From an archaeon HR01 (GTDB lineage: Archaea; Thermoproteota; Nitrososphaeria_A; Caldarchaeales; Caldarchaeaceae), in assembly GCA_002898355.1 (NCBI GenBank), contig BEHD01000009.1, positions 21,124 through 85,123 on the forward strand: 64,000 nucleotides of DNA, written 5' to 3'. This document shows, piece after piece, positions 1 through 64,000 of the stretch (position 1 is its first letter; each line of letters begins with the position of its first letter). A program made the translations under genes and the position numbers. The notes under the pieces were generated by a model, which searched no databases, was not told where the DNA came from, and was given only the letters and a program-made list of their open reading frames with translations.

Positions 1-820
1 ATAGTGGGCCGCCTACTGAGACGCCTGCCTGCTCCGCCACAGACCTGAGTATCTGGGGGTTGATGGTTGTCTCTATGAAGACAGAGGGCACACCCTCCCG
101 TCTAATCATCTCTATCAGGCCTGAGACTAGTGTCGCAGATGGCTCTTCATCGGTTGTTATACCCCAAACGGTTCCGATGATTTTGAATCCGTATCTGTCT
201 CCGAAGTATCTGAAGGCGTCGTGGGATGTGATGAGCTTTCTATTCTGTGGCGGTATGGTTTCGAGAGTTGTCTTAATCCAGCTGTCCAGCTCCTCCAGCT
301 CTGCTATGTATCTGGCGGCGTTGCTTTGGTAGTATCCACGGTTTTCCGGGTCGAGCGTGGATAGGGCGTCGGCTATGCGGCCTGCCCACTGGATTACGTA
401 TGTGGGGTCCATCCAGACGTGTGGGTCGGGCTCTCCAGTCCTCTCGTCAACCCTGAAGCGGAGGCCGTCAGACAGTCTGACCAGCGGGCTGCCCTGCCTC
501 AGGTTCTCCACTAGCCGTGTAAGCCAGTGCTCCAGCCCGAGCCCGACATAGAAGACTATGTCAGCCTTCTCCACCAGCTCGGCATCGCTGGGTGTTGGCT
601 GGAAGATGTGGGGGTCTCCACCCAGCGGCACTATACTGTAGACATCAACCCTGTCACCGCCCACATTCTTGACAACATCGGCCACTATCGTTATGGTGCA
701 CACAGCGGATATCCTGCCTTCAGAGCCTCGGCCTCCAGCCGGCCCTATGTTGACTGGGATTAGCAGGGCTGCGGCTGTTATGGAGAGTATGATGGGGATG
801 AGGATTTTACTTCTCAACAA
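1..820 (-). CDS. Metal (Zn/Mn-type) ABC transporter substrate-binding protein, ZnuA/TroA-like; 3' end runs off the window
   Basis: Not in the ORF track because it has no stop inside the window. My reverse-strand translation reads KILIPIILSITAAALLIPVNIGPAGG..VCTITIVADVVKNVGGDRVDVYSIVPLGGDPHIFQPTPSDAELVEKADIVFYVGLGLEHW..PDPHVWMDP..ITSHDAFRYFGDRYGF. This is a signal/anchor peptide followed by the TroA/ZnuA family pattern. TTG starts at 820/817 overlap the stop of the upstream ATPase gene. Confidence 0.7.
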   Translation of the reverse strand, partial: MLRSKILIPIILSITAAALLIPVNIGPAGGRGSEGRISAVCTITIVADVVKNVGGDRVDVYSIVPLGGDPHIFQPTPSDAELVEKADIVFYVGLGLEHWLTRLVENLRQGSPLVRLSDGLRFRVDERTGEPDPHVWMDPTYVIQWAGRIADALSTLDPENRGYYQSNAARYIAELEELDSWIKTTLETIPPQNRKLITSHDAFRYFGDRYGFKIIGTVWGITTDEEPSATLVSGLIEMIRREGVPSVFIETTINPQILRSVAEQAGVSVGGPL

Positions 821-1610
821 GCATGCCCTTGATGTCTGCTACGTGGAGTGCGGTGGGGCTTCCACCGTAGGTTTTGAGGAGTAGCTCCTCTGTGAGGACT
901 GCGGAGGGCGGCCCCCACGCAACCAGACGGCGGTTGAGCAGGACTATCTTATCCAGCTCCTTGAAGTATGTGCTCAGGTGGTGGGTGGACATCACGACTG
1001 TCTTCCCCCTCCTCCGCTCACGCTCGAGAACCTCAATCACCACATCCTCGGTCACGACATCCAAGCCTGTCAGCGGCTCATCTAGGAGGTATATCTCGGG
1101 GTTCTGGGCTAGCATGCGGGCCAGGAAGACACGTTGCTGCTGTCCTCCGGAGAGGTCCCGTATCCTCCTATCCGCAAAATCGCTCATCCCCACAGTCTCC
1201 AACGCTTTGCCGGCGTATTCCAAGTCCTCCCCCCTATATCTCTTGAGCCCTCTGAGGTATGGGTATCTCCCCATGAGTACTACATCCAGCACTGTGACGG
1301 GGTAGTCCCAATCCACTTCACCACGTTGAGGGATGTAGGCTATCTTCCGCTTCACATCTACGTTGTTGGATGGGTTCTGGCCTAGGACCCGGACCCTGCC
1401 CCTGAGGGGGTTGAGGAGGCCGTTTACGAGCTTGAGAACGGTTGACTTGCCTGCTCCGTTGGGGCCTATCAGGACTGCGAACTCGCCCCTCTCTATCGTG
1501 AAGGAGATATCCTCTACAGCCGTGTTCTCCGCTGTATCGTAGGTGTAGGAGACGCCGTGTAGCTCTATCACATGTGTTTTGATGGATTCCTCTAGGCGGG
1601 TTGTTAGCAT
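807..1610 (-). CDS. Metal ABC transporter ATP-binding protein (ZnuC/MntB-like)
   Basis: ORF track 267 aa. Walker A GPNGAGKST, signature LSGGQQQR, Walker B IYLLDEP. Operon partner of the ZnuA-like gene downstream. Confidence 0.85.
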   Translation of the reverse strand: MLTTRLEESIKTHVIELHGVSYTYDTAENTAVEDISFTIERGEFAVLIGPNGAGKSTVLKLVNGLLNPLRGRVRVLGQNPSNNVDVKRKIAYIPQRGEVDWDYPVTVLDVVLMGRYPYLRGLKRYRGEDLEYAGKALETVGMSDFADRRIRDLSGGQQQRVFLARMLAQNPEIYLLDEPLTGLDVVTEDVVIEVLERERRRGKTVVMSTHHLSTYFKELDKIVLLNRRLVAWGPPSAVLTEELLLKTYGGSPTALHVADIKGMLVEK

Positions 1611-1622
1611 GGTTCTAATGGG

Positions 1623-1657
1623 ATTTAGATTGGGCTAAAATTTAGCCTTATCTAAAT
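1623..1657. promoter_or_regulatory. 35-nt near-perfect palindrome (candidate metal-repressor operator) upstream of the metal ABC operon
   Basis: ATTTAGATTGGGCTAAA-A-TTTAGCCTTATCTAAAT. The half-sites match 15/17 as reverse complements. It lies 13-47 nt upstream of the ATPase start at 1610, where a TATA/BRE would sit. Confidence 0.4.
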
Positions 1658-1676
1658 TTACCGGCCAACGTAATAC

Positions 1677-2027
1677 CTAAACCCGTCTAGCCATCAGCCA
1701 GGCACCCACGTAGGAGCCGGCGGTCAGAAAGCCGAAAACCCAGTGCAGCCCCTCCGACAACGGCCCAGGACTACCTCTAAAAAGCATATCCAAGCCCACG
1801 GCACCCTGGATAAGAAGCAGCACCACAGTGATGACGGTATGCCGCATCACACGCCGTATCCCACGTACAGTGAGAAGCGCAGCCAGCAGCAATCCCAGCA
1901 GGATTACAGCCAGAGCCACATGAACAGCCACGAAGACGGGGCCTACAAGCCTGTTAGCGGCGCCGAGCAATACCTGTAGGACCGCAAGAACAGAACCCAC
2001 ACCCAGTAAAAGCTTTGCACCGGGCAT
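1677..2027 (-). CDS. Small integral membrane protein, function unknown
   Basis: ORF track 116 aa, about four hydrophobic segments. The antisense ORF (1743..1979) looks like a compositional shadow. Confidence 0.5.
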   Translation of the reverse strand: MPGAKLLLGVGSVLAVLQVLLGAANRLVGPVFVAVHVALAVILLGLLLAALLTVRGIRRVMRHTVITVVLLLIQGAVGLDMLFRGSPGPLSEGLHWVFGFLTAGSYVGAWLMARRV

Positions 2028-2157
2028 ATCATAAGCAACAAAACCGCCATAACTTAATTCTTACTGTATATCCAACTATTTAATAGAGGGGTAATACCTT
2101 CTCTGGGGCGGGTAGAACATCTGTTCTAATCCCTAGAAATAAGCGTGGCCCTATGGC

Positions 2158-4056
2158 TTGATTTCCATGTTGGATGGTGGCGTGAGAAGAGTGGCTGTGC
2201 CAGCCATACTCGCAGTCTTTATCGTGGTTATGGTTTTCTCGATGTGGGGGCTGCAGGGCCTGTGGTCCGACAGCGGCCAGATAAGGACAGCCCAGATAAA
2301 GAAGTTCACATCCGTCCAAGAGCTGAGGGCATATCTTATGGAGGCCCAGAAACACTCGCCGCCCCATTATGGGGGTTTCCAGCCGCCGGCCAGGTTAAAC
2401 CAGATGGGTATAGCGGTTACACAGACGGTTACACAGGCCCTGGCGGAGCAGGGGGGATATAGGTTCTCAGAGACCAACGTCCAAGTATCAGGTGTGGATG
2501 AGGAGGACATCGTCAAGACAGACGGCAAATACATCTACATAGCCCAGGGCTCCAGAATATTCATAGTTAGAGCCTACCCACCATCCATAGCCGGCCTCCA
2601 GGCAGTAGTCAACATATCTGAAGCCGTAACCGGACTATACGTAAACGGTGACAGCCTTGTAGCGGTGTCTGGAGGAGGGTTTTACGGTGTTCCACTGATA
2701 GAGTGTTTAGACTGCATCGGCCGGCCGGTGGTGTCGGGCAACACAACCATACAGGTCTTCGACATCTCTGATAGGAGTAGGCCTGTGGAGGTGAGGAGAG
2801 CCAGTGTCACAGGCTGGCCCATAGCCTCTAGAATGATAGGCGACTATGTCTACCTCATTACATCCGAGATGGTCTTCATAACCTCCGAGAACGTTTCGCT
2901 GCCTGGATACTCTGTGGATGGTGTAGGCTACGTGGTTGAGCCAACGATGATATACTACGCCAACATACCCGACCAAGCCTACACATACACCAACATACTA
3001 TCCGTTAACGTGAAAAACCATGCGGAGGAGAGCAGGGTGACCACAGTCATGACACCGGCCTCCGGAACAGTCTATGTCTCACACGATAACATCTACATAA
3101 CAGCACCCCGATGGGTAGAGGGCGCCGACACCACAGCCATACACAGACTTGCCGTTGATGGCCCGGAGGTGCGGCCTGAGGCGGCCGGTGAGGTGCCTGG
3201 ATACCTACTCAACCAATTCAGCTTGGACGAGTACATGGGTTATCTACGGGTTGCCACTACCTCTCCAGCCGGGAGTGGGGGGACGGTAAACAGCCTCTAC
3301 ATCCTAGACATGGATTTGAAGATAGTGGGCAGGGTTGAGGGGCTTGCACCCGGTGAGGAGATATACTCGGTCCGCTTCATGGGTGGGAAAGCGTTTCTCG
3401 TAACCTTCAGGAAGGTGGACCCGCTCTTCGTCGTGGACCTTGAGAACCCGAGAGAGCCACGTGTGCTGGGAAAGCTGAAGATACCGGGCTACTCCAGCTA
3501 CCTCCACCCATACGATGACAGACACCTCATAGGATTGGGGAAGGATGCGAAACCTGCCGAGACAGGAGACTTCGCATGGTTTCAGGGACTGAAGATATCC
3601 ATCTTCGACGTCTCCGACTATACAGACCCTAAGGAGCTGGACACAATAATTCTAGGGGACAGAGGCACCGACTCCGAGGCCCTATACAACCATAGAGCCT
3701 TCCTCTTCGACCGTGAGAGAAACCTTATGGTGATACCGGTTTTACTGGCTTTGATAGATTCATCCGACTACGGCGGCGGGGTGGAGCCCAACACCTTCGG
3801 CGAGTTTGTCTTCCAAGGAGCCTACATCTTCAAGATATCACCCGAAGAAGGCGTCAAGATACTAGGCCGGATCACCCACCTACCAGACGGTGAAGACCTC
3901 CTTAAAAGCGGCGACTTCTTCGCATCACGCTACATGGTGAGGAGAAGCCTCTACATAGACGAAGTCCTCTACACCATCTCCGAGGGAAAAATCATGGCCA
4001 ACAACATCGAGACACTGGAGAAGCTGGCCGAGATAAACCTACCCACCTCACCATAA
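2158..4056 (+). CDS. Secreted/anchored beta-propeller domain protein (Beta_propel, PF09826-like)
   Basis: ORF track 632 aa. N-terminal anchor VAVPAILAVFIVVMVF. The C-terminal block LNQFSLDEYMGYLRVATT..VRFMGGKAFLVTFRKVDPLFVVDLENPREPRVLGKLKIPGYSSYLHPYDD matches my memory of the family signature. The start may be ATG 2167 rather than TTG 2158. Confidence 0.75.
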   Translation: MISMLDGGVRRVAVPAILAVFIVVMVFSMWGLQGLWSDSGQIRTAQIKKFTSVQELRAYLMEAQKHSPPHYGGFQPPARLNQMGIAVTQTVTQALAEQGGYRFSETNVQVSGVDEEDIVKTDGKYIYIAQGSRIFIVRAYPPSIAGLQAVVNISEAVTGLYVNGDSLVAVSGGGFYGVPLIECLDCIGRPVVSGNTTIQVFDISDRSRPVEVRRASVTGWPIASRMIGDYVYLITSEMVFITSENVSLPGYSVDGVGYVVEPTMIYYANIPDQAYTYTNILSVNVKNHAEESRVTTVMTPASGTVYVSHDNIYITAPRWVEGADTTAIHRLAVDGPEVRPEAAGEVPGYLLNQFSLDEYMGYLRVATTSPAGSGGTVNSLYILDMDLKIVGRVEGLAPGEEIYSVRFMGGKAFLVTFRKVDPLFVVDLENPREPRVLGKLKIPGYSSYLHPYDDRHLIGLGKDAKPAETGDFAWFQGLKISIFDVSDYTDPKELDTIILGDRGTDSEALYNHRAFLFDRERNLMVIPVLLALIDSSDYGGGVEPNTFGEFVFQGAYIFKISPEEGVKILGRITHLPDGEDLLKSGDFFASRYMVRRSLYIDEVLYTISEGKIMANNIETLEKLAEINLPTSP

Positions 4057-4383
4057 AAATCCGGCCATAATCTTAGATGAACGAAAAAACCAAGTTGGCT
4101 CAGACATTCGCTGGGATGTGTTAGTTAGCGATAGTGGGGAGGGGTTTAAGGTAGACCCCCTAGACGCATACACCGCTATTATCTCTCCCGAATCCATGTC
4201 TATAGCCGACCACACATACGATATATAACCACCAGTCTCATCCACAGCAATAATCCTCCTGAACTTCCTAGATAGCCTATGAACCCAACCCCTAGATACC
4301 CGCTCCACAACATAATAACAGAAAAAGGACAAGCAAGGCCATAGGCCATGCTCAGAAAAGCTTAAGTTGACAGTACCGCTCAA
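4048..4383 (-). pseudogene. Decayed DDE transposase fragment (IS6-like archaeal type)
   Basis: The 111-aa ORF contains WVHRLSRKFRRIIAVDET..YVWSAIDMDSGEIIAVYASRG, the first-Asp region of IS6-type transposases. It has an internal deletion after DET and no downstream D/E region. No terminal inverted repeats were seen. Confidence 0.45.
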
Positions 4384-4420
4384 GCGTAAAGCTTATCTGT
4401 GGGCTGACCGTTGGAAGATT

Positions 4421-5227
4421 ATGAAAGAACTGTTTAAGATGTGGTCCCACACACAGATGATAACAGCTTTCATCGTATCAGCAGGGTTGTACGCTGCGCT
4501 TCTCTTTGTCTTCGCAGCCCTTCCTATATGGCTCATCCCCGGGGTGACGGCCATACGCCCGGGAAACGCCATCCCGCCTTTCACAAGTCTGCTGTTCGGG
4601 CCCGCTGCCGCATGGGGCTCGGCTGTGGGAAACCTGATAGGGTTCGACATCCTCGGCGGAGCTTTGACGATAGGCAGCATCGGGGGATTCATCGGAAACT
4701 TTTTCCTAGGACTCGTTCCCTACAAGATGTGGCACAGGCTTTTCAAGGAGGAGCCTCACTGCAGAAGCGGCTCCAGCCTATTAAAATACGAGTTCGTGGT
4801 TCTTACACACTCCGGCGTCGTTGCCCTAATAATTCCCTACTGGACAGAGCTGGTCGGGTTTGTTCCCTTCACACCTCTAGCCTTCATCATCTTCTTCAAC
4901 GAACTGATTTCAGCCGCCATCATAGCACCCATCCTCATGGCTCTTGTCTATCCCCGCGCTAAGAAGGCAGGCTGGCTCTGGACCGATGTCATGAAAGGAT
5001 ACCAATACACACCGACGGAGGTGAAATCTCATCACAGGCTCGGCGGGGCGCTGGTTTTCTTCAGCGGAGTGGTAGGGCTTTGGATAACCATCCTCGTCGG
5101 CCTCGGACTCGGCCAAGGACTGTTCTTCGGGCCGGGCGTCGGGTTCGCTGGAGGCTCTCTGCTGGCTGTCGGCGGGGTATTCATCCTCATATTCGCTGTT
5201 GGGATGGCTCTTCTGGCTAAAGACTAA
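4421..5227 (+). CDS. ECF transporter S (substrate-capture) component-like membrane protein
   Basis: ORF track 4367..5227; ATG at 4421 preferred. Polytopic, with IRPGNAIPPFTSLLFGPAAAWGSAVGNLIGFDILGG resembling QueT/ECF-S proteins. Sits directly upstream of the EcfA-A and EcfT genes. Confidence 0.55.
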   Translation: MKELFKMWSHTQMITAFIVSAGLYAALLFVFAALPIWLIPGVTAIRPGNAIPPFTSLLFGPAAAWGSAVGNLIGFDILGGALTIGSIGGFIGNFFLGLVPYKMWHRLFKEEPHCRSGSSLLKYEFVVLTHSGVVALIIPYWTELVGFVPFTPLAFIIFFNELISAAIIAPILMALVYPRAKKAGWLWTDVMKGYQYTPTEVKSHHRLGGALVFFSGVVGLWITILVGLGLGQGLFFGPGVGFAGGSLLAVGGVFILIFAVGMALLAKD

Positions 5228-5240
5228 ACCCCTTTTTTAT

Positions 5241-6926
5241 ATGGCGCTTGTAGAAGTTAAGGATGTTTGGGTCAAGTACAGAGGTGCACGAGACTATTCC
5301 CTGAAAGGCGTAACCCTAAGCATCTCCGAAGGCGTCGTCGCTGTGATAGGCCCGACCAACGCCGGAAAGACAACGCTCTGCAAAACCATAGCTGGAATAA
5401 TTCCCAACGTGGGTGCCTACGACGATTTCAGGGGCGAAGTCTTGGTGGACGGCGTCTCCACCAAAGGGCGGAAAGTTGGAGAAATAAGCAGGAAATGCGC
5501 GATGGTTTTTCAGGACTATGAATCCCAGCTCTTCAGAACAACGGTGGAGCTGGAGGTTGCCTTTGGACCGGAAAACCTGATGCTTCCCCTCGAGGACATA
5601 CGTGAGCGGGTGAGGGATGCTATCAAGGCGGTTGGCCTCGAAAACTTGGAGAAAAGATACAGTTTTGCGCTGAGCGGGGGCCAGAAGCAAAGGCTAGCCA
5701 TCGCGTCTCTGCTCTCCCTACAGCCAAGCCTACTCATCCTTGACGAGGCTACAAGCGACTTGGACCCTGTTGGAAAACGGGCGATATACGAAGTTGCTAA
5801 AAACTTGATGGAGCAAAAAGTCATTAAGTCTCTTGTTCTAGTCGACCACCATCTCGAGAAGGTCGCGGCCTTCGCCGACAGAGTAATTGTGATGAAGGAT
5901 GGAAATGTGATTATGGATGGGCCAGCCAGCCATGTTTTAAGCGAGGTCGAGATGCTCATCCAGCTCGGCCTACATCCTCCCGACACAGCTGCCATTTACA
6001 GCCGAATCCAGCCTAACAGCAAACCATACCCGATGAGTTTAGAAGATGCTTTAAGAAAAATGCCCAAAGTCTCCAAAGCTCGTCCTCCTCCCGCGCCGAA
6101 ATACAACGAGGATGAGCCAGCGGTAGAAGTTGAAGACCTTTGGTTCGGTTACCAGAAGGGAGAGTGGGTTATAAAGGGAGTGAACCTTGTGGTAAGGAAG
6201 GGCGAGTTATTGGGTTTGATAGGGCAGAACGGCAGCGGCAAAACAACTCTCGCACAGCTGGTGGCCGGAATTCTAAAACCCATCCGTGGAAAAATAGTTG
6301 TCTTCGGCAGAGACATGACCAGCTACGGTGTGATGATTAGGGGCAGGGACATCGGCTACATCTTCCAAAACCCCGACTACCAAATATTCTCCAACACCGT
6401 CAGGGAGGAAATAGCCTATGGCCTGAGAGCCCGAGGTTTGCCGGAGCCTGAGGTTGAGGCACGTGTCATGGAGGTTTCCAACATGATAGGTGTATCCAAC
6501 ATTCTTGACGAGGACCCGTTTTTCCTAACCAAGGCCGACAGACAACGCGTGGCCGTCGCCTCCATCCTCGCCCTAAACCCGCGCATAATAATACTGGACG
6601 AGCCTACCACCGGGCTTTCACCCGGCGAGACAACAGCTCTCATGGACACAGTCCTAAAGCTAAACCTACAGGGCACAACCATCATAACCATCACCCACGA
6701 CATGTGGGTTGTCGCAAAATACTGCAACAGGGTTGTGCTGATGACCGACGGGAAAATCGTTGCCGACGGCCCCACGAGAAATATTTTCTCGGAGATAGAT
6801 TTTCTCGCAAAATACGACATAGAGCCGCCGACCGTGGTCAGTCTATCGAAGAAACTGCTGAACCAGACATATTTAACCGTCGACGAGTTCCTCGACCTCG
6901 TCTCATTCAACAACGAGACCGGGTGA
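5241..6926 (+). CDS. ECF transporter fused double ATPase (EcfA1-EcfA2 type)
   Basis: ORF track 5199..6926; ATG at 5241 gives MALVEVKDVWVKY. Two ABC cassettes: GPTNAGKTT/LSGGQKQR/LILDEATSDLD and GQNGSGKTT/ADRQRVAVA/IILDEPTTGL. Confidence 0.85.
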   Translation: MALVEVKDVWVKYRGARDYSLKGVTLSISEGVVAVIGPTNAGKTTLCKTIAGIIPNVGAYDDFRGEVLVDGVSTKGRKVGEISRKCAMVFQDYESQLFRTTVELEVAFGPENLMLPLEDIRERVRDAIKAVGLENLEKRYSFALSGGQKQRLAIASLLSLQPSLLILDEATSDLDPVGKRAIYEVAKNLMEQKVIKSLVLVDHHLEKVAAFADRVIVMKDGNVIMDGPASHVLSEVEMLIQLGLHPPDTAAIYSRIQPNSKPYPMSLEDALRKMPKVSKARPPPAPKYNEDEPAVEVEDLWFGYQKGEWVIKGVNLVVRKGELLGLIGQNGSGKTTLAQLVAGILKPIRGKIVVFGRDMTSYGVMIRGRDIGYIFQNPDYQIFSNTVREEIAYGLRARGLPEPEVEARVMEVSNMIGVSNILDEDPFFLTKADRQRVAVASILALNPRIIILDEPTTGLSPGETTALMDTVLKLNLQGTTIITITHDMWVVAKYCNRVVLMTDGKIVADGPTRNIFSEIDFLAKYDIEPPTVVSLSKKLLNQTYLTVDEFLDLVSFNNETG

Positions 6927-6931
6927 AAAGC

Positions 6932-7729
6932 ATGCCGCAGTATGTTCTCTACGTGGAACGGAAAACGTTCATTCACCATCTCGACCCCAGGACGAAGATT
7001 TTTCTGGTCGTCTGCGTCTTTATCTGGTCCTCTGTATTCAACCATCCGCTGTACACAGGTTTTGTTTTTCTTGCGGTTCTTTCGCTCGTTTTGGTTTCTC
7101 GGACGTTTACCCAGCTCAAGCTTTTCTGGTTCGGTTTGATTTCTCTGGCGCTGATGAGCATGATTCTATGGCCTCTTTTTAGACGAGGCGGCACAACACA
7201 TCTTGCTACCGTTTTTGGAATCTCTTTCACGGCGGAGTCGGTGATGTATGGTGTAGCTGTCGCCTTCAGGCTTGTAGCGATGGTTCTCTCGGGACTTCTC
7301 CTACTCACCACGACACGTATAGAGGAGATAGAGCTGGCTATGACGAGGCTTGGCCTCCCATACCCCATGGCCTTCGGCTTCTCAGCAGTTTTCAGGTTCA
7401 TCCCCACGATGGTCGGAGACGGATTAACAATACTGGCCGCCCAGCAGGCTCGAGGAGTCAACGTGGCTGGCGGAAACATATTCTCGAGACTCAGAAACTC
7501 AGCAGCCATCATAGTTCCACTATTCATAACAACTATGAGAAGGTTCGGCGACCTACCTATCGCGATAGAGTCGAGAGGATTCGTCCCCATGGAAAAGAGG
7601 TCCTACTATCTCTCGATAAAGATGAGGCCTATAGACTTCGTGACAGTGGCTGTCCTAGCTGTGCTCGCAGGCCTCTCGATATACCTCAGGCTCAACGGCT
7701 ACGGAGTCGTTTTCCCTGATGTGATATGA
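6932..7729 (+). CDS. ECF transporter transmembrane T component (EcfT/CbiQ family)
   Basis: ORF track 6704..7729. The first 76 codons overlap the ATPase gene and are Arg-rich junk. ATG 6932 gives MPQYVLYVERKTFIHHLDPRTKIF, a typical CbiQ N-terminus, and the ARG motif (AQQARG) is present. Confidence 0.8.
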   Translation: MPQYVLYVERKTFIHHLDPRTKIFLVVCVFIWSSVFNHPLYTGFVFLAVLSLVLVSRTFTQLKLFWFGLISLALMSMILWPLFRRGGTTHLATVFGISFTAESVMYGVAVAFRLVAMVLSGLLLLTTTRIEEIELAMTRLGLPYPMAFGFSAVFRFIPTMVGDGLTILAAQQARGVNVAGGNIFSRLRNSAAIIVPLFITTMRRFGDLPIAIESRGFVPMEKRSYYLSIKMRPIDFVTVAVLAVLAGLSIYLRLNGYGVVFPDVI

Positions 7730-8679
7730 AAGCCCTATACTTCGACGGTGAAAGACTGCGGCTAACCCAAGACCATGCGCTGTCGAGGGCCGAGGAAGCG
7801 GTAATCCGTGTAATCTACGCCGGTATATGCGGAACTGACTTGGAGATACTGAGGGGTTACGCCGGCTTCAGAGGTGTTCCGGGACATGAGTTCGTCGGCG
7901 TGGTCGAGAAATCCCGCGACAGCGAGCTTGTTGGAAGAACTGTTGTCGGTGAGATAAACGTTGGATGTGGAAGGTGCCGATACTGTTACGCCGGGCTTGA
8001 GAGACACTGCCCCGACAGAACTGTTCTAGGTATCAAGAACCGTGACGGAGCCTTCGCCGAGTACATCAACCTTCCCGAGAAGAATCTCCACCTTGTTCCC
8101 GAAAATGTTCCCGCGAAAGTGGCTGTCTTCGTCGAGCCCGTAGCGGCTGCCTACGAGATCTTGGAGCAGATACACGTGGACCCAAGTATGCGGGTGGCGG
8201 TTGTTGGTGACGGTCGGCTGGGAAATCTAACGGCGCAGCTCCTCTCAAAAATTGTGCATGACCTCTGCGTCTACGGAAAACATAGAAGAAAAATTGATGT
8301 TTTAAAGTCTCTGGGAATCAAGGCCATACATGTCGACGAACAGCGTGAACCCCATAGTTACGACATCGTTATAGAAGCGTCGGGAAGCTCCTCGGGCTTT
8401 ATACTGGCCTCGGAACTCGTCAAACCACGTGGGACGATTGTGCTGAAGACCACTATTGCCGGCGAGACGCCTCTCAACCTATCTCCATTGGTGGTGAACG
8501 AGGTTAGGGTTGTGGGCTCCAGATGCGGACCCTTCAAGCCCGCCATCAAAGCTCTAGCATCTGGCATGGTTCATGTTGGAAAACTGGTTGACGGCGTCTT
8601 CAGCCTCGACGAGCATGAGGAAGCTTTCGCCCTTGCGGCGGAAAAGAATACCTTGAAGGTTTTGTTAAGAACTATGTAG
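7726..8679 (+). CDS. Zn-dependent alcohol dehydrogenase family (MDR) oxidoreductase
   Basis: ORF track 317 aa. GICGTDLEILRGY, GHEFVG, structural-Zn Cys cluster GCGRCRYC, and GDGRLG Rossmann motif. ATGA overlap with ecfT. Confidence 0.8.
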   Translation: MKALYFDGERLRLTQDHALSRAEEAVIRVIYAGICGTDLEILRGYAGFRGVPGHEFVGVVEKSRDSELVGRTVVGEINVGCGRCRYCYAGLERHCPDRTVLGIKNRDGAFAEYINLPEKNLHLVPENVPAKVAVFVEPVAAAYEILEQIHVDPSMRVAVVGDGRLGNLTAQLLSKIVHDLCVYGKHRRKIDVLKSLGIKAIHVDEQREPHSYDIVIEASGSSSGFILASELVKPRGTIVLKTTIAGETPLNLSPLVVNEVRVVGSRCGPFKPAIKALASGMVHVGKLVDGVFSLDEHEEAFALAAEKNTLKVLLRTM

Positions 8680-8750
8680 GCATATCTACAGTATTTTTTA
8701 AACCTCCACGGGGTAGGTAAATATATTTGTCACATTCGAGAGTCTGGGGG

Positions 8751-8939
8751 ATGGCCTTGGAGAACGTTTTCGGAGTCTTGTTGAGGTTTTTCACAGGAAC
8801 CCAGCGGGGTTTCTTGGTGTTGATAGAGTTGGCTGCGGCGGTTTTCGCGGCCTTGTTTATTCTGAAAACTCGGCGGAGAAGCAGAATTGAGGAGCCGGAG
8901 GTTTTAGAGGCCGAGGAAACCACCCCACCCTGCGGCTAA
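8751..8939 (+). CDS. Possible small single-pass membrane protein (62 aa)
   Basis: ATG 8751 lies within ORF 8727..8939. AAATATATTT TATA-like box at about 8719-8728, roughly 25 nt upstream, which would suggest a leaderless mRNA. One hydrophobic helix followed by an RRRSR stop-transfer. Weak. Confidence 0.3.
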   Translation: MALENVFGVLLRFFTGTQRGFLVLIELAAAVFAALFILKTRRRSRIEEPEVLEAEETTPPCG

Positions 8940-9001
8940 AACTGTTTGCAACAGTAATAGAAATCTTATATGCTAGGGCTGCAATATAATATCCGACCGC
9001 T

Positions 9002-9799
9002 ATGGTCCAGATAAGAGGAACCCTTTTAGCGCCTTTCTTCTTCTGGGCGGTGGGCGGGGTAATCGCCTTCCTAGCCATAACAGCCGCCGTCAACCCCGCA
9101 GGACCATATCTAGGCGTGGCCCAGTCACCCCAGCGGATAGCCTACTGGCATAGCTACGTCTTCCTAGTAGAACTTCCCATAGCACTACTGCTGGTAATGG
9201 CTTTTCTGAGGAGGGAGGAATGGAGGGCGCCACCCGGACGTTATGTCCCGGGCAGGAAATACCCAGCCCTCTCCACATGGCATCTCACAGCCATAGCCAT
9301 CATGGCAGCCTTCTACGCCGGAACAGGATTCATCGTAGGCATAACCAACATAGACATCGTAGCGTTGGTCACAGCCCTCCTAGCAATATACTTCGGGCCT
9401 GCGGTAGCCTTCCTCTCCATAATCGTGGGAGCCCTGATAAGATTTGCGCTGGGAGGGCTACCGTTCGTAGCACCCGCAGGCATCCTAGCCTTCGCAGTCT
9501 CCGACGCCTGCAGATGGGCCATCATAGGCTCGGTATACTGGTTCCTAGTGAGGGCTAGGGGAAGAGGCGTAACGACCGCAGGCTACTGGCTCCTCATGAT
9601 TCCCGTCGCCCTCCTAGTCCACGGCGGCTCTATCATAATGAGCTTCTGGTCTCAGGGGCCGTTCGAATGGGTTGTAGGCCAAGTCTCCTTCATGGCGTTC
9701 TGGTACCCCACCTCCATCATATCATATGTTATCGGTATGGCTGCTGCGGAGGGGCTTCACAGGACTACTGTGAGACGGCCTACAGCTGTGAAGGCCTAA
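9002..9799 (+). CDS. Polytopic membrane protein, function unknown (ECF-S-like feel)
   Basis: ORF track 265 aa, about 7 hydrophobic segments. Antisense and overlapping ORFs are compositional shadows. Confidence 0.6.
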   Translation: MVQIRGTLLAPFFFWAVGGVIAFLAITAAVNPAGPYLGVAQSPQRIAYWHSYVFLVELPIALLLVMAFLRREEWRAPPGRYVPGRKYPALSTWHLTAIAIMAAFYAGTGFIVGITNIDIVALVTALLAIYFGPAVAFLSIIVGALIRFALGGLPFVAPAGILAFAVSDACRWAIIGSVYWFLVRARGRGVTTAGYWLLMIPVALLVHGGSIIMSFWSQGPFEWVVGQVSFMAFWYPTSIISYVIGMAAAEGLHRTTVRRPTAVKA

Positions 9800-9901
9800 A
9801 CACCCCCCTTTTTTGCTTTTCTCCATCTTCACCGACCTCTTTTTGGTAAAGCGGCTGGACTCCCACATATAATAGAGCCACAGACAAGCCTCCTAGGACT
9901 T

Positions 9902-10284
9902 TTACCATTGCCTAATGTTTATTGTTGTGATCTCTTGGAAGTGTTTGTCTTTAGTTATTATTGTTTCCCTGCTATGTTGTACTATAGCCGCGATTAGTAT
10001 ATCAAACTCACTGAGCATTTTCTCAAGTCGCCATATATCATTCCCGCTATTTCGCAAGTATTCATGTCTAGACCTAGTATAGTTACGCTGTGGAGTAGCT
10101 GCTTCACTATCTCGATATTCTCGGCTGCTTTACTTGAGATCGCTGCACCTTTAAGAAGCTCGTAGACGGTTATTGTCGTAGTTTTAAACTGCTCGCCCAT
10201 TCTTTGCAGCTCCTCCACAGTCTCTACAGCCTTATTATCCCCCCGGAGCAGGGCTACGATTATGTCGGTATCCAGGCATACCAT
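9902..10284 (-). pseudogene. vapC: PIN-domain toxin VapC, interrupted by a frameshift
   Basis: ORF 9994..10284 gives MVCLDTDIIVALLRG..GDLRKCSVSLIY*. The next frame continues KMLSEFDILIAAIVQHSRETIITKDKHFQEITTINIRQW*, the conserved PIN C-terminus, and stops at 9902-9904. The frames switch near the A4 run at about 10018-10021. Confidence 0.65.
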
Positions 10285-10503
10285 CTAGATGGATACCTCC
10301 CTTGACTCAGCTTTTTCCCTTTCACGCATGATTATGTCAAACACATCGTCTATATCATCGCCAGCCCACCTACCCGCAAACTCTGACAAGGGCCTATACT
10401 TCGCCTGACCCACGAGGCGTAGTACCACATCGGAAAACGACTCGCCTTCTCTCTTCATTCTTTTAAGGGCTGCATAGGCCTCGTCCGAGAGTGATATTAC
10501 CAC
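10285..10503 (-). CDS. vapB: VapB-type antitoxin (archaeal PF02697/DUF217-like)
   Basis: ORF track 72 aa, MVISLSDEAYAALKRMKREGESFSDVVLRLV. Its stop abuts the vapC start. Confidence 0.7.
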   Translation of the reverse strand: MVISLSDEAYAALKRMKREGESFSDVVLRLVGQAKYRPLSEFAGRWAGDDIDDVFDIIMREREKAESREVSI

Positions 10504-10710
10504 CCTACAAGTTCTTCAGTATCTAAAGGAGAGAACCATGGTATTCCACAACAGATTAAGCGCAAGAAACCACACGCAAGGAATAGAGAACCTAAACCTC
10601 TTCACAATATACTATCATGCTATGGAAAATGGAGGTGGGTAGAAATGCTTATCCGGACACTATCGCTCGGTGTATGGTAAGGTTTTTAAGGAGTGTTAGG
10701 CGTTGTGGGG

Positions 10711-10941
10711 ATGAGGACCGTCTTGAGTGAAGATTATTTAATAGTTTCTGACCCCGCTATCTGTGGTGGTAAGCCGGTAGTTAGGGGGACCAGGGTTCCT
10801 GTGCAGTATATCCTGGAGCTTTGGGAGAGGGGTTATAGCGTTGAGGACATACATGAGCAGTATCCGACAGTCCCTAAAGAAATCATTAAGAAGGTCATCG
10901 AATACCTCGCAGAGAATAAGGTGTTCAAGATTACTCAATAA
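10711..10941 (+). CDS. DUF433 domain protein (putative antitoxin/HTH partner)
   Basis: ORF track 10693..10941; ATG 10711. DPAICGGKPVVRGTRVPVQYILELWERGYSVEDI is the DUF433 signature. Confidence 0.75.
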   Translation: MRTVLSEDYLIVSDPAICGGKPVVRGTRVPVQYILELWERGYSVEDIHEQYPTVPKEIIKKVIEYLAENKVFKITQ

Positions 10942-10970
10942 CAATTTTTAGCCGTGTTGCTTTGTTAGAA

Positions 10971-11327
10971 ATGGCTGAGGAATTATCCTTTATTGCGGAT
11001 GAGAACATTCCTTCCCAGGTAGTGAGGGAGCTTAGGCGTGCGGGATATAGAGTTGCCACAGTAGACCAGATAGCGAGGCCAGGCATAAGGAACGACGAGC
11101 TAGCAAGCCTATCCATCAAGCATGGCATGATTATAATAACCCGAGACGTTGATTTCACCCGGCTTAAACTAGACCTTATGAGAAAAATTAAGGCCGTATA
11201 CGTCAAGCTCAGGATGGAGCCAGACAAAATGGCAGAGTACATATTAAATAACCTGAGTAGCTGTATTGAAAAACTGTCAACAGCTAACGTAGTCATTCTA
11301 GATGAGGAAGGCTGTCATGCAATTTAA
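10971..11327 (+). CDS. DUF5615 (PIN-like) protein, partner of DUF433
   Basis: ORF track 10962..11327; ATG 10971. FIADENIPSQVVRELRRAGYRVATV..IIITRDVDF matches the DUF5615/PIN-like family, which is usually paired with DUF433. Confidence 0.7.
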   Translation: MAEELSFIADENIPSQVVRELRRAGYRVATVDQIARPGIRNDELASLSIKHGMIIITRDVDFTRLKLDLMRKIKAVYVKLRMEPDKMAEYILNNLSSCIEKLSTANVVILDEEGCHAI

Positions 11328-11470
11328 GACGACGCAAGCTCCAAAGCTTTACCGATCTTAGCCTAAATTCCATGAACAAACTAATTTATCCATCCCGTGA
11401 CAGTCGGAGGATTTTTCGACATGCTCTCCCAAACACTACATATAAATAGTGTCAACCAGAGTCCTAGGAT

Positions 11471-12274
11471 ATGTCAGAGCTTATACAGAGTGTTCTGGCA
11501 GGCCTCCGCGTCTACGATCTGGGACAGCCCTACTTTAACGGTATGCCGGTCCACCCCGAGGACCCGCCCTTCAGCATGGTGATTTACCGCTACCACGAAT
11601 ATACAAGGCAGCTCTTCGAGAAGGTGGCTCCCGGCTTCTCGGATTCGATGGAGCTGGTTATAACGAGTATGCATTCGGGGACCCATATAGACTCCAGATG
11701 CCACATGGCCCGTAACGGCCTCCTCCACAACGGTGTGAAAGCCTCCGAGATAGTGAGGCATACGGGCTATACGAGGTATGGTACTGAGGAGATACCCATA
11801 TACTTTACTAGGGCTGTCCTCCTCGACGTGCCCGGCTTTAAGGGGTTGGATATCCTCCCGCCTAGGTATGGGATAACCGCTTCAGACCTTGAGGGGTGTA
11901 TGCGCTGGGAGAATGTGGAGATTGGTAGGGGTGACGCGGTGTTGGTTAGGACTGGATATTCGAGGTATTTCACCACGGATAAGGAGAAGTATCTCCATGA
12001 CTTTGCGGGGATAACCGAGGAGAGTGCTTCATGGCTTATCGGGAGGGGTGTTTCGCTTCTCGGGATAGATAACCTGGCCATGGCTGTGCCGAAACCCTTC
12101 CAGGTTCATCTGATGTTTCTGGTGGATGCGGGGACCCATGTGATGAAGAGCCTCTACCTGGAGGAGCTGGCCAGGGACAGGCAGTATGTCTCCATCTTGG
12201 TGGTGGCGCCTCTGAAGATTTTGGGTGGGACGGGGTCTCTGGTGAGGCCTGTGGCTTTAGCTCCGAGGAAGTAG
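11471..12274 (+). CDS. Cyclase-family protein (kynurenine formamidase-like, PF04199)
   Basis: ORF track 267 aa. HSGTHIDSRCH metal motif. TATA CATATAAATAG about 25 nt upstream. Confidence 0.8.
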   Translation: MSELIQSVLAGLRVYDLGQPYFNGMPVHPEDPPFSMVIYRYHEYTRQLFEKVAPGFSDSMELVITSMHSGTHIDSRCHMARNGLLHNGVKASEIVRHTGYTRYGTEEIPIYFTRAVLLDVPGFKGLDILPPRYGITASDLEGCMRWENVEIGRGDAVLVRTGYSRYFTTDKEKYLHDFAGITEESASWLIGRGVSLLGIDNLAMAVPKPFQVHLMFLVDAGTHVMKSLYLEELARDRQYVSILVVAPLKILGGTGSLVRPVALAPRK

Positions 12275-12634
12275 CTAGTGGGTGAGGAGGCTGAGGGTTA
12301 GGACTGCGAAGACGAAGGCGGTTATCAGGATGAACTTCAGGTCTTTCACCGCTGCGAAGTATATCAGCGAGGTCAGGACTCTCGCATAGGGTGTCAGCAT
12401 TAGGAGGATTAGGCCGGCCGCTATGAGGGATTTGACGCCGGCCCCCATCACCGCCAGACCCTCCAGATATGCGTAGAAGCTGGGCGCGCTAACCCTGTAT
12501 TCCTCGGACAGCGATATCTCTAGGCCATGGGTGATGCTGTAGAGGGACACGCCTATGGCCAGTGTTGAGATGCTGGCCACCACACCGGTGAGGAGGACAA
12601 GGGAGAGGAGTTTCTCAAGCCTTTTCCCGTTCAT
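12275..12634 (-). CDS. DUF1634 membrane protein
   Basis: ORF track lists 12275..13060, but the first 142 codons are an Arg/Pro/His-rich out-of-frame overlap of the TauE gene. ATG 12634 (MNGKRLEKLLSLVLLTG) forms an ATGA overlap with the TauE stop. DUF1634 typically follows TauE. Confidence 0.7.
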   Translation of the reverse strand: MNGKRLEKLLSLVLLTGVVASISTLAIGVSLYSITHGLEISLSEEYRVSAPSFYAYLEGLAVMGAGVKSLIAAGLILLMLTPYARVLTSLIYFAAVKDLKFILITAFVFAVLTLSLLTH

Positions 12635-13455
12635 CCCATGACACCTCCGACAATCATGTGGGCCATGATGTAGAGGATTACTGCGAGGAATATTATTCGG
12701 GTGGTCTTGTTGCTGAGCTTGTTGAGGATTCTGGAGCCGAGGACGGCTCCCACCGTCGTGCCGATGGACATAGGTGCTGCGAGGCTTAGATATAGGAGGC
12801 CGGAGTCGAAGTATACGCTGGCCCCTGCTAGGGCGGTCATGCCTATTATGAAGCTGCTGGTGGCCGAGGATACTTTTGGAGGCATCTTCAGTATCAGCTC
12901 GTGTATGGAGACTTTGAAGGCTCCCGCACCTATTCCCAGCATGCCGGCCGCTATCCCTGCCACCAGCATCCCCCCTCCCGCAAGGATGGGTTTCGTCAAC
13001 CTGTAGCTGACCTCTCTGCCCAGCCTCTCGTCGTAGTAGCTGCCTGTAAGCCCTAGCCATCGGGCTGCCTTATCCTGCTCAACGTCCGAGGGAGGCATGT
13101 CTGTTATACGCCTCATCCCTAGGAAGGATGTTAGGAGGAAGGCTGCGAAGAAGAAGTAGAGGAGCCTCGGCGCTATATAGAGTGTTATTGTTGCGCCTAT
13201 GATTGCTCCCACTATTGTGAACATTTCTAGATACATGGCGGCTTTCACGTCCGATAGCCCTCGGCGGACGTAGGAGGCTGCGGAGCCGCTTGAGGTCGCT
13301 ATGATTGTTATCAATCCGGCTGCTATGGCGTTTTTGATGGGTATGCCCATTAAGGTGAGAAGGGGTGTGGTGATGCTGGCTCCTCCCAGGCCGGTTATAG
13401 AGCCTATGAGCCCTGCTAGGAATGAGATGGCTAGTACTTCGGCCAGCCCTACCAT
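12631..13455 (-). CDS. Sulfite exporter TauE/SafE family permease
   Basis: ORF track 274 aa. Duplicated 4-TM halves with G-rich motifs (GLGGASITTP, GIGAGAFKV). Confidence 0.8.
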   Translation of the reverse strand: MVGLAEVLAISFLAGLIGSITGLGGASITTPLLTLMGIPIKNAIAAGLITIIATSSGSAASYVRRGLSDVKAAMYLEMFTIVGAIIGATITLYIAPRLLYFFFAAFLLTSFLGMRRITDMPPSDVEQDKAARWLGLTGSYYDERLGREVSYRLTKPILAGGGMLVAGIAAGMLGIGAGAFKVSIHELILKMPPKVSSATSSFIIGMTALAGASVYFDSGLLYLSLAAPMSIGTTVGAVLGSRILNKLSNKTTRIIFLAVILYIMAHMIVGGVMG

Positions 13456-13562
13456 GTGGTGGGAGACCCCGGCCTGTTATTAATTAATTATTTGTCCGGA
13501 GGTGTTAGGCATCGTAACGCTAAATAATGAAGTTGTTGGTGGTTGTGGGTAGGTGAACGGGT

Positions 13563-13967
13563 CTGTCGGAGGCGCAGTTTGAGATAATCCTCGACCATTA
13601 CAGGAATCCGAGGAACTATGGGGAGCTGGCAGACGCCACCGTTAAGGTGAAGGATTCAAACCCTCTATGTGGTGACGTGGTGGAGGTATATCTCAAGATT
13701 GATGAGGAGGGCAGGGTTGTGAAGGCGTCCTTCAGGGGTCATGGATGCGCTATCAGCCAGGCCTCAGCCTCTATGCTCATCGAGTCTATCCAGAACAGGC
13801 ATGTAAGTGATTTGGTGAAGCTGGGCAGGCAGGACATCTTCAACATGCTGGGTGTCGAGGTGGGGCCTGTCAGAGTCAAGTGTGCGCTCCTATCCCTCAA
13901 GGCGGTCAAGACAGCCGCCTACTCCTATCTCGGCGAGAAGATGGATGCGGAGGAGTTTAAGGAGTAG
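13563..13967 (+). CDS. SufU/IscU-like Fe-S cluster scaffold; start codon unresolved
   Basis: ORF track starts at GTG 13647, but the in-frame upstream codons encode LSEAQFEIILDHYRNPRNYGELADATVKV, the conserved SufU N-terminus. NPLCGD, GHGCAISQAS and VKCALL are present. There is no ATG/GTG/TTG between the TGA at 13554 and 13647. CTG 13563 lies 6 nt after a GGTGA SD-like motif. Confidence 0.7.
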   Translation: MSEAQFEIILDHYRNPRNYGELADATVKVKDSNPLCGDVVEVYLKIDEEGRVVKASFRGHGCAISQASASMLIESIQNRHVSDLVKLGRQDIFNMLGVEVGPVRVKCALLSLKAVKTAAYSYLGEKMDAEEFKE

Positions 13968-14006
13968 ATAATGCTTTAATTAGATGATGCCTTACATCGG
14001 ATAGGT

Positions 14007-15176
14007 TTGAAGCTGGTCAAGGACCCCGTCCACGGCTACATCACCTTCACAGATCAGGAGATGCAGCTGGTGGATACGTATGCCTTCCAGAGGCTTCGGC
14101 GTATCAGCCAGCTTCCCTTCGTGTATCTGGTGTATCCCGGTGCTAGACATAGCAGGTATGACCATTCGCTGGGGTGCTTCCATCTGGCCGGGGAGTTCGC
14201 ACTACATCTTGGTCTGGACAGCTACGAGGCTGCGCTGCTTAAGACAGCGGCTCTCCTCCACGACCTAGGCCACACGCCGTACTCGCATCTTCTGGAGAGT
14301 CTTCTCGCTGAGAGGGGTGTGGCTCATGAGGAGTTGAGCGCCAAGATTATACTGGAGGATGAGGAGGTGGGTAGCCGGCTTGAGTCCTGCGGTGTCTCGG
14401 CCGAGGATGTGGTGAAGGTGTTGAGGGGTGGGAGTAGGCTTAGCCATCTGATTTCGGGGCCGCTGGATGTGGACAGGCTTGACTTCCTTGTCAGAGACGC
14501 ATACTTCACAGGGGCCACATACGGCGTGATAGACCTCAGACGGGTTATCATGCTCACCACACTTTACGATGATGGCCCGGCGGTGGATATCAGAGGTATC
14601 GGAGCGGTGGAGGAGCTGGCCCTTGCACGGTACCACTCATTCGTGAACATCTACTTCCACCATGCCGCTAGGGCGGCCCAAATCCTCTTCCTACACGGCG
14701 CCGAGAAGATTCCCGAGCTCGCCGACCTGGCCAGCAAAAGCGTATCGGAGTATCTTAGGTATGATGATTTCTCGGTCTGGTGTCTTATGAAGAGCTATGG
14801 CGAGACCCGCTGGGTTATAGATAGGCTGGAGAGGAGGATGCTACCCCGTAAAGTCTATGAGAGGACTGTGATGGGGGAGATGGATTCTCTGGGGATTCAT
14901 AGAAGGAGAAGGGAGCTGGAATACACCATAGCTGAGGAGTGCGGGGTTGAGCCTGACAAGGTCTTTGTAGACTCTTCACTGGCTCCACCCCTCACCAAGT
15001 ATGGCCCGAGCGAGATAAGATTATGCTCCGACGGAAAACTGGTTGTGGTGGACTCATGGATATTGAGGGAGCTGTCCAAGCCCATACACGTGGTGAGGGT
15101 CTATGTTGATAGAACTGTGGAGAAGGTTGAGAGGGTTTCCGAAATGGCTGAGAGGGTTATCTCATCCTCCTCATAA
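14007..15176 (+). CDS. HD-domain phosphohydrolase (dNTP triphosphohydrolase/SAMHD1-like family)
   Basis: ORF track 389 aa. VKDPVHGYI..FQRLRRISQL..RYDHSLG..LLHDLGHTPYSH..DVDRLDFLVRD. Confidence 0.8.
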   Translation: MKLVKDPVHGYITFTDQEMQLVDTYAFQRLRRISQLPFVYLVYPGARHSRYDHSLGCFHLAGEFALHLGLDSYEAALLKTAALLHDLGHTPYSHLLESLLAERGVAHEELSAKIILEDEEVGSRLESCGVSAEDVVKVLRGGSRLSHLISGPLDVDRLDFLVRDAYFTGATYGVIDLRRVIMLTTLYDDGPAVDIRGIGAVEELALARYHSFVNIYFHHAARAAQILFLHGAEKIPELADLASKSVSEYLRYDDFSVWCLMKSYGETRWVIDRLERRMLPRKVYERTVMGEMDSLGIHRRRRELEYTIAEECGVEPDKVFVDSSLAPPLTKYGPSEIRLCSDGKLVVVDSWILRELSKPIHVVRVYVDRTVEKVERVSEMAERVISSSS

Positions 15177-15759
15177 CTACCTTGATTATCCTCTCAGCTA
15201 TCTCACTCCTGCTTCCACGGCCGTCAACCCTCACCATCCTCCCACCCCTAACAAGCCTGAGATACTCCATCCTCACAGCGTTGAGAAAACGTCTCCGCTC
15301 ATAAAGCTCCACCTTTTTCATCCCAATCCTTCCCAGCGATGTTTCGACAGGCAGGTCTATGAATATTGATAGGTCCGGCTCCGGCGCCAGACTGTTTATC
15401 GCCTCCACCCATTCACGCCTGCCAGTCGCAGCCGACTGATAGGCTATCGATGAGTGGATATATCGGTCTGACACTATCGTCAACCCTCTGGCGAGGCCTG
15501 GATATATGAAATTCTTCAGATGTTCAAGCCTGTCCGCTGCGAAGAGAAGGGCTACAGACTCCTCGGAGAGGCCTAGATTTTTTCTTAGATGTCTTCTGAC
15601 AAGTCTGCCCACCGGACTGTCGGAGGGCTCGCAGGTGTAGACCGCTTTAACACCCATTCTTTCCAGCTTTCTCACCAACAGCCGGGCCTGGGTTGTTTTC
15701 CCAGCTCCATCCACGCCTTCCACAGCTATCAGATAGCCACGCCTACGCCCCAACCGCAT
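15157..15759 (-). CDS. tmk: Thymidylate (dTMP) kinase
   Basis: ORF track 200 aa. IAVEGVDGAGKTTQ P-loop, DRY motif (SDRYIHSSIAYQ). Confidence 0.85.
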   Translation of the reverse strand: MRLGRRRGYLIAVEGVDGAGKTTQARLLVRKLERMGVKAVYTCEPSDSPVGRLVRRHLRKNLGLSEESVALLFAADRLEHLKNFIYPGLARGLTIVSDRYIHSSIAYQSAATGRREWVEAINSLAPEPDLSIFIDLPVETSLGRIGMKKVELYERRRFLNAVRMEYLRLVRGGRMVRVDGRGSRSEIAERIIKVVMRRMR

Positions 15760-15817
15760 ACACCAGCCCAGAATTGTTACTCGTAAGATTTAAGAGGTCT
15801 CGAGAGACATTCAAACC

Positions 15818-17491
15818 ATGCAGGTTAGAGGGAGGATACATAGCGGCGACATAGCTGAGGGGGCCGAGAGGGCGCCCCAAAGGGCCATGCTACGTGCGGT
15901 CGGCCTCAGGGACGCTGACTTCTCAAAACCGTTCATAGGGATTGCCAGCACATGGAATGAGGTAACACCATGCAACCTCCACCTTGACGGCCTGGCTAAA
16001 AGGGCTAAGGCGGGTGTGTGGGATGCTGGAGGGGTTGGTATACAGTTCACGACGATAGCTGTTAGCGACGGCATCTCCATGAACACCGAAGGGATGAAGG
16101 GCTCCCTCATAAGCCGTGAGATAATAGCGGATAGCGTTGAGCTGATGGTCTTCACCCAGAGGTTTGACGGCTTTGTAGGGATAGCGGGGTGTGATAAGAG
16201 CCTTCCTGGGCTGGCCATGGCTATGGCCCGTCTCAACCTTCCCTCGATATTCCTCTATGGAGGAACCATCATGCCTGGAAAATATGGTGGGAGGGACATA
16301 ACCATCCAGGATATGTATGAGGCTGTGGGCGCCTACAGCTCCGGCCAGATAACCCTACAGGAGCTTCTGGAGATGGAGAAGACCGCATGCCCAGGTGAGG
16401 GCTCCTGCGCGGGCCTATACACCGCCAACACCATGGCATCGGCCTTTGAGGCTTTGGGCATATCTCTTCCCGGGACCGCCTCTATCCCCGCAGTGGATGA
16501 GAGAATATACGAGGCGGCCTACAGGTGCGGCCAGCAGGTCATGAAGCTGGCTGAGAACGGCATCCGGGCCCGTGATATAATGACCTACGAGGCTTTCGAG
16601 AATGCTGTGGCTACTGTATGCGCTATGGGAGGCTCCACCAACAGCGTTCTGCATCTTCCAGCGATAGCCCATGAGGCCGGTGTGAAGCTTTCGATAGATG
16701 AGTTCGACAGGGTGAGCAGGAGAACCCCCCATATAGTGGATATGAGGCCGTCTGGGAGATATGTTATGGTGGACCTGGACAGGGTGGGAGGCGTCCCCGC
16801 AGTTCTGAGGAAGCTCCTCGACGCCGGCCTACTCCACGGCGACACCTTGACCGTGACAGGTAAGACAATGGCAGAGAACCTGAGGGAGTTCAGATATTCC
16901 GATGGCGGGGAGGTGGTCAGGCCTCTCACCAACCCAATACATCCCACGGGCGGCATAGCCATCCTTAGGGGTAATATAGCGCCGGAGGGTGCGGTGGTCA
17001 AAGCCTCAGGCTCAGCGGTCCAGACCTTCAGGGGGAGGGCGAGGGTCTTCAACTCCGAGGAGGAGGCCTACAGGTCTCTTCTGAAGAGGGAGATAGAGGC
17101 CGGAGATGTTGTGGTCATCAGATACGAGGGGCCACGTGGAGGGCCCGGCATGAGGGAGATGCTGGCTGTAACCGCGTTGGTGGTTGGTCAGGGGTTGAAG
17201 GAGAAGGTGGCCCTAGTAACTGATGGAAGATTCTCCGGAGCCACCCATGGGTTGATGGTGGGGCATGTGGCGCCTGAGGCGGCTGTCGGCGGCCCGATAG
17301 CGGCTCTGAGGGATGGGGACATAGTCGTGGTGGATGTCCCGAACCGCAGGCTCGACGTAGAGCTTGGACAGGAAGAGATTGAGAGGAGGCTGGCAGAGTG
17401 GAGGCCTCCACAGCCAAGATACACAACCGGTGTGCTGGCAAAATACGCAAAGCTTGTAGGCTCGTCGGCTAGAGGAGCTGTCTGCGGATAG
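15818..17491 (+). CDS. ilvD: Dihydroxy-acid dehydratase
   Basis: ORF track 557 aa. [33 protein letters not shown] and RFSGATHG family blocks. Confidence 0.9.
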
Positions 17492-17525
17492 TGAAAAGCT
17501 TTTAATCCCCCCATCAGACGGAAGA

Positions 17526-17828
17526 ATGTTCGAGGGTGCTCCGCTCATGGCCCAGTCAAAGCAGGATTGGGAGAATAAGAGACAGCAGGTGGTCCAGATA
17601 CTGGAGACAATCATCAACGACATGGAGACCCCGAGAAACATACGCCGTATAGCAAAGCAGGCTTCGGAGGAGCTTTTCAACGAGAAATACGTCCCAGCCG
17701 TCCGAGCAGCCAACTCCATCGACATGATAGAGGAGATTATCAACGACCCTAACATGCCCAGCTTCACCCGCACCCAGCTCTGGATGGTGATAAGCATCCT
17801 CGAGACCATCAGGTCATCCCACAGCTAG
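17526..17828 (+). CDS. UPF0147 family protein
   Basis: ORF track 100 aa. TPRNIRRIAKQASEEL .. NDPNMPSFTRTQLWMVISILE matches the archaeal UPF0147 (PF03685) pattern from memory. Confidence 0.7.
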   Translation: MFEGAPLMAQSKQDWENKRQQVVQILETIINDMETPRNIRRIAKQASEELFNEKYVPAVRAANSIDMIEEIINDPNMPSFTRTQLWMVISILETIRSSHS

Positions 17829-17891
17829 CATTTTAGTAAAAAGTAAAAACAAACCATAAACAGAGATTATCAAAAATATCGGTGGAGACGT

Positions 17892-19268
17892 GTGAACAAG
17901 ATTGCCAACTATGCGGTGATCCTGGCCGGCGTCACAGCACTAGCTTACTTGCTAGGTCTAGAGCCGAGACAGGCAGCCTCCCTCATAATATTGGGCGGCA
18001 TGATAGGCGCCACCCTACTATTCTGGCGGTTCAGACTCGTATTCGCATTCTTCGCCCTCGCCTTCATGCTGGGGATAGACCTTTTGGAGATAGACCTGCT
18101 CATAGAGTTCGCCCACCTCGACACGATAATGTTCCTAGCCTCCATGATGGTTATTGTCGGCTACCTCGAGGACGCAAGGTTCTTCGAGGTTTTGATGGAT
18201 AGGCTGCTGGGGATGGTGGGGAACAGGCCGGTGGCGTTGGTGATATTCTTTATGGCTATGTCGGCATTTCTCGCAGCCCTCGTCGACGAGGTGACATCCA
18301 TACTGATAATGACGGCCATACTCCTCGACTTTACATCCCGCTACAACCTCAACCCCATCCCCTTCATCATACTATCCATCTTCGCAACCAACATAGGAAG
18401 CTCAGCCACAGTAGTGGGTAACCCCGTAGGTGTCCTGATAGCCTTCCAAGCCGGACTCGGATTCGCCGACTTCCTCCGCTGGGCCACACCCATATCCATA
18501 TCAGCCCTCCTCCTCAGCATACCCATCACCCTCTACATATTCAGAGCAGACATAAAGCAGCTGGCTAACGCCATGCGGCAGCAGGCCGCAACAGTCGCCC
18601 CAACCCGTACACAGGATAATGGCCAGCCATCCATATTACTGCCCTCAATAATCTTCCTAGCCACGATAGCCGGCCTAATACTCCATACACCGATAGAGCA
18701 GGCCTTCGGACTTGGAAAGAACTCCATGCTACTCGGCGTACCCTTCTTCTTCGCAGCGGTCGTCCTTTTCATCGAGAGGGAGAGGGCTAGAGAACTTGTC
18801 GAGAGAAGAGTTGACTGGTGGACACTACTATTCTTCATGATATTCTTCGCCAGCGTAGGCACCCTAAGCTACACAGGAGCCACTAGGGTATTCTCCCAGA
18901 TGATATACCAGCTCAGCGAAAACCCAATCATTCTCATGACCGTAGTAATGGTGATGGGCGGGATGATGTCGGCGTTTATGGATAATGTCCTAGCAGTAGC
19001 CACGTGGATACCAATCATACAAAACCTGGGCGAGCTGGGTGTCAACATCTCCCCCCTCTGGTGGACCACACTCTTCGCAGGAACATTCTGGGGCAACCTC
19101 ACCATCATTGGCAGCACAGCCAACATAGTGGCCGTCGGCCTTCTAGAGAGGAGGGAGCGCATCCACCTAACCCTTCGGCAGTGGATAGGCTTTGGAGCCG
19201 CAGTCACACTACCGACAGCAGCCCTAGCCCTCCTACTACTCTACCTCCAGCTCCCACTAATGGGCTAA
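17892..19268 (+). CDS. ArsB/NhaD-superfamily (CitMHS-like) anion permease
   Basis: ORF track 458 aa (GTG start), polytopic. Motifs NIGSSATVVGNPVG and GNLTIIGSTANIV are typical of the two hairpin repeats. Confidence 0.75.
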   Translation: MNKIANYAVILAGVTALAYLLGLEPRQAASLIILGGMIGATLLFWRFRLVFAFFALAFMLGIDLLEIDLLIEFAHLDTIMFLASMMVIVGYLEDARFFEVLMDRLLGMVGNRPVALVIFFMAMSAFLAALVDEVTSILIMTAILLDFTSRYNLNPIPFIILSIFATNIGSSATVVGNPVGVLIAFQAGLGFADFLRWATPISISALLLSIPITLYIFRADIKQLANAMRQQAATVAPTRTQDNGQPSILLPSIIFLATIAGLILHTPIEQAFGLGKNSMLLGVPFFFAAVVLFIERERARELVERRVDWWTLLFFMIFFASVGTLSYTGATRVFSQMIYQLSENPIILMTVVMVMGGMMSAFMDNVLAVATWIPIIQNLGELGVNISPLWWTTLFAGTFWGNLTIIGSTANIVAVGLLERRERIHLTLRQWIGFGAAVTLPTAALALLLLYLQLPLMG

Positions 19269-19540
19269 TCCCTGTGAACACCAGCCACGATAACCAGCTT
19301 ATTCTTCTTCAAAGTCACCCACACGGAGTAATCGTACTTGAGGAGGGTTGCTATAACATCATACCAAGGGAAAAAAGCGGGGTCATTCACCACTATCTCA
19401 AACCCGCCATACTCCGTGATGACCTCGCCATGCTTCCCCACCTGGAGCTCTAGGCATCTCCTAAGGTCCACCACAGGTGCGTCCGAAGAAGCCCCACCCT
19501 CTTTCTCAACCCTAACATTGTAGAAAAGTGGTTGATACAT
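19265..19540 (-). CDS. Hypothetical protein (91 aa)
   Basis: ORF track only. Divergent from pheA. No family recognised. Confidence 0.4.
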   Translation of the reverse strand: MYQPLFYNVRVEKEGGASSDAPVVDLRRCLELQVGKHGEVITEYGGFEIVVNDPAFFPWYDVIATLLKYDYSVWVTLKKNKLVIVAGVHRD

Positions 19541-19613
19541 TTCTGCGGGTTTATTGGCTGTTGCGAGGCTATTTAAGTCTGCTTTAAATATTCTCTAATA
19601 CCGTGTTTAAAGT

Positions 19614-20438
19614 ATGGTGGTTGTAGCCTTCCAGGGTGAGAGGGGGGCCTACAGCGAGGAGGCTATTCACACTTACTTCGGCTTGGATGTGGAGGCACTC
19701 CCCTGCAAGACTATACGGGAGGTCTTCAACAACACAGAGGCTGGGAGGACGGATTACGGCGTCGTCCCAGTTGAGAACTCCATCGAGGGGAGCGTGAGCG
19801 AGACATACGACATGCTCCTCACCTCCAGCGTAAGGGTTGTGGGCGAGATAGTGTTGAGGATAAGCCACTGCCTGATAGCCCACCACGACTCAGAGCTATC
19901 CGACATCAAGGTGGTTTACTCCCACCCACAGGCCCTAGCCCAGTGCAGGGGCTTCATAACCTCCCTGGGTGTGGATGTTTCGATAACCTATGACACGGCG
20001 GGTAGCGTACTCCTCATCAGGGATAGGGGGCTTAAGGATGCGGCGGCCATAGCCAGCGAGAAAGCCGCAAACCTCTACGGGATGAAGATTCTAGCCCGAG
20101 GCATCGAAGACTACGGCCACAACTACACCCGCTTCCTCGTGATATCGGCCCATGAGGCACCGTATTCAAACGAGAGCAAGACATCCATAATCTTCTCCAC
20201 AGCCCACATACCCGGAGCCCTATACAACGCGTTAGGCGTCTTCGCCAACAACGGTCTCAACCTCACAAAGATCGAGTCGAGGCCCACGAGGCAGAGGCCT
20301 TGGGAATACTACTTCTTCGTAGATTTCGAGGGGCATCAAGATGATGAGAGGTGTAGGAAGGCCCTCTCCGAGCTGACGTCTAAGGTTATCTTTCTTAAGG
20401 TTTTGGGCTCCTACCCAAAGGCCAAGATGGATTTCTAG
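19614..20438 (+). CDS. pheA: Prephenate dehydratase
   Basis: ORF track 274 aa. VAFQGERGAYSEEA, TRFLVI, and the ACT-domain signature ESRPTRQRPWEYYFFVDFEGH. Confidence 0.85.
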   Translation: MVVVAFQGERGAYSEEAIHTYFGLDVEALPCKTIREVFNNTEAGRTDYGVVPVENSIEGSVSETYDMLLTSSVRVVGEIVLRISHCLIAHHDSELSDIKVVYSHPQALAQCRGFITSLGVDVSITYDTAGSVLLIRDRGLKDAAAIASEKAANLYGMKILARGIEDYGHNYTRFLVISAHEAPYSNESKTSIIFSTAHIPGALYNALGVFANNGLNLTKIESRPTRQRPWEYYFFVDFEGHQDDERCRKALSELTSKVIFLKVLGSYPKAKMDF

Positions 20439-21310
20439 CTGATACGGTGGCCGGCCAGCTCCTCGAGAACCGTTATGAGGGCTTGGGTGCCCTCGAGGCC
20501 CCTACCTCTTTCATCCAGAACCTTCACCAGCTCGGCTACCAGCGACGTCCCCAGCAGCGGCAGCCCCATCCTCTCAGCCACACTCCTTAGAATCCTCAAG
20601 TCCTTCCGGAGATGCTGCACCTTGAAGCCAGGCCTGAAATCCCTCGCAACCATGCGGGGGCCTAGGTTGGATAGCTGCCATGAGCCAGCAGCACCCGAGC
20701 CCACCACCTCTATAACCTTCCCCAGATCAAGCCCCGCCTTGGAAGCGAGTAGGAGAGCCTCGCATGTGGCCAGCAGATTCACCGAGACCAGAACCTGGTT
20801 GCAGAGCTTGGTGAAGGCACCCATACCCGCTCCACCCATGTAGGATATTGTCCTCCCCATAGTCCTGAGAACTGGGAGAACCCTTTCGAAGACATCCCTC
20901 GAGCCTCCCACCATAATCGTCAAGGTGCCGGATTCTGCGGCCATGGTGCTGCCGGAGACGGGGGCGTCCAGCATCTCCACACCCCTCTCCGAGAGAAAGT
21001 CGTGAAGCTCCCTCACCGTGAAGGGTGAGATGGTGGACATATCCACCACCACAGAACCCTGCCCCAGGGCCTCCCCAAGGGAGAGGACTACCTGTCTAAC
21101 ATCAGGCTCGTCGGGGAGCATCGTAATCACCACATCCGATTTCTCAGCAACCTCCTTCAGGGAGGAGGCTGGATATGCGCCAAGCCGGGCCAGCTCCTCA
21201 ACAGGTCCTCGGCTCCTGTTAAAGACCGTCAACCCATACCCATGGGAGAGGACTCTCTTAGCCATGGGCTTACCCATCAACCCGAGGCCGACAAAACCAA
21301 CCCTATCCAT
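20435..21310 (-). CDS. NAD(P)-dependent 3-hydroxyisobutyrate/2-hydroxy-3-oxopropionate reductase family dehydrogenase
   Basis: ORF track 20435..21520. ATG 21310 gives MDRVGFVGLGLMGKPMA, the canonical Rossmann N-terminus. The upstream 70 codons look non-coding. Confidence 0.8.
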   Translation of the reverse strand: MDRVGFVGLGLMGKPMAKRVLSHGYGLTVFNRSRGPVEELARLGAYPASSLKEVAEKSDVVITMLPDEPDVRQVVLSLGEALGQGSVVVDMSTISPFTVRELHDFLSERGVEMLDAPVSGSTMAAESGTLTIMVGGSRDVFERVLPVLRTMGRTISYMGGAGMGAFTKLCNQVLVSVNLLATCEALLLASKAGLDLGKVIEVVGSGAAGSWQLSNLGPRMVARDFRPGFKVQHLRKDLRILRSVAERMGLPLLGTSLVAELVKVLDERGRGLEGTQALITVLEELAGHRIS

Positions 21311-21373
21311 AGAGGATACATCGGACGAGAAAGTTTTAAAGTATAACATGGCTATACGGTATACGAGGCAGGG

Positions 21374-22333
21374 TTGCTGTATACTGTTTTGGGGAAGACA
21401 GGGCTGAGGATTTCGAGGATAGCTCTGGGTACATGGCAGTTCGGCTCCCGCCAGTGGGGTTATGGGGTCAGCTACAGCAGGGCTGACTGCGTCGAAGCCT
21501 TGAGGGCTGCCGTAGAACATGGCGTCAACCTTGTGGATACGGCTGAGATTTACGGCTCCGGACTCTCCGAGGAGATAGTGGGCGAGGCCGTCAAGGGTCT
21601 TAGGGAGAGGGTTGTGATAGCCACCAAGGTGTCACCCCTCAATCTTACATATGATGGCGTTATCAAGGCGTGTGGTAGGAGCCTGAGAAGGCTGGGTGTC
21701 AAGACGATAGACCTGTATCAGATTCATCATCCCAATCCTCTGATACCTATTTCCGGGACTATGAAGGCTATGGAGAAGCTGGTGGAGATGGGTTGGATAT
21801 CCTACATAGGTGTCAGCAACTTCTCCCTTAAACGTCTCATAAAGGCACAGGAGGCCCTCAGGAGGGAGGAGATTGTCTCCAATCAGGTGAAGTATAATCT
21901 GCTGGAGAGGGATGTGGAGAGGGAGCTGCTGCCATATGCTGAGAGGGAGGGCTTAACCATTCTGGCCTACAGCCCGTTGGCCCAGGGCCTTCTAACCGGG
22001 AAATACACTCGGGAAAGGCAGCCCAGAGACCTGATAAGGAAGGTGAACCTCCTCTTCGCAAACATGGAGAGAGTGGAGCCTGTGCTAGCGAAACTGAGGG
22101 AGCTGGCTGGGAGGATGGGTGTGGAGCCTGGCCAGATAGCCCTCAGATGGCTTATCTCACGGGAGAATGTCTCAGCGATAGTTGGTGTGAAGAATGTGGG
22201 CCAGGCCCTATCGGCGGCGGCATCCTCTGATATAGACCTCTCGAGGGAGGACTATGAGGAGCTGGACAGGCTTTCACTCCAGGCGAGGATTAGCCGTAAC
22301 TATGCCAAGGTTCTGCTCCGCCTCCTAAGCTAA
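21374..22333 (+). CDS. Aldo/keto reductase
   Basis: ORF track 319 aa (TTG start). LGKTGLRISRIALGTW, DTAEIYG, IDLYQIHHP, GVSNF. Confidence 0.85.
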   Translation: MLYTVLGKTGLRISRIALGTWQFGSRQWGYGVSYSRADCVEALRAAVEHGVNLVDTAEIYGSGLSEEIVGEAVKGLRERVVIATKVSPLNLTYDGVIKACGRSLRRLGVKTIDLYQIHHPNPLIPISGTMKAMEKLVEMGWISYIGVSNFSLKRLIKAQEALRREEIVSNQVKYNLLERDVERELLPYAEREGLTILAYSPLAQGLLTGKYTRERQPRDLIRKVNLLFANMERVEPVLAKLRELAGRMGVEPGQIALRWLISRENVSAIVGVKNVGQALSAAASSDIDLSREDYEELDRLSLQARISRNYAKVLLRLLS

Positions 22334-22366
22334 AAAAGAAAAATACGGGGCCGGGCGTATATCCCT

Positions 22367-23176
22367 ATGCCTCCGCAGGGGCTGACACTCACAGACCTGG
22401 ACTATAAGTCGGTCGAGAAAGGTTTGGTCGCCTTCATCTCAGACTATGTGGAGAGGGCGGGCGCTGAAGGTGTTGTCGTGGGATTGAGCGGCGGCGTCGA
22501 CTCGTCAGTGGTCGCCACCCTCTGCGTGAAGGCGGTCTCTAGGGAGAGGGTTCTGGGCCTTATAATGCCGGCCGGCTTCACACCGGTGGAGGATGTGGAG
22601 GATGCCAGATGGCTGGCCTCATGGCTGCAAATCCGCCACAAGACAATACCGATAGACCCGATAGTCAGCGCCTACGCTTCCCAGCTGGGGGTTGATATCG
22701 AGAGCCCCGACGCAAGGATAGCCTACGCCAATCTGAGGGCGCGGATACGCATGTCCATCCTCTATTTCCACGCCAACCTACTCAACTATCTCGTGGCTGG
22801 GACAGGGGATAAGAGCGAGATATTAATCGGCTACTTCACCAAATATGGCGATGGCGGTGTGGATTTTCTTCCGGTTGCAGGACTGTATAAGACCCAGCTC
22901 CGCCAGCTTGCTAAAAGCCTTGGACTGCCCGACAGAATAGCGTTTAAACCCAGCAGCCCGCAGCTCTACCCCGGCCACAGGGCCGTGGATGAGATACCGG
23001 CGGACTACGACGTTCTGGACCCCATATTACACCATCTCTTCGATGAGGGGAGGCCCGTCGCAGAGACAGCCAGCCTTACCGGCCAGCCGATAGACCTCGT
23101 CAACGCCGTCTATCAACGCCATCTCAGGTCAAGCCATAAACGTAGTATGCCTCCCACCCCATCCCAGCACATATAA
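22367..23176 (+). CDS. nadE: NH3-dependent NAD+ synthetase
   Basis: ORF track 269 aa. PP-loop GLSGGVDSSVVA, GTGDKSE, YGDGG. Confidence 0.9.
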   Translation: MPPQGLTLTDLDYKSVEKGLVAFISDYVERAGAEGVVVGLSGGVDSSVVATLCVKAVSRERVLGLIMPAGFTPVEDVEDARWLASWLQIRHKTIPIDPIVSAYASQLGVDIESPDARIAYANLRARIRMSILYFHANLLNYLVAGTGDKSEILIGYFTKYGDGGVDFLPVAGLYKTQLRQLAKSLGLPDRIAFKPSSPQLYPGHRAVDEIPADYDVLDPILHHLFDEGRPVAETASLTGQPIDLVNAVYQRHLRSSHKRSMPPTPSQHI

Positions 23177-23198
23177 GCAAGCATATGAACGTGATACC

Positions 23199-23561
23199 AT
23201 GGCAGCAGGCTCCGAAGACTATCTGAAAAGGATGTCCGACGCCCTCAGGTCCGGCGCCAAGATGCTTTCCGAGATATGCCCAGTCTGCAGCAGCCCAATT
23301 TTCCAGATTGACAACGAGCTATGGTGTCTGCGATGTGAACGCCGGGTTGTGAAGGTGAAGGAGGAGGACGAGGCTATGGCTGCTTTCACACCCTATGTCC
23401 TGACGAGGCTGGAAGGCGTGATAGCGTCGAAGATTGATGAGCTCTCAGCGCTTCTCAGTAAGACCGCCGACCCTCAGGAGGTCCTTCACATCACACAAGC
23501 CATAGATGGGCTTCTCGAAACCCTTGCAAAAAGCCGAAAACTGGGTGGAGAGACAAGGTAA
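23199..23561 (+). CDS. UPF0148 / autoantigen-p27-like zinc-ribbon protein
   Basis: ORF track 120 aa. GAKMLSEICPVCSSPIFQIDNELWCLRCERRV matches PF06677-type archaeal proteins. Confidence 0.65.
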   Translation: MAAGSEDYLKRMSDALRSGAKMLSEICPVCSSPIFQIDNELWCLRCERRVVKVKEEDEAMAAFTPYVLTRLEGVIASKIDELSALLSKTADPQEVLHITQAIDGLLETLAKSRKLGGETR

Positions 23562-23887
23562 TAACCCTTCACCTCAGGAAAGTAAATCTCGAAGGCTGCA
23601 GAAGTGAAGGTAATACCATTAGAATATTTGAGGTATGGTTCTCATCATTATGGAATTTTACTTAGGTATGTATGTGTAACGGATGGGTGTTTCTTATTTA
23701 GGTTGGTGTGTGGGTAGTGCTCAATTATTGATTATTTCCTGTCTATATTAGTTATAAAATTGCTGTTAAATGATTAGAAGTTATCAAAAAGGGCCACGCC
23801 CATCTACATCTATAGGGTAATACTCATAATCCAAAGCGTCTACATAAGGCATGAAGCCCATCCTTCACCGACCTCCTTCTTTTTGCG

Positions 23888-23912
23888 GTTTCCACAGGAA
23901 ATGGAGGGGTGG
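23888..23912 (+). repeat. ORB-like origin recognition box 1
   Basis: GTTTCCACAGGAAATGGAGGGGTGG: a TCCA-N-GGAAA dyad plus a G-string, as in crenarchaeal/euryarchaeal ORB elements. Confidence 0.6.
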
Positions 23913-24018
23913 ATAAGCCGCCCCATATGTGAATGATATATCTCAAGCCTTTATAATAGTTGAAAGGGCTGAAAATCCCAGTAATTTACGCTATTCACAT
24001 ACTTTTCTTCACAGATTG

Positions 24019-24040
24019 CCAACATGGGAATGGGAGGTTT
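24019..24040 (+). repeat. Degenerate ORB-like box
   Basis: CCAACATGGGAATGGGAGGTTT: a partial match to box 1 in the same orientation. Confidence 0.3.
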
Positions 24041-24063
24041 TTTGTAGGTAGTGTGTGGGAGAG

Positions 24064-24088
24064 ACACCCCTCAATTTCCTATGGAGGA
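24064..24088 (-). repeat. ORB-like origin recognition box 2 (inverted)
   Basis: The reverse complement TCCTCCATAGGAAATTGAGGGGTGT matches box 1 at 19/25 positions, and 20/22 in the core TCCAYAGGAAATKGAGGGGTG. Confidence 0.6.
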
Positions 24089-24205
24089 TTAACCTGTGAA
24101 AAGCTTGGGAATAAAAAAATTTAGACCAAAAGCTGGCCATAAGATACAGAATATTGTACAAATCCTCTTTTATTAACTACATATCACTAAACCAACGGAG
24201 AATAC

Positions 24206-25480
24206 TTGAGCCGTCACAATATTCAGATAGAAAATAAAGAGGAGAATCTCTATCTGAAGCAGAGGGGTGTGCGGGACCCATTAGAGGATATTCTGAAAGG
24301 TGCATCCAAGTCCAATGTTGGCATCATACTCAGACCCGAGTTTCTAAGGGTGGATTACATCCCGAAGGAACTACCCCATAGGACGGGCCAGATACGCGCT
24401 CTGGGACGGGCCCTATCACCATGTCTGAGAGGGTTCAAGCCGTCAAACCTCTTCATCTACGGTAAGACCGGAACAGGTAAAACGGCTGTGACGAGATATG
24501 TTTTCGAGAGGTTTAGCAGCGAGTCTACGGAAAGTAGTAAGGCTGTGCGGTTTGCGTATGTAAACTGCCGTATAGCTGGTACGGAGTATAGGATTCTCTC
24601 TGATATGTGCTCTGCTATAGGTGTTTCTGTGCCTTTCACAGGCCTCTCGAAGGGTGAGGTTTTCAACAGGCTTTTGGAGGGTATGGGGAAGATTGGGTCA
24701 TCCCTTGTCGTCTGCCTAGATGAGGTGGACGTCCTAGTCAAGTCATATGGCGACGATCTCCTATATGAGCTGACTAGGGGTGTTCATGGTCCCCGATGGA
24801 TATCCATAGTGGGCATCTCCAACGACCTGATGTTCAAGGAAAGGCTTGACCCGAGGGTTCTCAGCAGCCTCAGCGAGGAAGAGCTGGTCTTCCCACCTTA
24901 CACCGCCTCAGAGCTCTCAGATATTCTGAGGGAGAGGGTGGAGCTTTCTATGAGGCCGGGCTCCGTTGGAGACGATGTCATAGGCTTATGCGCAGCGCTA
25001 GCAGCCGCAGAGCATGGTGATGCGAGACGTGCCCTAGATCTTTTACGGGTGGCGGCGGAATATGCGGATAGAGAGGGCTCGCCGAAGGTTATGGAACGGC
25101 ATGTACGGCAGGCACAGGTAGCTATCGAGCGGGGGAGGGTGGTGGATGTTCTAACCTCGCTCCCACTCCACAGCCGTCTGGTCGTTCTCTCAATACTCCA
25201 GTCCACCCTCTCAGGGGATGGCCAGGTCTCATCGGGAACCCTATATAGCAGGTACAGGGGTCTCTGTGGGAAGATTGGCCTAGAGCCGTTGACTGACAGG
25301 CGTGTAAGCACGCTGGTCTCTGAGCTGGATATGCTGGGTTTGATTAGCTGCGACTTGGTGAGCTATGGCAGGCATGGGAGAACTAGGAAGATACGCCTAA
25401 CAATAGACCCCGCCGAGGTGAAGATGATATTTGGGAGGGATGAACTGCTTTCAACCCTTTTGGACGAGTCCCCTTCTTAG
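24206..25480 (+). CDS. cdc6: Orc1/Cdc6 replication initiator
   Basis: ORF track 424 aa (TTG start). YIPKELPHRTGQI, Walker A YGKTGTGKT, Walker B VVCLDEVD, and a winged-helix C-terminus. Confidence 0.9.
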   Translation: MSRHNIQIENKEENLYLKQRGVRDPLEDILKGASKSNVGIILRPEFLRVDYIPKELPHRTGQIRALGRALSPCLRGFKPSNLFIYGKTGTGKTAVTRYVFERFSSESTESSKAVRFAYVNCRIAGTEYRILSDMCSAIGVSVPFTGLSKGEVFNRLLEGMGKIGSSLVVCLDEVDVLVKSYGDDLLYELTRGVHGPRWISIVGISNDLMFKERLDPRVLSSLSEEELVFPPYTASELSDILRERVELSMRPGSVGDDVIGLCAALAAAEHGDARRALDLLRVAAEYADREGSPKVMERHVRQAQVAIERGRVVDVLTSLPLHSRLVVLSILQSTLSGDGQVSSGTLYSRYRGLCGKIGLEPLTDRRVSTLVSELDMLGLISCDLVSYGRHGRTRKIRLTIDPAEVKMIFGRDELLSTLLDESPS

Positions 25481-26122
25481 TCTAACCGTCTCGGCGTGGG
25501 CTATCTTTAATGGCTCAGGATATCTCATCTTGAAGATATTCAGGATTTTGATGAGGTCGCCGTATCCAACGCCGTAGCCTTGGCTCACATAGAAGGTCTT
25601 AACCCCTGGCCCGCCTACTGCGAAACCGACCCTCTCCCCACGGTAGATAATCTCATCCAATCCCTGTAGATATTCACGCCTCTCCCCCACCAGCAGTTTC
25701 TTCGCAACACCCAGGGTAGGCCTCCCAAGCATGAAGCCGAGGAAGGTGGCCAGCCCACACATCCTGGGATGAGCCCTTCCATGACCATCCACCAGCAGGA
25801 GGTCCCAGCCAGACCCAAGACGCTGGACCGCAGCCATCATAGGTAGGACCTCTCTAAGCAAAAGATAGCTGGGAATATACGGGAACTCGGCCACCCCGGT
25901 CTCGTAGGCTTTCTCGGCGAGGTTTTCTCGAATACAGTCGTATATTACTGCTGCAGAGAAGTATGTCTCATCCCTGTAGGCCACATCAACCGCTGCGACA
26001 TTCTTGATATCCGCCAGAGATTCTCCGGGTGGGTATGCTATCCTCGCTACAGCTTCCTGCACCTTGGAGAGGAGCTTCAGAAACCCTTCAAGACTGTATG
26101 TTGATGACGAGTATCTCCTCAT
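25451..26122 (-). CDS. nfi: Endonuclease V
   Basis: ORF track 223 aa. AAVDVAY, FPYIPSYLLLRE, LLLVDGHGRAHPRMCGLATFLG, LGVAKK. Confidence 0.85.
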   Translation of the reverse strand: MRRYSSSTYSLEGFLKLLSKVQEAVARIAYPPGESLADIKNVAAVDVAYRDETYFSAAVIYDCIRENLAEKAYETGVAEFPYIPSYLLLREVLPMMAAVQRLGSGWDLLLVDGHGRAHPRMCGLATFLGFMLGRPTLGVAKKLLVGERREYLQGLDEIIYRGERVGFAVGGPGVKTFYVSQGYGVGYGDLIKILNIFKMRYPEPLKIAHAETVRLRRGLVQKG

Positions 26123-26579
26123 CTCCTACCTCAGCCACCGGAGTTATGGAGAGCCTCGGTGCGAGTCTTCTATTCTGGGAGATGACTACCTGTCTTGATG
26201 TTGTGCGGAGGGCCTCCTCTAGAATTTTTGGGGGGTTGCAGTGGTGAACTACCGTAAATGATAAGGTGTGGGTGAAGGCTGTGCTGCGGAACGGCAGCCT
26301 GTGGCCGTCAGCTTGGACGAGGTGGGGAGCACCCCTATGCCTTGCTTTCTCCAGTATGCCGGCCGAGATATCCACGCCCACGTACTCACCATCTAAACCG
26401 ATGTCCCTCAGAAAACTGTAGAGGAGGGCGGTGCCGCATCCAACATCCAGAATACGGCCCACACCCGACACCTCCACATAACAGACAGCGGCTCTATACT
26501 TCCGTATCTGCTCTCCACCGTAAAGCTCGTCGTAGGAAAGACTTAACAGGTCGTAGCCTAGAACACCCTTAGAGCCCAA
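26088..26579 (-). CDS. Class I SAM-dependent methyltransferase
   Basis: ORF track 163 aa. Motif I ILDVGCGTALL, then VGVDIS. Its 3' end overlaps the nfi start by 35 nt. Confidence 0.7.
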   Translation of the reverse strand: MGSKGVLGYDLLSLSYDELYGGEQIRKYRAAVCYVEVSGVGRILDVGCGTALLYSFLRDIGLDGEYVGVDISAGILEKARHRGAPHLVQADGHRLPFRSTAFTHTLSFTVVHHCNPPKILEEALRTTSRQVVISQNRRLAPRLSITPVAEVGDEEILVINIQS

Positions 26580-26596
26580 ACGCTCCAGCCCGGTAG

Positions 26597-27286
26597 GTGT
26601 ATCGGTTGAGGGAGGTTATATACACTGACCTTCACTGGTCCATCCTCAGAGGAATCAGAGCCAGGGCTCTAGACCTTATGGAGTATCTGATGGATGTAGG
26701 TTTTGAGAGCCTAGTCTACGGAAGCGTGGCTAGGGGTGATGTGAGTAAGACGAGCGACCTCGACATATTCATACCCTATCCAGTTCCATCCCAGCTCCTC
26801 GAATATTACATCATGAAGAAGACGCGTGTTTTTAAGCGGGTTCTCACGCAGGCCACACCATCCTACGCCGTGAAAGCCTACCTCTACATAAGCGATGTGG
26901 ACACCGTCTCATTCCCTATAACACCCCTCAGGGCCGGTGAGATGGATTTCTACAGGCTTGCGGCCAGCCTAAACCTGGAGGAGCTGAGACGGGACATACG
27001 TAAGCCAGGTATAAACAAGAAACTCATGCTTATCAAGCCGACACCCACAGGCCATCTGGAGATGCCGGTCACGATGCATCTGGAGGAGGCGGCCAGAATC
27101 CTAGATGTGCCACCCGAGACCCTCATGGCGAGGGTTAAGGTTCTGACGAGGCGGAGCGAGAAGGGCAGGACAGGACTCTACATCTCGATGGTGTTGGATG
27201 ACAACGTATCCTTCGAGGAAGCCCTCAAAAAGCTGGAGGCAGGCCGGCCGCCCCTGAGGAGGAGGCTGGCGGAGAGCGGTTTATGA
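26597..27286 (+). CDS. Nucleotidyltransferase (Pol-beta-like fold) domain protein
   Basis: ORF track 229 aa (GTG start). GSVARGDVSKTSDLDIF is the minimal NTase G-S..D-x-D motif. Confidence 0.6.
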   Translation: MYRLREVIYTDLHWSILRGIRARALDLMEYLMDVGFESLVYGSVARGDVSKTSDLDIFIPYPVPSQLLEYYIMKKTRVFKRVLTQATPSYAVKAYLYISDVDTVSFPITPLRAGEMDFYRLAASLNLEELRRDIRKPGINKKLMLIKPTPTGHLEMPVTMHLEEAARILDVPPETLMARVKVLTRRSEKGRTGLYISMVLDDNVSFEEALKKLEAGRPPLRRRLAESGL

Positions 27287-27311
27287 CATCCCACCACCTT
27301 GGCTGGCCGAG

Positions 27312-28424
27312 TTGAAGGTTACGAAGATTAGCCCTCTGAAGAGGCTGGTCACGGTTATACCTGAATCGACCCTAGACATCCTCAACCTCTTCATGGTTCT
27401 GGATGTGGATGACGTGGTCTACGCCGAGGTCAGCAGGGAGATGAAGAAGGAGAGGCGGGACGGCTCCGTCGACAGCGAGAGGGTGAGGCTGGAGATAGGC
27501 CTCCAGCTGGAGAGAAAAAGCCTAAACCCCATGATGAAGAGGCTGGAGCTGCTGGGCATAATAAAATACGAGAGCAGAAAGCTGGGGCTTCTGGGAAAAT
27601 ACCACACAATACATGTTAACGTGGGGACGGAGATAACCATCGAGAGCAGGAGAAACTATGCAAGGCTCGAGAGCATGGCCCGCTACTATAGACAGCGGCC
27701 AGAGAATAAGATAGCTGTGGTGCTGCTGGATGATGAAGGCGTCTCAGCCCTCCTCCTAGGACCGCAGTCCGCCGAGACACTCTACCACAGAAGGGTGTCA
27801 ACCGCAGGCAAGCACGACCCCGACGAGAGGTACAAAACCCTGGCCAGCCTATACTCATCGGCTGCCGCAGCCTTGGAAGAAAAACTCGACGCCGAGACAG
27901 AGATACTGCTCTTCGGCCCCGCAGTCTACCTGGAAGACTTTAAGAAACATCTCAGCGGACGTGGCGGCGACCTGCTGGCCCGTGTGAGGAAGTCGGGTTA
28001 TGTGTCGGACTCTTCGGCGGCCGGCCTGTCGGAGATATTGAGGTCGGGCATGCTGAGCGAATATGGTGAGAGGCTGAAGATGGTGGCTGACTCCAAGGCG
28101 GTGGAGGAGCTTCTGGCCAGGATGTCCTCCAGCCCGGATAGGGTGGCGTTGGGGTTTGATGAGGCGGTCTCGGCTTTGGAGATGGCTGCAGTGGATAAGC
28201 TGCTGGTGGCCGAGGACTTTCTATGGGAGAGGCTTCACGAGGAAGAGGTGGCGGGGATGCTGGTGAAGGCTGAAGCCACGGGTGCCGGCGTACAGGTCGT
28301 AGCGTCAGGCTCCGAGCCCTCCGACATCCTCTCATCCCTAGGCGGGGTGGTGGCCCTTCTCAGATACCCTGTGGACCCCAGCCTCCTAAGAAAACCCTCT
28401 AAACAGCCAAATCCTTCAAGGTAA
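27312..28424 (+). CDS. pelA: Pelota (mRNA surveillance / ribosome rescue factor)
   Basis: ORF track 370 aa (TTG start). Sm-like N-domain (DILNLFMVLDVDDVVYA) and eRF1-like C-domain ending GGVVALLRY. Confidence 0.8.
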   Translation: MKVTKISPLKRLVTVIPESTLDILNLFMVLDVDDVVYAEVSREMKKERRDGSVDSERVRLEIGLQLERKSLNPMMKRLELLGIIKYESRKLGLLGKYHTIHVNVGTEITIESRRNYARLESMARYYRQRPENKIAVVLLDDEGVSALLLGPQSAETLYHRRVSTAGKHDPDERYKTLASLYSSAAAALEEKLDAETEILLFGPAVYLEDFKKHLSGRGGDLLARVRKSGYVSDSSAAGLSEILRSGMLSEYGERLKMVADSKAVEELLARMSSSPDRVALGFDEAVSALEMAAVDKLLVAEDFLWERLHEEEVAGMLVKAEATGAGVQVVASGSEPSDILSSLGGVVALLRYPVDPSLLRKPSKQPNPSR

Positions 28425-29568
28425 ATATGTGTATGTTCTCAGGCTTGTTCTGCATATCGCCGACACGCACACCCACCAAGTAGACATCTTTACCCAAGGC
28501 TGCTGCCGAGTCTACAAGCCTCTGGGTTATGACACCGTCGAAAACTATGTAGCGGATAGACTTGTCCTCACCCACCTTTGATGCCAGCTCGCTTACAGGG
28601 ACTCTGGCCAGTTCTTTAAAGTCGTCGGAGAGGAGTACGGCTGTAAGGGTTCCGTCCACATCTCTCGCATAGTTTCTAAGCTCGTGGGGGAGCCCCATCT
28701 TCTCAGCCGCCTGCTGCTGTTGCTCCCTAGCCATTACCGCCTCGCTGGGGCTTGTTGCATGCTGTAACGCATCCTCAATCTCACGGGCCGTCAGCTCCTC
28801 CACCTCCTTGCCATAGGGAGCCCTAGCCACAGCATCCACCTTAGCGGACTGGAGAAGCTCCTGAAGTATGAGGTCGCCTCCCCTGTCACCATCCAAGAAC
28901 GCTATCACCTTCTTCTTCCTTCTAGTGAGGGATGAGATAGTCCTAGGTATCTTAACACCCTCCACAGCTATGACGTTCTTATACCCGTATTTGAGGAGGT
29001 TAATCACGTCAGCCCTGCCCTCAACAACGATTATCTCATCCGACTGGTCTACTTCGGGGCCGGCTGGTAGGTTGTCGGGGCCGTATTCCACAACCTTGGT
29101 TTTGACCAGCGCCTCCTCCAGCTCCTTCAGAACAGAGTCGTCCTCGGGAACTTTCTGCCTCTCCCACATCGCCAATATCTCCTTAGCCCTCTCCACTATC
29201 CTCTTCCTCTTCTCAGCCCTTGTATCCTCTATCTTCTCTATCGTCACCTTGGCCTGGTATGGCCCCACCCTGTCGATGGATTCTATCATGGCGGCTATGA
29301 GGGATGTGGTAAACTTGTCCAGGCTGGTGGGTACCGTTATCTTCCCCACAGCCTTGTTTCCATGGGTTGTCACAGATATCTCAATCCTTCCAATCCTACC
29401 GGTCTTCTGAAGCTCCCGGAGGTCCAGCTCCGAGCTGAATATCCCCTCTGTCTGGCCGAAGACAGCCCCCACCACATCGTTCTTGTCCACGGGGCCGTCC
29501 ACCTCTATCCGCCCCTCGATGACGTATTTAGTAATACTGCTCAACCCAAGCTCATTTAAATAACCCAT
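28399..29568 (-). CDS. dnaG: Archaeal DnaG-type primase (Toprim; exosome-associated)
   Basis: ORF track 389 aa. KYVIEGRIEVDGPVDKNDVVGAVFGQTEG N-terminus and Toprim IIVVEGRADV..DGDRGG. Confidence 0.85.
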   Translation of the reverse strand: MGYLNELGLSSITKYVIEGRIEVDGPVDKNDVVGAVFGQTEGIFSSELDLRELQKTGRIGRIEISVTTHGNKAVGKITVPTSLDKFTTSLIAAMIESIDRVGPYQAKVTIEKIEDTRAEKRKRIVERAKEILAMWERQKVPEDDSVLKELEEALVKTKVVEYGPDNLPAGPEVDQSDEIIVVEGRADVINLLKYGYKNVIAVEGVKIPRTISSLTRRKKKVIAFLDGDRGGDLILQELLQSAKVDAVARAPYGKEVEELTAREIEDALQHATSPSEAVMAREQQQQAAEKMGLPHELRNYARDVDGTLTAVLLSDDFKELARVPVSELASKVGEDKSIRYIVFDGVITQRLVDSAAALGKDVYLVGVRVGDMQNKPENIHIFTLKDLAV

Positions 29569-29740
29569 GAATCACCATATAAAGCCATTTCCCTCTGGGC
29601 TAGGATGGGGCGGCCCAGCATCTTAATCGGTAACTTGAGGGGCTGCAGGCCTAGAAAGCCGGAAAAACGCCTAATGCTATTGTGTGGGCTGTTGGCTAGA
29701 AAGGAGGGGAGGCTCTTAAATATATTCTAGCTTTGCCTTC

Positions 29741-31498
29741 ATGTTCTCTGACATGTTGGGCGCTGATGTTGTGGCGGAGTATCTAGCCCGTGAGGAGGTG
29801 CCGTATGTTGTTGGGCTGCCTGGCCATGCGATATCTTCAACCCTAGACGCTATAGGGAGGAGGGGTTTGAAGATTTTACAGGCTAAGAGCGAGGAGGGTG
29901 CATGCCATCTGGCCGACGGGTTCTTCAGGGCCTCAGGCCGGCCTCTAGTCGTCTTCACCACCGCCGGAGCTGGAGCTACCAACACGGTTCTGGGCGTGGC
30001 CACAGCATACGTAGACTCCTCATCCCTCATCCTCCTCACAGGTGACGTCTCCACATACTTCTACGGATACGGCACTTTCCAGTCGGTGGAGAGAGGTGGC
30101 CTAGGTGATTTCAACTCTATCATCAGGCCGGTCGTCAAAGGAAGCTTCCGCATCACCTCCGAGGAGCAGATAGCCGACACCCTCCACAGGGCTTTCAAGC
30201 TCGCCCTCACAGGCAGACCTGGCCCCGTCCACGTCAGCATACCCATGGATATAGCGTTGAGGGAGGTGGAGGCCGAGATACCGGAACCGGCCAGAAGAAA
30301 ACCCCATGGAAGAATTAGGGGGGATGAGGAGGCGTTAAAGAATGTTGCGAAACTGCTGGTCCATGCATCTAGGCCGGCAATACTGGCCGGTGGAGGCGTA
30401 GCCATCTCCGGGGCCTCAGACGAGCTAGTCGAACTGGCGGAGTATCTGGGCATACCTATTCTCACCACGGAGCTGGGTCTGGGCAAGGGAGTGATACCTG
30501 AAGACCACGAGCTATGCGCCTACTACCCAGGCGTCCCCGGCTCCTCCGTCGGTAACGCGATAGCCTCGACGGCGGACGTCATACTGGCGGTAGGCTGCAG
30601 GTTCACAGAATTCGTCACGAGCTCATACAAGAGAGGTGTCACATTCAACATACCTCCCACCAAGCTGATTCAGATAGACATAGACCCTGCGGAGATTGGT
30701 AAGAACTATCCGGTTGAGCTTGGGATAGTCTCGGACGCCAAGGCAGCCCTGAGGGATATCCTAGCATATGTGAAGGAGCTGACACCCAAAAGGGACTATC
30801 GTGGGACAGAGTACTTTATGGAGCTGAAGAGGTTGAGGGAGGAGTGGTTCAGGGATGTGGAGAAGATAACCTCAGAGCCATCCCTCACCATAGCTACGCT
30901 AGTCAAGGAGCTGAGGGAGGTCCTGGATAGAACAGCGATAGTTGTTACAAGCACCTCCTACTCCATCTCGGTGGTCAGCCAGTTGTTCCCCGTCTATATG
31001 CCCCGATGCCACATCGCCTCAGGCGGTTTCGGACCCATGGGCTTCGCATTACCCGCGGCCTTGGGCGCCAAGCTGGCCAGAAGAGACAGACAGGTGGTTG
31101 CAGTGGATGGTGACGGCTCGTTCCTCTTCAGGGTCGGAGAGCTGGCCACGGCGGTCCAGTACGATATCCCCGTCCTCACAATAGTGTGCAACAACGCTGG
31201 CTTCATATCTGTGAAGGATAGCCAGGTCTACATGTTTGACAGAAGCTTCGCTGTTGATTTCATGACGCCTGATGGGAGGCTGTATAGACCCGACTACGCC
31301 AAGATTGCTGAAGCCTTCAGATGCCATGGGGAGACAGTGCGTAGGCGGGAGGAGGTTAAGGAGGCGGTGAAGCGTTGTCTATCCTCCGGCAGGCCTGCGG
31401 TTATAGACGCTGTCGTGGCCCGTGACTTCCCGAAGACAGGGACCAAACACTACGGCTTCTGGCATGGTGTCAGCAAGGAACCCTACAGACCTAGGTGA
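29741..31498 (+). CDS. Thiamine-diphosphate enzyme of the acetolactate synthase/sulfoacetaldehyde acetyltransferase family
   Basis: ORF track 585 aa. N-terminal Pyr domain and TPP motif GDGSF..NNAG. No small-subunit gene adjacent. Confidence 0.8.
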   Translation: MFSDMLGADVVAEYLAREEVPYVVGLPGHAISSTLDAIGRRGLKILQAKSEEGACHLADGFFRASGRPLVVFTTAGAGATNTVLGVATAYVDSSSLILLTGDVSTYFYGYGTFQSVERGGLGDFNSIIRPVVKGSFRITSEEQIADTLHRAFKLALTGRPGPVHVSIPMDIALREVEAEIPEPARRKPHGRIRGDEEALKNVAKLLVHASRPAILAGGGVAISGASDELVELAEYLGIPILTTELGLGKGVIPEDHELCAYYPGVPGSSVGNAIASTADVILAVGCRFTEFVTSSYKRGVTFNIPPTKLIQIDIDPAEIGKNYPVELGIVSDAKAALRDILAYVKELTPKRDYRGTEYFMELKRLREEWFRDVEKITSEPSLTIATLVKELREVLDRTAIVVTSTSYSISVVSQLFPVYMPRCHIASGGFGPMGFALPAALGAKLARRDRQVVAVDGDGSFLFRVGELATAVQYDIPVLTIVCNNAGFISVKDSQVYMFDRSFAVDFMTPDGRLYRPDYAKIAEAFRCHGETVRRREEVKEAVKRCLSSGRPAVIDAVVARDFPKTGTKHYGFWHGVSKEPYRPR

Positions 31499-32270
31499 GA
31501 AGCCTCACAGCATCTATAGGCTTTACACCCTGATGGATGACGGCCGCCAAGGCCTCCGTAATCTTGCCGGGACTCGGATGGTCGAAGATGTTGCGGCCTA
31601 CAGCAGCCCCTGAGCCGCCCGCCTTTATGCTGGATGCTATCGCCTCCAAAAAGTCTAGGTCTGAATCCGCTTTTTCACCGCCTAAGACCACTATGGGTAT
31701 GGGGCATGCCTCGACCACCGTGCGGAAGTCCTCAACGCTTCCTGTGTAGAAGGTTTTGATGAAGTCGGCTCCGTATTCGGCGGCTATCCGGGAGACCCTC
31801 CTGATATTGTCGGGGTCGAGGGGGTTGGGTGTCTTCTCACTCTTCACAGGATACATCTCGGCTAGGACAGGCATTCCATAATCCTCTGCAGCCCTTGTGA
31901 GCGCCCAGAGAACCTCCAGCTCCCTCTGCTGGTTTTCCGTCCCCATCGTCACGAAGAGTTTTACCGCGTCGACGCCGAGTCTTGAAGCTGTCGAGACGCT
32001 CTCCACCACCGTCTGTGGAGACCTATCCTGCAGAGTGAGTATCCACCCCAGCCCCTTCCTTGCTAGGGAGGGTGCATAGTTCTTGATTATGCCCAGCGTA
32101 GTCATCACAGCATCCGCTCCGCCGCCGATAACCTCAGCCAAAACCCTGCCCGCATCCTGTGAACCCTTGGTGGGGCCCATGAACGCTCCATGGTCGAATG
32201 CGAATATCAGAGACCTCCCATCCCCTCGGAATATCTGTGACATCCTCAGCTTCTTCCCCACATTCGACAC
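31491..32270 (-). CDS. DhnA-type class I aldolase (FBP aldolase / ADH synthase family)
   Basis: ORF track 259 aa. LIFAFDHGAFMGP, GADFIKT (Schiff-base Lys), AAVGRNIF. Resembles MJ0400-family proteins. Confidence 0.8.
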   Translation of the reverse strand: MSNVGKKLRMSQIFRGDGRSLIFAFDHGAFMGPTKGSQDAGRVLAEVIGGGADAVMTTLGIIKNYAPSLARKGLGWILTLQDRSPQTVVESVSTASRLGVDAVKLFVTMGTENQQRELEVLWALTRAAEDYGMPVLAEMYPVKSEKTPNPLDPDNIRRVSRIAAEYGADFIKTFYTGSVEDFRTVVEACPIPIVVLGGEKADSDLDFLEAIASSIKAGGSGAAVGRNIFDHPSPGKITEALAAVIHQGVKPIDAVRLLT

Positions 32271-32287
32271 AGCCCGCCAACCCCCTT

Positions 32288-33319
32288 CTAAGGCAGAATC
32301 ATCACTTTAAGCCCTTTCCTCTCGGTGTGTATTCTGAAGCCCTCCTCAATTCTCTCCAGTGGAAGCCTGTGGGTTATCAGGCTTCTAACATCTATTGCAC
32401 GCCTTTCGAGGAGGCGGATGGCTGTCCTGATGTCCTGCTTGGTGCTGCTGAAGCTGCCTGTGATAACCAGCTCCCTATAGTGTATCAGGTTGGGGTCTAG
32501 GGATATCTCGCTGTGTGGGTGGGTGGATGCGAAGATGTTGAGGGTGCCTGTCTTCCCCAAGGTTTTAAGCCCCGTCTCGATGGCCTGCCTGCCCCCAATC
32601 GCTGTGATGACTTGGTCCAGCCCCTCACCCCTCGTGAGCTCTTCAACATACTTCACCGCATCCCTCTCACTTACGTTAACCACGTAGTCTGCTCCAAGCT
32701 TCTCAGCCATCTTAAGCCTCTCATCGAGCATGTCGAAAGCCACCACCCTAGCACCTCTAAGCTTAGCCAGCTGAACATGCATAAGCCCTATCTGGCCCAC
32801 CCCAACTATGCCCGTGTAGTCGCCGGGCCTTATCCGGCATTTCATAATGCCGTTAACACATGCGGCCAGAGGCTCTGTGAAAGCAGCCTCCTCAAACTCT
32901 ATATCCGCCTCATACCGCATCATCTTATCGGGGTAGGCTGCGATATATTCGCCGAAGCCGAAGTATCGTGGTCTATACAGCTGGATGTTGGAGCAGAGGT
33001 TGTCATGGCCTGTGATGCAGTATTTGCATACGCCGCAGGGCTTGATAAAAACCCCAGCCACCCTGTCGCCCGGTTTGAGGTGGAAAACTTTCCTACCCAC
33101 CGACTCCACCACACCAGCCACTTCATGCCCTGATATGCCTACGGCAGGCAGGGATACCCATACGTTCTCTCCTGTGTATACCCTGATATCTACGGGGCAT
33201 ATGCCGCAAGCCTTAACACGGACCAGTAACTGGTCGTCCTCGGGCTGGGGGATGGGGGCATCCTCAACCCTCACATCCCTCACCCCATACATTACAGCCG
33301 CCTTCACAACATCTACCAC
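32288..33319 (-). CDS. Zn-dependent alcohol/polyol dehydrogenase (MDR family)
   Basis: ORF track 343 aa. CGICPVD, GHEVAGVV, CGVCKYC, GVGQIG. Confidence 0.85.
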   Translation of the reverse strand: MVDVVKAAVMYGVRDVRVEDAPIPQPEDDQLLVRVKACGICPVDIRVYTGENVWVSLPAVGISGHEVAGVVESVGRKVFHLKPGDRVAGVFIKPCGVCKYCITGHDNLCSNIQLYRPRYFGFGEYIAAYPDKMMRYEADIEFEEAAFTEPLAACVNGIMKCRIRPGDYTGIVGVGQIGLMHVQLAKLRGARVVAFDMLDERLKMAEKLGADYVVNVSERDAVKYVEELTRGEGLDQVITAIGGRQAIETGLKTLGKTGTLNIFASTHPHSEISLDPNLIHYRELVITGSFSSTKQDIRTAIRLLERRAIDVRSLITHRLPLERIEEGFRIHTERKGLKVMILP

Positions 33320-33416
33320 AACTACCGCTCAATTATAGTTAAAGGAATACCGCCTAGAATGGGTAGCTACACACAATAGCGATATATTCACGGCCTAATC
33401 CACGTATCATCAGGAC

Positions 33417-33758
33417 TTGAGGGTGAAGGTTTACTGGAAGCCCACCTGCCAGACCTGCCGGCGAGTAGCCGAGAGGCTTAGGAAGCAGGGTGTCGAGATG
33501 GAGCTCGTCAACATGTTTCAGGAGCCTCCAGACAGAAAAACTCTCGAATCCCTGGCCAGAAGATATGGCGCACGCAATATTCTCCGAAGGAGGAGCAGAC
33601 ACTACAGGGCGGAAAGATTTGACCAGCTCTCCGACGAGGAGATACTGGACAGGGTCTCCAAAAATACAGACCTGCTGAGACGCCCCGTGATAGTGCTGGG
33701 AGGCAGGGCTATCCTCGGAGACCGTGAGGAGGAGCTGCGGGGTGCTGGCCTAGTCTAG
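33417..33758 (+). CDS. ArsC/Spx/YffB-family thioredoxin-fold protein
   Basis: ORF track 113 aa. VKVYWKPTCQTCRRV N-terminus. The start may be GTG 33423. Confidence 0.75.
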   Translation: MRVKVYWKPTCQTCRRVAERLRKQGVEMELVNMFQEPPDRKTLESLARRYGARNILRRRSRHYRAERFDQLSDEEILDRVSKNTDLLRRPVIVLGGRAILGDREEELRGAGLV

Positions 33759-34913
33759 GCCGTGCCGTCTCTCCCACATCTCGCGAGCCAGCCCACCATC
33801 CCTCGTGTAGAGGTGCAGAGTATCCCTCGCCTCCTCCCTCCTCCGGCTAAACTCCTCAAGAAAAGAGGTAACCTTCTCAATCAGAATCTCCTTCATCTCC
33901 CCGCTGAGACAGCGGCCACTCCGGTAATCCTCCCTAAGCTTCTCAACCTTCCTGTCGTCCTCCTCGAAGAAGTAGTAGAGCCACTGGAAGGCCACATCCG
34001 CATCCGGGTTTCCGCCCAGCCTTCTATGCTGCTCCACCGTTGGCTGGCCGCCGGAAAAAGCCTGCCATATCTTCTTTCTCACAGTCTTCGGGTCGTCGCT
34101 AAGGAACACGGCCGACTCTGGCTGTGAGGCGCTCATCTTCCCCGTGGGCCCGGTGAGTGGCATGAGAAACCTGCTATGTATCGCCGCAGCCTTGTAAAAC
34201 CCCAGCCCCTCAGCTATATCCCTCTGAATCCTCCAGTAGGGGTCTTGGTCGATGGCCGCCGGTATAAGACATCTACGCCTCTCAAATAGGGCGGGGACTA
34301 TCTGGATAGCTGGGAAGAAGACCATGCCTATGTTAGTCTGCTCGTTGAACCCGAAAACCGCCCGCACCCAGCTGAAGTTTATCTTCCTAGCCACCTTAAG
34401 AACCAGAGGCAGCATATTCCCAAGATACTCCGTGTTCCTGAAGATGAACGTCCTGTCAGGGTTGAAGCCTACAGCTGCAATATCCAGCATATTCTCATAG
34501 GACCACCTGGAAGTATCCTCCAACGTGAGGCCCCGACTCTCCTCCAGAAACTTCTCATCATCCGTCATCTGTATGTACAGGTTGACGTTGAATCGGTCCT
34601 GAAGCCATTTAGTGAAGTAGAAAGGTATTATATGGCCGACATGCATGGGGCCGCTGGGGCCCCGCCCCGTATAGAGGTAGAAACCCCTGCCCGCGGAGTA
34701 GTCATCAAGAACAAGGTTGAGGTCCCTATGGGAGAAAAATATCCGCCTGCGGAGCATGTGGTTGGAGTCTCCCGCAAGGCTGGTAAGCCGGGCCATCAGC
34801 TCATCCGATATAAGCTCGGTGCCGAAAAGCCTGACAAGCCGCTCATAGTCGACAACCCCCTCCACCTCCCAAGGCGTAACCCTAAATGACTCGTCAACAC
34901 CCTCCATATCCAT
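33750..34913 (-). CDS. trpS: Tryptophan--tRNA ligase (archaeal/eukaryal type)
   Basis: ORF track 387 aa. VTPWEVEG, GPSGPMHVGHIIPF (HIGH-like), KMSASQP (KMSAS). Confidence 0.9.
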   Translation of the reverse strand: MDMEGVDESFRVTPWEVEGVVDYERLVRLFGTELISDELMARLTSLAGDSNHMLRRRIFFSHRDLNLVLDDYSAGRGFYLYTGRGPSGPMHVGHIIPFYFTKWLQDRFNVNLYIQMTDDEKFLEESRGLTLEDTSRWSYENMLDIAAVGFNPDRTFIFRNTEYLGNMLPLVLKVARKINFSWVRAVFGFNEQTNIGMVFFPAIQIVPALFERRRCLIPAAIDQDPYWRIQRDIAEGLGFYKAAAIHSRFLMPLTGPTGKMSASQPESAVFLSDDPKTVRKKIWQAFSGGQPTVEQHRRLGGNPDADVAFQWLYYFFEEDDRKVEKLREDYRSGRCLSGEMKEILIEKVTSFLEEFSRRREEARDTLHLYTRDGGLAREMWERRHGLD

Positions 34914-35056
34914 CCATCACCTCGGCAAGCTGGCAGAAACCTACCAGTCTAAAGCCAAAGACACCCACCCGACACAGCCGCCAACATGCAGGCCACCAAT
35001 AGGGATAGCCGTGATAAAAACCTGATGGTACTTTAAAAGCTAGCCCCTCGCAGTCT

Positions 35057-35503
35057 TTGGGGGTGGATAGGGTGAGTGGCGCTATAGCGTCCAAGAGGTT
35101 TTCGGATGAGTTCGCCTCCCTACTCGACAGGGTGGTCAAGGCCGTTACATCCACCGGCGCATATACCGGCAGGGTTCTAGCCTACAACCCCAGCGATTAC
35201 AGCCTCTGGCTCGCCGATGCCAGAGATGAGCAGGGAAACATCTACTCCAAGGTGTTCCTCTCGGGCCACAGCATCGCCAGGGTTGAGATGGTGGAGAAGG
35301 GTCCGGACCTTTCACAGCTCGTGGAGAGGCTTAACAGGCTATTCCCCAACCTTGTAACCTACTTGAAGGAGTCTGACACGATCGTGGTGATGGACCGTAT
35401 ACGTGTATCAAGGGAGGGGGTTGTAGGCGAGGGCCCGGTGGCTGAGAGGGTCAGGAAGGTCTACGAGGATTTTATGAAGGAGATGCAGGCTAAGAAGCTA
35501 TAG
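35057..35503 (+). CDS. Hypothetical protein (148 aa)
   Basis: ORF track. TTTAAAAG TATA about 25 nt upstream. No family recognised. Confidence 0.45.
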   Translation: MGVDRVSGAIASKRFSDEFASLLDRVVKAVTSTGAYTGRVLAYNPSDYSLWLADARDEQGNIYSKVFLSGHSIARVEMVEKGPDLSQLVERLNRLFPNLVTYLKESDTIVVMDRIRVSREGVVGEGPVAERVRKVYEDFMKEMQAKKL

Positions 35504-35764
35504 GAAGCTCTCCTTCCTAGGCCGCCAGCTGAAGAGGGGAGGTATAGGCTCCTTCCTCACCTCCCGCATAAAGATGGCTATTCCAGGCATCGTCATAGAG
35601 GCTCCTAGGAGGGATGCATAGAGGGGTAGGAGGCTATTCATAAGGAAACCCCTCAGAGCCGTATCGCCCAGCCAGTATAGGAGAATAGGTATGTTGGATA
35701 CGGATAGACCCGAGAAGGCCAGTAGAAGGGCCGCCCTCTTTAACTGCACGTATACAGCCTCCAT
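35498..35764 (-). CDS. Possible small membrane protein (88 aa)
   Basis: ORF track. Three hydrophobic segments. No family recognised. Confidence 0.35.
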   Translation of the reverse strand: MEAVYVQLKRAALLLAFSGLSVSNIPILLYWLGDTALRGFLMNSLLPLYASLLGASMTMPGIAIFMREVRKEPIPPLFSWRPRKESFL

Positions 35765-35886
35765 AGCCCATATCTATAAGCTTTCAGAGGTGAATCAGCT
35801 GATATAATCCAGATGTATTATCAAGGGAGCTTTAGGGTAACAATACACCCGTGAAACCTATAATAGTATGACTGGCCACGGCATAT

Positions 35887-37446
35887 GTGTCATCCAACAG
35901 GAGCATAGAGAAGGCCTTAGACTTCCATGAGCTGACCAAGCACTCGTACGTGAGTGTGAGAACCAAGGCCCACTGGCTTGACTGGGGGAACAGGCCATAC
36001 CCCTTCAAAATCTATAAGAACCTCCAGCTCCTGCGCCTGCCCCACGACTTTCCTAAGCCTGAGATGGACACCCTCCAAGCCCTTACGACAGCCCAGGAAA
36101 TAGATGGTGGAAGGCTGGATGTTAAAACCCTGGCCAGCCTCCTCTTCTTCACGGCAGGTATAACCCGTGTCAAAAAATATCCTGAGGGAAGCATCTATTT
36201 CAGGGCTGCGCCTGCAACGGGCGCCCTCTACCCCATCGAGATATATGTTGTGGCCGGAGACGTGGACGGCCTTGATAATGGCATATACCACTTCAGCCCA
36301 GACCGGTTCGGGCTAACCCGTATCAGGGATGGCGACTACCGATGGGAGCTGGGATTAAACTCATCTAGGGAGGTGTGGAGCTCTCAGGCCTCCCTCGTCT
36401 TCACATCGATAGGATGGCGTAACGCATGGAAATACACCGAGAGGTCCTACAGACACTGGTTCTGGGATTCGGGTGTGATGGTGGCCAACCTGCTGGCGGT
36501 CTCTTCAGCCCTTAAATTGGGTTGCCGTCTGTTGGTGGGTTTTGTGGACAAGGCCGTAAACAGGCTGGTGGCGGTGGATGGTAGGAGAGAGGCATCCATA
36601 CTGGTGGTGCCTTTGGGTAAAACCAGTCTACAGCCTGTACGGCAGGCCGAGGCCCCGCCGTTAAATCCCGAGACCCAGCCCCTCTCCAGGAGAGAGGTCG
36701 AATACCCTGCAATATACGAGATTCACGAGGCCTCAACCCTAGCCGACGGCGATGAAGTGGGTGAGTGGGTGAGGGCCTGCCAGACACAATCCACGGAATG
36801 GGAGGCGGCCGTGTTTAACCCTCCTCAGGGTATAAGCTCCCAGCCCCTCTGGCAGACCATCCTTAGAAGAGGCTCCACCCGCATCTTCTCCAAACGGCCA
36901 ATATCGGATACTCAGCTCAGAACCATCCTGGCCTGCTGCAGCGGCCCCATCAACGCCGACTTCCTGCCACCCCGTAGCTCATACATATCCATCTACTTCA
37001 TAGCCAACAACGTGGAAGGGCTGAGGCCTGGAGCATACTTCTTCAACAGGGTGACGGGTGAGCTGGAGCTGTTGAAGCCGGGCGAGTTTAGAAGAGTGGC
37101 CGGCTATCTCTGTCTAGAGCAGGCCCTCGGAGCCGACGCCTCAGCCGTATTCTTCCTCATGACACCTCTCAGCAAGGTCTTGGAGCGGATGGGTAACAGA
37201 GGCTATAGAGCCGTCCAGCTGGAGGCTGGTATTATAGCCGGGAGGATATATCTCGCATCATACGGGCAGGGGCTGGGCTCCACAGGTCTCACCTTCTACG
37301 ATGACGATGTCACAGAGTTCTTCTCACCCCATGCCAAGGAGAAAAGCAACATGCTGGTCGTGGCCGTAGGTGTCCCAGCCTACAAGTCAAGGCCCGGAGA
37401 CTTCTTCCTAGATATAAGCCAACATCCAGCTACGGGGACTTGGTAG
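35887..37446 (+). CDS. SagB/ThcOx-family (double nitroreductase-fold) dehydrogenase
   Basis: ORF track 519 aa. N-terminal FHELTKHSYVS..WGNRPYPFKIY is the SagB-type signature. Second nitroreductase-like half contains RRGSTRIF. Confidence 0.75.
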   Translation: MSSNRSIEKALDFHELTKHSYVSVRTKAHWLDWGNRPYPFKIYKNLQLLRLPHDFPKPEMDTLQALTTAQEIDGGRLDVKTLASLLFFTAGITRVKKYPEGSIYFRAAPATGALYPIEIYVVAGDVDGLDNGIYHFSPDRFGLTRIRDGDYRWELGLNSSREVWSSQASLVFTSIGWRNAWKYTERSYRHWFWDSGVMVANLLAVSSALKLGCRLLVGFVDKAVNRLVAVDGRREASILVVPLGKTSLQPVRQAEAPPLNPETQPLSRREVEYPAIYEIHEASTLADGDEVGEWVRACQTQSTEWEAAVFNPPQGISSQPLWQTILRRGSTRIFSKRPISDTQLRTILACCSGPINADFLPPRSSYISIYFIANNVEGLRPGAYFFNRVTGELELLKPGEFRRVAGYLCLEQALGADASAVFFLMTPLSKVLERMGNRGYRAVQLEAGIIAGRIYLASYGQGLGSTGLTFYDDDVTEFFSPHAKEKSNMLVVAVGVPAYKSRPGDFFLDISQHPATGTW

Positions 37447-37488
37447 CTTGATAGAATTCATATACTGTTCAGGGTTTAGGGGTTCAGA

Positions 37489-38424
37489 TTGTACGCAATA
37501 GTTGCCGAGTCACTCGTCAAAACGTATGGTGGCGTACCTGCCCTTGATGGGGTGTCTTTTGAGGTGGATAGAGGTGAGGTCTTCGGCTTCCTAGGGCCGA
37601 ACGGTGCAGGAAAAACCACCACCATCAAGATTTTGACCACCCTCATAAAACCTACCGCAGGCCGGGCTGAGGTACTAGGATGCGACATCTACAGGATGGG
37701 GCATGAGATTAGGAGAAGGATAGGTGTGGTTCAGCAGCAGGAAAGCTACGAGCTAAACCTGAGTGTGGAGAAGGCCCTCGACCTCTATGGCTTCATCTGG
37801 GGCGTCCCCAGAAGTAGGAGGAGGGAGCTGGTGGATGAGCTTCTCATAAGATTCGGGCTGTCCGAAGTCAGGAAGGTTAAGGCTGGCGACCTGTCGATAG
37901 GTATGAGGAGGAGGCTTCAGGTGGCTCGGGAGTTCATGCATGACATGGAGCTTCTCTTCCTCGACGAACCCACTATAGGCCTTGACCCAATAGTCCGGCG
38001 TCAAACACTCGACTTCATCAAATCCAAGGCCAGGGAGGGGCTGACCATATTCTTCACAACCCACATCTTGGAGGAGGCCGAATACCTCTGCGACCGGATA
38101 GCGATGATAAATAGGGGAAGGATTGTGGTTGTTGACACACCAGACAATCTCAAGAGAGAGTTCGGAAAGATCAGGAAGGTGGAGATGAGGGCTAAACATT
38201 CTATCCCTGACGACTTTATCATGAGGCTGATGGCCGACAGCTCATTCGATAGGGTCTCCCGCATAGACCCCCAGACAGTCTCCGTGATATGTTCTACACC
38301 TGGCGAGGCGATAGCTCAGATGCTGAGGCTGGCCGATAAATTCAGGCTTGAAATCGTCAGCATATACGCTGCGGAGCCAACTCTTGAGGATGTATTCATA
38401 GGCATCATAACCAGTGATGCATGA
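37489..38424 (+). CDS. ABC-2 type exporter ATP-binding protein
   Basis: ORF track 311 aa. GPNGAGKTT, LSIGMRRRLQVA, LFLDEPTIGLD. Confidence 0.85.
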   Translation: MYAIVAESLVKTYGGVPALDGVSFEVDRGEVFGFLGPNGAGKTTTIKILTTLIKPTAGRAEVLGCDIYRMGHEIRRRIGVVQQQESYELNLSVEKALDLYGFIWGVPRSRRRELVDELLIRFGLSEVRKVKAGDLSIGMRRRLQVAREFMHDMELLFLDEPTIGLDPIVRRQTLDFIKSKAREGLTIFFTTHILEEAEYLCDRIAMINRGRIVVVDTPDNLKREFGKIRKVEMRAKHSIPDDFIMRLMADSSFDRVSRIDPQTVSVICSTPGEAIAQMLRLADKFRLEIVSIYAAEPTLEDVFIGIITSDA

Positions 38425-39182
38425 TGCGTAACATATTCAGGCTGGCCTACAGGGCTTTCGTAAGCTCGCTAGACAAGCCAACTCTCTTCTTCATCCTGAT
38501 ATTCCCAGCATTCCTAATCTTCGTGATGGGTTATGCCTACAGCGGTATAATACCCTCGTTCATGTTGGGCGGCGAAACCATTAGCTACCCAGTCTTCCTA
38601 GCCTCAGGAGCGGTAACCCTAGTGGTTGTCAACAGCGGAATGACCGTCGGCACCATCATATGGTTTGACAGAAAATACGGGATGTATGAGCAGATATTGG
38701 TGGGGCCTTTCAGAAGATACGAGTATATGGCAGGCATCATCCTAGCGACTATCTTGGTCAGCCTTCTAAGCGCTGGACTGGCCCTAACCATAGCTTCGCC
38801 GGTTTTAGCAGGCACCCCAGTCACCCTTCCAGGCCTCCTCTATGCGGGGTTGACGCTGGCCGTAGGCTCGGTCCTATTCGGCTCTCTAGCCCTTATAATA
38901 TCCATACATCTCAGGTCGAGTGAGTCCTTCAACGTAGTCAGCAACTTCATCTTCTTCACCATTCTCTTCACGAGCAGTGTCTTCTACCCAGCAGAGTATG
39001 CGCCACAACCCATCAAGCTGGTCGCAGAGCTAAACCCACTAACATATCTGGCGGATGCTTTCAGGGCTGGCCTGCTAGGCATAGCGGATTCCAACATACT
39101 GTTTAAAACTGGAATCCTGATGGCTGAGGGATTCGCCCTCCTAGCTGTGGCTTCTCTAATGTTTTCGGATATAAAGGCTTAG
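38421..39182 (+). CDS. ABC-2 type exporter permease
   Basis: ORF track 253 aa, six hydrophobic segments. ATGA overlap with the ATPase gene. Confidence 0.8.
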   Translation: MMRNIFRLAYRAFVSSLDKPTLFFILIFPAFLIFVMGYAYSGIIPSFMLGGETISYPVFLASGAVTLVVVNSGMTVGTIIWFDRKYGMYEQILVGPFRRYEYMAGIILATILVSLLSAGLALTIASPVLAGTPVTLPGLLYAGLTLAVGSVLFGSLALIISIHLRSSESFNVVSNFIFFTILFTSSVFYPAEYAPQPIKLVAELNPLTYLADAFRAGLLGIADSNILFKTGILMAEGFALLAVASLMFSDIKA

Positions 39183-39219
39183 AAGACTTTTAAGCATCCC
39201 CCAAAGTAATACTGTCAAG

Positions 39220-39795
39220 TTGTGGTCCGATACAAAGGTTAGGGATGTGGTTCGCACACCACTCATCACCGTGAATGTCTCAGATAATGTTAGATATGTT
39301 GCGAAGGTTATGGTGGAGAAGAACATCAGCGGGGTGTTGGTGGTGGATTCTGGGAAGCCTGTGGGCATCGTGACCGAGAGGGATTTGGTGGCTAAAATTC
39401 TGGCCAGTGATAAAGCTCCTGAAAATATAAAGGCCGGAGACATCATGAGCACGCCCCTTATAACAGTCGATATAGATAAACCGCTGAGCGAGGCTGTGGA
39501 CCTCATGAACAGGAAAAAAGTCAGGAGGCTGCTAGTCACTGAGCAGGGCAAAGTTGTGGGAATCTTTACGCAGCGAGATGTTCTAGCACTTGAACGTGTA
39601 TGTGGATACTGTATAAAACCCATAAAGCCCCGTCTCGTGTCAAGACCGGAAGAGGGAGAAATAACCGTCACATGCTCATGCGGGGTGATCTACCATCTCG
39701 ACTGTGCGAAAACGGTTGGGTACTGTCTTAACTGCGCACAGAAGATAGTTGCGGAGATAATCTATCCAAGGCCGGAAGATACCGCCAGCGGCTAG
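39220..39795 (+). CDS. CBS-pair protein with C-terminal C4HC3 cross-brace-like zinc finger
   Basis: ORF track 191 aa. Two CBS motifs (ISGVLVVD..GIVTERDL; VRRLLVTE..GIFTQRDV). Then C-x2-C-x20-C-x-C-x4-H-x2-C-x6-C-x2-C. Confidence 0.75.
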   Translation: MWSDTKVRDVVRTPLITVNVSDNVRYVAKVMVEKNISGVLVVDSGKPVGIVTERDLVAKILASDKAPENIKAGDIMSTPLITVDIDKPLSEAVDLMNRKKVRRLLVTEQGKVVGIFTQRDVLALERVCGYCIKPIKPRLVSRPEEGEITVTCSCGVIYHLDCAKTVGYCLNCAQKIVAEIIYPRPEDTASG

Positions 39796-39838
39796 CGATG
39801 GAAAAAGGTTTTTGAGAATCGATGAACCAAAACCGCAT

Positions 39839-40789
39839 ATGTCCAAGCCTTACGTCCTCTCATATTTCCAGCTGGACCCAGTCTCCGAGGCTATTCTAGG
39901 GGAGGTGGCAGAGCTATACTACAGTGGGATAGAGCGTCTTGAAGACATCCTCCCACTGGTCTCGGCTGTGATATGTATCGACCTACCTCTCGACCACCTT
40001 GCAAGGATGAAGGGTCTTAAAATGATACAATCCCTCTCGGCAGGTGTTGACACCCTACCCTGGAGTCACATAGGTGAGGATATTACCGTCTGCGGTAACA
40101 TGGGCTCCAACGCGGAATCGGTGGCTGAGCATACATGGGCCCTGATACTCGCCCTAGCCAGACGGCTGCATCACTACCTACCACAGGTAAAGGCTGGGGA
40201 CTTTAGGAGAAACCATGAAAACATCATACTATCCGGTAAGACTCTCGGTGTTATAGGCCTCGGCTCGATAGGTAGGCGGGTCGCCGATGTGGGCAAGGCG
40301 TTCGGCATGCGGGTGATGGGCGTGACTAGGAGCGGCAGAAGCGACTACCCATGCGATTTCGTAGGCGGGGAGAAAGACCTCGAACATGTCCTGAGAGAAA
40401 GCGACGTAGTGGTGGTTGCCACACCACTCACCAAGTGGACTAGGGGGATGATAAACCTTGAGAGGCTACGGATGCTGAAGCCTGGCAGCATATTGGTGAA
40501 CGTGGGTAGGGCTGAGGTTATTGTTAGGGAGCATCTTATGGCCTACCTCTCTGAAAAACCCGAAGCCAACATAGCCACTGACGTATGGTGGAGTATGGAG
40601 GGAGGCCAACCCTCCGAGAAGGAGCTTATACGGTTCACCAACTTCGTAGGGACGCCGTGGGTTGCCGGGGCGTTCGGCTCGAAGGAGGTCTTCACGAGGA
40701 TGTGTAGGATGGCCGCAGAAAATGTTGCAAGGTTTCTGAGGGGTGAGAAGCCTCACAACATCATAGACCGTTCTGACTATATATCCTGA
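39839..40789 (+). CDS. D-isomer-specific 2-hydroxyacid dehydrogenase family protein
   Basis: ORF track 39812..40789; ATG 39839. GVIGLGSIGRRVA Rossmann motif and catalytic R/E/H region (NVGRAEV .. GTPWVAG). Confidence 0.8.
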   Translation: MSKPYVLSYFQLDPVSEAILGEVAELYYSGIERLEDILPLVSAVICIDLPLDHLARMKGLKMIQSLSAGVDTLPWSHIGEDITVCGNMGSNAESVAEHTWALILALARRLHHYLPQVKAGDFRRNHENIILSGKTLGVIGLGSIGRRVADVGKAFGMRVMGVTRSGRSDYPCDFVGGEKDLEHVLRESDVVVVATPLTKWTRGMINLERLRMLKPGSILVNVGRAEVIVREHLMAYLSEKPEANIATDVWWSMEGGQPSEKELIRFTNFVGTPWVAGAFGSKEVFTRMCRMAAENVARFLRGEKPHNIIDRSDYIS

Positions 40790-41450
40790 CGACCTTACCG
40801 CTGCAGAATCGTGTAACATACTCTATCACGGTCTCAGATGCTTTATCCAGAACCTCAGCATTCACCCTAGGAGCACCGCAGACCATTATGAGTGTGTTAA
40901 CGGTCTTTCCAGTCACCTTGGTGAAGTCAGCGTCTCGGTATGGATAGATGGCTATGAGCTTCTCTCCATCCTCTACAACCAGCTCACGCCCCGTCAGATG
41001 ATATGGGTTATCCATCCCAATCCCCATGAAAGTCTCCCTAGGCCTAGACCATCTCATGGTGAGGCTGTCGCCGAGAAGGTCGAGGTCGAAGGCGGCCACA
41101 GGTATCAGCGTCAGAACAGAGGCTATGTTGTAGGCGTCCACTAGGGTGTTAACCCTGGGAAAGGGTTTGCCCTGCAATATCCTCCGCAGAAGCGCCTCAG
41201 CTGAGGGCCTGGTCTTGGTGGGGTCTAATCCTATCCTCCAGAAGAAATCCCTGTAATACCTCACCAGCTCCACATCTTTCAAATCCTCCAGCCGGTAGCT
41301 CCTCCTAACCTGCTGCACAACTGACTCCAGCGTTGATATGAGGTCGGGGCTGTCGTCCCTCTCCCTAACGTTTACACCATATATCACCGCCAGCCTAACA
41401 TCGAGGTCTGGAAACTCCGCCTTAACATCCCCGGAAATCCTAAGCCACAC
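40761..41450 (-). CDS. Stand-alone B3/B4 (PheRS-beta-like tRNA-binding) domain protein
   Basis: ORF track 229 aa. PSAEALLRRILQGKPFPRVNTLVDAYNIASVLTLIPVAAFDLD resembles the PF03483 core. Confidence 0.6.
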   Translation of the reverse strand: MWLRISGDVKAEFPDLDVRLAVIYGVNVRERDDSPDLISTLESVVQQVRRSYRLEDLKDVELVRYYRDFFWRIGLDPTKTRPSAEALLRRILQGKPFPRVNTLVDAYNIASVLTLIPVAAFDLDLLGDSLTMRWSRPRETFMGIGMDNPYHLTGRELVVEDGEKLIAIYPYRDADFTKVTGKTVNTLIMVCGAPRVNAEVLDKASETVIEYVTRFCSGKVVRIYSQNGL

Positions 41451-41482
41451 AGCTTAGACCGAAACGGTGGCGGATAAGTTTT

Positions 41483-42112
41483 TCAACGGCCAAGGAGGCT
41501 GTACACCGCCTCATAATATCTCTCCACAGGCATCTCAGGCGTGAGTATGTAGCGGAGGACTAGCTCTCGATCTGCCACATAGACGACAGCCGAATGGGAT
41601 ACAAAATAGTTGTTAGTCGTGGCTGGGGGCTGGACGTCTCCAGACACCACATGATATCTCAGCCAAACATCCTTAAGCTCCTCCCAATCCCCAGTCAAAG
41701 CTACTATACGCCCACCATAGCGGCTCACCAACTCTTTAAGAGCCCTAGGATTATCCCTCGAGGGATCAGTGGTAACAAATATCATAACCACCTCCCCTGC
41801 CTTCTCTCCCAACATCTTATCCAACACCGCATATTTTGACAGCACCTCGGGACATAAGTCGGGGCAGCTGGCATAGCCGAAGAAAATGAGTACAACCCGC
41901 CCTCGTGCTGTGTGGAGGCTGAACTCTCTGAGGTCTTGATCTATGAGGGTGAAGTCTGGGAGAGCCATGCCGCTGGCTAGGACTGGCACCCCATATGATG
42001 CAGAGTTTTGGGCTTGGGAGCTGAAATAGAGATAGGAAATGGCGAAAACCGAGGCTATCAAAAAGGTGAGCAGGCTAGCCTTTCTTAGACCTGTCTGCCA
42101 CATACAAGACAC
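41483..42112 (-). CDS. SCO1/SenC-family copper chaperone (thioredoxin fold)
   Basis: ORF track 209 aa. N-terminal anchor and FFGYASCPDLCP (CxxxC) motif. Overlaps the 3' end of the NirK-like gene. Confidence 0.8.
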   Translation of the reverse strand: MSCMWQTGLRKASLLTFLIASVFAISYLYFSSQAQNSASYGVPVLASGMALPDFTLIDQDLREFSLHTARGRVVLIFFGYASCPDLCPEVLSKYAVLDKMLGEKAGEVVMIFVTTDPSRDNPRALKELVSRYGGRIVALTGDWEELKDVWLRYHVVSGDVQPPATTNNYFVSHSAVVYVADRELVLRYILTPEMPVERYYEAVYSLLGR

Positions 42113-43508
42113 CGATTAAGACGCCGAGACCGATGAGGAAGGCCAGCAATCCAGTAATATCTAATGAGAGCCCTCCGAATCCTCCTCCTTCAGGCTTGTA
42201 GACTATGATCGTACCTTTCATATATGGGTGAATGCCACAGACATAGTTGTATACGCCCTCTCGGTCGAAGGCGAAGTTGAAATATTCTGCGTTTTTGAGG
42301 AGGGGTGATGCAAAGCTGGCCGGCCCTTCAATCGCTGCTATGTTATGCTGGCCTGTAACCTCTCCGGCTCCGATGCTTAAGACATCCTCGTTGACCCATG
42401 TAACAGTCGAGCCGACCGGTATCTTGGCGATCTTAGGATAGTAGCTATTCCCCACTATCTGTATTGTTATCTTTTCTCCAGGTAGGAATATCTTGATGTC
42501 TTCATCTCCCACAGGCTCGAAGGGAGCCACCACCCTCTTGGGGTTTACAGGTATTGGGAGAGCCTTCCCCTGTGGATTGATGAATGGTGTTCTCTCTCCG
42601 TCCGCAGAGGATGATACCACCCCTACGGCACCCTTTATCGCCTGTGTTCCGAAGGCATGGGATACAAATAGAAAGCTCCCCTCAGAAGGCACCCTCCACT
42701 CTATTACGTAGGAGTCGGTAGGGCCGACCGTAACAGTCTGCAGGCCCTTCTCCACATTATCTGGGTTGCCGCCATGATATACATACTCCCATATGCCCCC
42801 AACAACATGGAAGCTGGAGGTCAGGCTTGGCCCAACATTGAGGAAGTAAAAGCGTATGTAGTCGCCTGGTCTTGCCAGTATGGGCTCGCTCAAATATCTA
42901 AAAACGCCCCCGTTAAACATGACGTATATCGGCTTGCCATCATAGAAATCTCTCCCGTTGGCGTAGAGTTCATGCTGTATGATGTAGGCCCTGATATCCG
43001 GCTCCCTCCCCAGCTCCTCCTCAAGCCTATACTTCTGGTGTTTAGGCTCGACAACCACCATGCCATACATTCCAGAAAGTGTGTGGGTTAATATGCCATG
43101 CCCTCCGGGGGCGCAGTGATACATGTAAACACCTGGGAAGTCTGCCTTAAACACAAGCCTGCCCTCCTTGCCGGGAGCTATGTTGCCTACAAACTTGGAT
43201 GTCTGGGTGTTGGCTGCATGGAATGAGAGGCCGTGGGTGTATTTCCCCTCATTTCTCACAACTATCTCAACTACATCCCCCTCCTCAACGATTATAAGGG
43301 GGCCGGGCATAGTCCCATTAAACGTGAACGCCCTAAACACCACACCCTCATCAATAACCACATCATTTTCAGCCGCTATAAGCAGAAAGGTTTTGTTAGG
43401 CTTTGCATCAGGCGGCGGATTACCGGGAACGGGGGCGTAGACTATCTGCGCAGACGCAGATGCCAGTGTGGCGACTAGAACAAATACGAGAGAAAGTGTT
43501 TTCAACAT
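42075..43508 (-). CDS. Copper-containing nitrite reductase (NirK)-like multicopper protein fused to a C-terminal amicyanin-like cupredoxin and a membrane anchor
   Basis: ORF track 477 aa. Signal peptide; HGLSFHAA (T1/T2 His pair); YMYHCAPGGHGILTHTLSGMYG (His-Cys..His..Met). The C-terminal domain has GQHN..CGIHPYM (C-x2-H-x2-M) and is followed by a TM helix LLAFLIGLGVLIGVLYV. Confidence 0.7.
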   Translation of the reverse strand: MLKTLSLVFVLVATLASASAQIVYAPVPGNPPPDAKPNKTFLLIAAENDVVIDEGVVFRAFTFNGTMPGPLIIVEEGDVVEIVVRNEGKYTHGLSFHAANTQTSKFVGNIAPGKEGRLVFKADFPGVYMYHCAPGGHGILTHTLSGMYGMVVVEPKHQKYRLEEELGREPDIRAYIIQHELYANGRDFYDGKPIYVMFNGGVFRYLSEPILARPGDYIRFYFLNVGPSLTSSFHVVGGIWEYVYHGGNPDNVEKGLQTVTVGPTDSYVIEWRVPSEGSFLFVSHAFGTQAIKGAVGVVSSSADGERTPFINPQGKALPIPVNPKRVVAPFEPVGDEDIKIFLPGEKITIQIVGNSYYPKIAKIPVGSTVTWVNEDVLSIGAGEVTGQHNIAAIEGPASFASPLLKNAEYFNFAFDREGVYNYVCGIHPYMKGTIIVYKPEGGGFGGLSLDITGLLAFLIGLGVLIGVLYVADRSKKG

Positions 43509-43555
43509 TGTCCCTTCACGTATTCAAGAGGGTGTTACAGCCCGAAAAACTATGT

Positions 43556-43572
43556 ATGCAACACCGTTGCAT
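43556..43572. promoter_or_regulatory. Perfect 7-3-7 inverted repeat in the nirK-like / regulator divergent intergenic region
   Basis: ATGCAAC-ACC-GTTGCAT. It lies about 48 nt from the nirK-like start and about 10 nt upstream of an ATAATTTAAAG TATA-like box facing the HTH gene. Confidence 0.35.
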
Positions 43573-43650
43573 CTTCCACCATAATTTAAAGCTATACGGG
43601 ACATCGTTTCATCCATCTGTTATTAACCTTCAAGCCAGCAACATCTCTTG

Positions 43651-44310
43651 ATGGACTACACTTTTTTAGTCTGGGATGTGGTTAGGATGCTTGGTAGCAT
43701 GGCTGGCCAACCTCACATAGTTATGGTATTGGTTAGAAACAGCACGTGCAAGGTGGTGGAGCTTCTAGCCTCAAAAAAGATCGAGGGAATATTTAGAAAT
43801 GTTAGGGTCGGTGAAACGGTTTCCAGCCATCTAATTCAGCTCTCCGGCCGTTTAGAGCTGTCTGAAGTTAACAGGCTGGGTTTAGAGGCGTATCTGATAG
43901 GGCGTAGCTTTTTATGGGTTGATGCGCCCAGCTGCAAAGCCTGCAAGATACTTTCACGAACACCAGCTATACCTCGAAGTATAATATATCTGAAAGGCGT
44001 AGGTGTTGTCTTCTCTTTTCTCACCCCCGGCCAGATAGCCACCAAGAAGATTATAGCTATGCTGAGAGATGCGGGATTGGATGTGGAGGTGTTAAATAAA
44101 ACGGTTCTCGACCTAAAACGGATGCTGACTAGAAGGCAGACCGAAGTGCTGCTGGCCGCTGTCGAGATGAATTATTTCAACGAGCCTAGACAAGTAAGTC
44201 TTGCGGATATAGCGGAAAGGCTTGGACTGGCTAAATCTACGATATCACGCCATCTCAGGGCCGCCATGAAGAAGTTGGCGATAGATCAGTCTCTAAGGCC
44301 GATAGGCTAG
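43651..44310 (+). CDS. HTH_10 (Bat/halobacterial-type) transcriptional regulator
   Basis: ORF track 43648..44310. C-terminal LTRRQTEVLLAAVEMNYFNEPRQVSLADIAERLGLAKSTISRHLRAAMKKL. Confidence 0.7.
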   Translation: MDYTFLVWDVVRMLGSMAGQPHIVMVLVRNSTCKVVELLASKKIEGIFRNVRVGETVSSHLIQLSGRLELSEVNRLGLEAYLIGRSFLWVDAPSCKACKILSRTPAIPRSIIYLKGVGVVFSFLTPGQIATKKIIAMLRDAGLDVEVLNKTVLDLKRMLTRRQTEVLLAAVEMNYFNEPRQVSLADIAERLGLAKSTISRHLRAAMKKLAIDQSLRPIG

Positions 44311-44813
44311 AAACTTATGGGCTGGCCGTAGCGGTTAAGATATGCCACCTGCTCTAGTGGAAGCCTGTTCTTCCTACCGAGGATTTTTCTGGCTGGGTAT
44401 CCGAAGCCTATAACCCCGGAAATACTATACTCCGACGGGATGTTGAAGGTCTGCCGCATCCTCTTCTCATCGTATCCTGTGTAGATACGTGAGCCGACAC
44501 CCCTATTCCAGGCCGCCAGCTGCATATGTGTTATAGCTCTCCCCGCATCCAAGAGATGCCAAGGATACTTGGTTGACGTGAGGACTATTATGGCGAAGTC
44601 GCAGTCCTTCACCCACTTCCCTGTCATGCTTATGTCCGCCAACGTCTTCAGATCCTCACCATTATCCACCAGTATGAAACGCCAGTGCTGGCTATTCATG
44701 CCGCTTGGTGCCAGTCTACCGGCCTCCAGTATCTCCTTCTTCACCTCGGCAGGGACATGCCTCTTCTCAAACTCCTTAATCTCCAGCCTTGTCTTCAACG
44801 CCTCGAAGACATC
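44307..44813 (-). CDS. Nitroreductase-family flavoprotein
   Basis: ORF track 44307..44876; ATG 44813 (MDVFEALKTR) preferred. RLAPSGMNSQHWRF motif. Confidence 0.8.
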   Translation of the reverse strand, partial: DVFEALKTRLEIKEFEKRHVPAEVKKEILEAGRLAPSGMNSQHWRFILVDNGEDLKTLADISMTGKWVKDCDFAIIVLTSTKYPWHLLDAGRAITHMQLAAWNRGVGSRIYTGYDEKRMRQTFNIPSEYSISGVIGFGYPARKILGRKNRLPLEQVAYLNRYGQPISF

Positions 44814-45001
44814 CATGGCTCTACCCCAGCCACGCCTTTTAAAAACTTTTTCATACAACAACACAGCCGTCCTCAAGTCATGTTGCGCTGTAGGCGTATT
44901 CCTCTTCTCCGGGATATGGATGACTAGGCTGGAGTGTGGACGTCCTATGGTGGGGATGGCCGGACATGCCCTTATAAGGGTATCTAGACTCTAGCATAGG
45001 T

Positions 45002-45925
45002 ATGGTTGTGAAAGATTTGGAGCTCGGTGCGGGAATGCCGGTCCGGAAACTGTTGGAGATGATGGGTGAGATGGGTGGTTTCATGGGCCCCCACCTATCA
45101 AAATCTTACCAGACCCTTCTGGAGATGTTGAGGGATGGTGAATGCCTCCGCATAATCTCCTTCACAGGAAATATCGTCTCCACAGGGTTGCGGGGGGTAC
45201 TGGCGGACATGGCTAGGCGGAGGCTTTTCAACCTATTCATAACCACCTGCGGTGCACTCGACCACGACCTAGCGAGGAGCAGGGCCGGATACGAGGCAGG
45301 AAGCTTCGACTCTGACGATTACGAGCTGGCTGAGAGGAATATCCACAGGCTGGGAAACGTGTGGATAAGCTCCAAGAGCTACGGTTCAGTGATAGAGTCT
45401 GAGATGCGTAGGCTCTGTGGGGAGCTGGAGGGGCCGGTATCCACCTACGAGCTATGCTGGAGGCTTGGCGAGAGGATAGACTCGGACAGCTCATTCCTAA
45501 CATGGTGCTGGCGTAACAAGATTCCTGTTGTGGTGCCTGGAATAGTGGATGGGGCTGTGGGGTATCAGCTCTGGCTAAACATGCAGGGTAGGAAGTTCTA
45601 CATAGACTTGATGAAGGACGAGTCACTCCTCAACGAGCTTATGTGGAGTCATACGAGGAAAGGCGGCCTAGTGCTTGGCGGCGGCATCTCCAAGCACCAC
45701 CTCCTCTGGTGGGCCCAGTTCGGCGGTGAAGGGCTGGACTACGCCATCTACATCTCCACAGCGGACGAGTATGACGGAAGCCTAAGCGGCGCAAGACCCA
45801 GAGAGGCGATAACCTGGCATAAGGTATCGGCTAAGGCTAAACATGTATTCGTCAAGGCAGACGCCACGCTAGCCCTGCCCTTCCTCTATCTGGCAACGCT
45901 GGAAGCCCTAGCTGAAAACCCATGA
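45002..45925 (+). CDS. Deoxyhypusine synthase family protein, paralog 1 (eukaryote-like C-terminal signature)
   Basis: ORF track 307 aa. GGGISKHH .. [30 protein letters not shown] closely parallels, from memory, human DHS GGGVVKHH .. [30 protein letters not shown]. The Lys equivalent to the catalytic Lys is retained. Confidence 0.8.
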   Translation: [307 protein letters not shown]

Positions 45926-46942
45926 AAGAGCTGGAGGCGACTCCCTCCTCCCCACCCTCTCAGCCAAGGCATGGGATATCAGCGGCAGTGCTATGGTCGC
46001 ATCGCAGAAGCATTGTACGGAATATCCATCAGGCGACTCCTTGCCCCAGCTCTTTCCCTCCTCGAGGGTGGCTCCTGACAGGCCGCCCCACTGGGGGCTG
46101 TCAGTGGTTATCTGCACAGCGTACTTGTGGGCCCTAGTCAGATATGGGTCTCCAGACGTTAATATGTCAACGGAGACGGCTGATAGCTGGATAAAGTCCT
46201 TAGGCACGCCTCCGCCTATGAATACTACGGCACTATCCTTATGTGCGGCCCGAATCCTCACGAGAAGCTCATAATCTTTGAAATGGTCTATGAGTAGCTG
46301 GAAGTTTCCGTCCTTGTATCTGTTTATAATGTAGGCTACTCCATAGCCGCTATCAACTATTGCTGGACAGAAGACTGGAACACCGGCCCTGTAGGCGGAG
46401 GCCAGTATGCCGTCTACACCTCTCTCGCTGAGCCACCTTCCCAGCTTGTTGAGAAACTCTGGGGAGGTGTAGGGCCGCCGCCTGTCAATACCTCTCATGA
46501 ATTCGGCCAGCATCTCCTCCATCTTGATATAGTCCTTTTCCCTCACATAGACATCGTGGAACCTGTATATCCCATTCTTCCTTAAGATGTGGTCGTCGAT
46601 GTATGGTGTGCCTATCCAGTAGTTGAAACCCATGGCCTCAATCAAGTCCTCGGATATGTTTGCCCCCGTGGAGACTAGAACATCCACCAGCCTGTTCTCT
46701 ATGAGCCATTTCACTATCTTCCACTGTCCGGTTGTGCTTAGCGAACCGGCATACCCCATCATAATAACTGTGTCCCTAGCTCTCGCAGCCCTCTCCCAAA
46801 TCTCCGCTGCAAGTGCGAGGTTCCTACCTTGGAACCCTGTCTCAGCCATAGCGGCTAGGAGCTCCGAAACTGATTTACGCCCAACCTCAACGGGCCTAAG
46901 CTTCTTCCTCAAGAGCTCCTCAACGTTTTTCGCTGTTTGCAT
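45908..46942 (-). CDS. dys: Deoxyhypusine synthase, paralog 2 (prokaryotic-type signature)
   Basis: ORF track 344 aa. GGGVPKDF .. YAVQITTDSPQWGGLSGATLEEGKSWGK. Converges on paralog 1 with an 18-nt overlap. Confidence 0.85.
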   Translation of the reverse strand: MQTAKNVEELLRKKLRPVEVGRKSVSELLAAMAETGFQGRNLALAAEIWERAARARDTVIMMGYAGSLSTTGQWKIVKWLIENRLVDVLVSTGANISEDLIEAMGFNYWIGTPYIDDHILRKNGIYRFHDVYVREKDYIKMEEMLAEFMRGIDRRRPYTSPEFLNKLGRWLSERGVDGILASAYRAGVPVFCPAIVDSGYGVAYIINRYKDGNFQLLIDHFKDYELLVRIRAAHKDSAVVFIGGGVPKDFIQLSAVSVDILTSGDPYLTRAHKYAVQITTDSPQWGGLSGATLEEGKSWGKESPDGYSVQCFCDATIALPLISHALAERVGRRESPPALSWVFS

Positions 46943-47017
46943 AACGTATCCTTCAAAGAATTAGCTTATATGTGTTTTTCTTTAAGGTTATGAGAAGCTT
47001 CTAACATTTCATCGTCT

Positions 47018-47518
47018 ATGATACCTGAGGAGAGGATTCGGACATTCCACGAGATGGAGAAGAGATATCGTATGCGGGATGTGGAATATTTCAAAAAGTT
47101 GACAAAGCATCCCGACATGACCATCAGGGCTAGGGCTACATGTATCCTCGCAGAGATTGGAGGGAGAGAATGTATCCCCGTTCTGGCCGAGGTCTTGCTG
47201 AAGGATGAGAACCCCATCGTAAGACATGAAGCCTCCTACTCCCTAGGGCAGCTCGGCTTCAAAGATGCCATACCATATCTCGTGGAGTCAGTATTGAACG
47301 ACCCCCACTTCATAGTCAGACATGAATCCGCCATAGCCTTAGGCGTGATAGGTAGGAAAGAGGCTGAGGAGGCTTTGATGAAGGCATTAGAGGATGAGAG
47401 CCAGGAGGTGAGGGATTCAGCCCTGATAGCCCTCAGCAACATAGCCTACTGCGAGCAGCTCTTCAGCGGAGAGCTTGATGAGGAGAAGCTGGCCTTTGCG
47501 AAGAAAACCGGAGGCTAA
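47018..47518 (+). CDS. Four-HEAT-repeat protein with two His-Glu motifs: half-size deoxyhypusine hydroxylase (DOHH)-like
   Basis: ORF track 166 aa. Repeats 2 and 3 read PIVRHEASYSLGQLG and FIVRHESAIALGVIG. Aligns by eye over about 110 aa with either half of human DOHH (LKHELAYCLGQ .. MVRHEAGEALGAIG). Divergently transcribed from the dys paralog 75 bp away. Confidence 0.6.
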   Translation: MIPEERIRTFHEMEKRYRMRDVEYFKKLTKHPDMTIRARATCILAEIGGRECIPVLAEVLLKDENPIVRHEASYSLGQLGFKDAIPYLVESVLNDPHFIVRHESAIALGVIGRKEAEEALMKALEDESQEVRDSALIALSNIAYCEQLFSGELDEEKLAFAKKTGG

Positions 47519-48066
47519 ACCAGTCTCCTCTTCTTCAAGGCAAGCTGGTACGCCTTCTCGGCGGCATCCACCGGGTCTGAAGTATAGTAGGCCGCCTGTA
47601 CCTTCCTATGGTCCAGATATCCGTCTGGATACATCTCCTTGAGAAGGTCGCTGGGATAGCCGGTGTCCGTTAATATGACCAGCGGCACCCCGTAGATGTA
47701 GGCTAGGTGTGCTTCTATTATGGTGCCTGAGCCCCCGCCCAGAATTATGAATGAGTCGCTGCTTCTTACAAGGCCTATGCTCCTAGCCTGGTATGTCTGC
47801 CCGCTTTTGAAGACGATCGTGTTGAAGGGGTTATAGCGTGGATGGCTGCTGTCGATGTCTTCATCTTCGTAGGGTATAACCCCAACTGTTATCCCTCCCC
47901 TCTTCACGAATTCATCGCAGACAACCCTCATCAGGCCGCCGTCCCCACCTGTGAAAAGGACCACGTCACGGTGTTCTGCCAGGGCTGCGGCCATTAGACG
48001 TGCTTTTTCAACCGCTTTAGGGATGGGAGAACGGTCGCTGGAGCAGCCCACACCAATCTGAATCAT
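47515..48066 (-). CDS. TIGR00725/LOG-like Rossmann-fold protein
   Basis: ORF track 183 aa. VLFTGGDGGLMRVV .. IILGGGSGTIIE. Confidence 0.75.
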   Translation of the reverse strand: MIQIGVGCSSDRSPIPKAVEKARLMAAALAEHRDVVLFTGGDGGLMRVVCDEFVKRGGITVGVIPYEDEDIDSSHPRYNPFNTIVFKSGQTYQARSIGLVRSSDSFIILGGGSGTIIEAHLAYIYGVPLVILTDTGYPSDLLKEMYPDGYLDHRKVQAAYYTSDPVDAAEKAYQLALKKRRLV

Positions 48067-48088
48067 GGAAGTTCTCTGGCCGCCTCAG

Positions 48089-48571
48089 CTAGAGCTTGGC
48101 CAGGATGTTCTCCCACTCCTCCTCGTCGTCAACCTCATCCTCTAAAAGCTCTTCAAAAAGCTCATGGGTGACGATGTCTGTCTGCCGGTATTTCTCCACC
48201 ATCTGGCTGTAGAACTTGATGGCGCATCTCTCAGCCTTGAGAACGTCCTCAATCAGCTTACGGTGGTCGGTCGGGTCCTCCGGAGGAGGTATGTAGCCGC
48301 AGCCGCTAGTCTTCAGAAGCCTATCAAAATCCAGGACTATCTTACCGCCCAGCTGTATAATGCGTCTGGCAGCCTTCTCGGCATGCTTCAGCTCATCCAT
48401 GGACTGTTTAAGCAGAATAGGTCTGAGAGTGTCAGCGTCAATACCTCTTATCCACTGGGCGGCCGCCCAGTACTGGTAGTGGGCCAGCCACTCATCCGCA
48501 TAGGTCTTCAAAAGGTCTGAGATAACCTCATCTACGTTGGCTTTAATAACCTCCCTGGCTGTCCTACCCAT
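48089..48571 (-). CDS. Ferritin-like / DPS-like (DPSL) four-helix-bundle protein
   Basis: ORF track 160 aa. DEWLAHYQYW .. DELKHAEK .. ERCAIKFY resemble di-iron ferritin-like ligand helices of archaeal DPSL proteins. Confidence 0.7.
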   Translation of the reverse strand: MGRTAREVIKANVDEVISDLLKTYADEWLAHYQYWAAAQWIRGIDADTLRPILLKQSMDELKHAEKAARRIIQLGGKIVLDFDRLLKTSGCGYIPPPEDPTDHRKLIEDVLKAERCAIKFYSQMVEKYRQTDIVTHELFEELLEDEVDDEEEWENILAKL

Positions 48572-49112
48572 GTCCTACCCTACTGCCGCTTGGGCTATTT
48601 AAGGCTGCCTGTGAAAGAACCCTAATCCTATGCCTGAGCATGAATGCATTATAGGCTAGGAGTATGAGGGCCGCAGCAGTCAGGTAGGGGCTTATGACAG
48701 AGATTAGGCTTACACCCATCAATCCTATGGAGAGGGGCCATCCACAGCATGCGTAGGAGAAGCTGGCCACACTGGCCAGAAGCGCCCCAACACCTCCCCC
48801 AGCACCTCCTAGGAGGCATGCTCTAAGGAGTCTCTTCCTGTATAGATGCCAGAGGAGGGATGCGTTGACCCCGAATAGTGTGGCTAGGGCCACCGCCAGA
48901 GGTATGGGCAGTATCTTGACGCTCACGATGTTTGCTCCGTAGATTAGCTGCAGAACAGGCCCGGTGTAGAGCTGTCCCTCCATATAGCCCGTGGAAATCG
49001 TGAAGCCTGCGACCCCGAAAGGTAGTGGAGAGACCTGGACCACACCGGTGAAATAGATGTAGAAAGCTAGATAGGCTAGGAGTGTGGATGTGAACACTCT
49101 CCAGCCCAGCAT
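48564..49112 (-). CDS. Membrane protein with conserved-looking Cys pair (YACCGWP), function unknown
   Basis: ORF track 182 aa, about 5 TM segments. Overlaps the DPSL start by 8 nt and follows the SCO gene. Confidence 0.55.
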   Translation of the reverse strand: MLGWRVFTSTLLAYLAFYIYFTGVVQVSPLPFGVAGFTISTGYMEGQLYTGPVLQLIYGANIVSVKILPIPLAVALATLFGVNASLLWHLYRKRLLRACLLGGAGGGVGALLASVASFSYACCGWPLSIGLMGVSLISVISPYLTAAALILLAYNAFMLRHRIRVLSQAALNSPSGSRVGHG

Positions 49113-49127
49113 AGATGGCGTGAAGCC

Positions 49128-49733
49128 TCACCTCGAAAGCAGATAGCGCACACCATTCAGATATTCTTGGAAATCCATATAAGGAGTAAAGGCTATGCGG
49201 AGAATATGATTTCTATCAGCGCCGAGAACTAATGCGTAATGGTCTACTAGGTAGTCGCCGCCCCCCTCTACAGGGACCTTAGCAGCATACACATTAAACT
49301 TACCCATAACCTCATACACCTTCTCCGGAGGCCCGGTCAATCCGATGATTCGGTCGGAATAGTATCCCACATATTTTCCCATAACCTCCTGGGTGTCCCT
49401 CTCAGGGTCCACAGTTATGAATATGAGAGCCACCCTCTCTGCATCAGGCCCCAGAGTCTCCAGCAGTCTCTTATACTTGGTCATGACGAGGGGGCAGACA
49501 TCCGGGCAGTGGGTGTAGCCAAAGTAGATGAGCACCGCCCTACCCTTAACACTTGACAGAGTGAACTCTCTACCATGCTGGTCCACCAGTGTGAAGTCGG
49601 GTAAAGCCCTATCACCAACTATCTCGATTGTTGGCCTATACCTGGATGCTGAGACAAGATAAGCTGCTCCCGCGCCTGCCACAGCCGCCAGCACCGATGC
49701 CGCAACAAGGATGATAAGGAACCGGCGTCTCAT
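49128..49733 (-). CDS. SCO1/SenC-family copper chaperone, second copy
   Basis: ORF track 201 aa. Anchor plus YFGYTHCPDVCP motif. Confidence 0.8.
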   Translation of the reverse strand: MRRRFLIILVAASVLAAVAGAGAAYLVSASRYRPTIEIVGDRALPDFTLVDQHGREFTLSSVKGRAVLIYFGYTHCPDVCPLVMTKYKRLLETLGPDAERVALIFITVDPERDTQEVMGKYVGYYSDRIIGLTGPPEKVYEVMGKFNVYAAKVPVEGGGDYLVDHYALVLGADRNHILRIAFTPYMDFQEYLNGVRYLLSR

Positions 49734-49852
49734 CTATGTCAAACCCGTAGCACGCACTTTTAAGCTTATTCCATGAATGCAAAAATCTCAGAGCATCTCC
49801 GCTTTCAGATGCTATAAGAACCTTTTTAGAATGCCTGATCAGCTGATTAGGT

Positions 49853-51136
49853 ATGAAGCTGGACAGGTCTTATCAGTTATTTCTTGAGGCTTTGAAGTAT
49901 CTCCCCAGCGGTGTTACATATGGTAACAGATACTCTGAACCATATCCTATATATTTGGAGAGGGCTGAGGGCCAGTATGTCTGGGATGTTGATGGTAACC
50001 GCTATGTTGACTTGTGGATGGGACACGGAGCCCTAATAATGGGTCATCAATACAGGCCTGTCGTAGAGGCGGCTGTCGAGCAGCTGAGAAACGGGGCCCA
50101 CTTCGGTTACAGCCATGAGTGGGAGGTTAAGTGGGCTAAACAGGTATGCAGCATGGTCCCCTCTATAAAGATGGTCAGGCCAACCAACAGCGGGACCGAG
50201 GCCAACATGTATGCGGTACGGCTTGCCAGGGGATATACCCGGAGGACTTTGATCGGGAAGTTTGAGGGGGGATGGCATGGCGGCTACGACGGCCTGCAGA
50301 TAGGCGTAACCTATCCAGTGGATAGGCCCTCAAGCCTGGGTATAACGGAGAACACGGCCAGGGATACCGTACTCCTAGCCTACAACAACCTCGAGGAGAC
50401 GGAGAGACGTGTTAAGGGTAGAAACCTTGCCTGCATAGTGGTCGAGCCTGTGATGGGTGCCGGAGGCTTTATCCCAGCCAAGAGAGAGTTCCTTAAAGGC
50501 CTCAGAGAGCTATGCGACAGGGAGGGCATAGTTCTGATATTTGACGAGGTGATAACGGGGTTCAGGCTGTCGCCGGGAGGTGCACAACAGCTCTACGGCG
50601 TCATCCCCGACATCACTGTATTAGGCAAGGCTGTGGGCGGCGGCCCATTTCCAGCCGGCGCCTTCGGCGGAAGGGAGGACATCATGGAGCTGATAGACCT
50701 GCGGAAGCATCCCCACCCCTACGAGAGAGTTTTTCACGGCGGCACATACAGTGGAAACCCCCTAACTATGAGGGCGGGATACACACTTCTAACAGAGCTG
50801 GCCAAAGGTGAGGTATACAGACATATCAACAGATTGGGGGATCGGATGAGAGGGCGGCTGGAAGAGATGGCCGACGGCCACCCACTCCACATAACAGGGA
50901 TAGGCTCCCTGGTATGCTTACACTTCACAAAGGAGAAACCCTACGATATACACACCGCCAACAGGACAAAAAACGTCGAGATGGCCAAAGAGTATTTCAG
51001 ACACCTCCTTTCGAAGGGCTTCATATTCGTACCGCCCCACGTCCCCCATCTGTTTATCTCCGCCTCCCATACAGAGGAGACCATAGAACAGATATGCGAT
51101 GTCACCGAGGAGTTCATCCGGGCTAGGTTAGTATGA
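49853..51136 (+). CDS. Class-III aminotransferase, glutamate-1-semialdehyde 2,1-aminomutase-like
   Basis: ORF track 427 aa. DVDGNRYVDLWMGHGALIMGH, FDEVITGFR, and PLP-Lys context VLGKAVGGG. Confidence 0.8.
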   Translation: MKLDRSYQLFLEALKYLPSGVTYGNRYSEPYPIYLERAEGQYVWDVDGNRYVDLWMGHGALIMGHQYRPVVEAAVEQLRNGAHFGYSHEWEVKWAKQVCSMVPSIKMVRPTNSGTEANMYAVRLARGYTRRTLIGKFEGGWHGGYDGLQIGVTYPVDRPSSLGITENTARDTVLLAYNNLEETERRVKGRNLACIVVEPVMGAGGFIPAKREFLKGLRELCDREGIVLIFDEVITGFRLSPGGAQQLYGVIPDITVLGKAVGGGPFPAGAFGGREDIMELIDLRKHPHPYERVFHGGTYSGNPLTMRAGYTLLTELAKGEVYRHINRLGDRMRGRLEEMADGHPLHITGIGSLVCLHFTKEKPYDIHTANRTKNVEMAKEYFRHLLSKGFIFVPPHVPHLFISASHTEETIEQICDVTEEFIRARLV

Positions 51137-51854
51137 CCAGCTCGGGTGGGGAGTTTATCCTGACCGGTATTATCTGTCCTAGACCCCGGGAGACATAGAG
51201 AGTTGTTCCGGGCCCTATCTCGTACCGGCCTCTCACAAAGTATGAGTTGGAGTAGAGTGTGGTCTGCCCTAGGACAACGCCTCCATGGGTGTGGCCGGCG
51301 AGGATGAGGCAGTTGCCGGATATGTTGAGGGCTGCGTTTGGGTCGTGAACTACTACCACGCCATCGGTGTGTAGGGCTGGGTAGTGTCTACCCTCATCCC
51401 AGTCTAGGCCGGTTATCCTGCCCACCGTGCTTACAGCGGAGTTGTTGTATAGTACCGTGAATCCATTCTCCCTTAGAAGCCTGTCCATCCATGGGGTCTG
51501 CTCAGACCAGTATTCATGGTTTCCCATCACTGCGAATTTCTCACCGGCCTCCAGTGATTTTATGAAGCCTTCCACTGCAGCCCTATCTGCTGTGTATTCG
51601 TCGACTGTGTCTCCTGCGAGAAATATGATATCTGGGTCTTCCCGCGATATTGTGTCGGCGAGGCGGTCCAGATAAGGTGTCCCGAGATGTATGTGGAGGT
51701 CTGTTAGGAAGACGGCTTTGCTGGATAGCCCCATATCCAGCCTAGTAACAGTGAATCTCTCCACCTCGTTGGCGAGAAATGTGAATAGTCCTACCCCACC
51801 TACAGCTGTGCCAATACCGAGCTTGAGGAACCCCCTCCTAGTCGGGACACCCAT
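51123..51854 (-). CDS. Tat-signal metallophosphoesterase
   Basis: ORF track 243 aa. TRRGFLKLG twin-Arg signal; DLHI, GDTVD, GNHE, GHTHGG motifs. Confidence 0.8.
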   Translation of the reverse strand: MGVPTRRGFLKLGIGTAVGGVGLFTFLANEVERFTVTRLDMGLSSKAVFLTDLHIHLGTPYLDRLADTISREDPDIIFLAGDTVDEYTADRAAVEGFIKSLEAGEKFAVMGNHEYWSEQTPWMDRLLRENGFTVLYNNSAVSTVGRITGLDWDEGRHYPALHTDGVVVVHDPNAALNISGNCLILAGHTHGGVVLGQTTLYSNSYFVRGRYEIGPGTTLYVSRGLGQIIPVRINSPPELVILT

Positions 51855-51906
51855 CTAAACATAAGCCAGATAAATAGCTTATTAACCTATACATGACGGA
51901 TGCCCT

Positions 51907-52899
51907 ATGTCAAAAACAGTATCGATTAGGGATACTGTGACGAGGACCTGGCATCATGTAATGCCTGTTGATACAAATCCCTTGTCTAAGCTGCATGGTG
52001 GCAGGATTATTGACTGGATGCTCTCATCCGCAAGTGTTGCATGTACGAGATATTCGAGGGGTGGAGTGGTTTTAGGCGCCGTGGATAGCCTATATTTCCT
52101 GAGGCAGGTGGGGCTGTGGAACCTGGTGGAGGTCAAATCCTTCATAGGGTATTCGGGCCGCTCATCCATGGAGGTGGGTGTTGTGGCCGATTCCCTAGAC
52201 CTCAAGACAGGAGAGTCGGAGGTCATATCTGTGGCTAATATGGCGTTTGTGGCTGTGGATGGTGAGGGTAGGCCTAGGCCTGTACCCCATGCAATCAAGC
52301 CCGACGAGGGGGAGTATGAGATATATGCGATGGCTGAGGAGAGATATCGCAGGCGGAGAGAGGCACTAGCCATGAGGGATAAGGAGAGCCTCGACATAAC
52401 ACCATACGCGGAGGGCTCACGTTTTAGGATGCTTTCATCCCATACGGTAACCCTTTCGGATACGCTGCACGGTGTATTGATGTTCGGCGGCCGGCTTCTC
52501 CACATGATAGACGAGATGGCCGCAGCCCTTGTGAGCAGATACTGTTCCGGTGTTGTGGTTACTGGGGCCGTTGACTCGATGCTGTTCTACCATCCGATAA
52601 GGGTTGGCATGCTGATGGATATCGAGCTAGCCATCAACCACGTGGGAGGGACCTCCGCCGAGGTCGGCGCAAAAGTAGTTGTTGAAAACCCGTTAAGTGG
52701 CATCAGACGCCATGCAACAACGGCGTTCTTCACGTTCATACATTTGGGAGATGACTCAAAGCCTCGGAGGATGCCGGCGTACACGCCCATTACGGAGGAT
52801 GAGAGGAGAAGGTATGAGGAGGCTGGGAGACGTTATCTTGTGAGGCGGGAGAAGCTGACGGAAGCCTCGAGGCAGGCCGAGATGTATAGGAGGCTGTAA
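51907..52899 (+). CDS. Double hot-dog acyl-CoA thioesterase
   Basis: ORF track 330 aa. Two repeats, each with a HGG motif (KLHGGRIIDWM; VLMFGGRLLHMIDE). Confidence 0.75.
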   Translation: MSKTVSIRDTVTRTWHHVMPVDTNPLSKLHGGRIIDWMLSSASVACTRYSRGGVVLGAVDSLYFLRQVGLWNLVEVKSFIGYSGRSSMEVGVVADSLDLKTGESEVISVANMAFVAVDGEGRPRPVPHAIKPDEGEYEIYAMAEERYRRRREALAMRDKESLDITPYAEGSRFRMLSSHTVTLSDTLHGVLMFGGRLLHMIDEMAAALVSRYCSGVVVTGAVDSMLFYHPIRVGMLMDIELAINHVGGTSAEVGAKVVVENPLSGIRRHATTAFFTFIHLGDDSKPRRMPAYTPITEDERRRYEEAGRRYLVRREKLTEASRQAEMYRRL

Positions 52900-52906
52900 G
52901 ACGGGG

Positions 52907-53887
52907 ATGGGGAGGATAGGGCTCGTTATAAGAAGCATCGACTTGGGGCCGAGAGCGTTTGCATCTATAGCGGGTATTGCTGAGGAGCTGGGCTATGAGA
53001 GCATATGGGCTACTGAGGAGCTGGCACGCTCAGCCTTCGTATCCCTCTCCACTGCGGCTCAAAACACCAGCCGTATCATGCTGGGCACCGCCATAGTCAG
53101 CATCTACTCGAGGACACCCCTCACCATGGCTATGGAGTATGTGGCCCTATCAGAGACGTCGGGGGGAAGGTTCATACTCGGTCTAGGGGCCGGCGGCCCC
53201 GATATAGTCTCGAGAGGACACGGCGTATCATTCGTCAGCCCCGCAGCTAGAATGGAGGAGTACCTCAGAATCATCAGAGGCTTTCTTACTGGACAGAGGT
53301 TTTCCTACGAAGGCCGTTTTTTCAGGGTCCGGGATATGAGGATGTGGGCTGGGCCGCCGGACAGCGTCAGGCTCTATGTTGCTGCGTTGAATCCGTTGAT
53401 GCTCAGGGTTGCAGGCGCCCTCGCCGATGGCGTAATCCTCAACATCTTCTCACCAGTAATCTTGGACGATATTCTAATGGATATCAGAAGAGGGGCTGAG
53501 GCCGCTGGTAGAAATCCGGCCGATATAGATATCTGCTCCTTCATCCCGGCCGCCGCCACATCTGAAAAGGACTCCGTCGAGGCGTTAAAGCGCTCTATAG
53601 CCTTCTACGCCTCCTCACCCGCCTACAGGAGGATGTTCGAACTATTGGGGTATGGGTGGCTGCCAGAACTTGTAGCCTCGAGAACGGGGCAGCGTGAGAC
53701 CGTTGCAGAGCTTATACCCGACCATCTGATGGAGAAGATAGCCATCTACCTCGACCGGGATGACACGGGTGAGAAGCTGAGAACATTTCAAAGGGCCGGC
53801 GTCACACCCCTAATCTATCCACAGCCTAGAAAGGAGAGGAGAATGGAAGATATAAGAAAAATTGCAGAGGGATGCCGCAAAACCTAA
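52907..53887 (+). CDS. LLM-class (luciferase-like) flavin/F420-dependent oxidoreductase
   Basis: ORF track 326 aa. [20 protein letters not shown], and DGVILN blocks. Confidence 0.8.
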
Positions 53888-53930
53888 AAAATCCGAAAAA
53901 AATATAAACGTGGAGAAGAGAGAAAATCCC

Positions 53931-55853
53931 ATGTCACTATCTCTCGATGTCTCGGCCAAGATATACCCCGTCAACAGATATCTGGAGCTTTACAGCCGCT
54001 CTCTCGAAGAGCCTGAGAAGTTTTGGGAGGAGCAGGCTAGGGAGCTGGACTGGTTTAAGAGCTGGGATAAGGTGCTGGAGTGGAACACGCCCTTCGCCAA
54101 ATGGTTCGTGGGAGGCCGAATAAACGCATGCTACAACGCACTAGACAGACATCTCAAATCATGGAGGAAAAACAAAGCCGCCCTGATCTGGGAGGGAGAG
54201 CCAGGTGAAAGGCGTGTACTCACATACCATGACCTCTACAGGGAGGCGAACAGGTTTGCAGACGCCCTCCTAAGGCTTGGGGTTAAGACTGGAGACCGTG
54301 TGGGAATATATATGCCGTTGATCCCTGAGCTTCCCATATCTATGCTGGCAGCCTCCCGGATTGGTGCGACATTCACCGTGGTATTCTCAGGTTTTAGCTC
54401 CGGGGCTCTGGCCGACAGGCTCAACGACGCTGAGGCGAAGGTCCTGATAACCGCTGATGGGGGATACAGGCGTGGCCGTATCGTAAACCTGAAGGAGAAC
54501 GCTGATAAAGCTCTGGCCAGCTGCCCCACCGTTGAACACGTAGTGGTCTATAGAAGGACAGGCCATAGTGTACCGTTTAAGGAGGGCCGTGATATCTGGT
54601 GGGATGACATAGTGAAGGACAGCCGTAAATATGTTGAGCCGGTGTCTGTAGAGTCAAACCACCCGCTCTACATCCTATACACATCAGGTACAACAGGAAA
54701 GCCGAAAGGTGTCGTCCACAGTACTGGAGGATATCTTGTCTACGTATCAGCCACCCAGAAATGGGTCTTCGACGTTAGGGATGAGGATGTCTACTGGTGT
54801 ACAGCCGACATAGGATGGGTTACAGGCCATAGCTACGTCGTTTACGGCCCGTTCTTGAACGGTGTAACAACGGTGATGTATGAGGGAGCGCTCGACTATC
54901 CCAACCCAGGCAGGTGGTGGGAGATAGTTGAGAGATATGGTGTCACAATACTCTATACAACGCCTACAGCCCTCAGAACTTTGATAAAGTATGGTGATGA
55001 ATATCCGAAGAAATATGATCTAAGCAGTCTTAGACTTCTTGGCACCGTGGGAGAACCCATCAACCCTGCAGCATGGGAGTGGTATTTCAACGTGGTAGGC
55101 GGAGGCAGATGCCCCATAGTTGATACATGGTGGCAGACCGAGACAGGTGGGATACTCATCTCACCGGCCCCGCGGCTAGGCCTAGTACCTCTGAAACCAG
55201 GCTCTGCAACATATCCGCTACCAACTATCATGGCCGATGTATATGATGAGAAGGGGAGGCCTGCACCCAGCATGACGAGGGGATACCTAGTAATCAAGAA
55301 TCCATGGCCTGGAATGCTTCAAACATTATTCAAAGACCCACAGCGCTATCAGCAAGTCTACTGGAGCAGGTTTGAAGGCGTCTACTACACCGGAGACTAC
55401 GCCATGAAGGATGAGGAGGGATATTTCTGGCTTTTGGGTAGGGCTGACGAAGTGTTGAAGGTGGCTGGCCACAGGCTGGGAACAATAGAGCTGGAGGACG
55501 CCCTTGTATCTCATCAAGCCGTGGCCGAGGCCGCCGTGGTCGGCAGGCCGGACGCGGTGAAAGGAGAGGTCATAGTGGTCTTCGCCACCCTAAGACAGGG
55601 ATATTCGCCATCACCACAGCTGGCCCAAGAACTACGGGAGCATGTGAGGCGGGTTATAGGGCCGATAGCCACACCTGAGGAGATACACTTCGTACATATG
55701 CTGCCGAAGACACGAAGCGGCAAGATAATGCGTAGAGTCATCAAAGCTGTCGCATCACAGGCCGAGATAGGCGACATAACGACGCTGGAGGATGAGGCGT
55801 CGGTGGAAGAGGTCAAGAAAGCAATAGAAACATTAAGGGCTGGAATGGCGTAA
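53931..55853 (+). CDS. acs: Acetyl-CoA synthetase (AMP-forming)
   Basis: ORF track 53862..55853; ATG 53931 preferred. [19 protein letters not shown], and the C-terminal [11 protein letters not shown]. Confidence 0.9.
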
Positions 55854-55897
55854 GAGATATTAATTGCCAACATCGCATATCCGTAGGTGAGATTTTT

Positions 55898-63674: not shown

Positions 63675-64000
63675 ATGGGTGCTGGTGTTATTCTATCCTT
63701 GGTGCGTGTGGCTATGTGGTATGCCCCTATCACTGCTGTCACGGGCATGGCGGCTTTCTTCTTTGATTGGGTTCTCAAAGTATGTTGGGACTATTATGTT
63801 TACATCCACTACTCCTTCAGGATAAGCCGAGCTTCCTACTCTCCGCTCTGCGGCCAGAAGCTTAGGGAGAAACCGAGGAAGGGGAGGAAGAAGAGGGACG
63901 TTAAGAGGATAGATTTGGATTTCGACGGCTCGGATTCTCAGAATGGAGAACAGTCTCAACCCTCCTTTTTAGGCCTTATCCGGTCTTTTTCGGTAGGTCT
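63675..64000 (+). CDS. Possible membrane protein, 5' part only (open to window end)
   Basis: Not in the ORF track because it has no stop in the window. My translation from ATG 63675 reads MGAGVILSLVRVAMWYAPITAVTGMAAFFFDWVL..KLREKPRKGRKKRDVKR.., open for 108 codons. Confidence 0.3.
   Translation, partial: MGAGVILSLVRVAMWYAPITAVTGMAAFFFDWVLKVCWDYYVYIHYSFRISRASYSPLCGQKLREKPRKGRKKRDVKRIDLDFDGSDSQNGEQSQPSFLGLIRSFSVG

Follow-up and report, generated by a model that had tools for sequence, protein, structure and literature searches.

The locus described here raises the question of whether a HEAT-repeat protein of 166 residues, encoded beside genes for deoxyhypusine synthase (DHS), could be the deoxyhypusine hydroxylase (DOHH, EC 1.14.99.29) that archaea appear to lack. 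Hypusine on a/eIF5A, an essential modification that eukaryotes complete with the iron enzyme DOHH, is among the most specific protein modifications known. In papers from 2016 to 2021 an archaeal ortholog of DOHH was stated as not found (PMC5178350, PMC6105217, PMC8153317). A reading made from the letters of the DNA alone (the sequence-only reading) had proposed the HEAT protein as one half of a DOHH and had held that no archaeal DOHH had been identified. The latter statement stands in that none is named in the literature that we searched, but many members of the protein family already carry the automatic JGI annotation ‘deoxyhypusine monooxygenase’.

The window analysed is the whole stretch of 64,000 nucleotides from contig BEHD01000009.1 of the archaeon HR01. 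The features around the HEAT gene, in coordinates of the window, are:

45002..45925, + strand: DHS paralog B, 307 aa, crenarchaeal-type (NCBIfam NF002294 384 bits, over the cutoff of 350).
45908..46942, − strand: DHS paralog A, 344 aa, transcribed divergently to the HEAT gene (Pfam DS 4.2e-90; canonical SWGK catalytic-lysine motif).
46943..47017, no strand: A+T-rich spacer of 75 bp that separates the divergent HEAT and DHS paralog A genes, with ‘ttatatg’ and ‘tttaagg’ as TATA-like elements.
47018..47518, + strand: half-size DOHH-like HEAT protein, 166 aa (open reading frame and translation, ATG start; Pfam HEAT_2 5e-27).
47222..47251, + strand: His-Glu motif 1, R69-H70-E71...G77-Q78 (RHEASYSLGQ), in the context IVRHEASYSLGQLG.
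47315..47326, + strand: His-Glu motif 2, V100-R101-H102-E103, in the context IVRHESAIALGVIG.
47515..48066, − strand: SLOG/LOG-like TIGR00725 protein (Pfam LDcluster4 and TIGR00725), convergent with the HEAT gene with a 4 bp overlap.
48089..48571, − strand: Dps/ferritin-like iron-storage protein (Pfam Ferritin 4.8e-24; NCBIfam archaeal DPS under cutoff).

The open reading frame quoted in the sequence-only reading was found exactly, with the same strand, ends and length. DHS paralog A scored 401 bits against NCBIfam PRK00805, under the cutoff of 434, and its closest solved structure was the P. horikoshii DHS 7CMC (138 bits). Paralog B is convergent with paralog A, the two overlapping by 18 bp at their 3′ ends, and matched 8PUT_A (‘Probable deoxyhypusine synthase’) with 285 bits; we take 8PUT to be the Sulfolobus islandicus DHS of an aIF5A complex. 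From these matches paralog B is likely to be the aIF5A-modifying enzyme. An aIF5A gene was not found in the window by tblastn with a Pyrococcus aIF5A query. Scans for bacterial-type promoters and terminators around the HEAT gene gave nothing informative, as expected for an archaeal host, and nor did an Rfam scan of the same region.

The AlphaFold2 model of the monomer (pLDDT 95.3) consists of four HEAT repeats of helix-turn-helix form (residues 22–47, 50–79, 82–111 and 114–150) between an N-terminal and a C-terminal helix. These are the four repeats that had been read from the sequence, and in repeats 2 and 3 the second helix carries the His-Glu pairs. The Pfam matches to HEAT_2 and HEAT_PBS, the model and its fit to human DOHH (PDB 4D4Z) all give the PBS-lyase-type all-alpha HEAT-repeat fold of DOHH. 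The eukaryotic enzymes (human 4D4Z/4D50; yeast Lia1) have this same HEAT_PBS-type fold, with His-Glu in the second and third repeat of every unit of four, and share with the archaeal protein the contexts H-E-x-x-[YF]-x-L-G-Q and V-R-H-E-x-x-x-A-L-G.

The human DOHH sequence used for comparison is identical to 4D4Z chain A over residues 1–289; checked against it, the human motifs quoted in the sequence-only reading were correct. As that reading had claimed, BLASTP aligned the archaeal protein in register with both human halves: 34% identity over 120 aa with the N half (residues 18–134) and 38% over 104 aa with the C half (residues 175–277). In this register H70/E71 (encoded, with R69, by nucleotides 47222–47230) fall on human H56/E57 and H207/E208, and H102/E103 on H89/E90 and H240/E241, both in a VRHE context. 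The glycine after motif 1, G77, aligns with G63 and G214, the G77-Q78 pair lying against the human LGQ. The ‘IP.LV’ element noted between the motifs also recurs, as ‘AIPYLV’ against human ‘AIPMLV’, and the alignment with human DOHH extends over the trailing D..(E)VR repeat. Alignment by hhalign gave a probability of 98.8. We take these comparisons to show that the archaeal protein, with its four HEAT repeats, shares ancestry and register with either half of eukaryotic DOHH and keeps both His-Glu motifs and the glycine.

When a profile of the family was scored against solved structures, human DOHH reached 149 bits, compared with 45 for YibA, 30 for MTH187 and 28 for CpcE, and among natural proteins in the PDB human DOHH ranked first with the single sequence as well as with the profile. 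Natural generic HEAT/PBS-lyase proteins were not favoured, the opposite of what would have told against a DOHH half. Only the artificial consensus alphaReps and a designed HEAT homotrimer (6veh, 113 bits) came near or above DOHH in summed score. Scored per domain, the DOHH halves gave 73–74 bits, whereas the median of the best generic proteins was 58. The closest characterised relative is therefore DOHH; no model specific to DOHH exists in Pfam or NCBIfam, which return only HEAT_2 and HEAT_PBS.

Relatives were found in at least 542 species genomes of Caldarchaeales, ammonia-oxidising Nitrososphaeria and Bathyarchaeia. Among the matches listed for a homolog search with a Bathyarchaeia member, most were close Bathyarchaeia relatives. 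In a diverse set of 35 members from three archaeal classes (Caldarchaeales, Nitrososphaerales/Nitrosopumilales, Nitrosocaldus and Bathyarchaeia), R69, H70, E71, G77, Q78 and all four residues of motif 2 are invariant (35/35). The conservation of the His-Glu pairs in orthologs, on which the sequence-only reading depended, is thus complete in this set. Every outcome that had been named as telling against a DOHH half and that was tested, such as loss of these pairs or a better score for generic families, turned out in its favour. We consider that the archaeal protein is probably a homodimeric di-iron deoxyhypusine hydroxylase.

The neighbouring genes bear on the substrate of such an enzyme. The sequence-only reading had drawn attention to the divergent DHS paralog 75 bp away, and in the window this arrangement is as described. 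However, it is lineage-specific. A tblastn search with both DHS proteins of the window found DHS in two of the 80 related loci (L004 and L006, ∼5 kb off, in each case orthologs of paralog B) and not in the other 78. The closest relative, 82% identical (L081 and L082), has the same SLOG/LOG-like and Dps arrangement and a NifU_N gene upstream, with no DHS or polyamine gene. The adjacency to DHS was therefore rejected as a conserved linkage. A thioredoxin-like protein is the conserved divergent neighbour in 65 of the 80 loci, mostly of Nitrosopumilales. Bathyarchaeia members adjoin an anaerobic ribonucleotide reductase, and in one Bathyarchaeia lineage (P0097) spermidine synthase is the convergent neighbour; this last link was downgraded to weak support because it is absent in a 74%-identical lineage (P0093).

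A further context is that of P0133 (contig L093), a naturally occurring protein of 363 aa in which two domains of the family stand in tandem, with four His-Glu motifs. The order of genes in this cluster is an IF5A-like protein with a KAGKHGG loop, DHS, a PLP decarboxylase, a CN-hydrolase, agmatine deiminase, the tandem DOHH-like protein and a second IF5A-like protein; agmatine-to-putrescine enzymes are thus included. Both IF5A-like genes are atypical, encoding N-domain-only proteins. A viral origin of the cluster was rejected, no relatives having been found in an IMG/VR scan. On a rough estimate, four of ∼14 independent contexts are linked to the pathway, compared with ∼3–4% expected by chance.

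These contexts leave room for a DOHH-like dinuclear-metal HEAT protein whose target is something other than aIF5A, either another amine or polyamine substrate or a role in iron handling or oxidative stress. The Dps/ferritin and SLOG/LOG-like genes kept in the closest relative, the NifU_N gene upstream there, the thioredoxin-like neighbour and the anaerobic ribonucleotide reductase would all fit such a role, as would the rarity of DHS linkage and the atypical IF5A-like genes of L093. In contrast, DOHH is the sole characterised enzyme known with such a fold and motif set, and it also shares the aromatic residue at H+4 and the glycine that follows motif 1. Such pathway genes as do lie close by are those for DHS, IF5A-like proteins or polyamine metabolism. 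The family is also core and single-copy and lies in housekeeping contexts, which would be expected of a modifier of a translation factor. A different target is, on this evidence, unlikely, though it is the likeliest of the alternatives.

A second alternative is an ordinary scaffold or adaptor of the HEAT/PBS-lyase type, with no catalytic role, whose resemblance to DOHH reflects shared repeat architecture only. Pfam and NCBIfam assign it to generic families, and NblB, CpcE and CpcF lie far under their cutoffs. The generic proteins (MTH187, E. coli YibA, CpcE/CpcF and NblB) and the alphaReps, which are artificial proteins derived from them, have the same 31-residue repeat and belong to the same Pfam families. 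AlphaReps also rank above DOHH, by summed score of the sequence as well as by Foldseek E-value. An exhaustive search of 1.84 billion representatives with the family profile returned 113,883 proteins at E ≤ 0.001, an output dominated, under ranking by summed score, by giant multi-repeat HEAT proteins. We used it as a generic background, and it also revealed P0133.

For the background we took the 149 generic HEAT proteins that scored highest among the 1.8 billion representatives, which gave 1127 windows of four repeats. His-Glu occurred at 14 of 2254 motif sites in these windows, and at both sites in only one of the 1127. By comparison, both motifs were present in 214 of 222 DOHH-type halves. 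The pair of motifs is therefore found far more than chance would give. Where generic repeats vary, the His-Glu pairs of the family do not. The superhelix also differs: the monomer model superposed on human DOHH with an rmsd of 1.9 Å (Foldseek, 128–130 columns, 34% identity), whereas generic proteins and alphaReps, which are without the His-Glu pairs, gave ∼7.5–8.7 Å (∼7.5 Å for the alphaReps). Identity as a phycobilin lyase or NblB was rejected, with 49 bits for NblB (cutoff 300), 28 for CpcE (330) and 25 for CpcF (220); it also runs against host biology, since the carriers are non-phototrophic archaea without phycobilisomes. When P0133 was used as the query, the proteins retrieved right after the half-size relatives were eukaryotic DOHHs, not generic HEAT proteins. 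A scaffold that resembles DOHH by architecture alone is improbable.

We return to the reading of the protein as a homodimeric DOHH. Eukaryotic DOHH has ∼300 aa and four His-Glu motifs per chain, whereas the archaeal protein has 166 aa, four repeats and two motifs; the 4+4 dyad in one chain is absent, and the protein could therefore reproduce the DOHH layout only as a homodimer. The one-chain layout does occur in relatives, namely in the natural tandem P0133 and in full-size DPANN proteins. Each half of P0133 is 46–48% identical to half-size members, and both nest inside the half-size family; it differs in being fused and in a possible N-terminal hydrophobic segment or miscalled start. P0133 is predicted to fold as a DOHH-like dyad, its model matching the whole of 4D4Z with a TM score of 0.78 over ∼305 columns, compared with 0.61 or less for other matches (single-sequence AlphaFold2, pLDDT 72.7, with 4D4Z in the AlphaFold2 training data). 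Since the two domains are fused in P0133, the separate halves probably work together, by Rosetta-stone logic.

The DPANN DOHH-like proteins, of ∼280 aa (P0297, ‘Nanoarchaeota archaeon’; P0302, annotated by JGI as ‘deoxyhypusine monooxygenase’), are archaeal single chains of 4+4 repeats with four His-Glu motifs, and their genes lie in housekeeping contexts, beside NOG1 GTPase and PCNA. Their halves are ∼31% identical to the half-size family, compared with 33–38% for the eukaryotic halves, and their motif residues differ (VKHEC and V[IL]HE[GA]). The two halves of the DPANN proteins are each other’s closest relatives, which argues for an independent DPANN fusion. A neighbour-joining tree of halves placed the N and C halves as sisters in eukaryotes, in DPANN and in the P0133 tandem. 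As each pair is a pair of sisters, the tree suggests at least three separate fusions of halves (one each in the eukaryotic, DPANN and P0133 lineages), which supports the dimer as the working unit.

A metal-binding sensor or metallochaperone, monomeric or part of a hetero-complex and not an oxygenase, would suit the iron-related neighbours (Dps, NifU and SCO1/SenC) and the occurrence of the family in probable anaerobes, but the three independent tandem fusions and the hypusine cluster of L093 point to a DOHH-like two-half unit. No HEAT-repeat metallochaperone with this His-Glu motif is known to us, and we regard this alternative as very improbable.

A mechanism for the homodimeric DOHH can be proposed by analogy with the human enzyme. 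Human H56, H89 and E90, with H207, H240 and E241, are the iron ligands, and E57/E208 and G63/G214 the substrate-binding residues, according to mutagenesis and crystal-structure work on human DOHH, by which the two glycines are needed to bind the substrate. Two archaeal chains would pair concave face to concave face, like the two halves of DOHH, and H70, H102 and E103 of each chain would supply the ligands of a di-iron site of carboxylate/histidine type. The deoxyhypusine side chain would be received in a pocket lined by E71 and G77. The dimer would then activate O2 and hydroxylate C2 of the aminobutyl chain that DHS adds to the conserved lysine of aIF5A, giving hypusine. The half-size homodimer may represent the ancestral form, with eukaryotic DOHH as its duplicated and fused descendant.

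The requirement for O2 is easier to place in some lineages than in others. The ammonia-oxidising archaea among the carriers are obligate aerobes. SCO1/SenC and a multicopper oxidase are encoded in the window, and together with the aerobic ammonia-oxidising carriers these make an O2-dependent enzyme plausible in those lineages. Some carriers, however, look anaerobic, and the anaerobic ribonucleotide reductase beside the Bathyarchaeia members is hard to reconcile with such an enzyme. Hypusine has been reported in Sulfolobus, Pyrodictium and Thermoproteus, of which Pyrodictium and Thermoproteus are strict anaerobes (PMC5178350), and in S. solfataricus a pull-down yielded no DOHH-like protein (PMC6105217). 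The proposal can therefore only apply to lineages that carry the half-size family, as one part of the answer for archaea; the anaerobic hypusine-containing Crenarchaeota would need another solution.

Taken together, we tentatively suggest a broader scheme, which we hold less firmly than the enzyme assignment itself. The half-size homodimeric di-iron DOHH would be ancestral and would belong to the core genes of Bathyarchaeia and of Nitrososphaeria, every ammonia-oxidising archaeon included, and these archaea would make true hypusine; the full-size DPANN versions would have evolved separately. Eukaryotic DOHH would be such an archaeal half, duplicated and fused, by a route taken at least three times, and the P0133 cluster would hint at hypusination of short, N-domain-only IF5A-like proteins.

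The half-size family is a defined candidate for the missing archaeal DOHH and is present in cultured Nitrosopumilus and Nitrososphaera. If the function is correct, it would show the origin of the HEAT-repeat di-iron oxygenase, from homodimer to fused dyad, and would date complete hypusination to before eukaryogenesis. The 166-aa protein would also offer a minimal scaffold for the study of the long-lived peroxo-diiron intermediate.

Several further differences separate the family from eukaryotic DOHH. Human motif 2 has a methionine before VRHE, where the archaeal family has a hydrophobic isoleucine or phenylalanine. Eukaryotic DOHH is without the extra N-terminal helix of the archaeal family, which carries an invariant glutamate (E14), and without its C-terminal extension, which ends ..TGG in Nitrososphaeria.

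The open reading frame at 47018..47518 encodes a protein identical in sequence to that quoted earlier, and the gene order in the window agrees with the sequence-only reading, in which a divergent deoxyhypusine synthase (DHS) paralogue lay 75 bp away. The genes of concern are as follows.

47018..47518, + strand: HEAT gene, ATG start, 166 aa
45908..46942, − strand: DHS paralogue A, 344 aa, divergent, starting 75 bp upstream of the HEAT gene
45002..45925, + strand: DHS paralogue B, 307 aa, convergent with paralogue A (18-bp overlap)
47515–48571: SLOG/LOG-like TIGR00725 gene, convergent and overlapping the stop codon of the HEAT gene, and Dps/ferritin-like gene
42075–43508, − strand: multicopper oxidase/cupredoxin protein, 477 aa, with a C-terminal plastocyanin-like domain and a membrane anchor

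Elsewhere the window has the usual content of an archaeal chromosome, with genes for a dihydroxy-acid dehydratase, an acetolactate synthase-like protein, an acetyl-CoA synthetase, a PEP-utilising enzyme and SCO1/SenC besides the multicopper oxidase. No RNA families were found.

The HEAT protein is a homologue of one half of deoxyhypusine hydroxylase (DOHH) that retains the conserved motif residues, and naturally fused forms exist. Pfam assigned it to generic families alone (HEAT_2, 5e-27; HEAT_PBS, 1.4e-16) and NCBIfam gave phycobilin-lyase and NblB models with scores far under their cutoffs; neither database holds a DOHH model. The human DOHH sequence, confirmed to be identical to PDB 4D4Z chain A (residues 1–289), was compared directly by BLASTP. 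Residues 18–134 aligned with 34% identity over 120 aa and residues 175–277 with 38% identity over 104 aa, placing human H56/E57 and H207/E208 on H70/E71, and H89/E90 and H240/E241 on H102/E103. The register extends to the 'AIPxLV' linker and to the final repeat, in agreement with the proposed match to a single DOHH half.

An alignment of the half-size family matched human DOHH with a probability of 98.8 (hhalign). Among solved structures, the top scores went to artificial consensus alphaRep proteins, which are idealised HEAT_PBS repeats and would match any member of the superfamily. The best natural protein was human DOHH, against which the single sequence scored 83.6 bits and the family profile 149 bits; on profile score the other natural HEAT proteins trailed it by a wide margin (YibA, 45; MTH187, 30; CpcE, 28); the sole other hit at such a level was 6veh, a computationally designed homotrimer (113 bits). 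The AF2 model of the monomer (pLDDT 95.3) fitted human DOHH with an rmsd of 1.9 Å over 128–130 columns (Foldseek), an agreement that is not fully independent evidence because 4D4Z was in the AF2 training set. The alphaReps gave slightly better E-values than DOHH with a fit of ∼7.5 Å, which indicates that the solenoid curvature is that of DOHH. The half-size family also carries an additional helix at the N terminus, where one Glu, E14, of an 'EME' motif is invariant (residues 1–18; window 47018–47059), and Nitrososphaeria members share a C-terminal tail, '..F(A/T/S)(K/R)(L/M)TGG'. Neither has an aligned counterpart in human DOHH, and both may be dimerisation or aIF5A-docking elements.

Relatives of the HEAT protein formed 224 clusters at E ≤ 1e-5, with names from Caldarchaeum, Nitrososphaerota/Thaumarchaeota, Nitrosocaldus and Bathyarchaeia; homologues with 60–82% identity were labelled 'Candidatus Caldarchaeum', which places the window in an archaeon of the Caldarchaeales (former Aigarchaeota). 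With each GTDB species represented by a single genome, a relative was present in at least 542 species, the best 80 of which were Caldarchaeales and the ammonia-oxidising Nitrosopumilales and Nitrososphaerales. Two members ∼72–74% identical to Bathyarchaeia proteins carry NCBI labels of Terriglobales and 'Candidatus Acidoferrales' bacterium; these labels probably reflect contamination in metagenome binning rather than bacterial homologues.

When 35 diverse members (36–82% identical to the window protein) were aligned, R69-H70-E71, G77-Q78 and V100-R101-H102-E103 were invariant, so both His-Glu pairs are conserved in orthologues. As a generic background, the family model was aligned with 1127 four-repeat windows, taken from the 149 generic HEAT proteins that scored best out of 1.84 billion representatives. 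His-Glu occurred at 14 of 2254 sites and at both sites together in just one window, as against 214 of 222 DOHH-type halves (111 proteins), bearing out the suggestion that His-Glu is atypical of generic HEAT repeats. Per-domain scores with the family model were 73.8 and 73.0 bits for the human halves, with a median of 81 for the DOHH list, and a median of 58 and a maximum of 90 for the extreme generic proteins. Judged by the motif counts, the His-Glu pair is a specific common signature and not a by-product of repeat similarity.

The representative search also yielded P0133, a 363-aa protein with two complete family domains in tandem and four His-Glu motifs. Its single-sequence AF2 model, of moderate quality (pLDDT 72.7), matched whole human DOHH with a TM of 0.78 over ∼305 columns; every other structure scored 0.61 or less. 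With P0133 as the query against 5.8 billion proteins, the first matches were half-size relatives (46–53% identity), followed by genuine DOHHs of eukaryotes (plants, fungi, red algae and nematodes; 30–34% identity over 70–80% of the query), and ∼280-aa DPANN archaeal proteins with four His-Glu motifs were found as well. In a crude neighbour-joining tree of halves (118 columns), the N- and C-terminal halves paired with each other in eukaryotes, in DPANN and in P0133, with the P0133 pair inside the half-size family. At face value, this tree suggests that halves fused separately at least three times, as expected if the half-size protein already acts as a dimer; the same picture could also arise by gene conversion between halves. 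The DPANN form appears to be an independent fusion. In 'Nanoarchaeota archaeon' its gene (6001–6849 in both L091 and L095) overlaps a convergent NOG1-type GTPase gene at the 3′ end of the latter, with PCNA nearby.

The two DHS paralogues differ. Paralogue B scored 285 bits to PDB chain 8PUT_A, the Sulfolobus islandicus DHS of the aIF5A complex, and passed the NCBIfam equivalog cutoff; it is of crenarchaeal type, with TWHK where the 8PUT chain has SWNK, and is probably the aIF5A DHS. Paralogue A, with the canonical SWGK, lies closer to Pyrococcus horikoshii DHS; it falls under all cutoffs and scored 252 bits with the model for 1,9-bis(guanidino)-5-aza-nonane synthase. It may serve polyamine synthesis rather than aIF5A modification.

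The DHS adjacency, although real in the window, is not conserved. A DHS was present in only 2 of 80 related loci, both from Caldarchaeales, where the orthologue of paralogue B lies ∼5 kb away. The locus of the 82%-identical relative (L081, 2700–4698) has no DHS; it shares with window 47515–48571 the trio of HEAT, SLOG/LOG-like TIGR00725 and Dps/ferritin genes, with a NifU_N scaffold gene in the upstream place of the DHS genes, an arrangement that may be a link to iron supply. In 65 of the 80 loci (mostly Nitrosopumilales; L009–L080) the immediate neighbour is a divergent thioredoxin-like gene (redoxin/TlpA-type, ∼220 aa, ∼105 bp upstream); ribosomal protein L15e lies farther upstream, and on the downstream side are blue-copper and Rad50/Mre11 genes. 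Blue-copper genes related to window 42075–43508 adjoin the HEAT gene in 24 of the 80 (tblastn), probably by coincidence, since such genes are numerous in ammonia-oxidising archaea. Bathyarchaeia family genes (L083–L086 and L097–L099, 2549–4864) are always divergent from the anaerobic ribonucleotide reductase gene (NrdD); spermidine synthase is a convergent neighbour in one such lineage and is lost from a 74%-identical relative. The remaining lineages have housekeeping neighbours, for example Trm5/TYW2, IMP dehydrogenase, tryptophan synthase and Cdc6. On a rough estimate, the family has genes of hypusine or polyamine metabolism nearby in 4 of ∼14 independent contexts, compared with ∼3–4% by chance.

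We consider it likely that the protein is truly homologous to a DOHH half and, as a dimer, binds a dinuclear metal site. In a head-to-head homodimer, each chain would contribute H70, H102 and E103 to a di-iron site, with E71 and G77 lining the substrate pocket; these roles follow those reportedly found for the human residues by mutagenesis and crystallography. O2 activated at this site would hydroxylate, at C2, the deoxyhypusine side chain that DHS forms on aIF5A, an activity we favour with less assurance. The main rival, in which a DOHH-like di-metal protein acts on another substrate or serves in iron or redox handling, is the less probable reading. It gains from the sporadic pathway linkage and from the recurrent iron- or redox-related neighbours (Dps, NifU, thioredoxin-like, anaerobic ribonucleotide reductase), both of which count against a DOHH, and the Bathyarchaeia carriers, probable anaerobes, fit an O2-dependent enzyme poorly. 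Given the invariant motifs and repeated fusions, a purely structural HEAT scaffold is improbable and a metal sensor or chaperone still more so.

The protein stands as a candidate archaeal hypusine-forming enzyme by its homology, motifs and fused forms, but its taxonomic scope is limited. PMC5178350, with reference to a 1990 survey, lists Sulfolobus, Acidianus, Pyrodictium and Thermoproteus as containing hypusine, two of them being strictly anaerobic, and a pull-down with S. solfataricus aIF5A recovered nothing DOHH-like (PMC6105217). Therefore, the family can account for hypusine formation in some of the archaeal lineages at best. A DOHH orthologue is stated to be absent from archaea in 2016 (PMC5178350), 2018 (PMC6105217) and 2021 (PMC8153317), and the literature searched, with most subscription journals outside its scope, named no archaeal DOHH, Thaumarchaeota, Bathyarchaeota and Asgard included. 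The earlier claim that none had been identified is to that extent sound, but JGI automatic annotation already calls many family members 'deoxyhypusine monooxygenase' (NCBI: 'HEAT repeat domain-containing protein'). Software has therefore caught the similarity already, apparently ahead of any study of it. The protein would be a half-size, presumably homodimeric DOHH.

The strongest gene context is that of the tandem protein P0133, whose contig (Logan SRR21363124_14, range 6355–18257; cluster at L093 3480–11902) carries what, by its predicted genes, amounts to a polyamine-plus-hypusination cluster:

1: TauD/GBBH-like Fe/2OG dioxygenase
2: IF5A-N-domain-only protein with the canonical KAGKHGG hypusination loop and a long acidic N-terminal extension, without the C-terminal OB domain
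3: DHS
4: PLP-dependent Orn/Arg decarboxylase
5: CN-hydrolase of the type that includes N-carbamoylputrescine amidase
6: agmatine deiminase
7: tandem DOHH-like P0133
8: second IF5A-N-like protein, with a KTGKQGH loop (Pfam IF5A-like_N, 30.9 bits, over cutoff)

A scan of IMG/VR gave no relatives of this cluster. Its short IF5A-like proteins may be novel substrates for (deoxy)hypusination.
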